Positions 1 to 64,000 of a stretch of DNA of 64,000 nt are shown piece by piece. This DNA comes from Minisyncoccia bacterium (lineage in GTDB: Bacteria; Patescibacteriota; Minisyncoccia; SW-4-49-11). Numbering within the stretch: position 1 is the first letter of the stretch; each line of letters opens with the position of its first letter. The notes under the pieces were generated by a model that was not told the origin of the DNA, searched no databases, and saw nothing but the letters and a program-made list of their open reading frames with translations. The translations under genes were made by a program, and so were the position numbers. The stretch is from the NCBI GenBank assembly GCA_044356725.1, contig JBIKVS010000003.1:4735-68734 (forward strand). Reading direction: 5' to 3'.

Positions 1-176
1 TTATATTGAGCAACTTTAGTATTCAATTGTGTATAAGCTTGCTTGACGTCATCCAGGGTTTTCTTTTCATTAGCTAACATATAGCTATACATCCATAGAC
101 TATTTGTTTCGGCAATATAAACAACTCCTAATAATAGTGCTATAGAGATTAAAGTGTGAATTGGTTGTATTTTCAT
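1..176 (-). CDS. Partial small bitopic membrane protein, FtsL-like candidate; the ORF runs off the left edge of the window
   Basis: ATG at 174-176 (minus strand), 4 nt after the rsmH stop. Translation MKIQPIHTLISIALLLGVVYIAE... has one TM helix followed by a charged coiled-coil-like tail. Its position right after mraZ-rsmH matches the canonical dcw order. Confidence 0.3.
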   Translation of the reverse strand, partial: MKIQPIHTLISIALLLGVVYIAETNSLWMYSYMLANEKKTLDDVKQAYTQLNTKVAQY

Positions 177-180
177 ATAG

Positions 181-1080
181 TTAGATTTTTTCAATTATAC
201 GGAGTTTGGCAGATCTAGATCTTGGATTCGCGCCCAATTCTATCTCAGATGGGGTAATAGGTTTTTTGGTTAAAATATTTACAAAGCCTTGAGCTTTCCA
301 TTCACGAAAAATATTTTTTACAATTCTATCCTCTCCAGAATGAAAGGACACGATTACTAATCTACCAGATGAATTAAGTAAATTCAAAGAAGAAGCCAAG
401 AGAGAATTCAGAGCTCCTATTTCATCATTAACTTCCATTCTTAAAGCCTGAAAAACTCTAGTGGCTGGATGAATTGATCTTTTTAAAAATTTAGAGGGCA
501 CAATAGATAAAATTAAATTTACTAATTCTGTAGTTGTAGCAATATTTTTCTTTTTACGCCCCTCTACAATTACTCTAGCAATTCTCCCAGAAAAAGGCTC
601 GTCACCCAAATCTCTAAACAAATTATATAAATCTTCCTGCGAATATGAATTCACAATATCTGCTGCAGTAATAGCATCAGAACTAGTATCGAAGCGCATA
701 TCTAGCTGAGCATTATCTTTAAAACTAAACCCCCTAGAAACATCATCTAATTCCATAGAAGATAAACCTAAATCCGCAACAATACCGTCGACAGAGTTGA
801 TTCGCAATTCTGACAATACTTGTTCAATTAATCTAAAATTGCTATGTTTTAAAATAATTTTACCCTCACTAATCTGACTAGATAATCTCTGTTCAACCAA
901 ATCTAAAGCAGACTTATCAGCATCAATTCCAATTACCTTACCAGACCCTAGCTGCCCTGCAATCAACTCAGTATATCCACCAAAACCTAAAGTAGCATCA
1001 ACATAGATCCCATTCGCACGAATAGCTAAACCTTGTATTGCTTCATCTCTTAGTACTGGAATGTGTTTTACATCAGACAT
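181..1080 (-). CDS. rsmH: 16S rRNA (cytosine1402-N4)-methyltransferase RsmH/MraW
   Basis: N-terminal HIPVL motif, SAM-binding region and FHSGEDRIVK motif, lying immediately downstream of mraZ. Confidence 0.9.
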   Translation of the reverse strand: MSDVKHIPVLRDEAIQGLAIRANGIYVDATLGFGGYTELIAGQLGSGKVIGIDADKSALDLVEQRLSSQISEGKIILKHSNFRLIEQVLSELRINSVDGIVADLGLSSMELDDVSRGFSFKDNAQLDMRFDTSSDAITAADIVNSYSQEDLYNLFRDLGDEPFSGRIARVIVEGRKKKNIATTTELVNLILSIVPSKFLKRSIHPATRVFQALRMEVNDEIGALNSLLASSLNLLNSSGRLVIVSFHSGEDRIVKNIFREWKAQGFVNILTKKPITPSEIELGANPRSRSAKLRIIEKI

Positions 1081-1082
1081 AT

Positions 1083-1514
1083 CTATACCCCTAAATCTGC
1101 TAACTGCTCTGCAATTTCTCCAGATTCTGCTTCTGTCCTTTCTTTATAAGTCTGCCACTCAGATTCATCCCAAATTTCTAATCTATCAAACAAGCCTGTA
1201 ATTACAACTTTTTTTCCTAAATTAGCATACACTCTCAGATAATCTGGTAAGACAATTCTACCCTGTTTATCCAGAGTCACATCCATAGCTCCAGCCAACA
1301 TCAACCTACTAAAGGCCCTATTATTATTACTGCTAATTGGTAATTTACTCAATTTTGTAGCTAATTCTTTCCAAGACTCATAAGTATAAACCCAGAGGCA
1401 ATTATCTAAACCTTTGGTAACAACAAGGCCAGCTCTCAAATCTTCTTGAAATTTTTTTGGAACGGCAAGCCGCCCCTTATCATCAATATTATGGCTATAT
1501 TCACCTATAAACAT
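1083..1514 (-). CDS. mraZ: Transcriptional regulator MraZ
   Basis: 143 aa, begins MFIGEYSHNIDDKGRLAVP with duplicated MraZ-type halves, upstream of rsmH. Confidence 0.85.
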   Translation of the reverse strand: MFIGEYSHNIDDKGRLAVPKKFQEDLRAGLVVTKGLDNCLWVYTYESWKELATKLSKLPISSNNNRAFSRLMLAGAMDVTLDKQGRIVLPDYLRVYANLGKKVVITGLFDRLEIWDESEWQTYKERTEAESGEIAEQLADLGV

Positions 1515-1673
1515 ATTTTATTCACCATTTATTTCCATTTACTACCACTTTTCACCATTATACACATATTTTATTCCATTGTCAAATCAATTTTAGGTAT
1601 AACTTATAAAAGTAAAAGACCCTAAGTTTGTTTTTAGGTTTTTTATTCTAAATTATAATATAAACTTATTATT

Positions 1674-2333
1674 TTATAATTTAGGCTTTAAAATATTTTT
1701 ACAAAAAGTAGTACGATGTATATCTGATAGACCATAATGTTTAATGGCCTCAATATGTTCTTGAGTGCCATAGCCTTTATGTTTTGAAAAACCATATTGA
1801 GAATATTGAATATTACATTGAGTCATTAGATTATCTCTATAAACTTTGGCATATATAGACGCAAGTGCAATACTAAGATGCTTATTATCTCCTTTAATAA
1901 CAGCTTGATGTGGATATTCTATCCCAATAGGGATAATATTGCCATCAATTAAAATTCCAACTTTAGATTCAAGTGGTAACTGTAGTAGACACTGCTCTAA
2001 AGCATCTAGCCAAGCTATTTTAGTAGCCTCTAATATATTAATAGTATCGATGGTATTGGCTGATATAGTACCTAAACCAATTGGATATTGATTTTGTATA
2101 ATATCATATATAGCTTGTCGCCTTGTTGCAGTTACTTTCTTAGAATCTTGAGTGTATTTAAGTGGAGACTGTTGCCAGATTTCAGCAAACAAATTATTTA
2201 GACTCAAGGCTATAGCTACTGCTACTACTGGACCAGCTAAAGTACCTCTACCAGCTTCATCTATTCCAATAATATAGTCTAATTGCCATTTATTTATATA
2301 TAATTTATCTCCTTCTTGTAAATTGGATATCAT
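1674..2333 (-). CDS. rnhB: Ribonuclease HII
   Basis: GIDEAGRGTLAGPVV catalytic motif typical of RNase HII; 219 aa. Confidence 0.85.
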   Translation of the reverse strand: MISNLQEGDKLYINKWQLDYIIGIDEAGRGTLAGPVVAVAIALSLNNLFAEIWQQSPLKYTQDSKKVTATRRQAIYDIIQNQYPIGLGTISANTIDTINILEATKIAWLDALEQCLLQLPLESKVGILIDGNIIPIGIEYPHQAVIKGDNKHLSIALASIYAKVYRDNLMTQCNIQYSQYGFSKHKGYGTQEHIEAIKHYGLSDIHRTTFCKNILKPKL

Positions 2334-2334
2334 A

Positions 2335-2832
2335 TTACAAAACTTTCAACTCAGTAAAAGCTTGTTTATAAATAATCATAGCCTGTTTAGCTTTATTCTC
2401 AGTCAATACAAATTCTGTGGTATGAACTAGATGATTTCTAAGTCTATGCACTTGCCACACATTATCTATGCTAGGAAGTTGTGAAACCGGAATAGCTTTG
2501 AGCCTCTCACCCATTGTAGAGCCTGGTATAGTTAATTTTTTCAAAACTGTGTCTAATAATTTATCTGCTTCTATAACCGCTAATTTATAATTAGCTTCGT
2601 CACCAGAATCTAATCTGTTGATAATCTTTTCCCACTCTTGGGTCACTTTGAGACTATGATCTAATCCTACTTCTGGAACTTTACGAAATCCAATAAATAT
2701 ATTATATATTTTTTTCTGCCAAAAATCTGTCTTGATAGCTAAATATATGATCAAGACGAACATTACCCAAGATGCTATTCCTGATATAATTTGTACCAAT
2801 AAAAAGATATTATTGATTATCGAATTTATCAT
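2335..2832 (-). CDS. Hypothetical membrane-anchored protein
   Basis: 165-aa ORF with an N-terminal TM helix, translationally coupled to neighbours; no recognisable motif. Confidence 0.4.
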   Translation of the reverse strand: MINSIINNIFLLVQIISGIASWVMFVLIIYLAIKTDFWQKKIYNIFIGFRKVPEVGLDHSLKVTQEWEKIINRLDSGDEANYKLAVIEADKLLDTVLKKLTIPGSTMGERLKAIPVSQLPSIDNVWQVHRLRNHLVHTTEFVLTENKAKQAMIIYKQAFTELKVL

Positions 2833-4264
2833 ATCTTATATTATCTATAGCTTGAGCTAAAGTTAGTAGTTTTTGTTCTTGAAAATGATTACTCATTAAT
2901 TGGAATCCTATTGGAAGTCCTGCATTAGATAAAGTAGGCACTGAAATACCTGGTATTCCTGCTAAGTTAGTAGCTACTGTGAAGATATCTTCAAGATACA
3001 TAGAAACTGGGTCATTGATTTTCTCTCCAATATTAAAGGCCGTATGTGGACTAGTTGGAGTAATAATAGCATCTACTTCTTTGAAGACATTGACAAAATC
3101 TTGTCTAATCATATTCTGAACTTGTTTAGCCTTACCATAATATGACGAGTAATATCCACTAGATAAAACATAAGTTCCCAACATAATTCTTCTTAAAGGC
3201 TCATTCCCAAATCCTTTAGCCCTACTAGCTCGATATACTTCTTGTAAATCTTGAGAATTTTGTAATTCAGATAATCCATATCTAATCCCATCAAAACGGG
3301 CTAAGTTAGTACTAACTTCAGCTGGCATAATAATATAATAGGTAGGAACTGCATATTCTGTATGAGGTAAACTCACTTCTACAAATTCTACTCCTAAAGT
3401 CTTATAAGTTTGTATAACTTCATCAATCGCTTTTCTGACATTCTCATCAATACCATCTATAAAATATTCTTTTGGAATACCAACTCTCATACCCTTAACA
3501 TTAGATTCCCTAATTTTATCAATATCCAAAAGTTGACTTGTCTCTAACTTAGCAGAGGTAGCATCCATATCATCCTTACCTTCTATTGCTTGTAGGATAT
3601 AAGCTGTATCAATGACTCTATGAGCAAAATGTCCAATTTGGTCTAAAGAAGAGGCCATTGCAATTAAACCAGATCTAGAAACTCTTCCATAAGTAGGTTT
3701 TAGACCGACTACTCCTGTAAGTGAAGCTGGCTGCCTAATTGAACCCCCTGTATCAGATCCAATTGAAATTACAGCCATATCCCCAGACACACTGGCAGCA
3801 GAACCTCCTGAGGAGCCTCCTGGAACTCTATTTGTATCAGCTGGATTACGAGTAGCTCCAAAGGCAGAGTTCTCAGTAGATGCCCCCATAGCAAATTCAT
3901 CTAAATTAGTTTTACCTATAAAGATTACACCTGCTTCTTTTAATTTAGTAATAACAGTAGCATCGTAAGTAGCTGTATAATCCTCTAACATTCTAGAGGA
4001 AGCGGTTGCTTTATATCCTTCAATTAGAATTGCATCTTTGACTGAAATTGGAATGCCTTCTAATAAACCTAATTTTTCTCCACGAGCTAATTTGGAATCA
4101 ATAGTTTCAGCCTGTTTTAAGGATTCTTCTCCAAAAACTTCAGTATAAGAATTGATTTCTTTATCTTTAGATTGAATAGTAGCCAGTATGTCTTCTACTA
4201 CTTTTGTGACGGTAGTATTGGATTCTATATAAGACTTATGGAGTTGTTCTATAGATGGTAGCAT
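2810..4264 (-). CDS. gatA: Glutamyl-tRNA(Gln) amidotransferase subunit A
   Basis: Amidase signature GGSSGGSAA...GSDTGGSIRQPA; 484 aa; lies directly downstream of gatC. Confidence 0.9.
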   Translation of the reverse strand: MLPSIEQLHKSYIESNTTVTKVVEDILATIQSKDKEINSYTEVFGEESLKQAETIDSKLARGEKLGLLEGIPISVKDAILIEGYKATASSRMLEDYTATYDATVITKLKEAGVIFIGKTNLDEFAMGASTENSAFGATRNPADTNRVPGGSSGGSAASVSGDMAVISIGSDTGGSIRQPASLTGVVGLKPTYGRVSRSGLIAMASSLDQIGHFAHRVIDTAYILQAIEGKDDMDATSAKLETSQLLDIDKIRESNVKGMRVGIPKEYFIDGIDENVRKAIDEVIQTYKTLGVEFVEVSLPHTEYAVPTYYIIMPAEVSTNLARFDGIRYGLSELQNSQDLQEVYRASRAKGFGNEPLRRIMLGTYVLSSGYYSSYYGKAKQVQNMIRQDFVNVFKEVDAIITPTSPHTAFNIGEKINDPVSMYLEDIFTVATNLAGIPGISVPTLSNAGLPIGFQLMSNHFQEQKLLTLAQAIDNIRYDKFDNQ

Positions 4265-4268
4265 ATTG

Positions 4269-4559
4269 TTATTTTTTCAAAACTGATTTAACTACTAAAT
4301 ACCCTTCTTCTACTAATGGCATTTCTTGGATAATATTTTCTTTAATATTAGAGCTAAATCTTGGATTATTATCTAAAGCAATATCTTCTCTTAGAGATTG
4401 AGTATGATAAGTGGGAATAGTTTTAGCTTCTAAATCTAGAGAAGTTAAAGTTGTGACATAGTCTAAAATATTACCAAAATCTTGAGTTAACATATTATGT
4501 CTTTCCGAAGAAAGGTTAATATGAGCTAATTTAGCAATAGTACTAACATCGTAATCCAT
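4269..4559 (-). CDS. gatC: Glutamyl-tRNA(Gln) amidotransferase subunit C
   Basis: 96 aa with a GatC-like profile (LRED...EEGYLVV) and a position 5' of gatA. Confidence 0.7.
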   Translation of the reverse strand: MDYDVSTIAKLAHINLSSERHNMLTQDFGNILDYVTTLTSLDLEAKTIPTYHTQSLREDIALDNNPRFSSNIKENIIQEMPLVEEGYLVVKSVLKK

Positions 4560-4562
4560 ATT

Positions 4563-5582
4563 TTAATCTTTCAATAATAATTTGAATTCTTCTACCATAT
4601 CTACTGGAGTAGGGTCAATCCCATAAGCTAAAGCCAGATAATAAGCAGTCCAGTCACCAATTAGAGTCATAGCGACTAAATTAGCTAATTTATTACCAAA
4701 ATCTGGGATAACTATATTGCTTACAGCCAAACCTCTACTTTCAAATAATTGTGTTAGTTTTTCAAATCTCTTAATATTGCGAGAAGTTTCTACTTCATTT
4801 TGTAAAAATATAAACTGAAATTCAGCCTGTGGATTTGTAAATCCTAACATTTCATTATGATTAAGTTCTGGTATATAATTCCAAAAACAAGGAGTTTTGG
4901 CATTCTCATTAATCTTAATTTTCCATAAATGAGCTGATAATTTATACTCACAAGTAGCATATATAACTGGAGTTTTACCTTTGATTAATGAGGCTAACAC
5001 CTCCCCTTGAGATTCAAAATCTTGTGGCTTAACTGAGCTAACTAGACTTACAACTTTTTCTCTAGCACTCTCTGATAATACTCCAAATTTAATTAACACC
5101 TCAATAATTGCTTTTAGAATATATAAAGTAGCATATCTTGGCTGAAAATCTGGACTTGGATTTGGGATTATTACATAAGGTTGATTTAGTTCTCGAGCCC
5201 TATCAATTAAAGCTCCTCCTGCAGCTATGGCAATTACTACTCTATTCTCAGCTATAGCATTTTCATAAGCTGATAGTGTTTCCTCGGTATTACCAGAATA
5301 ACTAATAGCCAATATTAAAGATGTATCTGTAATATACTTTGAGCTATTATAATCTCGATTAATATGCACAGGATACAAACTCCCATCTTCGGTATATTGA
5401 GAGAAGGTTTCGGATAATAATTCAGCTGGCAGTGCTGATCCACCCATACCATTGATAATGATATTGTTAAATTTTGATTGTATTGTTTCTGGTAAATTCT
5501 CAATACTATAGTCATAGTTAATCTGATCTACAGCCTCTAGTATTACCTGTCTTAAATTATATTTATCTAATGTATTATTCAT
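4563..5582 (-). CDS. SIS-domain bifunctional phosphoglucose/phosphomannose isomerase-like protein
   Basis: GMGGSALPAELLS motif and SIS-fold features typical of the archaeal/bacterial PGI/PMI family. Confidence 0.55.
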   Translation of the reverse strand: MNNTLDKYNLRQVILEAVDQINYDYSIENLPETIQSKFNNIIINGMGGSALPAELLSETFSQYTEDGSLYPVHINRDYNSSKYITDTSLILAISYSGNTEETLSAYENAIAENRVVIAIAAGGALIDRARELNQPYVIIPNPSPDFQPRYATLYILKAIIEVLIKFGVLSESAREKVVSLVSSVKPQDFESQGEVLASLIKGKTPVIYATCEYKLSAHLWKIKINENAKTPCFWNYIPELNHNEMLGFTNPQAEFQFIFLQNEVETSRNIKRFEKLTQLFESRGLAVSNIVIPDFGNKLANLVAMTLIGDWTAYYLALAYGIDPTPVDMVEEFKLLLKD

Positions 5583-5630
5583 ATATTGTCTATATTTTGG
5601 ATTGTACCTATTTAGTATAGCACAGAATTT

Positions 5631-7946
5631 CTAAAAAGCTACCTTGAAGACGTCATCAAAGTTTTCAGCTAGAACAAAGTTAATATCCTGTTTTACATTG
5701 GATGGGATTTCGTCCAAATCAGATTTATTTGCCTTTGGAATGATAATAGTTTTAATACCAGCTCTATGAGCTCCCAAAACTTTATTTTTAATTCCACCAA
5801 TTTTAAGAGCTTTTCCTCTAATATTAATCTCTCCAGTCATTGCTACAGTTCTCTTAACCTTTTTCTTAGTTAAGGCTGAGAGAATAGAGGTGGCTATGGC
5901 AAGCCCAGCTGATGGACCATCCTTTTGTACTGCTCCGGAAGGAAGATGAACATGCACAGTGTGAGATTTTAGAATTTTCTCATCAATATTATATTTCTTA
6001 GTATTGGCTTTGAGATATGAGAAAGCTGCTTGAACAGACTCCTGCATAACCTTAGTAGCATTACCGGTTACTTGCAAATTTTCTTCCCCTTTAAATAGAT
6101 TAGTTTCTATAAATAGAATATCTCCCCCATAAGGATGCCATCCTAGACCAGTTGAAACACCAACTTCATCTTTTTGATTAATTCTACTTTCCTCATATTT
6201 CTCACCCTTGAGATATGTCTCAAGATTTTCAGGCTTTATAGTCAGATTAAACTTTTTATCTCCTTGTAATAGATACTCTTTGGCAACTTTACGAGCAATT
6301 TTATATAATTCTCGCTCAAAACTTCTAAGTCCCGCTTCAAAAGTATATTTAGTAATAATAGTCATTATAGCAGAATCTGTGAATTTGAGATTTTTTTCCG
6401 TAATTCCACTTTTTTTCAAGACTCTAGGAATAAGATATTTTTTAGCAATATTAAGTTTTTCTAAATCAGTATAACCACTAAATTCTATTATTTCCATTCG
6501 GTCAAATAGTGGTTCTGGTATTGAACCTAAATCATTAGCTGTTGTGATGAAAATAATATCTGACAAGTCATATTCGGTGTCTAAATAATGGTCAACAAAA
6601 GCATTGTTTTGAGCTGGATCTAATACTTCTAATAATGCAGCTGATGGATCTCCTCTAAAGTCTGATCCTAATTTATCTATCTCATCCAACATAAAGACTG
6701 GATTAGTAGTTTGTATATTACGAAGACCCTGTATAATTCTACCTGGCATAGCCCCAACATAGGTACGACGATGTCCTCTAATCTCAGTTTCATCTCTGAC
6801 TCCTCCCAGAGAAACTTTCACAAATTCTCTACCTGTGGCTTTTGCTATTGACTCTCCGATTGAAGTTTTACCTGTCCCTGGAGGTCCATAAAAACACAAA
6901 ATGGTACCTTGTGGTTTTTTGGTTAATTGCTCTACAGCTAAATACTCTGTAATTCTCTCCTTAGCTTCATCTAAACCATAATGCTCTTGCTCCAAAATTG
7001 CCTCAGCTTCTATAATATTTCTCTTAACTCTAGCTTTTTTATGCCAAGGAATACTTACTAATACTTCTAGGTAATTCTGTATATATGAGCTTTCTGGTGA
7101 AAATGGAGGCATTTTTTCTAAACGAGATAGCTCATGCATAGCTTTTTTAGAGACTTTAGCAGGCATTTTAGCTAATTTAATTTTTTTCTTTAATTCAGCA
7201 TATTCTCCTTGGTCTGGACTAACTCCTAGCTCTTTTTCAATAGCTTTCATTTGCTCTCTTAACATTGCTTCTTTAGCAAATCTACCAACTTGTTTTTGAG
7301 TCTCTTTCTGTACCTTCTGACCAACCTCTAATATTTCTCTTTCCTTGGTGATATAAATATTAATATGCTTTAATCTTTCTACTAAATTAATATTCTCTAA
7401 TAAATCTTGTTTCTCTGAATTTTTGATAGATAAAATAGAAGTAATCAAGTAGGATAAAGTCACCGGATCAATATTATCATTAATAATTTCATTCATAACT
7501 GAGAGTGGTATTGATACCCCCATATTAACAATGTCTCTAAAGATATTAGTAATATTTCTAACTAAAGCCTCTACTTCTACATTAGATTCATATTGATTCT
7601 GTTTTAATACACTATAATGAGCTTTAAAACCTAAATCTGTATCATCAATTTGATGAATTAAGACAGGCTCCAAACCTTCCACCAATACTCCGGTAGGACC
7701 TTCAGGCATTCTCCAAACGCGAATAATTTTCCCAACTGTACCAACTCTATATAAATTTTTAGGAGTAATATTATGATCATCAGTTCTTTGGAATACAAAT
7801 ACTGGATTAATATCATTATCCATTGCATCATTTAATGCCAAAAGAGATTGTTCTCTCTCAAAAATCAAAGATACTACCTCATTTGGAAATAAGACTTTAT
7901 TCTTTAATGCAATGAGAGGGACTACTTTTACTAATGTATCTTTCAT
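5631..7946 (-). CDS. lon: ATP-dependent Lon protease
   Basis: LON N-terminal domain, Walker A GPPGTGKTS, and the S16 protease active-site region PKDGPSAGLAIATS. Confidence 0.9.
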   Translation of the reverse strand: MKDTLVKVVPLIALKNKVLFPNEVVSLIFEREQSLLALNDAMDNDINPVFVFQRTDDHNITPKNLYRVGTVGKIIRVWRMPEGPTGVLVEGLEPVLIHQIDDTDLGFKAHYSVLKQNQYESNVEVEALVRNITNIFRDIVNMGVSIPLSVMNEIINDNIDPVTLSYLITSILSIKNSEKQDLLENINLVERLKHINIYITKEREILEVGQKVQKETQKQVGRFAKEAMLREQMKAIEKELGVSPDQGEYAELKKKIKLAKMPAKVSKKAMHELSRLEKMPPFSPESSYIQNYLEVLVSIPWHKKARVKRNIIEAEAILEQEHYGLDEAKERITEYLAVEQLTKKPQGTILCFYGPPGTGKTSIGESIAKATGREFVKVSLGGVRDETEIRGHRRTYVGAMPGRIIQGLRNIQTTNPVFMLDEIDKLGSDFRGDPSAALLEVLDPAQNNAFVDHYLDTEYDLSDIIFITTANDLGSIPEPLFDRMEIIEFSGYTDLEKLNIAKKYLIPRVLKKSGITEKNLKFTDSAIMTIITKYTFEAGLRSFERELYKIARKVAKEYLLQGDKKFNLTIKPENLETYLKGEKYEESRINQKDEVGVSTGLGWHPYGGDILFIETNLFKGEENLQVTGNATKVMQESVQAAFSYLKANTKKYNIDEKILKSHTVHVHLPSGAVQKDGPSAGLAIATSILSALTKKKVKRTVAMTGEINIRGKALKIGGIKNKVLGAHRAGIKTIIIPKANKSDLDEIPSNVKQDINFVLAENFDDVFKVAF

Positions 7947-7955
7947 ATAATCAAT

Positions 7956-8309
7956 TTAGGAATTAACTTTAAAATAAATGGCATAATCTTGGTCTACAAA
8001 CTCACAAAACTCTGTAATATATTTATGTACTAATTCGTAATAATCACTAATTTCTAACTTTTCTTTAGCTACAACATACAGCATTTCAGGAGAATCAAAA
8101 TATTTATTGATAACTATAGGATTATGTAATATAGAAAATATTTTTTCTTTATCTATAGCCTCTAACTCAAATTCACTATCAGATTCCCAATCAAATTCTT
8201 CATCTTGCCATATAGCTGGGTCTATATCAGTCAGTCTAGTATGAGACAAAAATACATCTGTCACTCCGTTCGAAGGGTCTTCTAGAATATGAAAACTCAT
8301 TACTTTCAC
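7956..8309 (-). CDS. Hypothetical acidic protein
   Basis: 117-aa ORF tightly coupled to lon; no recognisable motif. Confidence 0.35.
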   Translation of the reverse strand: MKVMSFHILEDPSNGVTDVFLSHTRLTDIDPAIWQDEEFDWESDSEFELEAIDKEKIFSILHNPIVINKYFDSPEMLYVVAKEKLEISDYYELVHKYITEFCEFVDQDYAIYFKVNS

Positions 8310-8378
8310 TATTGTACTCTTATACTCATATGGTATACATTATATCTTATATTAAAGGATAAGACAATAGCTCTTCAA

Positions 8379-9188
8379 TTAATTTTGCTTTTGTAGCCTA
8401 TGAGATATATCTTTCACCCTACGACTGGCCAAAGTGTCATTTGGCTTTAATTTTAATACATATTGAAAGGCTTCTAAAGCATCTTTATAGTTTCTAATAT
8501 CGACATATAGATCACCTAGCTTTTTATATGCTTCTATATCTTTTGCATTAGCAACAATTCTATCAATATATCTTTTTTCCATATATTCATAATAATATGT
8601 ATCTGATATATCATCTGAGTTAACATCAGATATTGCATCTACTTCAGATAGTAATTGTTCTACAAAGTCAGTAGCTTTAGTCTCTGGATTTATAACTTCT
8701 TTTACATTTTCAGGTGTAGAATCGACTTTATTATCTGTAATATTAGCTCCACCAAGATTCTCTACTTCAAATTGAGAAGTATCTATTTCTGTTGCAATAT
8801 TCTCCTTCTTTTGATTAGCTTCCAATTCCTGCTCTTCTAAATCTCTCTTAATAGCTTCTTGTATAGCCTTTTCTTTTGCCTTAATTTTTTCAATCTGCTT
8901 TTGTTTATACTGAATACCAATTTGATTTATTTTCTGCATTTGTAGATTAAAAAATTGATATATTTTACCCATCAAAACAGCAAATTGAATTTTAGACTTA
9001 GATTCATAGCTATTATCATCTACCAACTGGTCAGCTTCTTGAGGAATAGAATTAAAGTCTGTAATAGCCCCCTCTGATTCATATATTTCGGTCTCTATAT
9101 CTGAGACATTAGATAGTTTTTTAATTAAAAAAAACAATCCTACACTTAAGAACACTATTAAAATGACAATAATTATAGCCGTTGTCAT
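8379..9188 (-). CDS. Membrane-anchored protein with coiled-coil and a C-terminal TPR-like region
   Basis: N-terminal TM helix, a KE-rich coiled-coil, and a TPR-like C-terminus (AYKKLGDLYVDIRNYKDALEAFQYVLKLKPND). Confidence 0.45.
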   Translation of the reverse strand: MTTAIIIVILIVFLSVGLFFLIKKLSNVSDIETEIYESEGAITDFNSIPQEADQLVDDNSYESKSKIQFAVLMGKIYQFFNLQMQKINQIGIQYKQKQIEKIKAKEKAIQEAIKRDLEEQELEANQKKENIATEIDTSQFEVENLGGANITDNKVDSTPENVKEVINPETKATDFVEQLLSEVDAISDVNSDDISDTYYYEYMEKRYIDRIVANAKDIEAYKKLGDLYVDIRNYKDALEAFQYVLKLKPNDTLASRRVKDISHRLQKQN

Positions 9189-9216
9189 AGCTTATTTAAT
9201 TGAAATTAATTTAAAT

Positions 9217-9669
9217 TTACAAAGATATTTTCTTGAAAGACTTAATTTGAATATTTTCACCCAATACTCCAATTTTGCTCTTTAATAATTCTGCAATTGT
9301 AAGATTAGAATCTTTAATATAGCTAGAATCTAATATATCCTGAATTGTTGCATCTTCTGCAATCATAGCTGTAATATGCAATGCTATGTTTTGAGCTAAT
9401 TCTCTAAAATCATCATTACGAGCAACAAAGTCAGTCTCACAAGCTAAGGCAACTAAAGCAGCTGTCTTTCCATTATGTACATAAGTACCAATAAATCCCT
9501 CACCTGTTTCTCTATCAGCTTTTTTCTCAGCTTTTTCAGCATATCTAGATTGTAATAATTCTTTCGCTGCTTCAAAGTCTCCAGATGATTCTTCCAAAGC
9601 TTTTTTGGCATCCATCATCCCAGCACCTGTTATTTGTCTTAACTTAGCAACGTCTTGAGCAGTAATCAT
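9217..9669 (-). CDS. tsf: Elongation factor Ts (short form)
   Basis: N-terminal UBA-like EF-Ts signature ITAQDVAKLRQITGAGMMDAKKAL; downstream of rpsB. 150 aa is short for EF-Ts. Confidence 0.8.
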   Translation of the reverse strand: MITAQDVAKLRQITGAGMMDAKKALEESSGDFEAAKELLQSRYAEKAEKKADRETGEGFIGTYVHNGKTAALVALACETDFVARNDDFRELAQNIALHITAMIAEDATIQDILDSSYIKDSNLTIAELLKSKIGVLGENIQIKSFKKISL

Positions 9670-9674
9670 AATTG

Positions 9675-10412
9675 TTATTCTTTATTATTAGATTTATTGT
9701 CTGTAGCTAGAGCGACTCTTTTAGATTTTGCTTCTGTAATCGTTTGAGCTACTAGACCATAAATATATTGGATTGAACTAATAGCATCATCATTAGCAGG
9801 AATTACATAATTGACTAGTTCAGGATTAGCATTAGTATCGGCTAAAGCAATAACTGGAATATTCAAATCTCTAGCTTCCTTGATAGCCAAAGAATCTTTC
9901 ATTATATCTTGTACAAATACCGCTCCAGGCAATCCTCTTAAGTCTTTAACCCCTGCAAAAATCTTATTCCCTTTTTCTACTTTGTCTGAGAAAACTTTTC
10001 TTTCTTTCTTAGTATAAGCTTTTAACTGATTAGCTTCTAACTTTTCTTCCAATACAACTAATTGTTTCACTCTCTTATTGATAGCTTTGAAATTGGTAAA
10101 TATTCCCCCTACCCATCTTCTAACCATATATGGCATACCTGTTTCATCGGCAATACTTCTGACAATAGGAATAGCCTGCTTTTTGGTAGATACAAATAAA
10201 ATATCTTTTCCTGAAGCTACAGTTTCAGAAATAAAGTCAAGAGCAGTTTCTAACTTCTCTTTAGTAGTATTAAGATCTATGATATGGATAGAGTTTTTAC
10301 TTCCATAAATATAGTCTTTCATTTTTGGATGCCATTTGGATGTATGATGTCCAAAATGTACACCTGCTTTTGCCATATCTTCAAGAGAAATTGTGGGGCG
10401 TGTATTTACCAT
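9675..10412 (-). CDS. rpsB: 30S ribosomal protein S2
   Basis: Begins MVNTRPTISLEDMAKAGVHFGHHTSKWHPKM, a typical S2 N-terminus; sits in the rpsB-tsf arrangement. Confidence 0.9.
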   Translation of the reverse strand: MVNTRPTISLEDMAKAGVHFGHHTSKWHPKMKDYIYGSKNSIHIIDLNTTKEKLETALDFISETVASGKDILFVSTKKQAIPIVRSIADETGMPYMVRRWVGGIFTNFKAINKRVKQLVVLEEKLEANQLKAYTKKERKVFSDKVEKGNKIFAGVKDLRGLPGAVFVQDIMKDSLAIKEARDLNIPVIALADTNANPELVNYVIPANDDAISSIQYIYGLVAQTITEAKSKRVALATDNKSNNKE

Positions 10413-10504
10413 AGCTATTGTTAATTATTACTAAGTATATAAATTAAGTATATTATATATTAATTATACTACATTTTATAATATAAATCAAGTGTATGTG
10501 TAGG

Positions 10505-10870
10505 GTAAGAAAATTGTGGATTGGGAGTTGTAAATTATAAATTGTGAATGGTGAGTTATTAATTGGGAGTTGGGCATCTGTCTCCCTTCGGAGGGAGTAC
10601 CCGTAGGGGGAGGGTGGATAATGCTTAAAATACTAAAATAAACTATTGTTTGTATTAATATTAAAATCTATCCACCACCGGCACTTCGTGCCACCTCCTC
10701 CAAAGGGGGACAAAATAGGTACAGGCGACTGGAAGGTCGCCCCTACGAATACAAAACACAATGGAGGGATAAACGTTTACCTCCCGTAGGGATGTCTCCG
10801 CTACCAATATAATGTCGGTGGGGGCGCCAACTCTACGAAATTCATAATTTATCATTCATAATTAAAATTA
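10505..10870. repeat. GC-rich hairpin-dense modular element (family copy 1) with degenerate direct repeats at its 5' end
   Basis: The rpsB-ftsW spacer is unusually long (about 450 bp). It holds direct repeats aattgtgNatNggNgagtt x3 (10512-10580), module A gtctcccttcggagggagtacccgtagggggagggtggata (10580-10620), a long-range complement tatccaccacc (10669-10679), hairpins ggcac-ttc-gtgcc and ggcgac-tggaa-ggtcgcc, and module C ggggcgccaactctacgaaatt + ttcataatttatcattcataatt (10820-10865). Confidence 0.6.
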
Positions 10871-11974
10871 TTTTCTATATTTACTAATATTAGCAATGAT
10901 CCCAAATAGGCCAAGGAATACTATCATCGAGCTACCGCCAGCACTGACCAAAGGTAACGTCACACCTGTTACTGGAGCTAATTGAATTGTAGTAGCTATA
11001 TTAAGAAAAGTTTGGAATGAAATCCATGTCGCACCACCAATAAGTATATATCGACTAAATTCATCAGCTACTTTAGTATGTAGCCATAGAATTCTCCAGA
11101 TAATAAATAAAAATAATATAACCAAAATCAGAGCTCCTATAAATCCTGATTCTTCTGCAAAAACCGCAAAAATAGAATCTGTACTAGCTTCCGGTAAATA
11201 AAAGAATTTTTGCCTACTTTCTCCTAAGCCCACTCCTGTCAAACCACCTGAGCCTACTGCGATTAGATTATTCTCAATTTGAATTTTATCATCAGGAGTG
11301 GCATTTTCTAGGTCAACAAAAGTAAAAAATCTAGCCTTACGAAAATCTGCCCCAGATATAGCTACTATACCTACTATTAAAATTACAGTCATAAATATTG
11401 CTATAAATCTAAATTTTAATTTAGATTGAAATAAAATACTAGCTGAGATAACTAATAAAATAATTCCATTACTAAGACTAGTTTGCCCAAAAATAACTAT
11501 ACCCGCTCCTATACCAATTATAGAACTGGTTAATATCAAAGCTCCAATATTATTAATTTTTTTACCTAACTGAGTTAATAGTGCTGATAAACATAGTATA
11601 ATAGCTAATTTTAATATTTCAGAGGGTTGAATTCTAAATCCAGCAATATCTAGCCATCTAGTAGCTCCTTTCACTGTCACTCCAGATCGTGACACTAAAA
11701 CCATTATATTTAAACCCATTGTTATTATCCAACCGAATATAGCAAATTTTTTAAATAAATTAAATTTAAGATTAGCAAATATAAAAAATATCACAATTCC
11801 AGGTAATACTCCTTTTATTAATTGATTTACTAGCTCATAATACACATCATCATAAAAAGTATTAGAGATGGGTCCACTAGCTGATTGTAGAATAACTAAT
11901 CCAACTAATAATAATAGTCCTGTTGACACTAATAATCCTGAATCTATACCTTTTAATTTTACTTGTTTGTTCAT
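10868..11974 (-). CDS. ftsW: SEDS-family peptidoglycan glycosyltransferase (FtsW-like)
   Basis: Polytopic FtsW/RodA/SpoVE family protein; position directly after murD in the dcw-like order. Confidence 0.75.
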   Translation of the reverse strand: MNKQVKLKGIDSGLLVSTGLLLLVGLVILQSASGPISNTFYDDVYYELVNQLIKGVLPGIVIFFIFANLKFNLFKKFAIFGWIITMGLNIMVLVSRSGVTVKGATRWLDIAGFRIQPSEILKLAIILCLSALLTQLGKKINNIGALILTSSIIGIGAGIVIFGQTSLSNGIILLVISASILFQSKLKFRFIAIFMTVILIVGIVAISGADFRKARFFTFVDLENATPDDKIQIENNLIAVGSGGLTGVGLGESRQKFFYLPEASTDSIFAVFAEESGFIGALILVILFLFIIWRILWLHTKVADEFSRYILIGGATWISFQTFLNIATTIQLAPVTGVTLPLVSAGGSSMIVFLGLFGIIANISKYRK

Positions 11975-11980
11975 TGTATA

Positions 11981-13369
11981 TTATTTATCTTGTTTAGCTT
12001 GAATAAGAGATATAAATTTATCTCCTCTATCAAATTCATTCAAAAACATTCCAAAACTGGTAGCTCCTGGAGAAAATATGATTCTTTCTCCAGTTTCGGC
12101 TAATTTAAATCCGATATTAACTGCTTCAGATAAATCTGATACTTCATATATCTTAATATTTGAAATATATTTTTTTATAAGAGTGCTGGCTGAACCAGGT
12201 ATAAGTATAATGGCCTTTAAACTTTTATATGTATGTCTTGCTAAATCTGAATAATCCAAACCTTTATCTTCACCACCACAAATCAAAACATAAGGCTTAT
12301 CCTGAAAAGTATCCATCGCTACCATCAAAGCTACTGGCATTGTACTGGTGGTGTCATTAATAATTTCTATTCCATTAATCATTCCTAATGACTGTTGCCT
12401 ACCTTCAATACCAGTAAAAGACTTTAAAGATTGAATTAGACTATTCATATCTACACCAGTAATATTAGCAACTCCTATTGCTGCCATTATATTATATTGA
12501 TTATGCTCACCAAAAAGTTTTATGTCTTTTATATTTATAATTTTATCATTTTTATAAACAATATAATTATCCTCATCTATATGAAGAGTGGCATTTTTGT
12601 ATTTTCGAGAATAAGTTATGAGCTGAGATTTGATTTGATTTGATAAATTAGCAATTCTCTCATTATCTATATTCATAACAGCAAAGTCATTTGCATTTTG
12701 AAAGGCAATAATATTTGTCTTAGACTCAAAATATTCATCAATAGAGTTATATCTATCTAAATGATCTGCAAAAAACGATGTAAAGACTCCAATATGCGGA
12801 GAATATCTAATACTATCTAATTGAAAACTAGATAGTTCTAATACGATATAGCTATCTGTTTGTATTTCTGATAAAAGATTAAGTATGGATTTTCTGATAT
12901 TTCCTCCAAGAAACACCTTCTCTGGACCGTAAAAACAACTCAATATATGATGAATTAAAGCTGTTGTAGTAGATTTACCTCTAGTTCCTGTAATTCCTAT
13001 GACTGTGGGAGGTAATTCCAAAGAATTAATATGCTCAAAAAACAACTCAACATCAGTGGTTATTGATACTCCAGCCTGACGAGCCACTGCAAGATAAGGA
13101 GAATCGTTTGGGACACCGGGATTTTTTATAATTATATCAACTTTAGTATACGGTTCAATATGTTGCTCTCCTAAAATATATTTAATAGAGATATTATTCT
13201 TAGGTAATAAATTAATCTTATTAATCGTAGGTTTTAGGATATCAGCACTTTTAAAGTCTGTAATTACTAATTCGGCAATACGATGAGATAAAACATATTT
13301 TACAGAGCCAAAACCTCCGTCATTAAGCCCCAATCCCATCACCATTACTTTTTTTCCTTCTAAATTCAT
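11981..13369 (-). CDS. murD: UDP-N-acetylmuramoylalanine--D-glutamate ligase
   Basis: Mur ligase P-loop GITGTRGKSTTT with central and C-terminal Mur ligase domains; sits between mraY and ftsW. Confidence 0.75.
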   Translation of the reverse strand: MNLEGKKVMVMGLGLNDGGFGSVKYVLSHRIAELVITDFKSADILKPTINKINLLPKNNISIKYILGEQHIEPYTKVDIIIKNPGVPNDSPYLAVARQAGVSITTDVELFFEHINSLELPPTVIGITGTRGKSTTTALIHHILSCFYGPEKVFLGGNIRKSILNLLSEIQTDSYIVLELSSFQLDSIRYSPHIGVFTSFFADHLDRYNSIDEYFESKTNIIAFQNANDFAVMNIDNERIANLSNQIKSQLITYSRKYKNATLHIDEDNYIVYKNDKIINIKDIKLFGEHNQYNIMAAIGVANITGVDMNSLIQSLKSFTGIEGRQQSLGMINGIEIINDTTSTMPVALMVAMDTFQDKPYVLICGGEDKGLDYSDLARHTYKSLKAIILIPGSASTLIKKYISNIKIYEVSDLSEAVNIGFKLAETGERIIFSPGATSFGMFLNEFDRGDKFISLIQAKQDK

Positions 13370-13373
13370 ATAT

Positions 13374-14942
13374 TTATGCTTTAATAATTTTACCTCCTAA
13401 GTTAATAACTTCTCCTTCTTTTAATGCAATTTCTCCATTAATTATAACTGTCTCAATCCCTGTAGAATATTGTATAGGTTGTTTGAAATTAGCACAAGAC
13501 ACCAAATTAGATGGATTTATAATTACAATATCTGCAATCATATTCTCTCTAATCATTCCTATATCTCCTAATCCAAAGGTTGTTGCTGGCAAAGAAGTTA
13601 TTTTAGAGATAGCTTTTTCCCATTCTAATTGACCTGTTAACACAATGTCCTGCAAAAATTTAGTAAAAGCTCCAAAGGAACGAGGATGTTCATAATTTTT
13701 ATATTTAATTAAATTATCATCATATCCTGCAGCATCCGAACCAACCATACTATTGTTAAAATTAATTAATTCTTGCATATGTCTATCTGAAATAGAATCT
13801 ACTATGACTCTAGCTCTACCTTCGGAAGCAATGACCAATTGTATAACTGCATCTTCCACACCTAAACTTTGATTTTTAGCTATCTCCACTATACTTTTAC
13901 CGATAATAGATTTATTCATTGGACTATCTGAGATAATAATACGATTATAATCATAAGAATTGGATTTCATTTCCTGAATTATTCTAGATCTAATATCAGT
14001 ATCTTGCAAATTTTCCAATAATACTTTACGTCCACCTACCGCAACCCAACTTGGCAATAATAAATATGCTACAGTATTATTAGCAGTATATGGGAAAACA
14101 TCAAAAGTCAAAGGTAGATTATCTACAACAGCCTTACTTAATATTTCATTAATTTCTTTAGCATATTTCCAATTTTTTCTACCTAGAATTTTAAGATGAT
14201 TGATATGAGTTTTTACCTTTGTATTAGATACTATGTCAATAATTTCTTGAATTGACTGTACTACTCCTTCCCCATCATTACGACTATGAACTGTTAAAAT
14301 TTTATTATGCTTTTTGATAATATTAGCTAATTGCAATAATTCTTTCTTGTCAACCGCTTGCATATGAGAAAAAGCTAACCCTAAAGAGACTCCAATAGCA
14401 CCCTCTTCTAAAGATTGATTAATCAATTTAGCCATAACTTGCAACTCAGCATCTGTCAAAGCCCTATTATCATCTCCAATTAAACCTCTTCTGACTGTAT
14501 CATATCCAATTAAACTAGCAAAATTTGGAGCAAAAGATTTATTCTCTAGTACCGTTAAATATTCCTTAAAGGTATGCCAATCTATATTAATATTAGACAT
14601 ATCAGTCCATTTTTGAATTGAAGCGATGGCTGAATTACTAATCAAAGGTGCAAGGGATGCCCCACAATTACCCCCAACCAAAGTTGTAACTCCTTGTGTA
14701 ATTAAACTTTTTTGTGTAGGAGCTGAAAATAGAGTCAGATAAGTATCTGAATGATTACTAATGTCAATAAATCCAGGGGTTATAATTTTATCACTAGCTT
14801 CAATTTCAATATTGGCTCTATATCCATTATCTTTAGAAGTGACTTTAGTAATTTTCCCATTTTTGATAACAATATTACCTTTATAAGGTTTATTACCTGT
14901 CCCATCTACTATGAGTCCATTTTTTATAATAATATCATACAT
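13374..14942 (-). CDS. Amidohydrolase-superfamily enzyme, D-aminoacylase (N-acyl-D-amino-acid deacylase)-like
   Basis: N-terminal IKNGLIVDGTG...IITPGFIDISNHSD metal-binding motif of the D-aminoacylase/amidohydrolase family; 522 aa; inserted between mraY and murD. Confidence 0.6.
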   Translation of the reverse strand: MYDIIIKNGLIVDGTGNKPYKGNIVIKNGKITKVTSKDNGYRANIEIEASDKIITPGFIDISNHSDTYLTLFSAPTQKSLITQGVTTLVGGNCGASLAPLISNSAIASIQKWTDMSNINIDWHTFKEYLTVLENKSFAPNFASLIGYDTVRRGLIGDDNRALTDAELQVMAKLINQSLEEGAIGVSLGLAFSHMQAVDKKELLQLANIIKKHNKILTVHSRNDGEGVVQSIQEIIDIVSNTKVKTHINHLKILGRKNWKYAKEINEILSKAVVDNLPLTFDVFPYTANNTVAYLLLPSWVAVGGRKVLLENLQDTDIRSRIIQEMKSNSYDYNRIIISDSPMNKSIIGKSIVEIAKNQSLGVEDAVIQLVIASEGRARVIVDSISDRHMQELINFNNSMVGSDAAGYDDNLIKYKNYEHPRSFGAFTKFLQDIVLTGQLEWEKAISKITSLPATTFGLGDIGMIRENMIADIVIINPSNLVSCANFKQPIQYSTGIETVIINGEIALKEGEVINLGGKIIKA

Positions 14943-14944
14943 AA

Positions 14945-15985
14945 TTATAAGCCTAATAAACCAATAGTAAGTCCAATCACACTCATCACTAGAGATATAA
15001 TCCAGAATCGCATTACAATTTTAGTCTCTGGCCAACCAAGAGCTTGAAAGTTATGATGAATAGGAGCTGCTAAAAATACTTTCTTTTTGAAAAACTTTTT
15101 AGATATAAGTTGAATAATAGAAGACAACCCCTCTACAAAGAATAAAAACCCAATAATAGGTAAAATTACTAAAGAATTAGTCAACATTGCTCCAACTGCC
15201 AAAACCGCTCCCAAAGCAAATGCCCCCGTACCCCCCATAAAGAATCTAGCTGGATGGATATTAAACCATAGAAAAGCCATTAAAGCCCCAATTAAAGTAC
15301 TCATAAATATAGCTAAAGATATATTACCCTGTACTAAAGCTAAAGCTGATAAAACTCCCAATGGAGGTATAATAGACCCAGCTAAAAGACCGTCAAGTCC
15401 ATCAGTAATATCCACAGCATTCATAATAAATATTACTAATATCATAAAGACCGGAATATACCAATATCCCAATTCTATATCTGTTGGCAATCCCCAAATA
15501 GCTCCCCCAGGAATATGAAAGGAAGTCCAGTCTAGTTTGAAAGTAAACCAATAAGCCCCAAATCCTGCTATTAATAACTGCAAAAACAGCTTAAGCTTCG
15601 CCCCTAAACCTTTAATCTTACCTATACCACGAATATTAGCAATATCATCAATAGCTCCCAGCAATCCAGCTGCTACCAAAAAAGTTAATGGGAGAAAAGT
15701 TTCCTCACGAGTCAAATTAAAAGCTAATGTAAGAACTGCCGTAATAATCCAAAACAATATACCAGCCATAGTAGGAGTACCTTGTTTATGCTGATGAAAT
15801 TTACTAAAAATAGGAACAGCTTTATTATCCCATGTCTCTTCTCGAATATTTTTACCTAATTTTGTACGAAATAAGAAATCTGTCAAAAATGGAGTAAATA
15901 CAATCCCTAAAATAAAAGCTAAAACCGCAAATCCAAATATTTGGATCACCGCTACAACAGTATTAATATCTTGAATATAATTCAT
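14945..15985 (-). CDS. mraY: Phospho-N-acetylmuramoyl-pentapeptide transferase
   Basis: MraY motifs KQGTPTMAGILF and NAVDITDGLDGLLAG; polytopic. Confidence 0.9.
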   Translation of the reverse strand: MNYIQDINTVVAVIQIFGFAVLAFILGIVFTPFLTDFLFRTKLGKNIREETWDNKAVPIFSKFHQHKQGTPTMAGILFWIITAVLTLAFNLTREETFLPLTFLVAAGLLGAIDDIANIRGIGKIKGLGAKLKLFLQLLIAGFGAYWFTFKLDWTSFHIPGGAIWGLPTDIELGYWYIPVFMILVIFIMNAVDITDGLDGLLAGSIIPPLGVLSALALVQGNISLAIFMSTLIGALMAFLWFNIHPARFFMGGTGAFALGAVLAVGAMLTNSLVILPIIGFLFFVEGLSSIIQLISKKFFKKKVFLAAPIHHNFQALGWPETKIVMRFWIISLVMSVIGLTIGLLGL

Positions 15986-16050
15986 ATCTATTTATATTAG
16001 GTATTGAGTATATTATATCAAATATAAAGTTTAAATACAATAATAGATTC

Positions 16051-18522
16051 TTATCGCAACTGTTCTAATTTCAGACGGGCAGGCTCAGCCTTAGGGTCAA
16101 GCTCTAATACCTTTTGATAATTTTGTTTTGCCAAATCAAACTTTTTCTCAATCTCATAAATCTCACCCAGTTTGAAGTATACATTGGTGTAATTTGGGAA
16201 AGTTTCTAATAGTTTATTATATACAGCTATAGCCTCTATATATTGATTATTATTCTGATAAGCTAAGCCCAATAAATACACTAATTCCTGATTAGCTGGT
16301 ATAGATTTTTCATTCACTATCTGCACATATTCTTCTAGAATATCAATCTGCTCTTCATAAGCTTCACTTAAAGATAATAAATCATAATAATTTTTGTAAG
16401 CTTCAGCTGAAAATTTATTTTTATCTATAGTAGTATTGAGAATAGATTTAGCTTTTTCTAATTGTTCTGAATTAATCTTTTCCCCTTTTTGAGCTTGTCT
16501 AGCATAATATTGAGCCTCATAAATATCCCAATCTTGAGATTGAGGCTTCAGGTCTCTACCTTTAGATATAAAGGCTAGGTATTCATTTTCATCTACTTCA
16601 CCATATTGATGTATTAGTGAAGATAGCTCTAATTGCCAATATATGACTCTGCTATCTAGTGTGAATTTAGTTTTATATTCATCAATTAATTCTTGAGTTT
16701 TTTGGATATTATCTTGAACAGTCTTTTGTTTTTCTGGATCTATATTAGATCTCACATTATTCTCATTATTGCTATTGAATAACTCGAATGATTGTGCATT
16801 AATTTTCTTAATCAAAGCTTGAATATACAAATTAGTATATTCAACCATATAAGGAGATTTCATTTGAGCTTGAGATAATAGTTTCACTTGCTCTTCCAAA
16901 TTATCCTGTACTTGACTAGCCCGCACAATATATGCTTGAGATTGTATAATATTATATATTTTACTAGAACCAAGAATAACCAAGGATATTGAAAAAAGAG
17001 TAATAAAAGTAAATAAAGAAGATATAGAAGCTGGAATTGTATTAATATCCAAATTTAATTTGAATATAGGTTTAAAATATTTAGTAAATATATTACTCCA
17101 TAAAACTAAAATAATAATAAATATAACTTTATTAATAATTGAAAATGGTATCAAAAACAATCCCCCTAAACTTAAGATTAAAGGCAATATTTCAACAGGC
17201 ACAGTTTTTTGGATTAGCACAACTCTCAAAATGGATAATAAAACCCATAAAGCTAATAAAATTAATAGCCCAGATACTATAACTCCATTCTTGACTATTA
17301 TATTAATAATTTCATTAAATAAAGTCTCAAAACTAAAGCCTGAGAGTTGTGGAGATATATTATCAGGAGCAAATCTATCCCAAGCATAAATAATATTACC
17401 GCTACCAAACCAAGTATCTGACTGAATACTTTGTCTCATAATATCTAAGCTAATATCTAGACCAGGTTTAGCTATTATGGGATATTCTTGTATTTGAATA
17501 TTATCCTGAAAAGGTCTTATTATCATAGCTGAGATTATCGCTATAATTATTATTCCTGATATAGCCGAAGCCCTAATAGTGATTAGTCTGGACTTAGATT
17601 GCAAAGTATGTCTTGAAGATATTTTTTTAAGATAAAATATAGTATGAACTACTAAATTAAGGATGCTCAATATATACATACTATTACCAGATAGTCGAAT
17701 TAAAACTAAAATATGAATGATAATAGCTAAATAATAAAATACATTAAACACCTTATAAATGAAAGTCTTAGAATTAATCTTGGCTAAAATAGTAAATATG
17801 AAGTTAATAGAAAGCAGGGTCAATAATCCTAATTCCTGAGGAGATTCTGTTAGCCAAGTATTGGTAGGTTGTAATCTAGTTAAGATTGAGAATCTAACTA
17901 ATACATCAGACCAATATCCAGCAATTCCTGATATCCCGGCTCCTACTAAGATTAAAATTGATACAAAAAATGACAATATACTAAGAGCTTTTTGACTTAG
18001 AAATAATTTCAAACCTATATAAAAAACAACCAAAAATCCAATCACTATCCCAGCATCAAAAATTCTAGCCGTACTCCCCCAAAAAGCTAAACGATTTGGA
18101 TTAATAAAAGTAATACCAAATACCGCAAGTCCAGATATTATAAATAAAATATCCCCTAAAGTAATAGCCACTGAATGCTTAATAAGGCCAAATATCCAGA
18201 ATATACTAGCTAAAAGCAAGAATCCAGTTACTCCAAATACAAAAACTATAGCCTTTGGTAATTGCCAAACACTAGACCAGTCTAAAACTATAACAGCTGA
18301 TATAACAGCAAAAGATATAATATTATATAGAACTAATATCCACTGAGAATTGGATAAAGTTCTTGATTTAGGATTTACTTTTGCAATTTGTGATTCACTT
18401 TTAGAACTAGATTTTTTAGAAATATTGGATTTAGTAGTAGATTGTAATTCTACCGATGCTTTTTCCCGCAGATTAATTACAGCCTTTGGCTTAGAGTTTG
18501 ATTTTATTGAATTTAAATTCAT
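16051..18522 (-). CDS. Large polytopic membrane protein with C-terminal TPR repeats (O-antigen-ligase-like/unknown)
   Basis: 823 aa with many predicted TM helices, then clear TPR repeats (LGLAYQNNNQYIEAIAVYNKLLETFPNYTNVYFKLGEIYEIEKKFDLAKQNYQKVLELDP). Confidence 0.5.
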   Translation of the reverse strand: MNLNSIKSNSKPKAVINLREKASVELQSTTKSNISKKSSSKSESQIAKVNPKSRTLSNSQWILVLYNIISFAVISAVIVLDWSSVWQLPKAIVFVFGVTGFLLLASIFWIFGLIKHSVAITLGDILFIISGLAVFGITFINPNRLAFWGSTARIFDAGIVIGFLVVFYIGLKLFLSQKALSILSFFVSILILVGAGISGIAGYWSDVLVRFSILTRLQPTNTWLTESPQELGLLTLLSINFIFTILAKINSKTFIYKVFNVFYYLAIIIHILVLIRLSGNSMYILSILNLVVHTIFYLKKISSRHTLQSKSRLITIRASAISGIIIIAIISAMIIRPFQDNIQIQEYPIIAKPGLDISLDIMRQSIQSDTWFGSGNIIYAWDRFAPDNISPQLSGFSFETLFNEIINIIVKNGVIVSGLLILLALWVLLSILRVVLIQKTVPVEILPLILSLGGLFLIPFSIINKVIFIIILVLWSNIFTKYFKPIFKLNLDINTIPASISSLFTFITLFSISLVILGSSKIYNIIQSQAYIVRASQVQDNLEEQVKLLSQAQMKSPYMVEYTNLYIQALIKKINAQSFELFNSNNENNVRSNIDPEKQKTVQDNIQKTQELIDEYKTKFTLDSRVIYWQLELSSLIHQYGEVDENEYLAFISKGRDLKPQSQDWDIYEAQYYARQAQKGEKINSEQLEKAKSILNTTIDKNKFSAEAYKNYYDLLSLSEAYEEQIDILEEYVQIVNEKSIPANQELVYLLGLAYQNNNQYIEAIAVYNKLLETFPNYTNVYFKLGEIYEIEKKFDLAKQNYQKVLELDPKAEPARLKLEQLR

Positions 18523-18620
18523 TTTATTAATATAATATATTGTATTATATTATATTCTAACATATATTCAGAATTTATCTAAGTGTTTGTATCGGATAAT
18601 TATAAATTATATAATTATCT

Positions 18621-18850
18621 GTCCTCCCTTGGGGGAGGTGTCACCGCAGGTGACGGAGGAGGACTGAGCTAAATTCCCCTCTTGAGGGGTGTCAGGCAAA
18701 AGCCTGACGGGGTGGAAAAATAAATTATGAATGATTAATTATAAATTATGAACCGTAGGGGCGCTGACTCTACGAAATTAATGATTCCTAAGCCTGGTAA
18801 AGCATCCTAAATTTCGCGCGGGTGAGTCCAGGAATTTAATCCCCTCAGCG
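18621..18850. repeat. GC-rich hairpin-dense modular element (family copy 2)
   Basis: Module B gtcctcccttgggggaggtgtcaccgcaggtgacggaggaggac (18621-18663) with outer stem gtcctcc/ggaggac and inner hairpin gtcacc-gca-ggtgac. Further hairpins cccctc-ttga-gagggg and gtcaggc-aaaa-gcctgac. Module C aattatgaatgat.../ggggcgctgactctacgaaatt (18725-18778). Confidence 0.6.
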
Positions 18851-20848
18851 AAGAACGCAACGAAAAGTAAGATCACCAGCTGTGAAACTTGGGGTGTTTA
18901 AGGTTGCAAGAGCAAATATTCCTGAATTAGAAGCTGCATTTGCATTACCACCACGTAAAAAGCCAAAGGCAGTGGTACCTGTGACTGTACCTGCCTGGTA
19001 TTGCCCCATATTCTGACTACTATTCCAACTAGTATTACTTGGTCTAGTTAAATCATAGCTTAAAGTGCCGAAATTAGTTATTGCTGTCCATTGCTGCCAA
19101 AAGGTACCAGAACTGTTATTGGGTTTATCTTGTCCTAATATAGTATCACTTGTCCATTCCCAGGAATTTCCACTTAAGTCCCATATTACTTCTCCATTAC
19201 TAAGGGTATGAGTTCTTCTCTGTCCACTTGGACTAGTATTACCTGTTCCAGAGTATCCATCATTATCATCTGTACTTGCTGACAATAAAAGAGCAGGAGA
19301 GTTATCGGTATGTCCGGACCACAAGCCTCCACTGCCTACTGTTCCTCCTGTCCAGTTTACTCCTTGCGCTTCTATGTTACGAGCTATGGTCATCCATTCT
19401 CTATTATTAATTAAACTTCCTCCTGCTAAGTTACACGCTGTTATAGCATTAGTCTGATTTAGGGAGCCTAGTGGTGGCCCTGCTGCTTGTGTGGTTGCTG
19501 CTACTGTTGATGATCCGGTCTTTGCTTCATATTTCATTACACAAAAGTCTCTAGTACCATATAAACTACTTCCAGGTACTCGGATATAGCCTGTTGGACA
19601 TTGTAGATACGACCAACCTGAAGCAGTACAAACTTGCAATCCCCCATTATTATATCTTAAAGTTCCTACATTAGAGCTAGTACAATTAGTAGTATCATTT
19701 CCAACTCTAATCCCACCATTTACATCTAATCTAGCTTGTGGGGTTGTGGTCCCGATACCTATATTCCCATTACCTAATATTCTCATCCTCTCATTAGCTC
19801 CATTTGCTCCAGTGAAGAATCTTATATCTTGAGCGGTAGCATTGGTAGTAGCTAAGACTAATGGCTGCGCACTTGTTGTACCTAACCTACTACCACTTGT
19901 CCCGTTCCAAGCATCTATAGTTGCATTCCCTGTTAAACTCCAGCCTGAACCTACGCTACTAAGACTTACCTGACTAAACTGTCCACTACTATTAGCTAAT
20001 AAAACTCTATCGAAACCACTTGGAGTTGTAGTATTAGCCACTCCTCCTAAGAGTGATGAGGTGACGGCTGTATTAGAAATTGTAAATCTATTAACACCAG
20101 ATGTACTAAATGTATATTGCTGTCCAACACTCCATAAAGTATTAAAACTTAATCCAAAATAAGTTTGAATAAATGAATTAGCAGAATTATCAGTAAATAA
20201 AGATAGTATATTAGTATTATCTGTATTTCTAATATTAAATGCACCTGCATTATTAGATGTATTTCTGATTGAAAGAACGGGATTATTACCCAAAAAGACT
20301 CCTTCTCCTCCTGAGTTTAGAGAGAAAGAATTGGTACTAGTACCACCATTTGCTACTAATCTCATAGAATTTATAGCTGACATTGCTGAGCCTATTCTCT
20401 TACGAGGGCTGAATATCTCTTCATAAGATCCATTCCCATCCGCATCTAATTGTAATTCTACCCATAAAGAATCATCATTGATAGAGCTAAGAGTTGTATT
20501 TTGACTTCCTAATAAAATTTCAAACCTACCATCAACAATAGATAATAGTGGCGATACTATTCCTGAGTAAGTTGTACTTCCATCTCTTATCTCTTCATAT
20601 ATAGATGTACCCCCAGAGACTACATTGTACAAACTAAACTTAACTCTATATCCTCCATCTGCTAACACTGTCCCATCATTTTTCACAATGGTCCCCGAAT
20701 ACGGTATCTGAGCATTAATACCAGTCCCTGCTAAGACTTTATTATAATTAGATATGATTAAAAATATTATGAATAAGAAAGCAATAACCCATCTTAGATA
20801 TGACTTATATTGTATATTAGCAAGTTTGTAAGATTTAAACACATTCAT
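18845..20848 (-). CDS. Secreted/signal-anchored protein with C-terminal FGE-sulfatase-like (C-type-lectin-fold) domain
   Basis: N-terminal signal anchor; C-terminal roughly 250 aa carry CPTGYIRVPGSSLY..DFCVMKYEAK, GNSWEWTSD, FLRGG and a terminal FRCVLR, resembling the FGE-sulfatase/SUMF1 fold. Paralogous to the C-terminus of the 36614-37978 ORF. Confidence 0.55.
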   Translation of the reverse strand: MNVFKSYKLANIQYKSYLRWVIAFLFIIFLIISNYNKVLAGTGINAQIPYSGTIVKNDGTVLADGGYRVKFSLYNVVSGGTSIYEEIRDGSTTYSGIVSPLLSIVDGRFEILLGSQNTTLSSINDDSLWVELQLDADGNGSYEEIFSPRKRIGSAMSAINSMRLVANGGTSTNSFSLNSGGEGVFLGNNPVLSIRNTSNNAGAFNIRNTDNTNILSLFTDNSANSFIQTYFGLSFNTLWSVGQQYTFSTSGVNRFTISNTAVTSSLLGGVANTTTPSGFDRVLLANSSGQFSQVSLSSVGSGWSLTGNATIDAWNGTSGSRLGTTSAQPLVLATTNATAQDIRFFTGANGANERMRILGNGNIGIGTTTPQARLDVNGGIRVGNDTTNCTSSNVGTLRYNNGGLQVCTASGWSYLQCPTGYIRVPGSSLYGTRDFCVMKYEAKTGSSTVAATTQAAGPPLGSLNQTNAITACNLAGGSLINNREWMTIARNIEAQGVNWTGGTVGSGGLWSGHTDNSPALLLSASTDDNDGYSGTGNTSPSGQRRTHTLSNGEVIWDLSGNSWEWTSDTILGQDKPNNSSGTFWQQWTAITNFGTLSYDLTRPSNTSWNSSQNMGQYQAGTVTGTTAFGFLRGGNANAASNSGIFALATLNTPSFTAGDLTFRCVLR

Positions 20849-20936
20849 TATTTATCAATGTTTATTTTATAAAATACTTTATATATGTTAATAAAACTAT
20901 TATACCATTTATCTGAAATAATTTCAATAATAAAAT

Positions 20937-20945
20937 TGTGGATAA
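20937..20945 (-). promoter_or_regulatory. Perfect DnaA-box 9-mer (TTATCCACA on the minus strand), copy 1 of the conserved motif aattgtggataactttatat
   Basis: tgtggataa is the exact complement of the DnaA-box consensus TTATCCACA; it lies in the divergent intergenic region. Confidence 0.5.
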
Positions 20946-21000
20946 CTTTATATATGTCTATTTCCAGCTTAACGGCTTAACTTAATATTAGATCTTAAAT

Positions 21001-21022
21001 TGTGGATAACTTTATATTGACA
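21001..21022 (+). promoter_or_regulatory. Conserved motif aattgtggataactttatattgaca: DnaA box immediately upstream of a -35 TTGACA, pilin gene 1 promoter
   Basis: tgtggataa at 21001-21009; TTGACA at 21017-21022; a -10-like taatct follows after a 17-nt spacer; about 60 bp upstream of the 21083 start. Confidence 0.5.
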
Positions 21023-21082
21023 AAATAATGTATTTGATTTAATCTATATTTAGAGTTATCATTAACATTACTCAAAACTCAT

Positions 21083-21613
21083 ATGAAAATTTACTCTACT
21101 TCTTCAAGCAAAGGTTTCACCTTACTTGAAATCCTATTGGTGATCGCTGCTATCGGTATCTTAGCTGCTATCGTCTTAGTTGCTATCAATCCTAACAGAC
21201 AACTTGCTCAAGCCCGCAATGCTCAGAGAAGGTCTGATGTTACTACTATTTCTAATGCTGTTTATCAAAGAATTATTGATGATGCTGCAAACAATTTAAC
21301 AACTATGAATACAGCTTTAGTTGATAATTTTGTTTATGCTATAGGTACATCAGGTACAGCAACCACAGTAGAAGCAACTTGTGCCACCCTAACTAATGTT
21401 AATGGAACAACTGCTACTAGGACAATTGATTTAGCTACTACATTAGCACCAAATTTTCTTGCATCAATTCCATTTGATCCCCGTGGTGGAAGTACAGCAT
21501 GTACTGGATATGTAATTACTCAATCCGGAACACCAGAAAATGGTAGAATAACAGTTACAGCTCCAATAGCAGGTAGTGATTTAGCAGGTAGCTCAATATC
21601 TGTAACAAGATAA
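21083..21613 (+). CDS. Type IV pilin (prepilin-type N-terminal cleavage/methylation domain)
   Basis: Leader MKIYSTSSSKG|FTLLEILLVIAAIGILAAIVLVAINPNRQ, a class III signal followed by the hydrophobic alpha1 helix; variable Cys-containing C-terminus. Confidence 0.8.
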   Translation: MKIYSTSSSKGFTLLEILLVIAAIGILAAIVLVAINPNRQLAQARNAQRRSDVTTISNAVYQRIIDDAANNLTTMNTALVDNFVYAIGTSGTATTVEATCATLTNVNGTTATRTIDLATTLAPNFLASIPFDPRGGSTACTGYVITQSGTPENGRITVTAPIAGSDLAGSSISVTR

Positions 21614-21631
21614 TTATTTATCTATAAAATT

Positions 21632-21663
21632 AAAAAGAGATGCTATGTACATCTCTTTTTAAT
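21632..21663 (+). terminator. Rho-independent terminator after pilin gene 1
   Basis: aaaaagagatg-ctatgta-catctcttttt: a 6-7 bp stem followed by a T-run. Confidence 0.5.
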
Positions 21664-21670
21664 TTTCAAT

Positions 21671-21692
21671 TGTGGATAACTTTATATTGACA
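21671..21692 (+). promoter_or_regulatory. Second copy of aattgtggataactttatattgaca (DnaA box + -35), pilin gene 2 promoter
   Basis: tgtggataa at 21671-21679; TTGACA at 21687-21692; 17-nt spacer then TAATAT as the -10. Confidence 0.5.
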
Positions 21693-21752
21693 ATTTAAGA
21701 TATATAATTTAATATATATATAGAGTTATAATTAACATTAATCAAAAATAAT

Positions 21753-22253
21753 ATGAAAACTTACTCTACTTCATCAAGCAAAGGTTTCACCTTACTTGAA
21801 ATATTATTAGTTATCGCTGCTATCGGTATCTTAGCTGCTATCGTATTAGTTGCTATTAACCCTAATAGACAACTTGCACAAGCTCGTAATGCTCAGAGAA
21901 GATCTGATATTAATACTATACTGAATGCTGTTTATCAAAAAATTATTGATGAAGGTACCTCCGGAAGTACTGTCACATTAACTGCAATTTCTACTACAGC
22001 AGGAGAAGTTAATAGAAATAACACTACAGGCTCAACCGAATGTACAGGAACTGCTGTTAATATGTCATCTGTAGCATCAGATGCTGGAGCTGATGTTGTG
22101 CCTACTTATTTAGCAGCTATTCCTCAGGATCCATCTGAACCAGGAACTTCAAATTGTAGTGGATATCTAATTTCTAAAGACGGGAATAATAGAATAACTG
22201 TCACTGCTGACAATACCGAGTTAGTAACTCCAGACTTCTTTGTAACAAGATAA
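21753..22253 (+). CDS. Type IV pilin paralog (tandem duplicate)
   Basis: The first roughly 55 codons are almost identical at the nucleotide level to the 21083 gene (MKTYSTSSSKG|FTLLEILLVIAAIGILAAIV...); the C-terminal half has diverged. Confidence 0.8.
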   Translation: MKTYSTSSSKGFTLLEILLVIAAIGILAAIVLVAINPNRQLAQARNAQRRSDINTILNAVYQKIIDEGTSGSTVTLTAISTTAGEVNRNNTTGSTECTGTAVNMSSVASDAGADVVPTYLAAIPQDPSEPGTSNCSGYLISKDGNNRITVTADNTELVTPDFFVTR

Positions 22254-22273
22254 TAACTATCTTAAATACTATA

Positions 22274-22303
22274 AAAAATTGGAGCTTAAGCTCCAATTTT
22301 TTA
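22274..22303. terminator. Bidirectional rho-independent terminator between the convergent pilin and pgm genes
   Basis: aaaaaattggagcttaagctccaatttttt: a perfect 9-bp stem flanked by an A-run and a T-run. Confidence 0.6.
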
Positions 22304-22361
22304 TTTTAATAATATAATATTTTATTTAGATTGCTATTAGATTAGAATGTCAATACAAAAC

Positions 22362-23750
22362 TTATTTATTGATTATATCGGTCAACCTAAACTTAATCTC
22401 TTCCATTATAGCTTCAGTTTTACCCTCTACAATTAATCTTAATACGGGCTCAGTATTAGATGCTCTAACTGAGAACCAAAAGTTTGGATAATCTATTCTA
22501 ACTCCATCTAATTCACTCAAGTTTCCCTGATTAAATTCTTGTTTAATCTCTGCTAATATCTCTTCTTTAGACCTCCCAATCTCAAAGTTAATCTCTCCTG
22601 AATGAGAGTAGATAAATAAATCTTTGGTAAGTTCATTAAGAGTTAATTCATTTTCTGATAATAGTTCTAATATCTTTAAAGCCACAAATAGTGGATTTTC
22701 AAAATAGGCATGTTCTGAGCCTTTCATTACATCTAGATAAAAATGTCCTGAGAATTCTCCTGCAAAGAAAGCTTTTTCTTCTCGCATCTGAGCTTTTATA
22801 AATGAGTGTCCTACTCTAGTCTGAATTGGTATACCACCTTGTCTTGTAATCTCTTCTGGAGTTATATTAGATGATCTAAGGTCATATAATATCTTGGCTC
22901 CTTCTCTACCTGTTAATAACATCTGAGTTAAGAGTGCGGTAGTTATATCTGGTCTAATGGTCTTACCTGTATTATCTACGAATGAGACTCTATCAAAGTC
23001 ACCATCTCCAGCTATTCCACAGTCAGCTCCTAATTCTATAATTTTATTTTGTAAAGCTATTAATGTTTCTTCTTTCAATGGATTAGCTTCATGATTAGGA
23101 AAATTTCCATCCAGTTCTGGGTATAGATAAGTAACTTCTAGTTGTGGGAAATTATCCAAGAAAGCCTTAATGGCAGGATATCCCATTCCATTGGCGGTAT
23201 CAACCACAACTTTCATTGGTTTTATCTCAATTTGCTTATTCTGATAGCTTAAAACATTCTGTATATAATCTTGTAGGGTATCAGGCTTAATAGTCTCTGA
23301 TATAGGTAAATTTTTGGCTTCTATGTCATTACTCATTACTATATCTCGCATCTGATATATACCCATATCTCCTGAGATTGGAATAGCATTTTTCTTGACT
23401 AATTTAAATCCATTATATTCTGATGGATTATGGGAAGCTGTGATGATAATTCCCCCATCTACCCCATATTCTAAAACAGCATAATACATCATTGGAGTTG
23501 AGGATAGTCCAATATTGATAATGTCTATACTCTCATCTGCTAGTCCTTGCTTTATTTGAGATTCTAGAGCTATGCCAGATTCTCTCATATCACGAGCAAG
23601 AATTATAGTTAAATTTTCTTGATTTGGATATTCATTTCTTAAGAACTGACCATAAGCTCTACCTAATCTGTAAGCTGTTTCATTAGTTAGGTCAGTACCA
23701 TATATACCTCTAATATCATAGGCTTTGAATATACTTGGGTTGGTATGCAT
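22362..23750 (-). CDS. Phosphoglucomutase/phosphomannomutase
   Basis: Active-site loop TASHNPSEYNGFK and the four-domain PGM/PMM layout; 462 aa. Confidence 0.85.
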   Translation of the reverse strand: MHTNPSIFKAYDIRGIYGTDLTNETAYRLGRAYGQFLRNEYPNQENLTIILARDMRESGIALESQIKQGLADESIDIINIGLSSTPMMYYAVLEYGVDGGIIITASHNPSEYNGFKLVKKNAIPISGDMGIYQMRDIVMSNDIEAKNLPISETIKPDTLQDYIQNVLSYQNKQIEIKPMKVVVDTANGMGYPAIKAFLDNFPQLEVTYLYPELDGNFPNHEANPLKEETLIALQNKIIELGADCGIAGDGDFDRVSFVDNTGKTIRPDITTALLTQMLLTGREGAKILYDLRSSNITPEEITRQGGIPIQTRVGHSFIKAQMREEKAFFAGEFSGHFYLDVMKGSEHAYFENPLFVALKILELLSENELTLNELTKDLFIYSHSGEINFEIGRSKEEILAEIKQEFNQGNLSELDGVRIDYPNFWFSVRASNTEPVLRLIVEGKTEAIMEEIKFRLTDIINK

Positions 23751-23774
23751 ATATATTAACTTTTAACTAAAATG

Positions 23775-23847
23775 TGCCCCGAGTAAGACTTGCACTTACG
23801 ACACCAGGTTCTTCAGACCTGTGCTCTACTACCTGAGCTATCGAGGC
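23775..23847 (-). tRNA. tRNA-Phe (anticodon GAA)
   Basis: Cloverleaf by eye: acceptor GCCUCGA/UCGGGGC, D arm GCUC-AGGUAGUA-GAGC, anticodon arm CAGGU-CUGAAGA-ACCUG, T arm GUAAG-UGCAAGU-CUUAC, discriminator A. CCA is not encoded. The T-loop has G at position 55, which is atypical. Confidence 0.6.
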
Positions 23848-23853
23848 TATTTA

Positions 23854-24447
23854 TTAATTATCTAATGAAACTGACGATTTGTCAATAACAATTTGTGTGT
23901 TTTTGTTCTCTAATATGTCTAATACAAATTTATCAAACATATTTTGTCTATATTCAAACTCTTTTAAAGTCAAGACTGTATAGATTATTTCTTGAGCTAA
24001 TTCTGTTTCAATATCTTGAATAAGAGTTTCAAATTTTTTCTCATTTACATCATCAGCTACCAGAAACATATCTACTCTATCTTTATCTCTTTGTAAAAAT
24101 GCCCCCATAACTATACATAAATGTATAGTTCCAATTTTGTCAAGTTTTTGGGCCAATGTCTCAAAAAATGATTGACTTAAGCGAAATATAACTGATTCCA
24201 AAGCTAATACTTCCTCAATTTGATTTAAAATATAACTGGTTTCTTTTTTAGATTTAAATTCTTGAATTATATTATACTTGATGGCTTGTCTTAATTCTAC
24301 TTTAAGTGTATTTACTGGTATATGAGTTCTTGTATGTAATTCCTCTAAAGTTAATTTTAGAGTAGCATCTTTCAAAAAAACCTTTAGAATTTTAACTTTT
24401 TCTGTTCCTAATAAATATACTAATGGACTTTTCAGATTAAGAGACAT
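23854..24447 (-). CDS. Hypothetical protein (possible winged-helix plus minimal nucleotidyltransferase-like core)
   Basis: 197-aa ORF; weak G....D.D-like segment IVMGAFLQRDKDRVDMFLVADDV; no firm assignment. Confidence 0.35.
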   Translation of the reverse strand: MSLNLKSPLVYLLGTEKVKILKVFLKDATLKLTLEELHTRTHIPVNTLKVELRQAIKYNIIQEFKSKKETSYILNQIEEVLALESVIFRLSQSFFETLAQKLDKIGTIHLCIVMGAFLQRDKDRVDMFLVADDVNEKKFETLIQDIETELAQEIIYTVLTLKEFEYRQNMFDKFVLDILENKNTQIVIDKSSVSLDN

Positions 24448-24590
24448 AGACGGAAGAAAGGTTATACTTATTTACTATATTATATTGTACCTAAAATATA
24501 GTAAATAATCAATATATTGTATGAGATGATGAAATCGTAGACATTGAGTCAAGGAATGAAAGTAATCCATAGAGTATCAGACAATTAACT

Positions 24591-24846
24591 GTCCTCCCTT
24601 CTACCTACGGCAGACAGGTGGGAGAGGTGGCCCCGTAAATGGGTCGGGAAAACTGGAGTTTTCCTGTGGAGGAAGGCAACGAGGTCAAAGACCGAGTGTT
24701 GGAAACCGTGGCTTTCCAAGGAACAAATCCCATTTGCGAAGACGGAGGAGGACTTCAGGCGGACGTAAGCTCCCACCTATGGTCTATACTTCATAATTCA
24801 ATCTCTATCCACCCTCCCCCTTCCGGTACTCCCTCCTAAGGGAGAC
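24591..24846. repeat. GC-rich hairpin-dense modular element (family copy 3, expanded)
   Basis: Module B 5' half gtcctccctt (24591) and 3' half gacggaggaggact (24741-24757) are separated by a GC-rich insert of about 140 nt. Module A is in inverse orientation: atccaccctcccccttccggtactccctcctaagggagac (24808-24846). The AT motif ttcataattca lies adjacent. The ORFs predicted here on both strands are judged spurious. Confidence 0.6.
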
Positions 24847-24901
24847 AAAATACATCTCAATATTAAAGTATTGTCTACGATGTTTCTAATCTTTTTAAAT
24901 G

Positions 24902-25396
24902 TTACAAAATTTCTTGAATTTTTTTATATACTTGTTCTAATATTAGCTTGTCCTCCAGAGATATTTTCTTTAGAACAAATGCCTGTGCTTTTTGCCCTAT
25001 AAATCTCTCTGCTCTAATCCCAACTCTCACTCTAGTTACAGCTGGAGAAATATGCTGAAATATCGAGTCTACACCATGATGGCCTCCACTACCTCGATTA
25101 GTTTGAATTTTATATTCACCTAAAATAATATCTGAGTCATCATGAATAATTATAATCTCACTATCTTGAATATTATAATATTGCTTCACTGCTAAAACAG
25201 CTTGTCCAGAGTTATTCATATAGGTATGTGGTTTGAGATAGATATGATCTCCTTGTTTATAAATTGACCCTAAAAATTGTTTTTTATAGCCAAAATCTGC
25301 TCTATTAGTAATGATATCTAAGAATTCAAATCCTATATTATGATAGGTATCTCTGTAATTATCTCCAATATTACCAAGTCCTACTATTAATTTCAT
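24902..25396 (-). CDS. pth: Peptidyl-tRNA hydrolase
   Basis: N-terminal MKLIVGLGNIGDNYRDTYHNIGF and other Pth family motifs; 164 aa. Confidence 0.85.
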   Translation of the reverse strand: MKLIVGLGNIGDNYRDTYHNIGFEFLDIITNRADFGYKKQFLGSIYKQGDHIYLKPHTYMNNSGQAVLAVKQYYNIQDSEIIIIHDDSDIILGEYKIQTNRGSGGHHGVDSIFQHISPAVTRVRVGIRAERFIGQKAQAFVLKKISLEDKLILEQVYKKIQEIL

Positions 25397-25399
25397 AGC

Positions 25400-26737
25400 T
25401 TAAAATACTAATGGATTAGCAATATATAGAATAGGAACATCTTTCGTCAATGTTAACTGATTGTCTATACTTGTTTTAAATATATCCTTAATATAATCAA
25501 TGGATATATTATTAGCTTCTATCTCACCTTGATTATAGGGATTATCTCCGAGATACAAAGTATTTATATCTGGCTTATTAGTTAAAGTACTAGAATTGAT
25601 TAGTTTAGTATTAAATCCTCTTGCTTTTAAAAATTCTTGAATATGTTCATTCTCAGACTTATTAAGATTATTAGAAATTATTAATTCTATATTAAATTTA
25701 TTTTTATTTAAATTAGCTAATTTTTCTTGATAGGCAAAAATATCATTAATGTTTGCAATTTCTTCTTGAATCTCTAAATAATTTTTTTCCCCTATTCTTG
25801 GTTCTAAAATATACCCCCTAGCTGAACCAAATTGTCTATACCCTTCCTTAATATTACCTTTTAATAAATCATTTCCTATAACTAGAGACTTAACAGTATA
25901 GTCTTTGCTATCTTGATATGTGTCATAGAGACCTTTCATATCTGCCAAAGATAAATCCGTTTTAACTGTTTCTCTTGCAATACCCAATAGAGAGACTAGT
26001 TTAGGCGCATCTAAAACTGGATTTAGACTAAAAACTCTATCTTTAATATTACTAATAATCTGTTGTTGTCTTCGTGAACGGTCTAAATCACCACCTACTG
26101 ATGTATATCTAGTTCTTGAATATTTTAGAGCAGTTTCCCCATCCAAAGTTTGAACTCCTGCTGGTAATGTGAATCTCTGATAGCTATAATTTGGTCCAGG
26201 ATAATAAGGGTCATCAATAGCTTCAGTTACATCTACTTCTACACCACCTATTTTATCTACTATTTTTACAAAGCCAGCAAAATCTACTTCGGCATAGTAG
26301 TTAAAAGTAATTCCTGTAATTTCAGTTAGTTTATTTTGTAAACTTTTTATAGACTCATCTTTGATATTACCACTATTTAATTCTCTTGCATATACACTAT
26401 TTATTTTACTATAATATCCACTATCATCAAAAACTAGAAAGTCTCTTGGGATTGATATTAATCTAATTTGTTTCTCTGGATTAAGTATCTGCACAATCAT
26501 AATAGTATCGGTTAATTGCCCACCTTCTTCTTGTGAATCACCTCCTTTACCTAATAATAAAACAGTTTCTTTATCTGGCTTACTGATAACTTTATCTGGT
26601 TTTATAGGATTTAAACCTTGAATAATAGGTATTTTTTGTGAATTTGCAGATAAAAACCAAGCAGACACCCCAACAATTCCAGCTGATAAAGTAAAGGCTA
26701 AAAAAGCTATTCCTATGTTCGACTTAAATATATTCAT
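25400..26737 (-). CDS. LytR-CpsA-Psr (LCP) family cell-envelope polymer transferase
   Basis: N-terminal TM anchor followed by the LCP core LLLGKGGD...QLTDTIMIVQ...ISIPRDFLV. Confidence 0.75.
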   Translation of the reverse strand: MNIFKSNIGIAFLAFTLSAGIVGVSAWFLSANSQKIPIIQGLNPIKPDKVISKPDKETVLLLGKGGDSQEEGGQLTDTIMIVQILNPEKQIRLISIPRDFLVFDDSGYYSKINSVYARELNSGNIKDESIKSLQNKLTEITGITFNYYAEVDFAGFVKIVDKIGGVEVDVTEAIDDPYYPGPNYSYQRFTLPAGVQTLDGETALKYSRTRYTSVGGDLDRSRRQQQIISNIKDRVFSLNPVLDAPKLVSLLGIARETVKTDLSLADMKGLYDTYQDSKDYTVKSLVIGNDLLKGNIKEGYRQFGSARGYILEPRIGEKNYLEIQEEIANINDIFAYQEKLANLNKNKFNIELIISNNLNKSENEHIQEFLKARGFNTKLINSSTLTNKPDINTLYLGDNPYNQGEIEANNISIDYIKDIFKTSIDNQLTLTKDVPILYIANPLVF

Positions 26738-27945
26738 TATTCTTGAGTTACCTTATATAGTAAACCATTTTTTTGATCTGTAATAATCATTGCTCCAGCA
26801 TTGTCAAAAGTAACTCCTTTTGGACTTCCCCAAATAGTCCCATCAGATAATAACCATCCGGTAATAAAGTTTTTCGCTGTAGAATCTTGATTAATATCTT
26901 TAATGACTACTTTATATCCTTTAGGAATAGATTTATTCTGACCTCCTTGATATATAAATACATATTTGTTAGCAAAATCACTGTAGAATTTATTTGGAAT
27001 TAAATAGAACCCTGATAATCCATGCCCTTTTGGTAATTCAGCCACTGAAGATTCTACTTTATTTTTACAAAAATCAGTTTGATCGGCATATTTAGGGTCT
27101 GTATTATCGGATCCATAGCAGTATGGCCACCCATAATCTTTTCCTTCTTCTATTTTATTTATCTCAACCATTGGTAATTGATTACTAATTCCAGTTCGTC
27201 CTATATCTGTTACAATAAAGTTATCTTCAGTTAAAACCATATCGGTAATTTGTTTTAATCCCTTTGCAAATAATTTTTCATCTTTTCCATCCATTGAGTA
27301 TGACATTATACTTCCAAATTTTTGGTCTTTAGGTTTACAAGCTTCACAATTAGCTGATATACCTATATAAATTCTATTATCATAAACAGCGATAGTATGA
27401 TATGTATTATTTTTAGGTTTTGGTAAATTATCAATGAGAGTTTTACGCTCTTTATAACTTCCATCAAATTGTATATCAATGTACTGTATAACTTTTGTAT
27501 CTGTAACTATATACACAGAACCATTATACCAATCCAATGATATTATGGCTTTTAATTTATTATCCACAACTTTAGGTTGCTGTGGATTATCATTAGGAAC
27601 TATCCAAAGAGTATTGGATTCACTATCAGTAACAAAAATATTACCTTTATCATCTGATTTTACAAATTGAGGAGATTTAAAACCCTGAGTTAAGATACTA
27701 ATTTTAAAATTTTCTGGAAGATATAAAGTCTGTTTCTTGTCTTTAATATTGATAATCTGAGGCTTTAGTCCATCAAGTACAGGCTCCTCAATTAACTCTT
27801 TGGAAATTAAATTATTTCGCTGAATTTGTTCTTGTCTAAATTGTGTTATTTGTTGTGTTTGAATAAATATAAAAATAACCAGACTTATTAGTATAGTTCC
27901 TATTAGGATACGATAAATGTATTTTGATTCTATACGTACTTTCAT
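26737..27945 (-). CDS. Secreted beta-propeller protein, soluble glucose/sorbosone dehydrogenase (GSDH)-like
   Basis: Signal anchor; DYGWPYCYG motif resembling the GSDH NYGWP motif; blade-like repeats. Confidence 0.5.
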   Translation of the reverse strand: MKVRIESKYIYRILIGTILISLVIFIFIQTQQITQFRQEQIQRNNLISKELIEEPVLDGLKPQIINIKDKKQTLYLPENFKISILTQGFKSPQFVKSDDKGNIFVTDSESNTLWIVPNDNPQQPKVVDNKLKAIISLDWYNGSVYIVTDTKVIQYIDIQFDGSYKERKTLIDNLPKPKNNTYHTIAVYDNRIYIGISANCEACKPKDQKFGSIMSYSMDGKDEKLFAKGLKQITDMVLTEDNFIVTDIGRTGISNQLPMVEINKIEEGKDYGWPYCYGSDNTDPKYADQTDFCKNKVESSVAELPKGHGLSGFYLIPNKFYSDFANKYVFIYQGGQNKSIPKGYKVVIKDINQDSTAKNFITGWLLSDGTIWGSPKGVTFDNAGAMIITDQKNGLLYKVTQE

Positions 27946-28070
27946 ATCTTTAATAACTATATTATATATTATACTATATATTCAATAAATTTTCAATTTC
28001 ACATCTAATACATACTCTTCACAAACTTATATATATATAATATACTTTATAATATATAAGTTATATTATT

Positions 28071-28529
28071 ATGAGTAAAGTTAAAAATAGTAAAAAATTA
28101 AAGAAGCAACCTATTATTGCTATCCCTGATTTAGTCCCTGATATTGATCCTAGTAAAATTAAAGAGACTGGATTTAATTTTATTAAAGAATTTAAAGCCT
28201 TTGCTTTACAGGGAAATGTTATAGATTTAGCAGTAGGTATTATTATTGGAGCTGCCTTCAATTCTCTTGTACAATCTTTAGTAAAAGATTTGGTTATGCC
28301 CATTTTTGGATGGATTATCGGAGGTACTGACTTTTCTAGCCTTTATATATCTCTTAACGGTACATTTAACTCTTTAGCTGATGCACAAGCAGCTAAAGCA
28401 CCTGTCATTATGTATGGATTATTTATAAACCAGATAATCAATTTTTTAATTGTCTCATTCTCAATCTTCATAGTACTTAAAGTATTTTTAAGAAGAAAAT
28501 CTGAAGAATTAATAGCTAAGAAAAAGTAA
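28071..28529 (+). CDS. mscL: Large-conductance mechanosensitive channel MscL (with N-terminal extension)
   Basis: [44 protein letters not shown] matches the conserved MscL TM1 region; the roughly 40-aa N-terminal extension may reflect a mis-called start. Confidence 0.8.
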
Positions 28530-28590
28530 TTATATTTTCCTTATTTTACAAGTTACCAGATTGCTTTTAGCTATCAAAAACTTTAATATT

Positions 28591-30246
28591 CTATTTCAAT
28601 TTATCAATTACCACAGCATCCTCACCATGCTGTATTATAAAACTAAACCACATTTCAAAATAGAATGGTATTTCATTATTTTTTGAGTCAGTAATTGTTA
28701 AAATATCATCTGTTCTAGTTAAATTGATATTTTTTCCATTTACATTAAAATTATAATTAGTATTTTCTTTAATATCTAAATAAGGAATACCTATAAATTT
28801 ATCTTCATCTCGTAGAACTACAAAGATTGTTTTTGATGGGAAACGTAAATCCAAGTTACTTGGTGAAAATATAAATTCTTCACTATCCTCATATCCAGAG
28901 TAAGGATTTCTAGTATAATCTCTTTGATATCCTGTGTTTTCACTTAGTACTAGAGCTTTTGGATATTGCCTTTTTACTTCAGATATTGTCATCAATTGCA
29001 TTGGGATGAGATTTAATTGAGTATCTAAAGAATCACCGGCTAAAATTTTACCTGTACTCTGCTGCCATAATGATTCATTCTCTCTATCAAACATTATCAT
29101 ATTACTCTCTAATAGGAATCCACTCACTCCAAAGGTCAATGTTTTACCTAATACATTTCTATCATAAACTATAGCACTACCACATAGTGGACAGAATGTC
29201 ACAGCTACTGGAGTTCCGTTAATAGTATCATTAACTATCTCATGCCAATTCAATATATTATAGGGATATACTTTTACCTCATCTCCATCTTTAAGTACTA
29301 TAGCTTGAATTTTATCATTATATTGTACTGTGTCTATTGATACAAATTTTGGATTATCTATTGAGGGGATTCCATCCTTCCCTGGTCCTCCAGATATCGC
29401 TCGTTTTAAATTGACATCTGAATTAGCCCATTGTGTATTTGGGAAGGATTTGCTTAAATCCTGAGGGATATTATCTAAATTAAGATTAGATTTATTAGGT
29501 TGATTATCTTCTTTAGGCGAAAACCTTTCAATTAATGATTCTTCAAATTGAATAGTTGCTCCATATCCAGAATCTAATATAGCTGACTCAATTTTTTTAT
29601 CATACCCAGTAAGTATTGCCAAACCTACAAGAATAATTAATACTCCAAATATTTTTTTTGCTCCATTAGCGGCATCCATATGATTGGTAATTTTATTTAT
29701 AAACTTACCACCAAAATATGCAATTATTAAGAGCGAACAAGCTAGCCCAAATGTAAATCCTAATAAATATATGAATCCAACAAAAAATCCTACTGGAAGA
29801 ATAGTAGCTATTATAAATAGATATGTTGGGGAACATGTAGTAAATACAGGCCCTAATGCAAGACCAATAAGTACGTCTCCAGCATAATTTTTTTTCTTAT
29901 ATCCTTTTCCTATAGCTTTATTCCCTATAATGCTAATTTTTTGGATAAATGGAATATTTGTCCAAAAAGAAGGAAATACTATACCTATTCCAACTAATAA
30001 TATAATTCCTCCTGAAAGTAAACTCCAAAAATACTGAGGGATATCGATAAGGAGGGTACTTGCTTTAAGTAGGAGTGTAAATAAAACAATTGATATAGAT
30101 AGAGATCCTATTACAACCACTGATTTTTTGGATATATGATTATGTCCGTTTTCAGAAGATCCAATTACAATTGGTAAAAGAGGTAGAATACAAGGAGCTA
30201 AAACAGTAAGCACACCCGCAAGAATTGATACTAGTAAGAAAATCAT
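28591..30246 (-). CDS. Fusion protein: DsbD/CcdA-like thiol-disulfide transporter TM domain plus C-terminal DUF3179 domain
   Basis: N-terminal LAPCILPLLP CcdA/DsbD motif with six TM helices; C-terminal KDGIPSIDNPKF...GTPVAVTFCPLCGSAIVYDR, typical of DUF3179. Confidence 0.6.
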   Translation of the reverse strand: MIFLLVSILAGVLTVLAPCILPLLPIVIGSSENGHNHISKKSVVVIGSLSISIVLFTLLLKASTLLIDIPQYFWSLLSGGIILLVGIGIVFPSFWTNIPFIQKISIIGNKAIGKGYKKKNYAGDVLIGLALGPVFTTCSPTYLFIIATILPVGFFVGFIYLLGFTFGLACSLLIIAYFGGKFINKITNHMDAANGAKKIFGVLIILVGLAILTGYDKKIESAILDSGYGATIQFEESLIERFSPKEDNQPNKSNLNLDNIPQDLSKSFPNTQWANSDVNLKRAISGGPGKDGIPSIDNPKFVSIDTVQYNDKIQAIVLKDGDEVKVYPYNILNWHEIVNDTINGTPVAVTFCPLCGSAIVYDRNVLGKTLTFGVSGFLLESNMIMFDRENESLWQQSTGKILAGDSLDTQLNLIPMQLMTISEVKRQYPKALVLSENTGYQRDYTRNPYSGYEDSEEFIFSPSNLDLRFPSKTIFVVLRDEDKFIGIPYLDIKENTNYNFNVNGKNINLTRTDDILTITDSKNNEIPFYFEMWFSFIIQHGEDAVVIDKLK

Positions 30247-30251
30247 ATAAT

Positions 30252-30740
30252 TTAGTTTATTTTTGAAAGTATACTTTCAAGATTTGAGCCTCCACTCCAT
30301 TTTTGAATTAGATTCCCATCTTTATCTACCTGCACAAGTGTGTGTTGACTTGTAACCCCATACTTCTTCTTTAATTCTGTCTCTTTATCATAATCAGCTT
30401 TCAGAATAGTGACATCTGATGGGATAGAATCAATATTTTTTTCTATATCATTATTAAGCGCTCTACATGAAGGACACCAAGATGCTTGAAAGAAGATTAC
30501 AGCTTTTCCATTCTCTGCCAAAGAAATCTTGTCTTCACTATATATCTGATATGATGATTGTTCGTCCCCAGATTTAATATCTGCATTCTTATTTAAAGAC
30601 TGTGATTCATTTAAATCATTAGTAATATTGTTTTTAACTTCATTCGAATTATCTGGTTCAACTTTATTATCTCTACTAAGTACAAAATACGATGCTAATA
30701 CTATAATAATTAATACAATAATCCATAGATTCTTCTTCAT
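30252..30740 (-). CDS. Membrane-anchored thioredoxin-like thiol-disulfide oxidoreductase (TlpA/ResA-like)
   Basis: WCPSC active site in a thioredoxin fold with an N-terminal signal anchor. Confidence 0.7.
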   Translation of the reverse strand: MKKNLWIIVLIIIVLASYFVLSRDNKVEPDNSNEVKNNITNDLNESQSLNKNADIKSGDEQSSYQIYSEDKISLAENGKAVIFFQASWCPSCRALNNDIEKNIDSIPSDVTILKADYDKETELKKKYGVTSQHTLVQVDKDGNLIQKWSGGSNLESILSKIN

Positions 30741-30750
30741 ATGTTTTTAG

Positions 30751-31032
30751 TTATTCTGCTAATATATTTAATACTTTTAATAATTTTTCTGATAAGGCAT
30801 TATTTTCTTTGAGGTAGCAAATAATCTGCCCCATTCTATGAGCTTTTACAAGTCCCTTGGAAGTAAGATAAGCTAGTTGATGTGATGCCAGTGATTGAGA
30901 AATTTGTACAGTTTGAGATATTTCATTAACACATAGATCTCTATTAGAACTATATATCAGCTTCAAAATCTTATATCTATTTAAATTAGACAATACTCTC
31001 ATCAATACTATTTTATTACTTTCTTCGATCAT
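30751..31032 (-). CDS. ArsR/SmtB-family transcriptional regulator
   Basis: 93 aa with a winged-HTH region LCVNEISQTVQISQSLASHQLAYLTSKGLV; first gene of the redox operon. Confidence 0.7.
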   Translation of the reverse strand: MIEESNKIVLMRVLSNLNRYKILKLIYSSNRDLCVNEISQTVQISQSLASHQLAYLTSKGLVKAHRMGQIICYLKENNALSEKLLKVLNILAE

Positions 31033-31122
31033 ATTAAATTTAAATTTAAACTTATAATTATATTACTTTACAAGACTTGGAAAAACTATTGGAATTATAA
31101 AAATAACGATAAATGTACTTAT

Positions 31123-31150
31123 ATATTAATATATGCGCATATATTAATAT
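31123..31150. promoter_or_regulatory. 28-bp perfect palindrome centred on GCGC, candidate ArsR-family operator
   Basis: atatattaatatatgcgcatatattaatat is perfectly self-complementary and lies about 90-120 bp upstream of the arsR start on the minus strand. Confidence 0.35.
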
Positions 31151-31374
31151 TATATACCGAAGTTTAAATATATGCAATAGCTTATAATATAAAATACTAA
31201 AGGACATTTCTTAAAATAGGAAAGCATGATTTACGTAATTTATTTTTGCTTTTTATATATTGTCTAATTAATCAATCATTCTTAGAGCATACTTAATTGC
31301 AAAATAGCTACCTTCCTCAAAATAAGCTCCCTAAAGAAATTCTTTCAATTTAGGAAACTATAATCTTATTATTA

Positions 31375-31550
31375 CACTATTTCCTCCTTTCATTTTTTAT
31401 ACTACTTTTTCCTATTCCTAATTCTATCCCTATCTCTCTATAATTATATCCCATCCCTATATATGTCTCTATCTGTATCCTATCTTTATACTTTAGTCTC
31501 TTATACTTCCTCATATCCTTATTATTTACTTATTCCTTTCTTATTATATA
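31375..31550. repeat. G-depleted polypyrimidine/CT-rich low-complexity tract
   Basis: Roughly 175 nt on the plus strand with only about 4 G, built from tatcYY/tctc-like units; purine-rich on the minus strand. Confidence 0.6.
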
Positions 31551-31748
31551 CTGTTGCATTAGATCTCTGAAGAAAAGAAATATATAAATTAAAATAAAGA
31601 CTAATGGGCCATATATACCAAATGATTGAATAAAGTTTTGTGTTTTTTGAATATCTAATAATTTGGAATTTTGAGTATATATAGTTATACCTATTAATAT
31701 AATTATACTTAAAGGAATAATACTCTTTTTAAATGAGATATGTTTCAT
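31530..31748 (-). CDS. Small hypothetical membrane protein (doubtful)
   Basis: 72-aa ORF with two hydrophobic segments; no other support. Confidence 0.2.
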   Translation of the reverse strand: MKHISFKKSIIPLSIIILIGITIYTQNSKLLDIQKTQNFIQSFGIYGPLVFILIYIFLFFRDLMQQYIIRKE

Positions 31749-31845
31749 ATATAATAAGTATCTATAACAGAATATATAAATAATTTAGAGTATAAATTTT
31801 CTAATATGAGATAATAATAATAACATATCATGTAAAAAACCAATA

Positions 31846-32439
31846 TTAATCTAAAATACCATCTAAATTAACATCATATAGTATTCTTTCATTGGCTAAG
31901 TTATATTTGATAATTTCTGATTCATTAAACCAAAGAGAAATTTCTCTTTCTGCTTCTGAGACTTTATCTGAGCAATGCACTAAATTTCTAACAGCTCTTG
32001 ATGATGAGTTAGCTAGAGAATAGGTATCTACTGTATAATCTCCTCTTATCGTACCTACATCTGAAGTTAATGGTTCTGTACCTCCTACTAGTTTTTTTAC
32101 AACCCCTACAGATTGATTACCTTGTACTATAAATGCTATCACTGGACCAGATGTCATAAAATCAATATTTCCTCTTAAAATATCTTTTCCATATTCTATA
32201 GCCTCTTTTTCAACATCTAAGCCTTGAGATTTTCTAGACTGAATAGCAATAGTTCCCTTTTCTACAAACCAAGCATCATCTTTATTATAATGCTTCCATA
32301 ATACATCTTCACTAGCTACTATCATTTTTAGAGCTATAATTTTAAGACCGGTTCTCTCAATTCGAGATATAATATCTCCCACCAAACTTCTTTGTACTCC
32401 GTCTGGTTTAATAATTACTAAGGTTCTCTCTTTAATCAT
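31846..32439 (-). CDS. ndk: Nucleoside diphosphate kinase (with C-terminal extension)
   Basis: LVIIKPDGVQRSLVGDIISRIERTGLKI and an NDK fold; 197 aa against a typical roughly 140. Confidence 0.85.
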   Translation of the reverse strand: MIKERTLVIIKPDGVQRSLVGDIISRIERTGLKIIALKMIVASEDVLWKHYNKDDAWFVEKGTIAIQSRKSQGLDVEKEAIEYGKDILRGNIDFMTSGPVIAFIVQGNQSVGVVKKLVGGTEPLTSDVGTIRGDYTVDTYSLANSSSRAVRNLVHCSDKVSEAEREISLWFNESEIIKYNLANERILYDVNLDGILD

Positions 32440-32503
32440 AAAAATATCTTATTATTTATATACCAATATTATATACTTTATTTAACTTTTTTACAATATA
32501 AAA

Positions 32504-32526
32504 ATTAGGAGGTCTCCCCCCTAATC
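32504..32526 (-). terminator. Candidate rho-independent terminator downstream of groEL
   Basis: Read on the minus strand: stem attagg/cctaat with a G/C-rich loop, followed by a T-run. Confidence 0.35.
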
Positions 32527-32544
32527 TTTATATGCTCAAAATCA

Positions 32545-34206
<1,662 letters not shown>

Positions 34207-34222
34207 TTATAATTGATAAATT

Positions 34223-34483
34223 TTATAAGGTGGCAAGAATATCCTCTTCTTTTATGATTAAATAATCCTCCGATTCTAAGCTTATTTCTGTTGGTCCGTA
34301 TTTGGCAAATACTACATTTTGTCCTACTTGTACAACTTTTACATCTTTACCAACTGAGACAACTTCTCCAATTTGAGGTTTATCCTGCTTAGCAGTATCA
34401 GGGATATAAATTCCACTTGCAGTTTTTTCTTCTGCTTTTTGAGGTTTAATTAAAACTTTATCGAATAATGGCTGTATATTCAT
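34223..34483 (-). CDS. groS: Co-chaperonin GroES
   Basis: 86 aa; the mobile-loop and roof-hairpin pattern (IKP...TASGIYIPD...GEVVSVG) is typical of GroES. Confidence 0.9.
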   Translation of the reverse strand: MNIQPLFDKVLIKPQKAEEKTASGIYIPDTAKQDKPQIGEVVSVGKDVKVVQVGQNVVFAKYGPTEISLESEDYLIIKEEDILATL

Positions 34484-34522
34484 ATATTATATCTATTAAA
34501 TTATTCTAATATTTGATTGATT

Positions 34523-34549
34523 TTAGCAGTTATAACTCTAGACTGCTAA
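34523..34549. promoter_or_regulatory. CIRCE-like inverted repeat (HrcA operator variant) upstream of groES
   Basis: ttagcagtt-N9-gactgctaa compared with the CIRCE consensus TTAGCACTC-N9-GAGTGCTAA: same 9-N9-9 architecture with a swapped inner triplet; about 40 bp upstream of the groES start; hrcA is present in the window. Confidence 0.55.
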
Positions 34550-34650
34550 TAAATTTATTATACTGTAAGTATATTATTTTGTCAACAAAATAAATAGAGT
34601 GATGCAGTAGAACTATATCACTCTATTTTAATACTAAATACAAGTATATA

Positions 34651-36552
34651 TTAATCCAGAGTACCGTTGGAGTTATATTTAGCTATAAAGGAATCTGTTC
34701 CTCCTATACTAGTTAGCTCTTGAATAATGCCACCTTGTCCAAAATTAGATAAACCTTGGAAATAACCTACTACTAAAACATTACCATCTATATCCACATC
34801 AACGCCTCTACCAGAGTCTGCACCTGATCCACCAGCTCTCCTAGCCCAGGCTAATGTTCCATTGGCATTATATTTTGCTATAAAGGCATCTTGTGCTCCT
34901 GCACTAACTAATGATGTCTGATTAGATTCACCTTGACCAAAAGTTGCCGTACCCTCAAAGTATCCAGTTATTATGGAACTTCCATCTGTATTTATGGCAA
35001 TATCAATAGCTAAATCTCCTCCATTTCCTCCAGCTTTCTTAGCCCAAGCTAATGTTCCGTCTGAATTATATTTAGCTACATATATGTCTGCTTGTACTCC
35101 TGTACTGACTAATGTTGTTTCATTTGACTCACCCTGTCCAAAGACTGCTGTCCCCCAGAAAAATCCAGTTACTATACTACTCCCATCACTATGCATACCT
35201 ATATCTCTAGCCCAGTTTATATCTGCTCCTATTGACAAGACTTTTTTTGCCCATATAATACTTCCATCTGAATTGTATTTAGCTATATAGCTATTATAAG
35301 TTCCTGAGGCAGTTAAAATTGTCTGATTAGGGTCACCCTCACCGAAAATAACAGAATTAGTGCTAGCAAACTGTCCTGCAACAACAAATGTTCCATCTAT
35401 ATTATTACTAATTCCATATCCCCATTCCCAAGAATTACCACCTATTCTTTTAGACCAGGCTAATGTACCATTAGAATTATATTTAGCTATAAAGGTATCT
35501 GTAGCACCTCCACTAACAAGAGTAGTAGCATTGGCTTCTCCCTGTCCAAAGACTGCTGTCCCCTCAAAGTATCCAGTTACCAAAGCACTGCCATCAGAAT
35601 TAGCAGCTAATCCGAAGCCATATTCTCTTTCACCAGTACCACCTGCTCTCTTAGCCCAAACTAAATTACCATCCGTAGCATATTTTGCAACAAATATATC
35701 TCTACTTCCTGCACTGACTAGAGTTGTGGCATTAGGTTCTCCTTGTCCAAAGACTGCCGTACCTGTAAATGAACCTGTTACAATACTTGTCCCATCTGCA
35801 TATCCTATAATATAGTTACCCCCATAATCTTCACTAGTACCACCTGCTCTTTTGGCCCATGCCAAAGTTCCACTGGGATTATATTTAGCTATAAATATAT
35901 CTCTACTCCCTGCACTGACTAAAGTTGTAGCATTAGGTTCTCCTTGTCCAAGGATAGTAGTACCTTCAAATGAACCTGTAACTAAAACACTACCATCACT
36001 TAACTTAGAGACCCCTCCACTTTTATCCAAACCACCAGATCCCCCAGCTTGGACTAGAAAAGTTTGAGTTGGAGTTATAGTATTGATAACCAAATCTTGC
36101 TCTAATTCTGCTTTATTAGCTCTGAGACTAATCTGATTATTCGAGTCTTTAGCAATTTCATAACCTGTTTCTCCAACTATTGTATCGGTATCTTTGGGAA
36201 TTTCACTTAAGTATGTAGGGACCAACACTCTTAAATCTATCTTACCATCACAGTATCCTGTACTCGGTAGTGTATCTTCTATAGTAAGATTGCCTGTATC
36301 ACATATCTCTATATATGTATTAGTAGGTATGTTTAAATCTACAAATCCCCTATTAACTGCATTATATTGCTGTAATGCATTATAGATATCATTAATTGAG
36401 ACTTGTCTCTCAAGATTTCTAGATTGTGAGATTTGTCTACTAGGATTTATAGCTACTAGAACAATACTAGATAATATACCTATTACAACTATGGTCAAAA
36501 GTATCTCTAATAATGTAAATCCTTTATTACTTATCTTATTATATTTATTCAT
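34651..36552 (-). CDS. Prepilin-type N-terminal domain fused to SBBP-like beta-propeller repeats (large pilin-like adhesin candidate)
   Basis: Leader MNKYNKISNKG|FTLLEILLTIVVIGILSSIV; the C-terminus has about ten repeats of ...GTAVFGQGE.N.TTLVS.G..D.FIAKYN..G.L.WAK.AGG..., matching the SBBP beta-propeller repeat pattern. Confidence 0.65.
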   Translation of the reverse strand: MNKYNKISNKGFTLLEILLTIVVIGILSSIVLVAINPSRQISQSRNLERQVSINDIYNALQQYNAVNRGFVDLNIPTNTYIEICDTGNLTIEDTLPSTGYCDGKIDLRVLVPTYLSEIPKDTDTIVGETGYEIAKDSNNQISLRANKAELEQDLVINTITPTQTFLVQAGGSGGLDKSGGVSKLSDGSVLVTGSFEGTTILGQGEPNATTLVSAGSRDIFIAKYNPSGTLAWAKRAGGTSEDYGGNYIIGYADGTSIVTGSFTGTAVFGQGEPNATTLVSAGSRDIFVAKYATDGNLVWAKRAGGTGEREYGFGLAANSDGSALVTGYFEGTAVFGQGEANATTLVSGGATDTFIAKYNSNGTLAWSKRIGGNSWEWGYGISNNIDGTFVVAGQFASTNSVIFGEGDPNQTILTASGTYNSYIAKYNSDGSIIWAKKVLSIGADINWARDIGMHSDGSSIVTGFFWGTAVFGQGESNETTLVSTGVQADIYVAKYNSDGTLAWAKKAGGNGGDLAIDIAINTDGSSIITGYFEGTATFGQGESNQTSLVSAGAQDAFIAKYNANGTLAWARRAGGSGADSGRGVDVDIDGNVLVVGYFQGLSNFGQGGIIQELTSIGGTDSFIAKYNSNGTLD

Positions 36553-36613
36553 ATTATTTTATTATTAATATATTTTGTAGTATATAATTCTTTTTTATAA
36601 AATACAATAGATA

Positions 36614-37894
36614 CTATCTAATTACACATCTAAAGCCATGTGTAGGTAAAGAGCATGTAGTATTACAAGGGCCAATTGAGAAAACTCCAGCTCCTTCTTG
36701 AGTCGAATCCCAACCTCCTGACCATGAACCACCTCTCATCCAATTAGAGATCTGAGTTGAGCTACTAGGAGAATGACTTATTAATTGTCCTATATTATTA
36801 GAGCTGTTCCAAGCTATATTGCTAGGTCGATAATAATCATAGTATAATATTCCATTACTGATAATATTATTAAATTCTACTCCAGCCCAACTAATTTGAT
36901 TGTTTGAATAAGGCATATCTTTTTGTTGAATAGTATCTGTAGTCCACTCCCATAGATTACCACTAATATCCCAAATAGTTTCCCCATTACTTAATATATG
37001 TGTTCTTTTTTGCTGCCATCCATTATTAATACTATTCCCTGTATCTTTATATCCCAAATTATCATCTGTGCTAGCTTCTAGAGCTGTATTCGGATTATTA
37101 TCACTATGTCCTCTCCAAATCCCTCCATTACCAATTTCGTTTACTGGAGTTGGGATTGGATTATACCAGTTATTAGATACCGATTCTATATTTCTAGATA
37201 TAGTCATACCTTCTACATTAGTCATTAAACTAGCTCCTGCATTAACACAATAACTTGCAGCCGTTGCTTGATCTATATTAGCTATTGGATACCCAGTAGC
37301 TACACTGGCTATAGTTCTACCATTAGCTGCTGTAGTGGGGGTGGTATTATTTGCTATAGTATTGAAACCAGTATTTGGAGTTGTTAAACCTACAGTTGGA
37401 CTATTGATAGCTACTGCTTTAGCTTCGTATTTCATCACACAAAAGTCTTTGGTTTGATATAGGCTGTTTCCGGGTACTTTTATATAACCTGTTGGACAGC
37501 TGAAGTTTCCTGCTGTATCTGTTGTATTGACATAGACTCTACCATCATTCCCTCTTGCTACCGTATATGTGGTACTACTTGGTATTGCGGATACATATTC
37601 TGGTATTAAACTACTTAGGTTTATACAGTCTGGTGTATTTACTGTATTACTACATACTTTCCTTTGTACTCCATCTAGTCCTGCTGGGTAATTACCTGTA
37701 TCTATCAATCTCTGTTGTAATGCTTTCTCTATTGTATTCTTATCGCTATTTATTGCTGCTTGTCTTGCTTGGTTTATTTGTCTATTTGGATTTATGGCTA
37801 CCAGTACTATTGCCGCTAATATTCCTATTGCTGCTATTACTAATAATATCTCTAGGAGGGTGAAGCCTTTGTTGGCTTTTATATTTCTATTCAT
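36614..37894 (-). CDS. Prepilin-type N-terminal domain fused to an FGE-sulfatase-like (C-type-lectin-fold) domain
   Basis: The ORF track extends to 37978 (TTG start). The likely true start is the ATG at 37892-37894, giving the leader MNRNIKANKG|FTLLEILLVIAAIGILAAIV. C-terminal CPTGYIKVPGNSLYQTKDFCVMKYEAK, GNLWEWTTD, MRGGSW and a terminal HGFRCVIR; paralogous to the C-terminus of 18845-20848. Confidence 0.6.
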   Translation of the reverse strand: MNRNIKANKGFTLLEILLVIAAIGILAAIVLVAINPNRQINQARQAAINSDKNTIEKALQQRLIDTGNYPAGLDGVQRKVCSNTVNTPDCINLSSLIPEYVSAIPSSTTYTVARGNDGRVYVNTTDTAGNFSCPTGYIKVPGNSLYQTKDFCVMKYEAKAVAINSPTVGLTTPNTGFNTIANNTTPTTAANGRTIASVATGYPIANIDQATAASYCVNAGASLMTNVEGMTISRNIESVSNNWYNPIPTPVNEIGNGGIWRGHSDNNPNTALEASTDDNLGYKDTGNSINNGWQQKRTHILSNGETIWDISGNLWEWTTDTIQQKDMPYSNNQISWAGVEFNNIISNGILYYDYYRPSNIAWNSSNNIGQLISHSPSSSTQISNWMRGGSWSGGWDSTQEGAGVFSIGPCNTTCSLPTHGFRCVIR

Positions 37895-38019
37895 ATGTAT
37901 GAGTTTATTATTTATAATTTTATTACAGTCTTTTCTATATCTATTTAACATTATACCTCCCCCCCAGATTTTTGTCAAATTTGGAGTGTGCTGATGTATG
38001 TATAGTTAATATAATAATT

Positions 38020-38616
38020 TTATAAAAAAGCATATTGTGATTTATGAGTGTTTTCCTTTATAAATTGGTCTATATCATAATTCATATCTACTTTCAAGCG
38101 CAACCAACCATCTTTAGAAGGATATATTAAATGGTTTTTTGTAATACAATATTCAAAAATGTCTTTTGTTAATTTAACATCATTTATACAATAATCTGCT
38201 AAATCCTCTAATTTACCTTCTTGATATAAGCTCATTGCATTAGAGCCAGTTCCAGATTTATTTGTTCCCAGAGTCATACTAGCTATAGCGTCTAGACCCA
38301 ATCTTTTACCTGTATTAGCTCTGAACTCTCTTAGTATATCAAAAGAAGCTATACTAAAAAGGTCAAATTGATAATATTTATTCAAGATAGGAGTGTCAAA
38401 GTGATCATTATTGAATCCTACCAATAAATTCGCTTGCTTTAAATCTGCCTCTAAATCTGACAATTCTTCTAAAAAGTAAGTCTTATATTCATCTTTTGCA
38501 TAATTATATACTCCCACTACGGTTATCTGCATTTCATCTACAAAATTAGGTGATGAAATATTACCAATAGTTTCAATATCAAATACTAATATATTAGGGA
38601 ACTTATTGCTTATCAT
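38020..38616 (-). CDS. DEDD-family 3'-5' exonuclease (RNase H-like fold, YprB/PolB-exo-like)
   Basis: ILVFDIETIG (Exo I), GFNNDHFDTPIL (Exo II) and YCINDVKLT (Exo III, YxxxD) motifs. Confidence 0.55.
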   Translation of the reverse strand: MISNKFPNILVFDIETIGNISSPNFVDEMQITVVGVYNYAKDEYKTYFLEELSDLEADLKQANLLVGFNNDHFDTPILNKYYQFDLFSIASFDILREFRANTGKRLGLDAIASMTLGTNKSGTGSNAMSLYQEGKLEDLADYCINDVKLTKDIFEYCITKNHLIYPSKDGWLRLKVDMNYDIDQFIKENTHKSQYAFL

Positions 38617-39616
38617 AGTTAAAAATATCTCTATATATTATACGAGAAAGAGAAACTACTGGCATTGCTATTATAACCCCTAAGGGACCTGATAAAACTC
38701 CTCCTATCATTAAAGCGAATACTACCAGTAGTGCATTGGTATGACTAAATGACTTGAATATAATAGGTAGAAGTAAAAACTGTTTAATTAATTGTACACA
38801 TATAATTAATGCTATAGTTATGATGCCTAATATTGGAGATTGTACAAATGCAATGAGTATAATAATTAAGTATATAAGTACTGGCCCAAGAATTGGTATA
38901 AGTTGGAATATACCCGCCATAATTCCTAATATTGCAGCATATTGAAACTCTAGAATAGAAAGCACAGTATATATGAATATCCCCATAGTAAGAGCAATAC
39001 TAGCTTCCACAAATGCCCATTTTCCTATATGATATTGTAATTTGTGAATTATATTAGGTATATTCTCTTTTATTTCAGCTGGAACAAATAACTTTATCAA
39101 TGCATTTAACCCAGAGTCATTAACCGAAATATAAAATGCTAATATAAAAATTAGCAGAGTATAGGTTAAGACCTCTCCTAAACCAGATAAAATACTTATT
39201 GTTAATTGACCTAAATTCGGTATAAAATTTGTGAACTGACTGAATTGAAAGTTATCTATTGGTAATCCTGTAATGATTATTCCTGATTCTAGTTGCTTCA
39301 ATAGAGTATTAATCAGCTCAATAAACCCATAGCTTTCCTTAATTAATAATGGTAATAAAAGACCAATACTAGCAATAGTTAAAATTAATATTAATACAAA
39401 AATAGATATCAATCCATATTTATAACCAAATTTATACTTATCTTGTAATAAATTCGCGAAATATTTAGCAAATGAGGCTAATATAAATGATATTATAATA
39501 GTTAATACTAAATATCTAATATATATCAAAAATAAAAATATCAGTATAAATAAGGTTAATATTAATAGTGATTTTCTTGATATAGATATTGTGTTTTTAT
39601 TGTCTTGTTTTGGCAT
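38603..39616 (-). CDS. AI-2E family transporter (PerM/UPF0118)
   Basis: Polytopic, with the family-typical C-terminal region LIPILGPVLIYLIIILIAFVQSP. Confidence 0.7.
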   Translation of the reverse strand: MPKQDNKNTISISRKSLLILTLFILIFLFLIYIRYLVLTIIISFILASFAKYFANLLQDKYKFGYKYGLISIFVLILILTIASIGLLLPLLIKESYGFIELINTLLKQLESGIIITGLPIDNFQFSQFTNFIPNLGQLTISILSGLGEVLTYTLLIFILAFYISVNDSGLNALIKLFVPAEIKENIPNIIHKLQYHIGKWAFVEASIALTMGIFIYTVLSILEFQYAAILGIMAGIFQLIPILGPVLIYLIIILIAFVQSPILGIITIALIICVQLIKQFLLLPIIFKSFSHTNALLVVFALMIGGVLSGPLGVIIAMPVVSLSRIIYRDIFNYDKQ

Positions 39617-39619
39617 ATA

Positions 39620-40795
39620 TTATTCTGGTCTCTCTTCCAAAGTTAAGGATAACTTTTCTTCTTTTCCGTCTCTAATAACTAAAAGTTCAATTTTATCTCC
39701 TATTTTATATTGCGAGACTACATCGGCCAATTGTTGTTTTATAGATAAATTTTTATCGTTAATTTTGGTTATAATATCTCCAGTTTTAAGCCCTGATTTA
39801 GCAGCAGGTGAATTAGGAACTATTGCTGGAGATTGAGCATCTCCAATAATCAAAGCTCCATTTTCTACCCCATACTGTTTGGATTGATCTGATCCAGGAA
39901 CAATCATATTATAGCGAACTCCAATAAATGGCACTTTCACTTTACCAAATTTCTTATAATCCTCAATCATTCTCACTACTACATTGGAAGGGATTGCAAA
40001 GCCTATACTTTGAGCACCCTCTGCTGTAGCTACATTAACTCCAATTACTTTAGCATTAATATCTAATAAAGGACCTCCTGAATTACCTTGATTGATAGCA
40101 GCATCAGTTTGAATAACTTGAGATAATTGTTCTGAATTACCCATTTTATCCGAAGCTACAATAGATCTTCTTAATCCAGATATGACCCCTCTACTAACAG
40201 TATTATCAAATTCATTTAAGGCATTACCTATTGCTACTGCAGTTTGTCCAACTTTAAGCTGCTCAGAATCTGCAAATTCTACTGGTTTTAAATTATCTTT
40301 ATCTACTTTAATAATAGCCAAATCTTGAGTAGGGTGTAAAGCTTTTACCTCAGCTTTAGATTCTGAACCATCATTAAATAGAACTTTATAGGTAGCACTA
40401 GAGTCTGAGACCACATGTTTATTAGTTATAATTAATCCATCTGATGATACAACAAAGCCAGTTCCGCCACCTATAGTTCTGTTCACATCTTCATTTTGTG
40501 GTAAATTCTCTTGTGTTGGGACTCCAAAAAAATAATCAAACGGAGTAGACCTTCTGAGTGGTATCTGTTTTGAAATAGATATACTCACTACTGATTGATT
40601 AGACTTCTCAACCAAATCAATGATAGCCGATTGTTCTTCTGAGACACTAAGATTGCTAGTTTGAATAGTTGTATTTTGGACTTTATCTATATAAGAGAAT
40701 GCTATTCCTCCACCTAAAAAACCGGTAAGAGACGAAGCTAAAACACTAATTAGAACTATATTCGCTATCTTTTGTTGATTTAATTCTGTAGACAT
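39620..40795 (-). CDS. HtrA/DegP-family serine protease with PDZ domain
   Basis: Catalytic GNSGGPLLD in a trypsin-like domain, a C-terminal PDZ and an N-terminal TM anchor. Confidence 0.85.
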   Translation of the reverse strand: MSTELNQQKIANIVLISVLASSLTGFLGGGIAFSYIDKVQNTTIQTSNLSVSEEQSAIIDLVEKSNQSVVSISISKQIPLRRSTPFDYFFGVPTQENLPQNEDVNRTIGGGTGFVVSSDGLIITNKHVVSDSSATYKVLFNDGSESKAEVKALHPTQDLAIIKVDKDNLKPVEFADSEQLKVGQTAVAIGNALNEFDNTVSRGVISGLRRSIVASDKMGNSEQLSQVIQTDAAINQGNSGGPLLDINAKVIGVNVATAEGAQSIGFAIPSNVVVRMIEDYKKFGKVKVPFIGVRYNMIVPGSDQSKQYGVENGALIIGDAQSPAIVPNSPAAKSGLKTGDIITKINDKNLSIKQQLADVVSQYKIGDKIELLVIRDGKEEKLSLTLEERPE

Positions 40796-40874
40796 ATTAT
40801 TAAATATATTATCTAGTAATGTATAATTTTATTATATCATATTTATATATATTTTAAAACAAATATGTAAAGTT

Positions 40875-43800
40875 CTATTTTAATCTTAACAAATAAGTTC
40901 CACTCTGGTTATTATAAACCTGAAACCTCCCTCCAACTACTATCTTTCCATCTGATTGGATAGCGATAGTATTGACAGTCTCATTAAATCCTGTACCTAT
41001 CTCAAAACTATTATCTCTACTTCCATTACTATTGAGTCTTATTATTCTATTAGCTGATGCTCCTCCTTGATCTATAATTTCTGTATAATCATATTCTTCA
41101 TTATACTCTAACTCTCCCTGATATAACTCAAACCCTCCTCCTACTACTATCTTTCCATCTGATTGGATAGCGATAGTATTGACAGTCTCATTAAATCCTG
41201 TACCTATCTCAAAACTATCATCTCTACTTCCATCATTATTTAAACGAATTATTCCATTAGCTGAGGATCCTCCTTGATCTATAATTTCTGTATAATCATA
41301 TTCTTCATTATACTCTAACTCTCCCTGATATAGGTTAAAATATCCTCCAACTACTATCTTACCATCTGATTGGATAGCGATAGTATTGACAGTACCATCA
41401 AATCCTGTGCCTATCTCAAAACTATTATCTCTACTTCCATTACTATTGAGTCGGATTATGCTATTAGCTGATGCTCCTTTATAATTGCTAAAGTCTCCTC
41501 CTACTATTATCTTTCCATCACTTTGGATAGCGATAGTATTGACAGTCTCATTAAATCCTGTACCTATCTCAAAACTATCATCTCTACTTCCATCACTATT
41601 TAAACGAATTATTCCATTAGCTGAGGATCCTCCTTGATCTATCATTTCTGTATAATCATATTCTTCATTATACTCTAACTCTCCCTGATATAGGTTAAAA
41701 TATCCTCCAACTACTATCTTACCATCTGATTGGATAGCGATAGTATTGACAGTACCATCAAATCCTGTGCCTATCTCAAAACTATTATCTCTACTTCCAT
41801 TACTATTGAGTCGGATTATGCTATTAGCTGATGCTCCTTTATAATTGCTAAAGTCTCCTCCTACTACTATCTTTCCATCTGATTGGATAGCGATAGTATT
41901 GACAGTACCATCAAATCCTGTGCCTATCTCAAAACTATTATCTCTACTTCCATCACTATTTAAACGAATTATTCCATTAGCTGATTCTCCTTTATAATTG
42001 CTAAAACCTCCTCCTACTATTATCTTTCCATCACTTTGAGTTTTAACTATATCGACATCTGAGTCAAAAGAAATTTTATTGGTGTATTTAATTCTAAGTG
42101 ACAATCCACTATCAAAGTCAGTAGATCTACTACCGTCCAAATTAAATTTTAGAATACTTCCGATAGTAACGTCAATTGCTCCTCCATCAGTATTAAAGTT
42201 AGAAATCCATTCCTCATTTTCAAAATCTATCGTCTGCATATCAATTAATTCTCCATCTGCATTATATACATTATTAACTGTTGTAAACAAAGCTCCTCCT
42301 AGAAAAATAGTGTTATTAACTAATAACATTCTATCCGCGATATTAGGTGTTAATAAACTATTCATATCTAAACTAAAACTTGTATCTCTACTTCCATCAC
42401 TATTTAGTTTTAAAATATTTCCTCCAAAATCTTCAATTTCCCCAGAAAAATTTCTAAATAAGATAAATATAGTACCATCGCTTTGTTCATAAATATCTTG
42501 TATATAAAAGTATGTGTTTATACTTGGTAAAGATATATCTGAATTAAATGATAAATCTTTTTCACCATTGCTTGTTAACCTAATTAATCTATTTACTGAA
42601 TTGTTTTGATATGTTCTAAAATCTCCTCCTACCAATATCTTGCCATCAGTTTGTAACAATATACTGTTGACTACACCTCCACCAAACCAATCACCAAACC
42701 CTGACCCCATATCAAAGCTGCTATCTCTACTACCATCACTATTTAATCGAATTATTTTATTTGCTCCCAAGCCATTATAACTAGTAAAATTTCCTCCTAT
42801 CAATATCTTGCCATCTGACTGAACAACCAATTTATACACAGACCTATCTATACCTGAAAAACCCGTGCCTATATTAAAGCTTGTATCTCTACTTCCATCA
42901 CTATTTAATCGGATTATTCTATTTGCTCCTACACCATTATAACTAGTAAAATTTCCTCCTACTATTATCTTGCCATCTTCCTGTATGGCTAAAGTATTGA
43001 CAGAATCATCCCCGGCCGTTGTTCCATCCAGACTCCCCCTAAATCCTGTCCCTATATTAAAGCTTGTATCTCTACTTCCATCACTATTAAGTCTAACTAT
43101 TCCATTAGTTGATTCTCCTAGATACTCATTAAAATCTCCTCCTACCAATATCTTTCCATCTGACTGTTCCTTTATATCAAATACACAGCAACTTATGTCA
43201 CCTGAATTAAAACTTTCATCTATATCTCCATTTTGATTAATTCTAAATATATTATTGATATAATCACTATTAATTGTATTTACTAGTATATTACCATCAC
43301 TTTGTAATTCGAAAACAGTAGATTGTATGAGTTCAGATTCTAAAAAATTGTCAATATCAATAATGTACCTATTGGAATCAGAAATTAATTCAAACCCAAA
43401 ATTTCCTGTGTAAAAATCTTTATCTATTATTCCTGTGGCTGTGTTTAAAGGAGGATTTATACCATCATCTACATCATCTGTATCTGGAGGGATAACTGAT
43501 GGATTTGGAGTAGTTGGGATATTAGGTGTAATTGGATTTATAGGTAAATTAGGTACACTAGGAATACTTGGGACATTCGGTATACTTGGTTTATTAGTTA
43601 TACTTGGTAATTCTATTGGCTTATTATTTGTAATAGGTGGTTTATAAACTTCTATTGGAGAATATCTCAAAGGCTGACTTCTTATACCCCTATATTCTCC
43701 CCTTATATTATTAACTATTGTTGCTATACGTTGTTCTCGTTTTTCCTCATTCTCTCTTGTTACTACTGTGCTATTTCTATCATCTACATCTTGATCTCTG

Positions 43801-43958
43801 TTATTCTCTACTTTACTATTTTCTATCTTATTAACTGATTCTATATTTAATTCATCAATATCTGTATTTATATTATATATAATATATACTCCTAATACTA
43901 ATCCTATACTGATTCCTATTGTTAATAGGATATTTTTTAAATTTACTTTTCTCTGCAT
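40875..43958 (-). CDS. Giant surface protein with delta-60-type beta-propeller repeats and a Pro-rich stalk
   Basis: N-terminal TM; Pro-rich linker (PSIPNVPSIPSVPNLPINPITPNIPTTPNPSVIPP); then more than 10 repeats of IIRLNSDGSRD.SF.IGTGF.GTVNTIAIQSDGKI.VGG.F, matching the delta-60 repeat pattern. Confidence 0.6.
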   Translation of the reverse strand: MQRKVNLKNILLTIGISIGLVLGVYIIYNINTDIDELNIESVNKIENSKVENNRDQDVDDRNSTVVTRENEEKREQRIATIVNNIRGEYRGIRSQPLRYSPIEVYKPPITNNKPIELPSITNKPSIPNVPSIPSVPNLPINPITPNIPTTPNPSVIPPDTDDVDDGINPPLNTATGIIDKDFYTGNFGFELISDSNRYIIDIDNFLESELIQSTVFELQSDGNILVNTINSDYINNIFRINQNGDIDESFNSGDISCCVFDIKEQSDGKILVGGDFNEYLGESTNGIVRLNSDGSRDTSFNIGTGFRGSLDGTTAGDDSVNTLAIQEDGKIIVGGNFTSYNGVGANRIIRLNSDGSRDTSFNIGTGFSGIDRSVYKLVVQSDGKILIGGNFTSYNGLGANKIIRLNSDGSRDSSFDMGSGFGDWFGGGVVNSILLQTDGKILVGGDFRTYQNNSVNRLIRLTSNGEKDLSFNSDISLPSINTYFYIQDIYEQSDGTIFILFRNFSGEIEDFGGNILKLNSDGSRDTSFSLDMNSLLTPNIADRMLLVNNTIFLGGALFTTVNNVYNADGELIDMQTIDFENEEWISNFNTDGGAIDVTIGSILKFNLDGSRSTDFDSGLSLRIKYTNKISFDSDVDIVKTQSDGKIIVGGGFSNYKGESANGIIRLNSDGSRDNSFEIGTGFDGTVNTIAIQSDGKIVVGGDFSNYKGASANSIIRLNSNGSRDNSFEIGTGFDGTVNTIAIQSDGKIVVGGYFNLYQGELEYNEEYDYTEMIDQGGSSANGIIRLNSDGSRDDSFEIGTGFNETVNTIAIQSDGKIIVGGDFSNYKGASANSIIRLNSNGSRDNSFEIGTGFDGTVNTIAIQSDGKIVVGGYFNLYQGELEYNEEYDYTEIIDQGGSSANGIIRLNNDGSRDDSFEIGTGFNETVNTIAIQSDGKIVVGGGFELYQGELEYNEEYDYTEIIDQGGASANRIIRLNSNGSRDNSFEIGTGFNETVNTIAIQSDGKIVVGGRFQVYNNQSGTYLLRLK
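40930..42060. repeat. Near-identical intragenic tandem DNA repeats (360-bp super-unit made of 207-bp plus 153-bp sub-units)
   Basis: The 22-mer ggatagcgatagtattgacagt recurs at 40958, 41165, 41372, 41525, 41732 and 41885 (spacings 207/207/153/207/153). Long stretches are identical, e.g. about 41281-41510 against 41641-41870. Confidence 0.8.
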
Positions 43959-44043
43959 ATATTTTATTTATAAATTATAACTTATCTTTATTTTATCATA
44001 TTTATATATATGCTTTAATATAACTTATCAACAATTCACACAA

Positions 44044-45159
44044 TCAACCAAATATATCCTGGGAGTCCTTCATAAATATTGTACCTTGAGATAGTTTATA
44101 CTTTTGTACAGATAAAACTAAACCTATCAACATCCAATATACTAACATCGAACTACCTCCATAACTCATAAATGGTAGTGGCACTCCTGTAATTGGTAGA
44201 GCTCCTATATTCATTCCAATATTAATCATTAATTGAATTATAATAGATAAAACCACCCCTAATATGATTAATCTAGGAAAGCTATCTTGAGACTTAAAAC
44301 CTATATATAATATTCTTCCTATGATTAATAATATAATCATAAAGTAAATAGAGACACCTATAAATCCCCATTGTTGTGCAAAACCTGAAAAAATAAAATC
44401 AGTATGTACCTCTGGAACAAATACAATCTGCTCTTTTACCCCCATTAAACCTCCCGAACTTACAGACTTCATAGATTGTAATATATTATATCCACTTCCC
44501 AAAGGATCAGAGGTTGGATCAAGAAAAGTCAAAATTCTTTGCTTTTGATAGTCTTTAAAAACCCAAATCCAAAGACTACTTGTACTAACTAAACCCATAA
44601 TAAATAAGATAAAAATATGCTGCAATTTAATGCCTCCAAAAATAACCATACCAAGCCAAATAGATATTAGAATCGCAGCCGTCCCAAAGTCAGGTTGCAG
44701 TAAAACTAATGATACTATGATAAAAACTGGTAGTAATGATAGAATTATAGATAAAAAGCTATTAATCTTATGATGATATCTAGTAAAATAATGAGAAACT
44801 ATTAGAATCACTACTATCTTAGCAAATTCTGCTGGTTGTAAATTAAATATCCCAATTGAAAACCAGCTTTTAGCTCCATTGATTCTATCGCCAAATATTA
44901 AAACCAGTATTAATAAGCTGCTTATCCCAAAAAATAAGGGTTGAATTAAAGTAGAAAAGACTCGATAATCAATTTGTGAAATTATAATAGCCATAGTAAG
45001 ACCGATTATAATAGATATTATATGTTTTATAATCAAACTTTGACTTACTATAGATATCCCATTCATATTGAGCCCAATAAGTACAATTAATCCCATAGAG
45101 GAAAGAGCCAATACTAGCAAAATAGTTAACCAATCTATTGAAAACACTAATTTTCTCAT
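44044..45159 (-). CDS. SEDS-family protein, second copy (RodA-like)
   Basis: FtsW/RodA family features (NLQPAEFAKIVVILIVSHYF...PITGVPLPFMSYGGSSM); not embedded in the dcw block. Confidence 0.7.
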   Translation of the reverse strand: MRKLVFSIDWLTILLVLALSSMGLIVLIGLNMNGISIVSQSLIIKHIISIIIGLTMAIIISQIDYRVFSTLIQPLFFGISSLLILVLIFGDRINGAKSWFSIGIFNLQPAEFAKIVVILIVSHYFTRYHHKINSFLSIILSLLPVFIIVSLVLLQPDFGTAAILISIWLGMVIFGGIKLQHIFILFIMGLVSTSSLWIWVFKDYQKQRILTFLDPTSDPLGSGYNILQSMKSVSSGGLMGVKEQIVFVPEVHTDFIFSGFAQQWGFIGVSIYFMIILLIIGRILYIGFKSQDSFPRLIILGVVLSIIIQLMINIGMNIGALPITGVPLPFMSYGGSSMLVYWMLIGLVLSVQKYKLSQGTIFMKDSQDIFG

Positions 45160-45165
45160 ACACTT

Positions 45166-45930
45166 TTATCTCTCAAAGATAGGTTTCTGTTGTAATTCAA
45201 TTAATAATTCTCTATCTCTTAACACATTACTTTGAGCATATATTTTGGTATTATCTTTAATTGCTCCTGGCAACTCTTCTTTCCAGATCATTTCAAAGTC
45301 TCTTGACTCTAGAGTTAGCACATCTCTAATTAAAGTTTGATTTACTCCTATTATATTTGAATTATCATCTGTTATAATCGCTATAACTTGTATATTTTTC
45401 AGGTTCACCGGACTAGCATTGGTAAGTATTCCAAAAACTGTAAAAGCATTGCCAGCTTTATTTGAAATACCTAAACTTACATTTCTAGTTACTAATTCTG
45501 GTAAGCTAGATTTTGATAATTGAGCCCATTCTGGTTCCTGATTTATCTTAAAGTCTTGTAATTCATATTCTGATGACACATCCAATAAAAGAACATATCT
45601 TTTCTTATCCCCTGGCAATATAAATGTATCTCCTCTTCTTATAGATTCTGTACCATTAGAATTATTCAAAATGAAACTATATTCTAGTTTTGCCACCCCA
45701 TAATCATCATTGGGATTACTTAGTTCAACCCAAAAGTCTGCTTTACCATTGCCTAAATCTATTTTACCAGATTTTATAATTTGGATTGGCTGTATGAAAG
45801 GCTTATCTTCAACAATAACTGGAGTAGATGGAAATAAAGTTATAACAATTAAAAATATAATAGTGGAAAAAACCATCAAATATACTGATGCAATAATAGT
45901 TTGTTTTATTCTTCTTTGAGAGGCTGTCAT
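45166..45930 (-). CDS. Hypothetical membrane-anchored protein
   Basis: 254 aa with an N-terminal TM helix; tightly coupled upstream of the rodA-like gene. Confidence 0.4.
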   Translation of the reverse strand: MTASQRRIKQTIIASVYLMVFSTIIFLIVITLFPSTPVIVEDKPFIQPIQIIKSGKIDLGNGKADFWVELSNPNDDYGVAKLEYSFILNNSNGTESIRRGDTFILPGDKKRYVLLLDVSSEYELQDFKINQEPEWAQLSKSSLPELVTRNVSLGISNKAGNAFTVFGILTNASPVNLKNIQVIAIITDDNSNIIGVNQTLIRDVLTLESRDFEMIWKEELPGAIKDNTKIYAQSNVLRDRELLIELQQKPIFER

Positions 45931-46024
45931 ATTAATTTATAAAATATTATTTAATTTTAGTATATCAGAAATTTGCTTTTTATGATATAATATATTATAT
46001 CCTTAATAAATACGAAAATACTAT

Positions 46025-47098
46025 ATGTATAAACCTGGTTATAGTGTACTATTATTAACAATAATTATATCAACTATAGGAGTAGCTTTAGCTGTAAGTG
46101 CCCTTAGTAATAGTACTCAAATTGCAAGAACTAATATTAATATTACTGATGTTGTCCTAAATAAATCTAAAGCCTCAAGTTGTGTGGAAAAGGTCTTTAC
46201 TAAGTTAAAATCATATAGATTTTATGGCGGAGATGAGACCTTTGAAGATGGATGTAGAGTCTATACTATCTCAGGTATTGGGAATAGTGAAAGAGTTATC
46301 TACACCAAAGTAGAATCTTCTATCCTAGAGACTAAAATTAAACAAATTAATCCTAACATAATTATAGACTATCAAAAACAAATTACAAATGATCAATTAA
46401 TTCAAGCACAAGAGAATAACCCCTATGTGATTGACCCTAAAGCTATAAGATTATGGCTAAAGGCAGATAGAGCTGAGGCTAACAATAATAATCCCGTATT
46501 TAGTGTTAAAAACTCTACTGATGATTTAATCGACTTTGCTCAGCTTACTAATGCTCCAAATCTAGCTCCAACATTAATTACTAATGCTATTAACAATAGA
46601 CCTGCATTAAGATTTGATGGTATAGATGATTTTCTTACCAGTACCACTACTTCTATACATACTAATAATGGATTAAGTATAATTGTAGTAGGAAAAACTA
46701 GTAATACTGCCAATAATAATCAGACTTATATTGGGAAATTTGATACTACTAATAATGAAAGAGAATGGAGATTGCAAAATGATGAATTTAATATCACAGA
46801 TAGTAACTTGTCCTTTGCAAATAATAATACTAACTTTAATATATTGACTGCACTATGGTCACCAACTTCTCCTCAAATGAGCTTATCTATAAATAATAAT
46901 CCAGCAACTACTGCTACTGGTTCAACTAGTATAACCAATACCACCGAGCCAATTATTGTTGGAGCTAATCTACAAGGAAGTACTGGATTCTTGAATGGGG
47001 ATATTGCTGAAATTTTGGTTTATAATAAAAAATTAAGCACAGATGAGTTAAATAAAGTCAAAACTTATATGAACTCTAAATATAGTCTTTACCCATAA
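46025..47098 (+). CDS. Secreted/pilin-like protein with C-terminal LamG-like (concanavalin A-like) domain
   Basis: N-terminal hydrophobic segment KPGYSVLLLTIIISTIGVALAV is pilin-like but lacks Glu at +5. The C-terminal end LNGDIAEILVYNKKLSTDELNKVKTYMN is typical of a LamG domain. Confidence 0.5.
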   Translation: MYKPGYSVLLLTIIISTIGVALAVSALSNSTQIARTNINITDVVLNKSKASSCVEKVFTKLKSYRFYGGDETFEDGCRVYTISGIGNSERVIYTKVESSILETKIKQINPNIIIDYQKQITNDQLIQAQENNPYVIDPKAIRLWLKADRAEANNNNPVFSVKNSTDDLIDFAQLTNAPNLAPTLITNAINNRPALRFDGIDDFLTSTTTSIHTNNGLSIIVVGKTSNTANNNQTYIGKFDTTNNEREWRLQNDEFNITDSNLSFANNNTNFNILTALWSPTSPQMSLSINNNPATTATGSTSITNTTEPIIVGANLQGSTGFLNGDIAEILVYNKKLSTDELNKVKTYMNSKYSLYP

Positions 47099-47101
47099 AA
47101 T

Positions 47102-48970
47102 ATGAAAAAATATTCAGGATTTACATTATTAGAAATACTATTATATGTAGTTATTGGTGGAGTCACTTTAGCTGTAGCTGTATTTTCATTTGCTCAATTG
47201 AATAGACTCTCTACTTCTTTTAGAGTTAATAATGAATTAAATCAAACTGGCAGCTCAATTATTAGTCAAATTCAAAATATAATCAATGAAGCTGATACTA
47301 TTATAAGTCCCAAATTAGGTAATAATCCTGATAACACTCTAGTCTTGAGAAAAGGGAATGTCGACACTACTATAACCCAATCAGATAATAATATAGTTGT
47401 ATCTTATAGTGATAGTACCCCATCCTTCAATCTGAATCCAGCTGGGATACTAGCTGTAAACACTCCATCACCCACTCTATCATTCGAACAAATTGATACT
47501 CAAGAGAATAAAGATCCAAACAATATATCTCAAACTCTAAAGCTAAAATTTACTCTTAGGTATAACAAACCTGCCTTTAGTAGTTATGAATATGAGGCTG
47601 AGAAGGCTTTTGAAACTACTTTACAATTATCTAAAAAAGCCACTGCCTTTGAGCCTATTCTTAACACATATTCAACAGGAGCCAATGGAGTCGCTTATGG
47701 GTTAAGAAAATTAGTTGGATTTAATACTAATACCAATCTATTATCCTCAGCCTATAATGGACCTGCAATTAGAGTTAGAAGAGATACTGGATTAGATCAA
47801 AGTGAAATGGATATAGGCTTTAATTCTAGAGGAGAATTAGACACAGTAGCTTTACAAAATTTTGTTGGTTATCAAAACTTTTTTAATTATTCTGAAGATA
47901 TAACTAGTCCTAATGGTGGTTGGAGTTTGAATAATATAACAACCATATCAGATAATACAATAGCACCTGATGGGACTAATACTGCTGAGAAAGTTAATCT
48001 GAATACTGGTAATACTCAAAGATTTATATTAAAGGATACAAATATAGTCAGTGGGGCTACTTATACCGACTCCTATTATGTAAAAGCTAATAATAATTAT
48101 AATTTTGTTCAGATAGCAACTAGTACTGGTTTTTCAACCACAGCTTATCAGAACTATAATCTAAGCAATGGCACACTGGTAAGTTCATCTGGAGTTACTG
48201 CTGGGCAAGCTAATATTCAATCTGTAGGAAATGGTTGGTATCGTATTTCTCTCTCAGCCACAGCTACTGCATCTGGTGCTGGAAGAATGGTTTTAGCTAT
48301 TGTAAATTCAGCTACTTCTGCCAGATTAGAGAATGTCAATGTAGCTAATACTACAGACTCAATATTTGTATGGGGTGGCATGAGACATCTTGGGAACACC
48401 CTGAAGACTTATCAAAAAACAACTATCAATGCTAATACTGGGGACGGGTATATCTCTACTTGGTATGACCAATCTGGCAATAAGAATAATGCTATTCAAA
48501 CTAATACATCAGCTCAACCTAAAATTGTAGATGGAGTTACAGGAATAGTATTACAAAATAATAAACCAGCCATTAGATTTGATGGTTCTGATGACCAATT
48601 AGTAAATACATCTTTTAATAATGCTACCAACTCTACAGCATTCTTTATAGCTAGTAGACTCACTAACAATCAATCCTTTATGGCAAGATCTAACAATTAT
48701 GCTACCTTAGGAGCTACAGATTTATTCAATCCATATTATCTGAATAAATCTAGCACATCTGCAACACCTGGATCAGATACTAAAAATAGTCTAAATCTAT
48801 ATACAGCTATTAGAACTTCAGCTATTAATAGCACTCTTAATATAGGAGCTGGAAGTACTGGAAATTTCTTAAATGGTCATATATCTGAGCTAATTATATA
48901 TGATGGTAATAAATTAGCTAATAAATTAGATATTGAGAATAATCTTAGAGATTATTACGGAACTCCATAA
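47102..48970 (+). CDS. Prepilin-type N-terminus fused to a large LamG-like domain protein
   Basis: Leader MKKYSG|FTLLEILLYVVIGGVTLAV; C-terminal GNFLNGHISELIIYDGNKLANKLDIENNL, a LamG-type end; 622 aa. Confidence 0.6.
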   Translation: MKKYSGFTLLEILLYVVIGGVTLAVAVFSFAQLNRLSTSFRVNNELNQTGSSIISQIQNIINEADTIISPKLGNNPDNTLVLRKGNVDTTITQSDNNIVVSYSDSTPSFNLNPAGILAVNTPSPTLSFEQIDTQENKDPNNISQTLKLKFTLRYNKPAFSSYEYEAEKAFETTLQLSKKATAFEPILNTYSTGANGVAYGLRKLVGFNTNTNLLSSAYNGPAIRVRRDTGLDQSEMDIGFNSRGELDTVALQNFVGYQNFFNYSEDITSPNGGWSLNNITTISDNTIAPDGTNTAEKVNLNTGNTQRFILKDTNIVSGATYTDSYYVKANNNYNFVQIATSTGFSTTAYQNYNLSNGTLVSSSGVTAGQANIQSVGNGWYRISLSATATASGAGRMVLAIVNSATSARLENVNVANTTDSIFVWGGMRHLGNTLKTYQKTTINANTGDGYISTWYDQSGNKNNAIQTNTSAQPKIVDGVTGIVLQNNKPAIRFDGSDDQLVNTSFNNATNSTAFFIASRLTNNQSFMARSNNYATLGATDLFNPYYLNKSSTSATPGSDTKNSLNLYTAIRTSAINSTLNIGAGSTGNFLNGHISELIIYDGNKLANKLDIENNLRDYYGTP

Positions 48971-49233
48971 GTTTAGTTAATATTTTTTAAAGTAAGTTTA
49001 TGTTCTCTGAAATATAATACGGTAAATCTCAGTATTTTTTAAATCCAAAAGGACTGAGCTCTGCCTTCTAAAAATCACTACCTACTTTTTACCTCTTAAC
49101 CCATGTTTTCATAGATAAGCCTCGGCTTTTGTCATTGATGATCTGAGCTTATTTTCTACGGCCTTGAGATGTTTATTATATTTATTGTTTTCTCTCATCT
49201 ATTTTGGTGTTTAGATAAAGTTGGAAGATCTTA

Positions 49234-49331
49234 GTCCTCCTCCGTCACCTACGGTGACACCTCCCCCAAGGGAGGACAGTTCTTATCTTGTCTCCATTTG
49301 GAGGGAGTACCCGCAGGGGGAGGGAGGACAG
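49234..49331. repeat. GC-rich hairpin-dense modular element (family copy 4)
   Basis: Module B in reverse orientation, gtcctcctccgtcacctacggtgacacctcccccaagggaggacagtt (49234-49281), is the reverse complement of the 18621-18663 copy with one mismatch. Module A gtctccatttggagggagtacccgcagggggagggaggaca (49290-49330). It sits between convergent genes. Confidence 0.65.
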
Positions 49332-49334
49332 AGC

Positions 49335-50525
49335 CTACAGCCCAAATCTACCTTTGGTAGCATTGAAGTTTTGTTGAATTTCTTCTGGGGTAAGTGCTCT
49401 ACTATAAAATTTTGCAGAATATATTCTACCATTAAAAAATCCATAACTTGGGTAAGCGCCTATCAAATCTGTAGTGATTTTTACATTTGTTCTTGTACTA
49501 GCTAGACCATTTTTTATAAATGTTCCATTTATATAAAGAGAAGGAACTTTATTTGTATAATTTACTACTATATGAATTGGGGCATTTATAGTAACTGAGT
49601 GCGATAATAATGGAGGCATATAAGCAGCTGAATGCTCATAAACACTTATACCATTAGTTCCAACTGATATTCCAGAACCGGCATCAGGAGATGCAACAAA
49701 TTGAGGGCCAATTACATATTTTTGTCCTGATGTACCCCCAAAACCAGAATTAGTTTGTGATTCTATTTCGTGAGTTGTTTGTGGTAGGCACCAAATATCG
49801 TATGAAAAATTATTAAAAACATTAGAAGTACTTGAGGATACTCTATCATCGCCCCCATCAAAGACTAAAGCACCTCCATTAGCAGAGTTGTAGGTAGGAG
49901 TAGAAGGAGCTGGAGCAAGTGTCCCATTATTATTGTTCCCACTTAAATCAAACCAGGTATTTTGGGCTGTATTTAAACCTGGATAACTATTTATATTACC
50001 TGCATCTAGATGTAATACTAGTCCATTAGTGACTATAGATGGAGTGATTGTATTAGATTGTAGTTCAGTAGTAGCTTCTTTATTAATTACTCCTGACTTA
50101 TTAATTATAATAGACTTACTTACTCCCCCACCAGTTAAATCTATTTTAATAGAATCATTACTCAAGTCTAGTTCACCATTGATAAGCTTGAATGGTATGT
50201 CTAATGTCTGTTCTGAACTGACTGTGATGCCAGAATTGATTGTGATAATTTCAGGATATTGAGTAGATGTACAGGTTACTGCTGTTATAGTGTATGTTTT
50301 AGCAGTATTATCTATACATACTCTCCATTGAGAATCTTTATACTGATTTTTAGATAATTGTTGGGCTCTTAGCAATGCATTGTAGAGAGATTCATGGGCT
50401 GCACTTAAATCATTGCGGATTACTATACTAGATACTAAAGGTGTCGTAATAGCTATAAGAATAGCTATCAAAACTATTACTAAAGTAATTTCTATTAATG
50501 TAAAACCTTTATATTTACCCTTCAT
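49335..50525 (-). CDS. Pseudopilin/type IV pilin-like protein with C-terminal LamG-like domain
   Basis: Leader MKGKYKG|FTLIEITLVIVLIAILIAI; C-terminal GFFNGRIYSAKFYSRALTPEEIQQNF, a LamG-type end; last gene of the pilus block. Confidence 0.65.
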   Translation of the reverse strand: MKGKYKGFTLIEITLVIVLIAILIAITTPLVSSIVIRNDLSAAHESLYNALLRAQQLSKNQYKDSQWRVCIDNTAKTYTITAVTCTSTQYPEIITINSGITVSSEQTLDIPFKLINGELDLSNDSIKIDLTGGGVSKSIIINKSGVINKEATTELQSNTITPSIVTNGLVLHLDAGNINSYPGLNTAQNTWFDLSGNNNNGTLAPAPSTPTYNSANGGALVFDGGDDRVSSSTSNVFNNFSYDIWCLPQTTHEIESQTNSGFGGTSGQKYVIGPQFVASPDAGSGISVGTNGISVYEHSAAYMPPLLSHSVTINAPIHIVVNYTNKVPSLYINGTFIKNGLASTRTNVKITTDLIGAYPSYGFFNGRIYSAKFYSRALTPEEIQQNFNATKGRFGL

Positions 50526-50533
50526 ACTTTGAT

Positions 50534-51805
50534 TTAAGCTTGAAAATTACCAACTAAGCTATAAATTGGGAGTAAAATAGCAACTGCCAAAAATACAACA
50601 CCTACCCAAACTATTATCAATAAAGCCGGTTCTAATAGAACAGCAATGTTCTTAGCAATCTGCTCTGATTCCTGCTCATATCTCTCCCCCAATTGCTCCA
50701 ATACTTCTGGTAACTTTCCTGACTCTTCCCCAGCTGTTATAATTTCTTGAGCTGCGAATGGAAGTATTGAATTAGTTCTTTTCTTATTCACCTCAAATAT
50801 ATTATGAAAACTTTTACCACTTTGAATATAATTGGCTAAAAATTGGGTGTAGTTTTTGTACATATAATAATCGTGAATTTTAGATAAAGACAATAAAGCC
50901 TTCGTGATAGGAATACCTGAATTTAATAACATTGCAAGGTTATAAGCAAACCTAGAGACCTCAGTTTTAACGATTAAATCATTGAATACTGGTAAATGAA
51001 ATAATAGCCACTGACCAGACTTTCTTGTTGCTGGAAAGACGAAAAGCACTAAAATTGATAGAACCAATGTTCCTACAATTAAAGGTATAATAATATACCA
51101 ATACTTAGACATAAATTCTCCAATTTGGATTAAAATTCTAGTCATTACTGGTAATTTTACATTCATATTCGAGAATACCTGTCCAATTCTAGGCAAAATG
51201 AAAGTTGAAACTCCTATACCCAAAACTAAAACCAGTGTAAGAACAAATATAGGATAGAATAAGGCCGATCTTAATTGTGCTCTACGCCTTTGATCCTTGT
51301 CTAGTGATATAACTGTTCTTTTAATTTTATCTGCTAAATTTCCTGATTCTTCACCAATTTGAATTAAAGAAATTAAGAAATCTGGTAAGAAATTATGGTC
51401 TTGCATTGTTTGAGACAAACTACTACCACTTTCCACACTGCTTAACATTGAGTTGAGTGTTTTTTTCAAAGTTTTATCTTGAGTATTTTTATATAATATC
51501 CTTAAAGAAGTATTTACACCCATACCAGAACCTACTAATAATGCTAGGTTATCTAAAAAGGTTTTTTTTGCTTTAGTAACTTTACTGCTACCTCTTTTCA
51601 CTTTAGTACGAGTTGGAGTTTGATTCTGAAATGATTGCTTTGCATACAGTTGCTCAATTTCAGTAAAAACTGACTGATTAGCATTATCTATATTAACATC
51701 AGGATTTTGAGTTTCAATTGTATAATTAGGACTAACAACTTGATCTGTAGTTGTATTTAGATTATTAATCACGTCTTTTGATGTATCTTTTTTCTTAAAA
51801 AACAT
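50534..51805 (-). CDS. pilC: Type IV pilus/type II secretion inner-membrane platform protein (PilC/GspF family)
   Basis: Two T2SSF-like repeats with three TM segments; FLDNLALLVGSGMGVNTSL; adjacent to pilB. Confidence 0.8.
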   Translation of the reverse strand: MFFKKKDTSKDVINNLNTTTDQVVSPNYTIETQNPDVNIDNANQSVFTEIEQLYAKQSFQNQTPTRTKVKRGSSKVTKAKKTFLDNLALLVGSGMGVNTSLRILYKNTQDKTLKKTLNSMLSSVESGSSLSQTMQDHNFLPDFLISLIQIGEESGNLADKIKRTVISLDKDQRRRAQLRSALFYPIFVLTLVLVLGIGVSTFILPRIGQVFSNMNVKLPVMTRILIQIGEFMSKYWYIIIPLIVGTLVLSILVLFVFPATRKSGQWLLFHLPVFNDLIVKTEVSRFAYNLAMLLNSGIPITKALLSLSKIHDYYMYKNYTQFLANYIQSGKSFHNIFEVNKKRTNSILPFAAQEIITAGEESGKLPEVLEQLGERYEQESEQIAKNIAVLLEPALLIIVWVGVVFLAVAILLPIYSLVGNFQA

Positions 51806-51810
51806 ATATT

Positions 51811-53544
51811 TTAACTATATTCTTCTGGTATTTGTGCAACTCTCATAACTTCATCTAATGTAGTAACTCCTATTTTTACTTTTTCTATACCGTCCTCAAA
51901 TAAGGACATAGCTCCCTGTTTACGAGCTACTTTAGCTATGATATCAGAGGTAGGTTTATGTAAGACTAGTTCTCTTAATTCTTCTGACATTTCTATCAAC
52001 TGATAAATTCCACTTCTACCTTTATATCCTGTAAATCCACAGTTAGAGCATCCTTTACCTCTATACAATGTTATACTCTCTTCTGAGAAAAATCTTTCAA
52101 GTGACTCACCTACTGTTTCTTCTAACTCTGTTCTATTTACTGTATAGGTATATACACAAGCTGAACATATTTTACGGACTAATCTTTGAGCTACAATAAG
52201 TTGTAATGTTGTAGAAAGTAAAAATGGGTCAATATCCATATTCAATAGTCTTGGCAAGGTACTTTCCCCATCATTAGCATGAACGGTTGAAAACAACAAA
52301 TGTCCAGTTAAAGCTGCATTAATTGCAATTTGAGCTGTTTCATCATCTCTAATCTCTCCTACTAGAATTATATTAGGATCTTGACGCAAAATTGATCGTA
52401 ACCCACGAGCAAATGATAGGTCTGTTTCTTTATTAACTTGTATGTGATTAACTCCTTCAATTTTATACTCTACAGGATCTTCAATAGTAGTTATATTTCT
52501 ACCTTCATCATTAACTGTTTTCAATATAGAATAAAGGGTTGTAGATTTCCCTGAACCAGTAGGACCTGTGACCAATACCATTCCAAATGGTTTTTGAGAT
52601 GCCTTTCTTAATGTCTTTATATTTCTCTCATTAAGACCTAATGTGTCTAATGTAATGTTAGATAGTGTATTGGTTAAAACTCTAAGTGCAATTTTTTCTC
52701 CATATACAGTTGGTAAAATTGAAACTCGAACATCTGTAACTTGATTGTTTTTTTGGAAGCGAATGGCACCATCCTGAGGAATAAAATGCTCATCAGTTCT
52801 TAATTGTGCATTAACTTTAATTAAATTAAGAATATTTTCATAATATGAAAATGGTATTGTTCCAACTTCTTGCAACATACCATCTACCCTAAATCGAATT
52901 CTGACACTTTTATTATATTGTGGCTCAAAATGTATATCTGATACTCTCTCCTCTAAGGCTTCTTCTATAATTTCCTCTACAATCTCTGGAGCAACTGTGT
53001 CAAATTTATCCATTATGGATATAAATCTAGAAGATAAGGGGGCCTTATAGTTCAATAGAGATCTGTCTATATCCTGTGTTAAAGAGTATCCAAATTCTAT
53101 AGGTTTTTGGAATAACTTGATAAGCTCTTGACTTAAATCTTTCTCTTCTATAATTTCTTTTTTCCCCCCAATAAATCCAGTTTTCTCTTCTCTTTTTATA
53201 ATCAACTTAGCATTACCCTGCAATACAACCGGATTATCTGATGCAACTTGTATTTTATCAGCTAAGTCTTTGAAATACACTAATCTTAACTCACGAGCTA
53301 CAGACTCGGGAATTTTCATAACATCATCTTTAGCTGGAATAAAAGTATTTAAATCAAAGTAAGAAACTCCCCAGCTCTCTGCTAAAGCTTGCCCTATAAT
53401 ATCATACGTAATAATATTATTCTGAACTAAATAATCTATAGCAATAGCTGGGTCATTGTTAGTACTAGAAAGGGCTAACTTACAGTCATCTAAAGCTATA
53501 TATTGCGTATTTACTAATAGATCTAATATTTCTTTTGGTTCCAT
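51811..53544 (-). CDS. pilB: Type IV pilus assembly ATPase (PilB/GspE family)
   Basis: Walker A VLVTGPTGSGKSTTLYS, Asp/His boxes, and a C-terminal tetracysteine CSAC...CSNCGFTGYKGR. Confidence 0.9.
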   Translation of the reverse strand: MEPKEILDLLVNTQYIALDDCKLALSSTNNDPAIAIDYLVQNNIITYDIIGQALAESWGVSYFDLNTFIPAKDDVMKIPESVARELRLVYFKDLADKIQVASDNPVVLQGNAKLIIKREEKTGFIGGKKEIIEEKDLSQELIKLFQKPIEFGYSLTQDIDRSLLNYKAPLSSRFISIMDKFDTVAPEIVEEIIEEALEERVSDIHFEPQYNKSVRIRFRVDGMLQEVGTIPFSYYENILNLIKVNAQLRTDEHFIPQDGAIRFQKNNQVTDVRVSILPTVYGEKIALRVLTNTLSNITLDTLGLNERNIKTLRKASQKPFGMVLVTGPTGSGKSTTLYSILKTVNDEGRNITTIEDPVEYKIEGVNHIQVNKETDLSFARGLRSILRQDPNIILVGEIRDDETAQIAINAALTGHLLFSTVHANDGESTLPRLLNMDIDPFLLSTTLQLIVAQRLVRKICSACVYTYTVNRTELEETVGESLERFFSEESITLYRGKGCSNCGFTGYKGRSGIYQLIEMSEELRELVLHKPTSDIIAKVARKQGAMSLFEDGIEKVKIGVTTLDEVMRVAQIPEEYS

Positions 53545-53592
53545 AATATATTTTTTAATTTTAATATTTTAATTATATCATAAAATATAACT

Positions 53593-53958
53593 TTATGTAA
53601 TCAGAACTTGTTTCACGGATTCAGCTAACTGACTAATTGAAACTTCTGATTTTACATAATAAGCAGTTATACCTAGCTTCTCAACACGAGTCCTATCTTC
53701 AGGTTGTCCTAAATTAGTCATAATAATTACCTTAGTAGATTTACTTTTTTTCCTAATAGATTCTAATATTGTAAATCCATCAGCGCCTGGCAATATTAAG
53801 TCTAGCAGAATACAGTCAAAATCTTGTTTATCTATAATACCAAGAGCAATAGTACCATCGTTGGCCACAGTGGTATCAAGTCCAATTTGCTTAAGCTTTA
53901 AATCTAAAACTCGTGCTATAGCTGGCTCATCTTCTATAATTAAAACTTTATATGACAT
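53593..53958 (-). CDS. Single-domain response regulator (CheY-like receiver)
   Basis: VLIIEDEP...ILLDLILPGADG carries the receiver-domain phospho-acceptor Asp; 121 aa with no output domain. Confidence 0.8.
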   Translation of the reverse strand: MSYKVLIIEDEPAIARVLDLKLKQIGLDTTVANDGTIALGIIDKQDFDCILLDLILPGADGFTILESIRKKSKSTKVIIMTNLGQPEDRTRVEKLGITAYYVKSEVSISQLAESVKQVLIT

Positions 53959-53986
53959 AATCTTTGATATATTTAAATTTATTATA

Positions 53987-55585
53987 TCACAGTTGACTTT
54001 TTATAACAATCGGTAATTCTAAAAAGAAAGTAGTTCCTTGATTTTCTTTTGATTCAAACCATACCGAACCATTCATAAGTTCAATTAATTTTTTAACTAT
54101 ATAAAGTCCTAGTCCATTACCATCTGGCTGACAGTTTTTAGCATTGTCTGCTCTAAATAATCTACCGAAAATTTGTGATTGTTGTGATTCTGGGATACCA
54201 ATTCCTGTGTCTGAAATTGTTATCATTAATCTATTTTTATCTACTGCCTTATCAACTGTTAATCTAATTTTACCATTTTGATTGCTATATTTAATAGCAT
54301 TATGTAATATGTTCAAAAATATTATATCTAAATATATTGGGTCGTTTTCTATTGATTGAGTAAAAGGTATATCTTTTTCAAATGTTAAATTTTTTAAATC
54401 TATTTCTGATTGTAAGGTCTTTGACAATGACTCTATATATGTGCTTAAATCAATTTCTTGAGTACTAAATTGAATTTTACCTAAATCAATTCTAGATAAA
54501 TTTAATAATGAATTGACTAACTTCTCCATTCGATTACCTTCTTTATATATATCATTAGCTGCAATACGAACCTCATCATCAATAGAATTATTGGACAAAA
54601 TAATTTCTGAATTCCATTTAATGGAGGTAATGGGAGTCCGCAACTGATGTGAGGCAAGTGATACAAACTCTTTTTGAGCCCTCTCCGTTGTACGTTCTTG
54701 AGTAGTATCACGAAGGATATATACAGAACCTAATATATCCTTATCCAATATAATAGGATTGGATGTATTCTCTAAAATTATATTTTTTTTCTTATTATTA
54801 GAGATGTAATTAAAAATACTTGTATATCTGTTTTTAGGGTTAATATTAAATTCTTCCTTACCATCAGAAATAGATTTATCTTCATTTAATTGTATATCTG
54901 GTAAGACATTGTAGATAAATTTACCAAGTATATCATTAACTCTTAAATCTAAAATATTTTCTAACTCTTTATTTACTAAAAATATATTCCCATCTTTACT
55001 TGTTACTAGAAGTCCATTTGGAAGGGAATCAATAATAGCATTTGTCTTTGCCTTTTCCAATTCTAATAATTTTTGTTGGCTTTCTAACTGCTTTACTAAA
55101 TTAGCCAACTCCTGTTTAGAGTCAGCTAATTCCTGATTTTGCTGCATTAACTCACTTAGTTTGTTCAAATAGCTCTCAGTACTTAAAGATAAATTAATTT
55201 TATTAGTCAGTGATGATCTATTCAACTGATATAGTGAGTTATTAACAAATTCATTTAAATATATCACCTGTGCTTTGTCTATTGAATCTTTATTAACTAA
55301 ATTAGATACTGTTTCAGAAATAATATTCAATGTTTCATAAACTGGTTTAATGATACCTATGTATAATGTATAAGAGAAAAACCAACCTATGACAAATAAT
55401 AATATAACTACCCCTATTAACAAGTGAGTGACTGAATCTGAATATATTATATCGATACCACCAGTATACCGCAAATAAGCTAACCCTATAATAATAATAT
55501 AGAGTATACTTGTAAATAATAATACTAATGCTGTAAATACACGAAACATTACTGACTTAATTAATGGATTAGATTTTGTATTCAT
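53987..55585 (-). CDS. Sensor histidine kinase
   Basis: Two N-terminal TM helices, a coiled-coil, a PAS-like region, HisKA H-box SLASHQLRTPITSI, and HATPase_c G-boxes DTGIGIP...GNGLGLYIV. Confidence 0.8.
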   Translation of the reverse strand: MNTKSNPLIKSVMFRVFTALVLLFTSILYIIIIGLAYLRYTGGIDIIYSDSVTHLLIGVVILLFVIGWFFSYTLYIGIIKPVYETLNIISETVSNLVNKDSIDKAQVIYLNEFVNNSLYQLNRSSLTNKINLSLSTESYLNKLSELMQQNQELADSKQELANLVKQLESQQKLLELEKAKTNAIIDSLPNGLLVTSKDGNIFLVNKELENILDLRVNDILGKFIYNVLPDIQLNEDKSISDGKEEFNINPKNRYTSIFNYISNNKKKNIILENTSNPIILDKDILGSVYILRDTTQERTTERAQKEFVSLASHQLRTPITSIKWNSEIILSNNSIDDEVRIAANDIYKEGNRMEKLVNSLLNLSRIDLGKIQFSTQEIDLSTYIESLSKTLQSEIDLKNLTFEKDIPFTQSIENDPIYLDIIFLNILHNAIKYSNQNGKIRLTVDKAVDKNRLMITISDTGIGIPESQQSQIFGRLFRADNAKNCQPDGNGLGLYIVKKLIELMNGSVWFESKENQGTTFFLELPIVIKSQL

Positions 55586-55589
55586 ATTT

Positions 55590-56024
55590 TTATTCTATAG
55601 TGTTAATAATAACTCCATTTTCGGCTAAAGGAGCTGAGACTATTACCCTCCCCTGATTATTTACATACACAGCATAGCCAGTAATATCTTCTCCCTGTTG
55701 CTGAGGGTCTATAGGAATGTTCCCAAAAGGAATATAAGCTTCTAAATCTGAACTGATATCTATTTTACTATTATCTAGAGTACAGCCTGGCTGACAAATA
55801 CTCTTAATATCATTTGTAACACCAGTAGGTAAATTTCCAGAATTAATATCTCTATATTGATTTATTGCTGTATAGATAGTCATTACATCCGCTTGTCTTT
55901 GAGCATTATTAATGTCTGCAATTTGTTGTCCTGGATTAATCAATCTAAACAGAATAACCATCAATATACTAACTAAAGTCATAACTAATAATATTTCTAA
56001 TAATGTAAATGCTTTTTTATTCAT
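55590..56024 (-). CDS. Pseudopilin/type IV pilin-like protein
   Basis: Leader MNKKA|FTLLEILLVMTLVSILMVIL; 144 aa. Confidence 0.7.
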   Translation of the reverse strand: MNKKAFTLLEILLVMTLVSILMVILFRLINPGQQIADINNAQRQADVMTIYTAINQYRDINSGNLPTGVTNDIKSICQPGCTLDNSKIDISSDLEAYIPFGNIPIDPQQQGEDITGYAVYVNNQGRVIVSAPLAENGVIINTIE

Positions 56025-56584
56025 TATGGTGTATTGTCATTGAATACATTATTTATATCACCTAAATTATCGTCAACTAGTCTATAATTAGCACTCTCAG
56101 CACTTACCCCTGTTGGTTTCTTAGTCATATTAATGAGTGTCTCTTTAAGTTCTATATCTTCCGTATCTCCCTCTGGATTGATTTGATAAGTTACTTTCAC
56201 TGTTACTAACTTAGCATCTGGAGTTACATCATTTTCAATTCTAACTCTACGAGTACGCACTGGATTATCTAATTTATCTTGTGAAGAAATTGGCGCTAAA
56301 ATAAGATTCCACTCACCATTTTCAAATGACAGCCCAAACTCTGCTCCACTAGGATTATTATCAAGATCATCTGTATTAATTAATAAAGAATAATCTTTAT
56401 CTCTAATTGACTTTAAAGCTATAATACCTTCCTTAGCCATAGCTAAAGCCTGACTTTGAGAGATACTAGACTGATTGTTCCTCTGAGCTATAAGCATAGA
56501 GGCAACTATACCAGCTATGGCTAAAGCTAAAATTGAACCTGCCAACAAAACTTCTATAATACTATAACCTTTTTTATATAACAT
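56024..56584 (-). CDS. Pseudopilin/type IV pilin-like protein
   Basis: Leader MLYKKG|YSIIEVLLAGSILALAIAGI with Glu at +5; 186 aa. Confidence 0.6.
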   Translation of the reverse strand: MLYKKGYSIIEVLLAGSILALAIAGIVASMLIAQRNNQSSISQSQALAMAKEGIIALKSIRDKDYSLLINTDDLDNNPSGAEFGLSFENGEWNLILAPISSQDKLDNPVRTRRVRIENDVTPDAKLVTVKVTYQINPEGDTEDIELKETLINMTKKPTGVSAESANYRLVDDNLGDINNVFNDNTP

Positions 56585-56618
56585 ATTTATTTTATAACTT
56601 GTTTATAATCTTATATTA

Positions 56619-57677
56619 TCATATTTTAGTATTTTTGACAATGAATTTGGTTATAGAAAAAGAAATTATAATGAGAGTTCCCATTCCAACAACAAATATA
56701 ATTAATTTACCTCTGGTTTCTAAGGTTAAGGCTGATATTCCAAATATTATACTAATTGTATACATAATTGCTACAGATATTCTTTGACTTAGTCCAGCTT
56801 GTAATAATTTGTGATGAAAATGCCTATTATCTGCCTCAAATATAGATTTTTGGTTCCATATTCTTTGAGAAATGACTACAATAGCATCTATAATTGGAAA
56901 AGCCAAAACTAAAGCAGAAGTAGCTATTTTTCCTCCACTAATTAAAGATAAAACAGCCAACATATAGCCTAGAAACATACTACCATAAGTCCCTAAGAAT
57001 ATTTTTGATGGATGCCAGTTAAATTTTAAAAAACCCAAATAAATACCTGTTAATATAATTGTAATAAGAGCAATATGAGGCTGATTTACAAATAACGTTA
57101 ACGATAATATAAACAAAGTTATAAATCCAATTATACCAACCCCTCCAGCTAATCCGTCTATTCCATCTAGCCAATTTACTACATTCATAAGTCCTACAAT
57201 CCAAAGTGCTGTTATGATATCTTGAGGAAAGACAATTCCAAAAAATTTATAGCTATCTATAAACCACAAATCTCCATTTGGCAAATTAATAGCTTGGATA
57301 CCGACCCCAGACCAAATCACAATACCAGCTATACCGAATTGCCAAATAAATTGACTACTCCAATGTAGATCTAATTTTTCATCTATATATCCATATATCA
57401 ATATTCCAATAGCTCCTAATATCATTCCCAGAAATTCATTTTGCCAAGGTAATAATCCTGTACTTAAAAGAGTAAGCGTTGTTAGTATAAATATAGGTAT
57501 AATTACTAAACCACCAATCTTAGGTTTAATGCCACTGTGAATGTCTCTTTTACGGACTTTACTGTCAAAAATTTTTTCTGTCCATTTTTTAGATAATATG
57601 AATCTAAAGCTAAAAAATGTTATAAAATAAACTACATTAAGAACTCCAATATATATCCATATATTATCCCACTCCAT
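56619..57677 (-). CDS. Polyprenol-phosphate:N-acetylhexosamine-1-phosphate transferase (MraY/WecA family)
   Basis: NVVNWLDGIDGLAGG (family motif NxxNxxDGIDGL) and a polytopic topology; distinct from the mraY at 14945-15985. Confidence 0.7.
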   Translation of the reverse strand: MEWDNIWIYIGVLNVVYFITFFSFRFILSKKWTEKIFDSKVRKRDIHSGIKPKIGGLVIIPIFILTTLTLLSTGLLPWQNEFLGMILGAIGILIYGYIDEKLDLHWSSQFIWQFGIAGIVIWSGVGIQAINLPNGDLWFIDSYKFFGIVFPQDIITALWIVGLMNVVNWLDGIDGLAGGVGIIGFITLFILSLTLFVNQPHIALITIILTGIYLGFLKFNWHPSKIFLGTYGSMFLGYMLAVLSLISGGKIATSALVLAFPIIDAIVVISQRIWNQKSIFEADNRHFHHKLLQAGLSQRISVAIMYTISIIFGISALTLETRGKLIIFVVGMGTLIIISFSITKFIVKNTKI

Positions 57678-57679
57678 AC

Positions 57680-58201
57680 TTAAGCAGCTACTTTAACTCG
57701 AGCGGAACGGATTAAACTTCCATTTAATTTATACCCTACTTGTAAAACCTCTATAATAGTATTTTGTTTAGAACTATCTTCTAGCTCAATGCTATCAACA
57801 GCCTCATATATATTAGGATTAAATATCTCTCCAACAGGATCAATGATTTCAACACCCTCATCAATTAAAATATCTTGCAGTTGTTTATGAATATATACTA
57901 TACCTTGAACCCAATTATTATCTTGTAATTCTACTGGTAGATGCTTGGTAGCTAATGCAAAGTTATCAAATACTGGGATTAGATTTTCGATTAAACCTTT
58001 ATTAGCTAATTTAATACTATCTAATCTAGCTTTTTCTGATTCTTTCTTTAGATTCTGATAATCTGCTTGTGCTCTTTGCCAACCAGCTAGATTATAAGCT
58101 GACTCCTCTTTGATTGTTTCAAGTAATTGCTCCAAATCTAAATTTTCTTGAGGTTGATTCTTATTATTAATTTCTTCCGTTTGATTATCTTTCTTCTTCA
58201 T
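57680..58201 (-). CDS. grpE: Nucleotide exchange factor GrpE
   Basis: 173 aa; coiled-coil N-terminus and a conserved C-terminal GrpE region (LIPVFDNFALA...IVEVLQVGYKLNGSLIRSARVKVA). Confidence 0.85.
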   Translation of the reverse strand: MKKKDNQTEEINNKNQPQENLDLEQLLETIKEESAYNLAGWQRAQADYQNLKKESEKARLDSIKLANKGLIENLIPVFDNFALATKHLPVELQDNNWVQGIVYIHKQLQDILIDEGVEIIDPVGEIFNPNIYEAVDSIELEDSSKQNTIIEVLQVGYKLNGSLIRSARVKVAA

Positions 58202-58907
58202 AATTATTACTATTAAGCATATATTCTACCATGGCTATATTCTTTGCATATTGCATACCTTTTGGTCCAACTACAACTATTGTACCATCATCTGAGTCAA
58301 TTGAAAACTTTCCTACTATAACAGAATATTTGTGCATGGAAGTGTGTGGACTTTCCTCCCCAATATATAGTTTATAGCTACCATGACCAACATCTTTACT
58401 AATTTCATCAATATGAGATTTAATTTCCTCTAAATCATCAAGCGCATCTCTAATGAACTCTACTGATGAAAACCCTGGTTGTGTTAAAAAATTAGACATA
58501 CCTTCTTCAAAGATCAAATCTGATGATAATTTACCCATCGCTACATTTCCTGATTCATGTGCAAAAGATAATAATAGTTTTTTTAGCTTAAGATGAATTT
58601 CACTCATCTTATTCATATCATTCAGTAGTTTATGAGTGACTGACGCATATTGACGCAGAATTTCTTGTCTCCCTAAAAGTCTGTTTACATAATATCTATA
58701 GCCTTGGTCTGTTGGGATTCTACCCGATGATGTATGAACTTGTTTTAAATAACCTTCTTCTTCTAATTCAGCCAATTCATTTCTAATAGTAGCACTAGAG
58801 TATGGTAGTTGATATTTTTTCTGAATTGTAAAGGATGACACAGGCTGAGCTGTATCGATATAATCAAGGATTACATATTCTAAAAATTGTTCTTTTCTAC
58901 TGTCCAT
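58185..58907 (-). CDS. hrcA: Heat-inducible transcription repressor HrcA (short form)
   Basis: N-terminal winged helix YIDTAQPVSSFTIQKKYQLPYSSATIRNELAELEEEGYLKQVHTSSGRIPTDQGYRYYV, typical of HrcA; overlaps the grpE start. Confidence 0.75.
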   Translation of the reverse strand: MDSRKEQFLEYVILDYIDTAQPVSSFTIQKKYQLPYSSATIRNELAELEEEGYLKQVHTSSGRIPTDQGYRYYVNRLLGRQEILRQYASVTHKLLNDMNKMSEIHLKLKKLLLSFAHESGNVAMGKLSSDLIFEEGMSNFLTQPGFSSVEFIRDALDDLEEIKSHIDEISKDVGHGSYKLYIGEESPHTSMHKYSVIVGKFSIDSDDGTIVVVGPKGMQYAKNIAMVEYMLNSNNYEEER

Positions 58908-58956
58908 ATGTACACATTATAGCATATAATTAACATTTTTTCAATGTTTGAGTTTG

Positions 58957-61404
58957 TTATTTATCTATAATATCATTTAATTGTACTTTGATTATGTCTC
59001 CTCTTTTTATTGAATGTATTAAAAGATAATTAGCTAAATATGTCTCTAAGATTGATGATATAGTACGCTCTAATTCACGAGCACCAAAGTCGGGATTGTA
59101 GCCTTTTTCTGCTAAATATCTAATAACCTCATTATCCACCTCAAGCCTAACACCCCTTTCCTCATCAAAGCTTTGAATCATACCTTCTATTATTTTACTA
59201 GCTATTTCACTTACAGTGTCTATATCTAATGGATAGTACACTATTACATCTGTAAATCTGTTAATAAATTCTGGAGCAAATTCTTTCCCTTTTATAATAG
59301 TATCTATTAATTCTTGTTTAAATATTGTTTTATCAAATTCAGGATGACTTTTTATAAATTCTCTTAGGAATAAAGAACCTGCATTCGATGTAGCAATAAT
59401 AATTGAGTTCCTAAAATCAGTTCTAATACCTCTATTATCCGTCAAAAATCCTTCGTCTAAAATTTGTAAAAATATATTCAAAACTTGTCTGTGAGCCTTT
59501 TCTATTTCATCTAACAATATAAGTGAGAAAGGCTTGTCTTGCACTTTCTTAGTAAGGAAACCTTCTTGAAAAAGGTTATCTTCCCCTGCCGGAGCTCCTA
59601 GAATGCCATAAACCGATTCCTCGCTTCCAAATTCATTCATATCTAATCTAATCATTCTGTCACTCGATCCAAAATAATGCTTAGCCAAAGCTTTGGCGGT
59701 TTCAGTTTTACCGACTCCAGTGGGACCTAAGAAAAGAAATGTGCCTATAGGTTTATCTCTTGCCTTTACATCTAATTGAGCTCTTTTCAATGAGTTCACT
59801 AAGGCAAGTATACCTTCTGGTTGCCCTTTAATCTCAGATTGCAATTTGGTTTCTAGAGATATTAAAATATCTTTTTCATCATTTTGTAAAGTATTAACAT
59901 TAATATTAACCCTTTCTGAAACAACTGTTCTAATATGACTTTCGAGTACAAAAGGATTGCCCTCGATATTAGCTTGATTCACCGCATCTGATAGTATTTC
60001 TACGGCTTTACCAGGAAAACCACCCTTACTAACATATCTTTCTGAAAAACTCATCACCGCCCTTAGAGATTGATATGTAATATATTTATTATACATTCTA
60101 GACAAATCAAAAGATGTCATCATTAATACATACATAGTGTCTTCTTTGGAAGCATCCTCCACCGTAATATCTTCAAACAAACTATCAATCACTGGAAAAC
60201 TTTTCACACCACTATGATATCCCTCTGGATTATCAAGCCCAATCACATTAATAATATTGGAATTTAAAAACTTAATAATAATATTCCTAATTTCATCGTT
60301 GGCTGATAAAAATAACTCTGATATATTTTCAATGACTAGAATTATATTACCTGACTTCTCTGCATAATTTAAAGCTTTGAGTAAATATTGTGGGGCTTCT
60401 GGAGTACCTGAAATTAAATCAGTTGTATTCAATTTCAAGACTCGACTTAGATTTTTGTTTTTCTCTATTTGATATTGCCTAATTGTAAAGGCCAAATTAC
60501 TAATAAGGGATCTTTTCCCAACACCTATATTTCCTAAAATAAGGATATTATGCCGATTAGAATTAGATAAATTAGTTAAGACTCGCCTTAAGATATCTTG
60601 ATGGATAATAACTCTATGAGGGTCTCTATGTACTATAGATTCTGTAATATCATCAGTAATTCTATCTAAGTCATTAGTATAACCAATGGTCCAAGAACGC
60701 CCCAATGAACCAAAACTTTTATATACTCCCTCTGGACTCCACGTGGGTATTACCTTACTATTACTATAATATAAAGCCTCCCAAGCTATAATTTGCAAAA
60801 AATCTTCTTTAGATAAATCTAATTGATCTAATAATGTTTTGAATATTCCTCCTTGTTCAAACAATAAATATAATAAAATATGAGAACCTATACGTGGCTC
60901 TTCCCAAGATATACTGAGATTATTAGCCTGATCTAAAAACTCATCCACTGAGATTAAATTTCTACTATTCTCTAACCCTAAATCTTTTAGCTTAGCATAA
61001 AATTCATTTGGGACTAAACCCATATACGTTAGTATAGTCTTTCCACGACTACTTTTAGTAATTGCCCTGATTAATTGTAAATAGGTAAGTTTTTTAGGGA
61101 AATACTTTACTAAATATTGAGCTGTATCATAATCTAATATTTCAGCATAATTATTAGCCAAAATAAACTCATCTTGATTAGATCGTAATTTTAGCACTAC
61201 GAACAAATAAGCTACAATATACAGATAAATGCTTGTGAATGCTAATATAGCTGCAAGAAGATAGTTACCTGTTGTATAACCAATTACTGATGCTAATATA
61301 ATAAATATAATCCATAATAAATAACTTACAAAATTGAAAATAAATTTGTCTATTATATTACTCAGAAAAGTTCTAGTGTGGTATATAGAATAAAAATATT
61401 TCAT
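58957..61404 (-). CDS. Clp-family AAA+ ATPase (ClpB/ClpC-like) with N-terminal transmembrane anchor
   Basis: Two N-terminal TM helices, then Clp_N-like repeats, a degenerate NBD1 (GNIGVGKRS) and a canonical NBD2 (LFLGPTGVGKTETAKALA...LLDEIEKAH...ATSNAGS). Confidence 0.7.
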   Translation of the reverse strand: MKYFYSIYHTRTFLSNIIDKFIFNFVSYLLWIIFIILASVIGYTTGNYLLAAILAFTSIYLYIVAYLFVVLKLRSNQDEFILANNYAEILDYDTAQYLVKYFPKKLTYLQLIRAITKSSRGKTILTYMGLVPNEFYAKLKDLGLENSRNLISVDEFLDQANNLSISWEEPRIGSHILLYLLFEQGGIFKTLLDQLDLSKEDFLQIIAWEALYYSNSKVIPTWSPEGVYKSFGSLGRSWTIGYTNDLDRITDDITESIVHRDPHRVIIHQDILRRVLTNLSNSNRHNILILGNIGVGKRSLISNLAFTIRQYQIEKNKNLSRVLKLNTTDLISGTPEAPQYLLKALNYAEKSGNIILVIENISELFLSANDEIRNIIIKFLNSNIINVIGLDNPEGYHSGVKSFPVIDSLFEDITVEDASKEDTMYVLMMTSFDLSRMYNKYITYQSLRAVMSFSERYVSKGGFPGKAVEILSDAVNQANIEGNPFVLESHIRTVVSERVNINVNTLQNDEKDILISLETKLQSEIKGQPEGILALVNSLKRAQLDVKARDKPIGTFLFLGPTGVGKTETAKALAKHYFGSSDRMIRLDMNEFGSEESVYGILGAPAGEDNLFQEGFLTKKVQDKPFSLILLDEIEKAHRQVLNIFLQILDEGFLTDNRGIRTDFRNSIIIATSNAGSLFLREFIKSHPEFDKTIFKQELIDTIIKGKEFAPEFINRFTDVIVYYPLDIDTVSEIASKIIEGMIQSFDEERGVRLEVDNEVIRYLAEKGYNPDFGARELERTISSILETYLANYLLIHSIKRGDIIKVQLNDIIDK

Positions 61405-61802
61405 AGTATAAAGCTCCTAATAATTAATACAAAGAATAAAACTGGATATGTCACCCATACTAATAATACTATCGTACCTATTATACTTGTTATACTCAAA
61501 ACGATTATTCCTGTTATAATAGTGAATAATCGAACAAAAGCTCCTACTACTCTAGCTACCATATTAGATGTCCAAATCTCTAGTATGCGATTTATATCAA
61601 ACCCTTTATCTGGATAAGCATAAGATTGGTTCTTCCAAGGAGAAAAAAAGGTTTTTAACAAAAAGACAAATGAATATATTTTACTAATAACTGTAATATA
61701 TTTATATAATAATTTTATAATTTTCAGAGGCATTTCCAAAAAATACCATTGTAGGAAAATAGTCACTAATTTTATATTATATGATGCAGTTTCAATAATC
61801 AT
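61401..61802 (-). CDS. Hypothetical small membrane protein
   Basis: 133 aa with three or four hydrophobic helices; coupled to its neighbours. Confidence 0.35.
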   Translation of the reverse strand: MIIETASYNIKLVTIFLQWYFLEMPLKIIKLLYKYITVISKIYSFVFLLKTFFSPWKNQSYAYPDKGFDINRILEIWTSNMVARVVGAFVRLFTIITGIIVLSITSIIGTIVLLVWVTYPVLFFVLIIRSFIL

Positions 61803-61803
61803 A

Positions 61804-62805
61804 TTATTTTTGTGATACTTTAACTTGAGATAGAGTAGATTTAAGATTAATAACTAATTTTTTCATTTCTTCAGGTTTTTCTTCTAATGTATCATTCATA
61901 TCTGCATTTTGATTTTGTAGATTCTCTTGATTTATAGTTTGATAAATATTAGAACCTCTATTAGAATTCTCCAGACCTGAAAACTCAATCTGACTTAAAC
62001 TAGATGAGCTAGATACAATAATCGGGATATCCTTGGAAATAATCATATTAATTATACTGAAATTAGAATTTATGTCTAATATAACTTCTTCCTCTAAATT
62101 AATATCTTTAATAACCATATTTATATTTGAAGTATTGGCTTTAATATAACCTGATTTTAATCTTAAGTTAGATAGATCTACTCCAATATATGATAAATTA
62201 GAGTTAATATTAAATGAAATTGAGGTATTTGTTGGGAATACTATATCTAAATTCTTGTTATAAGATCCAATCCCAGGAGGTAATAATTTCTGTTCTAACT
62301 TAATATTTTCTATGTTATTTTCATCTCTATAACTACTAGATATAAGTTCATCATAATTCGACATAGCTTCACCTTTGAAAATATTAACATCTTCTGATTT
62401 GATATTAGCTTTAGTTGCTAATAATTCTATATTTGAAGATATACCACTAGCGTCCATAATAGGTATTATACTATTAGATATATTATTTTCTACATTAGAA
62501 GAATATACAAAAAATGATGCTATAGTTATCCCTACGGATAATGTAGTTATAAAAAACCCTATACTGAAAGATGCTGTATTTTTAGCTCTCAAAATAGATA
62601 TCCCTATAAATATAATAGAAATAGGCCATAAAATTCGATATGGTATGAAAATCGACAAATAGTTACTCTGATAAACTGAATAAAAATAGATAAGAGAAAC
62701 ACTAAAGATTAATAAAAATAGATAAATTTTACCAAAATTAATTTTTATACTGCGTTTTTTGGATGATTCTTCTTCTAAATTATTATCTATAATGACACTA
62801 TACAT
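61804..62805 (-). CDS. Hypothetical membrane protein (possibly LiaF/DUF4097-like partner of the PspC-domain protein)
   Basis: N-terminal TM helices plus a repetitive Asn/Ile-rich C-terminal domain; lies directly downstream of the PspC-domain gene. Confidence 0.35.
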   Translation of the reverse strand: MYSVIIDNNLEEESSKKRSIKINFGKIYLFLLIFSVSLIYFYSVYQSNYLSIFIPYRILWPISIIFIGISILRAKNTASFSIGFFITTLSVGITIASFFVYSSNVENNISNSIIPIMDASGISSNIELLATKANIKSEDVNIFKGEAMSNYDELISSSYRDENNIENIKLEQKLLPPGIGSYNKNLDIVFPTNTSISFNINSNLSYIGVDLSNLRLKSGYIKANTSNINMVIKDINLEEEVILDINSNFSIINMIISKDIPIIVSSSSSLSQIEFSGLENSNRGSNIYQTINQENLQNQNADMNDTLEEKPEEMKKLVINLKSTLSQVKVSQK

Positions 62806-62816
62806 AAATATTTTTA

Positions 62817-63290
62817 TTATTTTTTTTGAGTTATACTTCTAAGAAGGAATCCCAAACCAATTGTAATAACAAGAGCTGGATACCTCCATACTCCTGGTAT
62901 TAATTTCCATGGTACAAGATTAAATTGTAACACAAACATACCAATAAATATAATTATTAATGCTACAATATTTTGTTTAGATGCTAATTTATCTATCATA
63001 TCAGAGTATTGATCTGATAATATTAAATCCTCTTCTTTTAAAACACCATGTGTAACATTATAATAAAACTCTCTATCTTCTTGTTCTATCACCTCATCTT
63101 CTGTAGGTAATAGTATAGATAAAGTTATATAAAAAACCAAACCGACTCCACTAGCTAATGTCAGCAATATAAATAAAAATCTAATTAAAGTATGACTAGT
63201 ATTAATATAATCTGCAATACCTGCAGCAACTCCTGTGAATATTCTATATTCTGTTGATTTGTACAGACTTCTTTTGACAGTTGTAGCCAT
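62817..63290 (-). CDS. PspC-domain envelope-stress protein
   Basis: YRIFTGVAAGIADYINTSHTLIRFLFILLTLASGVGLVFYITLSILLP is a canonical PspC domain. Confidence 0.7.
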   Translation of the reverse strand: MATTVKRSLYKSTEYRIFTGVAAGIADYINTSHTLIRFLFILLTLASGVGLVFYITLSILLPTEDEVIEQEDREFYYNVTHGVLKEEDLILSDQYSDMIDKLASKQNIVALIIIFIGMFVLQFNLVPWKLIPGVWRYPALVITIGLGFLLRSITQKK

Positions 63291-63384
63291 ATTAATTTAT
63301 TTGATATATATATTCATATTAGTATATGATATTATTATAACATATAATTATAATTTTTATAAATAATTTGATAACTTTTGAAAT

Positions 63385-64000
63385 ATGGATATTAATTTAT
63401 CTGCAATAATTAAAGATATACCGTCAATCTCTGGGGTTTATATTTTCTCTAATAAAGAGAAGAAGATTATTTATATTGGGAAAGCCATCAATCTAAAAAA
63501 TCGTGTAAGTAGTTATTTTAGAGGCAGTAACTCACTTAACTCAGCCAAAAGAGCAATGGTAAGAGAAGTATATAATATAGAAATCAAACCTTGCGATGGT
63601 GAAATTGAAGCTTTAATATTAGAATCTAATCTAATCAAAAAATATAATCCTAAATATAATGTACTCCTTAAAGATGATAAAAGCTATGCTTATTTAGTTT
63701 GGACAAAGGAAGATTTTCCTAGAATTTTTGTGGCACATAAAACTTATCTTGATAATAATTTACATAAACTAAATTATCTAGGACCTTTTGTAAGTGGAGA
63801 TGCCTTGAGAAAAACCTTAAAAATATTAAGAAAACATTTTCCCTACCGTTCTTGTAAAACTATGCCAAAAGTACCTTGTATTTATTATAAATTAGGTAAA
63901 TGTGACGCTCCTTGTATCCAAAATATAGATAAAATTACCTATAAAGACAACCTCAATACCATAATTGAGATTATGAAGGGTAAATCTAAAACTATTCTCA
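63385..64000 (+). CDS. uvrC: Excinuclease ABC subunit C (UvrC), 5' part; runs off the window end
   Basis: ATG at 63385; GIY-YIG domain GVYIFSNKEKKIIYIGKAINLKNRVSSYF...; the Cys-rich UvrC region follows. No stop codon before position 64000. Confidence 0.85.
   Translation, partial: MDINLSAIIKDIPSISGVYIFSNKEKKIIYIGKAINLKNRVSSYFRGSNSLNSAKRAMVREVYNIEIKPCDGEIEALILESNLIKKYNPKYNVLLKDDKSYAYLVWTKEDFPRIFVAHKTYLDNNLHKLNYLGPFVSGDALRKTLKILRKHFPYRSCKTMPKVPCIYYKLGKCDAPCIQNIDKITYKDNLNTIIEIMKGKSKTIL

Follow-up and report, generated by a model that had tools for sequence, protein, structure and literature searches.

A sensor-equipped type IV pilus module probably abutting a separate hrcA-grpE module in a Minisyncoccia bacterium

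A ten-gene block on one strand of a Minisyncoccia genome places the heat-shock genes hrcA and grpE directly ahead of pilus genes that include a histidine kinase and a response regulator. This raises the question of whether the block is a single operon, in which pilus biogenesis would answer to heat shock, or whether it is made of distinct units. The host is a tiny-genome (CPR) bacterium of the Patescibacteria, class Minisyncoccia/Paceibacteria. The window, that is, the whole stretch of DNA analysed, comprises 64,000 nt (Minisyncoccia bacterium, GCA_044356725.1, contig JBIKVS010000003.1, positions 4,735 to 68,734), and the block under study lies at 49335-58907 on its (-) strand. Our explanation, to which we assign as a whole a probability of about 0.6, is that two separate conserved gene modules abut in this Patescibacteria lineage: hrcA-grpE-GT4 (module A) and a type IV pilus assembly unit (module B) of two small pilins, a PAS kinase, a receiver, PilB, PilC and a LamG pilin.

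Gene content and packing of the block

The ten-gene order and coordinates given in the initial annotation were correct, and HMM searches against Pfam and NCBIfam bore out all of its gene calls, one pilin being recognised on its N-terminal motif only. In transcription order the genes are:

58185-58907, (-): HrcA (PF01628, 66 bits; TIGR00331, 185.7, just below the cutoff of 197.2)
57680-58201, (-): GrpE nucleotide exchange factor (PF01025, 130.8 bits; 17 nt overlap with hrcA)
56619-57677, (-): GT4 transferase, last gene of module A (PF00953, 110.8 bits; start 2 nt past grpE)
56024-56584, (-): minor-pilin-like protein, 186 aa (N-terminus KKG/YSIIEV fits a prepilin cleavage site)
55590-56024, (-): type IV pilin, 144 aa (N_methyl and TIGR02532; ComGC-like N-terminus; 1 nt overlap with the preceding gene)
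53987-55585, (-): sensor histidine kinase (PAS, HisKA and HATPase_c)
53593-53958, (-): stand-alone, REC-only receiver, 121 aa (PF00072, 80 bits; no output domain)
51811-53544, (-): PilB-type pilus assembly ATPase, 577 aa (T2SSE, 397.8 bits; N-terminal domain present)
50534-51805, (-): PilC/GspF-type inner-membrane platform protein (T2SSF in two stretches, 173.8 bits)
49335-50525, (-): LamG modular pilin (N_methyl and Laminin_G_3)

From hrcA to the LamG pilin the gaps are -17, 2, 34, -1, 4, 28, 48, 5 and 8 nt. Co-transcription had been suggested from such gaps and overlaps; these are real, but the packing does not rise above the window background. The minus strand carries 53 of the window's 59 ORFs. 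Same-strand neighbours are separated by a median of 9.5 nt, with at most 50 nt in 36 of 50 cases, and the coding share is ~93%, tight co-directional packing being genome-wide. The co-directional run itself reaches further upstream, from PspC (62817-63290).

HrcA has 240 aa instead of the usual about 340 aa, with ~85 aa missing internally, and retains the winged-helix N-terminus and the C-terminal part: in an alignment with PDB 1STZ, its residues 3-79 pair with 17-93 and 134-233 with 233-327. The same short form (239-241 aa) is found in the related loci L006, L007, L009, L105 and L172. GT4 is, judging by its sequence, a second GT4 paralog, a putative polyprenyl-phosphate sugar-1-phosphate transferase resembling WecA/TagO, and its NCBIfam scores stay below the cutoffs for WecA (90.6, cutoff 326) and MraY (62, cutoff 192). 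Assignment as MraY was rejected, the true MraY sitting at 14945-15985 in the window.

The minor-pilin-like protein has no Pfam match; it shows weak N-terminal NCBIfam matches to ComGE, XpsI, PilV and GspI and is kept in relatives at 58-86% identity. PilB matches TIGR02538 across residues 6-570 with a score of 493, under the cutoff of 675. In the LamG pilin, a GspH/ComGD-like pilin module precedes a lectin module of the LamG (concanavalin-A-like) type, and a gene in the same position after PilC is present in L008, L009, L012-L014, L016-L018 and L174. Modular lectin pilins combining N_methyl and PF13385 include PilC of Streptococcus sanguinis (PMC8179133), which shares with the present protein the fusion of a pilin module with a concanavalin-A-like/LamG one. 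By its sequence, the LamG pilin is a probable adhesin carried on the pilus.

Conservation of the two modules in relatives

Close relatives, with kinase identities of 52-88%, retain the full string from hrcA to the pilus genes. The synteny comparison proposed in the initial annotation splits the block into two modules and leaves the kinase and receiver with PilB. Kinase-receiver-PilB occurs in 7/7 independent kinase-ortholog contexts, at identities down to 33%, which upholds the earlier assignment of these two genes to the pilus set, and PilC follows in 6/6 contexts long enough to show it. The pilus module stands without hrcA, grpE and GT4 in L008, L010 and L173, with DnaG-RpoD as upstream neighbours in the first and a Mur ligase in the other two; the L174 contig holds one partial gene only upstream of the kinase. 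The hrcA-grpE-GT4 trio, in turn, is found without pilus genes in L104-L106, where it is followed by a TrmB-like regulator, GT1 and MreB, pilus machinery being absent within 10 kb, and a 2-kb contig (L103) shows grpE-GT4 only. The GT4 paralog thus appears to travel with hrcA-grpE.

The junction between the modules is also kept in L172 and in L009, the latter with the most distant kinase ortholog (33% identity) and a different upstream neighbour. Since it persists at such an identity, the junction is old, and a functional reason for it is possible. Its conservation in these two loci favours the view that the whole block is one operon, with the pilus genes under HrcA/CIRCE heat-shock control and GT4 feeding a lipid-linked sugar into pilin glycosylation, as do the short gaps and the absence of any terminator-like hairpin between 63290 and 49338, which makes read-through co-transcription from upstream possible. 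Against this view stand the modules found apart, the genome-wide nature of the packing and the association of GT4 with hrcA-grpE rather than with pilins. GT4 is absent from pilus modules elsewhere, and no pilin oligosaccharyltransferase, whether Wzy_C or PglL-type, was found in the window by a Pfam scan of nearly all ORFs of at least 90 aa, so that the proposed role of the WecA-like enzyme in pilin glycosylation is not sustained.

Promoters, CIRCE and a probable transcript end

The regulatory sequences bear on the same question. The motif TGnTAnAAT is ~9-fold enriched upstream of start codons (12 of 48 matches, 1.3 expected), and four genes of the block (hrcA, the first pilin, the receiver and pilB) have a conserved promoter-like site of the extended -10 kind ahead of them:

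58916..58944, (-): hrcA promoter (-35 TTGAAA, 17 nt spacer, extended -10 TGcTATAAT)
56613..56641, (-): junction promoter-like site (-35 TTGTCA within the GT4 3' end; GT4 stop TGA, then -10 TAATAT)
53981..54009, (-): receiver promoter-like site (TTGTTA, 17 nt spacer, TGATATAAT; its TGA is the kinase stop codon)
53572..53601, (-): pilB promoter-like site (ATTACA, 18 nt spacer, TGATATAAT; ATG 27 nt downstream)
49230..49337, (-): pair of GC-rich hairpins, members of a dispersed repeat family, immediately past the stop codon of the LamG pilin

The hrcA promoter is kept in position and sequence in 9 relatives, and its mRNA would be almost leaderless because the ATG lies 8 nt past the -10. At the junction, TGA followed by TATAAT, TAATAT or TATTAT is kept in 10 relatives; the first pilin ATG lies 28 nt downstream, and the site in this window (TAATAT) is weaker than those of hrcA, the receiver and pilB. 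The receiver site is kept in the window's family and recurs in closely similar form in L008 and L173; the pilB site is kept in 10 relatives, while L008, L009 and L174 have a 1-3 nt receiver-pilB gap instead. The three promoters inside the block (first pilin, receiver, pilB) would let its parts be expressed separately. The hairpin pair (fold energy -52.3 kcal/mol, z = -2.2) probably marks the 3' end of the transcription unit; further copies of the repeat family lie in large intergenic gaps (10579-10632, 18619-18668 and 24794-24852) and none between 49338 and 63290.

The sole CIRCE in the window is at groES-groEL (34523-34549), an inverted repeat TTAGCAGT-N11-ACTGCTAA between promoter and groES like that of CIRCE systems. 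None was found before hrcA or inside the block, nor in 17 related loci with up to 4 mismatches allowed. Together with the four conserved promoters and the separation of the modules in relatives, this argues against the earlier proposal that pilus biogenesis is tied to the heat-shock/CIRCE regulon, and a single heat-shock-linked operon is in our view very unlikely. The heat-shock/pilus link would instead be a neighbourhood specific to the lineage, without an underlying regulatory signal.

In Firmicutes and many other bacteria, hrcA belongs to an hrcA-grpE-dnaK-dnaJ operon with a CIRCE operator. Here too grpE overlaps and follows hrcA; however, the GT4 transferase takes the place of dnaK and dnaJ, HrcA is ~100 aa shorter and the hrcA promoter lacks CIRCE. 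Neither DnaK nor DnaJ was matched in the window (Pfam, nearly all ORFs of at least 90 aa). Module A would be a proteostasis and envelope operon from which the usual dnaK-dnaJ have been lost, having its own strong, nearly leaderless promoter and no CIRCE operator, in which GT4 most likely initiates a lipid-linked cell-wall glycan.

The sensor kinase and the receiver

Two N-terminal membrane helices of the kinase, separated by a ~15 aa loop, are followed by a coiled coil, a PAS domain on the cytoplasmic side, HisKA (His313) and HATPase_c. Across 16 aligned orthologs, W68, Y75, P81 and H313 do not vary. The phosphorylation site of the receiver is intact (E9, D10, D53, T81, K103). Aligned with 14 pilB-adjacent receivers of other CPR, it shares the invariants E9, D10, D53 and K103 and an NLxQxED motif, such receivers being 37-50% identical across classes. 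The receiver-pilB gap is 1-3 nt, or an overlap, in L008, L009, L013, L015 and L174.

Beyond these orthologs, a PilB-anchored scan, whose listed matches leave the nearest relatives outside and whose frequencies are rough, showed, among the matches listed, that the gene immediately ahead of pilB encodes a receiver in 6 of 10 other CPR loci (an unclassified Patescibacteria bin, Paceibacterota, Peribacteria and Saccharimonadales). The receiver is missing upstream of PilB in three of these ten (L018, L022, L083), and in the fourth remaining locus (L021) it lies ~2 kb from PilB. Among the same matches, none of about 70 non-CPR loci has the arrangement, L019 aside, which is labelled Gammaproteobacteria and may be mis-binned.

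The pair could also be a general-purpose system derived from PhoR/PhoB or WalK/WalR (reporting, for instance, phosphate or envelope status) with its target elsewhere, the position beside pilB being mere synteny; the receiver could then act as a phosphate sink or, like Spo0F, as an intermediate in a phosphorelay. The kinase layout is indeed PhoR/PnpS-like (two helices, short loop, PAS, DHp, CA), with PnpS, WalK and PhoR as best NCBIfam matches; the best family matches of the receiver are OmpR-family receivers, and its closest solved proteins are the stand-alone receivers RR468, CheY and Spo0F. Saccharimonadales carry two tandem receivers and sometimes two kinases: one receiver-anchored look-up gave HK-x-x-REC-REC-PilB-PilC, and the genome L175 has HK-HK-REC-REC with PilB not nearby. 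All the family scores are, however, under their cutoffs (PnpS 262.5, cutoff 400), neither an Hpt protein nor a DNA-binding regulator is nearby in any locus of this kinase family, and no pst/phoU genes were matched in the window (Pfam, nearly all ORFs of at least 90 aa). With the receiver beside pilB, often translationally coupled, across several CPR classes with wholly different flanks, we consider a general-purpose role unlikely.

A further option is that the receiver controls the neighbouring GT4, coupling surface glycan to pilus signals, in the way that the single-domain regulator EpsW of Myxococcus activates the initiating phosphoglycosyl transferase EpsZ (PMC12802240). In the window, GT4 is found 2.7 kb ahead of the receiver. 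Yet it is missing from most kinase-receiver-PilB-PilC loci (L008, L010, L012-L017, L173) and accompanies hrcA-grpE where kinase and receiver are missing (L104-L106), which leaves this option barely plausible.

Comparison with known pilus regulators and loci

The type IV pilus clusters of Pseudomonas, Myxococcus and Geobacter contain the PilS-PilR two-component system, and there, as here, a kinase/regulator pair is embedded among pilB, pilC and pilin genes. With the kinase gene beside pilin genes, a PilS-like sensing of the membrane pilin pool is conceivable by analogy. PilS, however, has six membrane helices, whereas this kinase has two and a PAS domain, and PilR is an NtrC-type sigma-54 activator with AAA+ and DNA-binding domains. 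The receiver has neither of these domains, and control of pilA transcription by the receiver alone is therefore not possible.

Another parallel is EmvR, likewise REC-only, ~120 aa long, with a phosphorylatable Asp and fed by a histidine kinase; by analogy, the output here would be the pilus assembly ATPase and not DNA. EmvR, on the other hand, is encoded by an orphan gene away from pilB, and the kinase that feeds it, ColS, serves a classical DNA-binding partner as well. The receiver of module B, a putative PilB-binding protein, is instead encoded immediately ahead of pilB, is accompanied by a PAS kinase of its own and belongs to a CPR cell of Gram-positive-like type. Receiver-domain proteins that target the pilus motor or where it localises, and not DNA, also include PilG/PilH, the CheY-like regulators of the Pil-Chp system (review PMC11656802), and the PATAN-REC regulators PixG/PixE of Synechocystis, which bind PilB1 (bioRxiv 10.1101/2021.06.11.447907; PMC11181946). 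These regulators receive their signal from CheA-type kinases, with chemoreceptors and CheW; the window contains none of these components, and PixG and PixE carry the additional PATAN domain.

Module B resembles the type IV pilus loci 1 and 2 of Nanosynbacter lyticus TM7x, a cultivated member of the Saccharibacteria (PMC12206443), and the CPR-wide pilus families (PMC6744442) in its PilB, PilC and many divergent and modular pilins and in the absence of a secretin; like TM7x locus 2, it is PilT-free. It differs in that these two papers mention neither kinase nor receiver at such loci (TM7x_00430, directly upstream of pilB1, carries no name in Table S3 for the TM7x loci). Compared with the Saccharibacteria loci, PilM, PilD and PilT were not found in the window, in line with the initial annotation (no Pfam match in nearly all ORFs of at least 90 aa), and PilN and PilO were not found by the Pfam scan of ORFs of at least 90 aa, which small divergent copies could escape.

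Proposed mechanism

Within module B, a cue close to the membrane or in the cytoplasm would be sensed by the two helices and PAS domain of the kinase, which would phosphorylate the receiver at Asp53. The lack of a DNA-binding domain and a gene placed directly before pilB, translationally coupled in several relatives, make binding to the motor the most likely next step: the phosphorylated receiver, we infer, would bind the PilB/PilC motor and toggle pilus assembly without transcription. This action on PilB is suggested by gene adjacency and the missing output domain, and the link between sensor and pilus, as read from gene order, recurs in most of the sampled CPR relatives.

Gene content of the block

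The window (G+C ~31%) derives from a metagenome-assembled genome of the Patescibacteria (CPR), and the kinase encoded there has homologs that carry the labels Minisyncoccia, Parcubacteria or Paceibacteria. The identical kinase protein was found in at least five other samples, at the same locus where contigs were long enough. The ten genes listed in the initial annotation agree exactly, coordinates included, with minus-strand ORFs, and Pfam and NCBIfam searches confirmed nine of the assignments; the tenth, the 186-aa ORF at 56024-56584, has no Pfam match.

Genes of the block
58185-58907, minus strand: HrcA (Pfam, NCBIfam)
57680-58201, minus strand: GrpE (Pfam, NCBIfam)
56619-57677, minus strand: GT4, a Glycos_transf_4 enzyme (Pfam, NCBIfam)
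56024-56584, minus strand: 186-aa pilin-like ORF (prepilin-like N-terminus KKG↓YSIIEV seen by eye)
55590-56024, minus strand: pilin with N-methylation motif (N_methyl, TIGR02532)
53987-55585, minus strand: PAS-HisKA-HATPase_c kinase (Pfam, NCBIfam)
53593-53958, minus strand: receiver, 121 aa, receiver domain alone (Pfam, NCBIfam)
51811-53544, minus strand: PilB-like T2SSE ATPase (Pfam; best NCBIfam match PilB)
50534-51805, minus strand: PilC/GspF platform protein, T2SSF (Pfam, NCBIfam)
49335-50525, minus strand: LamG pilin (N_methyl, Laminin_G_3, TIGR02532)

The PilB-like protein carries PF00437 (397.8 bits, residues 187-568) with the Walker A sequence GPTGSGKST. Its best NCBIfam match, the equivalog TIGR02538 (residues 6-570), scores 493.4, under the cutoff of 675.65, and the GspE model 459.7, under 630.25; we take the PilB assignment as family-level membership only. 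PilC shows two PF00482 (T2SSF) stretches totalling 173.8 bits, with every equivalog model under its cutoff. The class III signal peptide motif (G↓F/Y-x-x-x-E followed by a hydrophobic helix) is present in 55590-56024 and 49335-50525, while the 186-aa ORF gives weak N-terminal NCBIfam matches to ComGE, XpsI, PilV and GspI (E-values 2e-4 to 9e-3). A domain scan of nearly all other ORFs of the window returned no PilT, PilD, PilM, DnaK or DnaJ, in line with the earlier remark that PilD, PilM and PilT lie outside it, and an Rfam search gave no match except one tRNA.

Pilin genes are also numerous elsewhere in the window. The convergent pair 47102-48970 (plus strand) and 46025-47098 (plus strand), conserved beside the pilus module, encodes a 622-aa pilin with a domain related to phage/GTA head spike fibers (NF048003, 78.9 bits) and a LamG protein of 357 aa in which no pilin motif was detected. 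Further pilins are encoded at 34651-36552 (633 aa, with DUF5122 beta-propeller repeats), 36614-37978 (454 aa), 21083-21613 and 21753-22253. The last two are small plus-strand paralogs in tandem, with 88% identity over 291 nt, and look like major-pilin candidates. A 1027-aa protein (40875-43958) contains 13 DUF5122 repeats and no pilin motif.

Synteny separates two modules

Gaps between successive genes of the block range from -17 to 48 nt, and it was from such short gaps that co-transcription had been proposed. The gaps are indeed short, but this packing is typical of the whole window: 53 of its 59 ORFs lie on the minus strand, same-strand gaps have a median of 9.5 nt (36 of 50 are at most 50 nt), and 93% of the window is coding. 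The co-directional run that holds the block starts at PspC (62817-63290); the genes for two membrane proteins and for a Clp-like AAA+ protein come next, ahead of hrcA. Tight packing of the block is by itself not meaningful. Since most gaps in this genome are short, the question has to be settled by comparison with relatives; in compact genomes, co-directional packing is no proof of functional coupling without comparative evidence.

We therefore inspected the gene contexts of kinase orthologs down to 33% identity (loci from other genomes or metagenome contigs, designated by L-numbers). Three relatives (L006, L007 and L172; kinase 52-65% identical) keep the order of the window from hrcA to FtsW, including hrcA-grpE-GT4-pilin-pilin-kinase-receiver-PilB-PilC, and the upstream run from PspC to the Clp-like protein is kept as well in L006 and L007. 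L009 (33%) has hrcA-grpE-GT4, three LamG proteins or pilins, then kinase-receiver-PilB-PilC, with LepA upstream in place of the Clp-like protein. More varied surroundings are seen in L008 (38%; DnaG-RpoD-x-pilin-kinase-receiver-PilB-PilC-LamG), in L010 and L173 (37-38%; a Mur ligase followed by kinase-receiver-PilB(-PilC)) and in L174 (36%; x-kinase-receiver-PilB-PilC-LamG-LamG). Kinase-receiver-PilB is thus found in all seven independent contexts, and PilC follows in 6/6 of those that extend far enough (L010 stops inside pilB); hrcA-grpE-GT4 accompanies them in some only.

A metagenome scan with the GT4 protein as anchor supplied the converse case. Three loci (L104-L106, GT4 56-57% identical) keep HrcA (240 aa)-GrpE-GT4, after which come a TrmB-like regulator, a GT1 glycosyltransferase, MreB, MetK and RmlD, with no kinase, receiver, PilB or PilC within 10 kb; on a 2-kb contig (L103, GT4 54%) GrpE-GT4 is visible. 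Because the modules occur apart in relatives, we conclude, with a probability of about 0.85, that the block consists of two separate modules: hrcA-grpE-GT4, and the pilin genes with kinase, receiver, PilB, PilC and LamG pilin. The seam is the 34-nt gap 56585-56618, with GT4 on the hrcA-grpE side. Comparison of gene order therefore upholds one part of the proposed single unit, the kinase and receiver being kept with PilB, and takes away the other, hrcA-grpE-GT4 being separable from the pilus genes. That the two signalling proteins belong with the pilus genes is borne out by the seven contexts.

Promoters and transcript ends

Total counts of promoter- and terminator-like sequences are at chance level in this AT-rich DNA (promoters 103 vs 95.8, terminators 6 vs 3.8), and we therefore relied on positional conservation and on enrichment of the extended -10 motif TGnTAnAAT. 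Of 48 occurrences in the window, 12 precede a start codon on the same strand by 3-60 nt, where the available space would predict 1.3 (~9-fold enrichment), which indicates a real promoter signal in this genome. Examples are found at 16012-16020, 40831-40839, 45983-45991 and 63334-63342, and several extended -10 sites share sequence with the TGA stop of the gene before. Four promoter sites coincide with the four larger gaps of the block, at positions conserved in 8-10 relatives.

Predicted promoter sites in the block
58916-58944, minus strand: promoter before hrcA (-35 TTGAAA; ATG 8 nt past the -10)
56613-56641, minus strand: predicted promoter at the GT4/pilin junction (GT4 stop TGA, then TAATAT)
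53981-54009, minus strand: predicted promoter before the receiver (TGA is the kinase stop codon; close variants in L008 and L173)
53572-53601, minus strand: predicted promoter before pilB (conserved position)

The hrcA mRNA would be almost leaderless. At the junction, the -10 is weaker in the window (TAATAT) than in L006, L007 and the related locus L099 (TATAAT). No terminator-like hairpin lies inside the block, and two GC-rich hairpin elements follow directly past the stop of the LamG pilin (49230-49337; fold energy -52 kcal/mol). This arrangement favours several putative promoters with possible read-through and an end at 49230-49337; the conserved internal promoter sites speak against the block as one operon.

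The hairpins belong to a dispersed family of GC-rich elements of ~50 nt in this 31% G+C genome, confined in the window to the larger intergenic gaps (49230-49337, 18619-18668, 10579-10632, 24794-24852 and 24591-24599). They are of two sequence types, for instance CTGTCCTCCCTTGGGGGAGGTGTCACCGyAGGTGACGGAGGAGGAC (two copies, 96% identical), stand at apparent transcription-unit ends, and may be REP-like terminators or mRNA stabilisers.

HrcA and the heat-shock connection

The presence of hrcA next to pilus genes had suggested that pili might be wired to the heat-shock/CIRCE regulon. We searched with both the canonical CIRCE and the variant found in this organism. With up to 3 mismatches allowed, the sole CIRCE-like element of the window is TTAGCAGT-N11-ACTGCTAA at 34523-34549, which differs at 3 positions from the canonical TTAGCACTC-N9-GAGTGCTAA and sits between a consensus promoter (TTGACA-17-TATAAT) and groES (34223-34483)-groEL (32545-34185). 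None was found in 49335-63290 (at most 3 mismatches), including the region before hrcA, nor in 17 related loci (at most 4 mismatches). There is therefore no operator for HrcA control of the pilus genes or of its own operon, and the picture of pili as part of the heat-shock regulon, tempting but unsupported, was removed.

HrcA itself is short (240 aa vs ~340 at full length): TIGR00331 scores 185.7, under its cutoff of 197.2, while the C-terminal Pfam domain is above cutoff (66 vs 22.2). Relative to Thermotoga maritima HrcA (1STZ), residues 94-232 are shrunk to ~54 aa; ~85 residues are thereby missing from a stretch that takes in the inserted dimerisation region and some of the GAF-like domain. 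The short form (239-241 aa) is conserved in L006, L007, L009, L105 and L172. The canonical order hrcA-grpE-dnaK-dnaJ is not followed, GT4 coming directly after grpE, and the window's scanned ORFs contain no HSP70 or DnaJ domain. An ORF considered as dnaK (34651-36552) was rejected, being the 633-aa pilin with beta-propeller repeats.

The Clp-like AAA+ protein upstream of hrcA (58957-61404, 815 aa) has hydrophobic N-terminal helices (~20-75), a weakly matched ATPase domain 1 and a well-conserved domain 2, and falls under all ClpA, ClpB and ClpV cutoffs. The position of its gene is conserved: PspC and two unannotated membrane proteins come before it, and hrcA comes after.

The GT4 transferase

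Two GT4 paralogs are encoded in the window, at 56619-57677 and 14945-15985. The enzyme of the block matches PF00953 (110.8 bits), with MraY 4J72 (50 bits) and DPAGT1 (28 bits) as closest solved chains, and is far under the equivalog cutoffs for WecA (90.6 vs 326) and MraY (62.2 vs 192). We rejected it as MraY, as the paralog at 14945-15985 passes that cutoff (195.7 vs 192.05). This true MraY is part of a dcw-like cluster (14945-15985 and 11981-13369) that also encodes MurD and FtsW; mraY and murD are separated there by an amidohydrolase gene.

The initial annotation suggested that GT4 could supply a lipid-linked sugar for pilin glycosylation, a role that finds no support in the gene context: GT4 travels with hrcA-grpE, and no domain of a pilin oligosaccharyltransferase (PglL, PilO or TfpO type) occurs in the window's scanned ORFs. 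An LCP-family (LytR_cpsA_psr) ligase is encoded at 25400-26737, which suggests a wall-linked glycopolymer in this organism. Given what is established on TagO/LCP pathways, and because the ligase is also in the window, it is more economical to suppose that GT4 starts such a glycopolymer in a TagO/WecA-like role.

A receiver beside pilB across CPR lineages

A PilB-anchored scan covered one genome per GTDB species; the nearest relatives lay outside the matches listed, and most loci were non-CPR. At least 10 other CPR loci and, as a contrast set, at least about 70 non-CPR loci were examined by tblastn mapping with ORF and Pfam checks. Among the matches listed, six of ten CPR loci have a stand-alone receiver gene immediately before pilB; they come from an unclassified Patescibacteria bin (L012), Paceibacterota (L013), Peribacteria (L014, L015) and Saccharimonadales (L016, L017). 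One further locus (L021) has a receiver ~2 kb upstream of pilB, and three CPR loci (L018, L022, L083) have none upstream. Among the about 70 non-CPR loci listed, the only adjacent receiver is in L019, labelled Gammaproteobacteria, which may be mis-binned.

These pilB-adjacent receivers are 37-50% identical to the window's protein. The receiver-pilB gap is 1-3 nt in L008, L009, L015 and L174, and the genes overlap in L013; in L010 it measures 209 nt (12067-12275) and is packed with GGAGG/CCTCC hairpin repeats that recall the window's GC-rich elements. A PAS kinase is often, not always, found upstream of the receiver: the order is HAMP-PAS-kinase, REC+, receiver, PilB in L016 and kinase, x, x, receiver, receiver, PilB in L017, and the receiver is preceded by a superoxide dismutase in L013 and a zeta toxin in L014. 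Searching with the L017 receiver returned 757 matches in Saccharimonadales, with at least 69% identity in all 120 clusters listed, which makes this receiver family large and highly conserved; among the matches listed, none was a named TM7x protein. Two receiver-anchored look-ups gave kinase-x-x-receiver-receiver-PilB-PilC-pilin in one case and kinase-kinase-receiver-receiver without PilB in the other. The receiver-pilB association, as it appears from this comparison of loci, is not universal.

In Saccharimonadales a larger set upstream of pilB is conserved (L016 6485-9957; L017 6349-9873; the context of P0214), consisting of a HAMP-PAS kinase, two unannotated proteins (~265 aa and ~111-121 aa) and receivers of 146-158 aa and 118-121 aa. 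The set of L016 is shorter: its kinase and its 121-aa receiver are separated by a single REC-containing protein of 256 aa.

Proposed role of the kinase-receiver pair

Type IV pili in CPR, modular lectin pilins and pilus loci without PilT are already known (PMC12206443, PMC6744442, PMC8179133), as is two-component control of pili (PilS-PilR, Pil-Chp, EmvR). In PilS-PilR the regulator is of NtrC type (REC, sigma-54 AAA+ and HTH) and the kinase has six helices, whereas the window's regulator is a 121-aa REC-only protein and its kinase has two predicted membrane helices and a PAS domain. Pil-Chp and chemotaxis-like systems encode a CheA-type kinase, CheW and a chemoreceptor with CheY-like regulators; by contrast, no Hpt, CheW or MCPsignal domain occurs in any scanned ORF of the window. 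Like EmvR-type regulators, the receiver is REC-only with an intact phospho-acceptor site. We found no published account of CPR classes sharing a REC-only regulator encoded immediately before pilB, in most cases together with a PAS kinase, and nothing explicit on a kinase or receiver at CPR pilus loci, CPR pilus papers included; the TM7x gene that precedes pilB1, TM7x_00430, has no name in the published table (PMC12206443).

Catalytic residues of kinase and receiver are intact, and the pair is conserved beside pilB-pilC. Kinase orthologs (n=16) share two predicted membrane helices separated by a short outside loop, and a W-x6-Y-x5-P motif at the exit of helix 2, then a coiled coil and PAS, a PhoR/PnpS-like layout. 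All fifteen receivers compared have E9, D10, D53 and K103, carry T or S at position 81, and share an NLxQxED stretch after beta-4. The closest resemblance of the window's receiver is to OmpR-family receivers and to the stand-alone RR468, CheY and Spo0F, and it looks like an OmpR-type regulator minus its DNA-binding domain.

Taken together, the pair is probably dedicated functionally to the pilus. As the receiver has no output domain and its gene is coupled to pilB, the PilB/PilC motor would be the most likely target of the phosphorylated form, judging from gene adjacency and from precedents, namely EmvR, a REC-only regulator acting on PilB (PMC11973254), and the Synechocystis PATAN-REC proteins. 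Direct action on PilB is possible, with the odds somewhat against it. A broader proposal, which we put forward tentatively and consider rather unlikely in its full form, is that in many CPR/Patescibacteria a PAS kinase resembling PhoR and a 'headless' receiver of OmpR type, whose gene stands immediately before pilB and is often coupled to it in translation, would constitute a dedicated input to the pilus motor, the phospho-receiver gating pilus extension directly. One may speculate that the cue is host contact, the membrane pilin pool (as for PilS) or nutrient (phosphate/DNA) status.

For host attachment and motility of CPR episymbionts, type IV pili are the device with the best support (PMC12206443, PMC9894109), and the literature searched holds no description of how these pili are controlled. 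The conserved kinase-receiver pair at pilB offers a concrete, testable handle on this control, and Saccharimonadales, a group that includes genetically tractable strains, seem to have the arrangement as well (L016, L017 and one look-up). If the proposal is true, this input to the pilus motor would be a main behavioural switch of obligate episymbionts with strongly reduced genomes.
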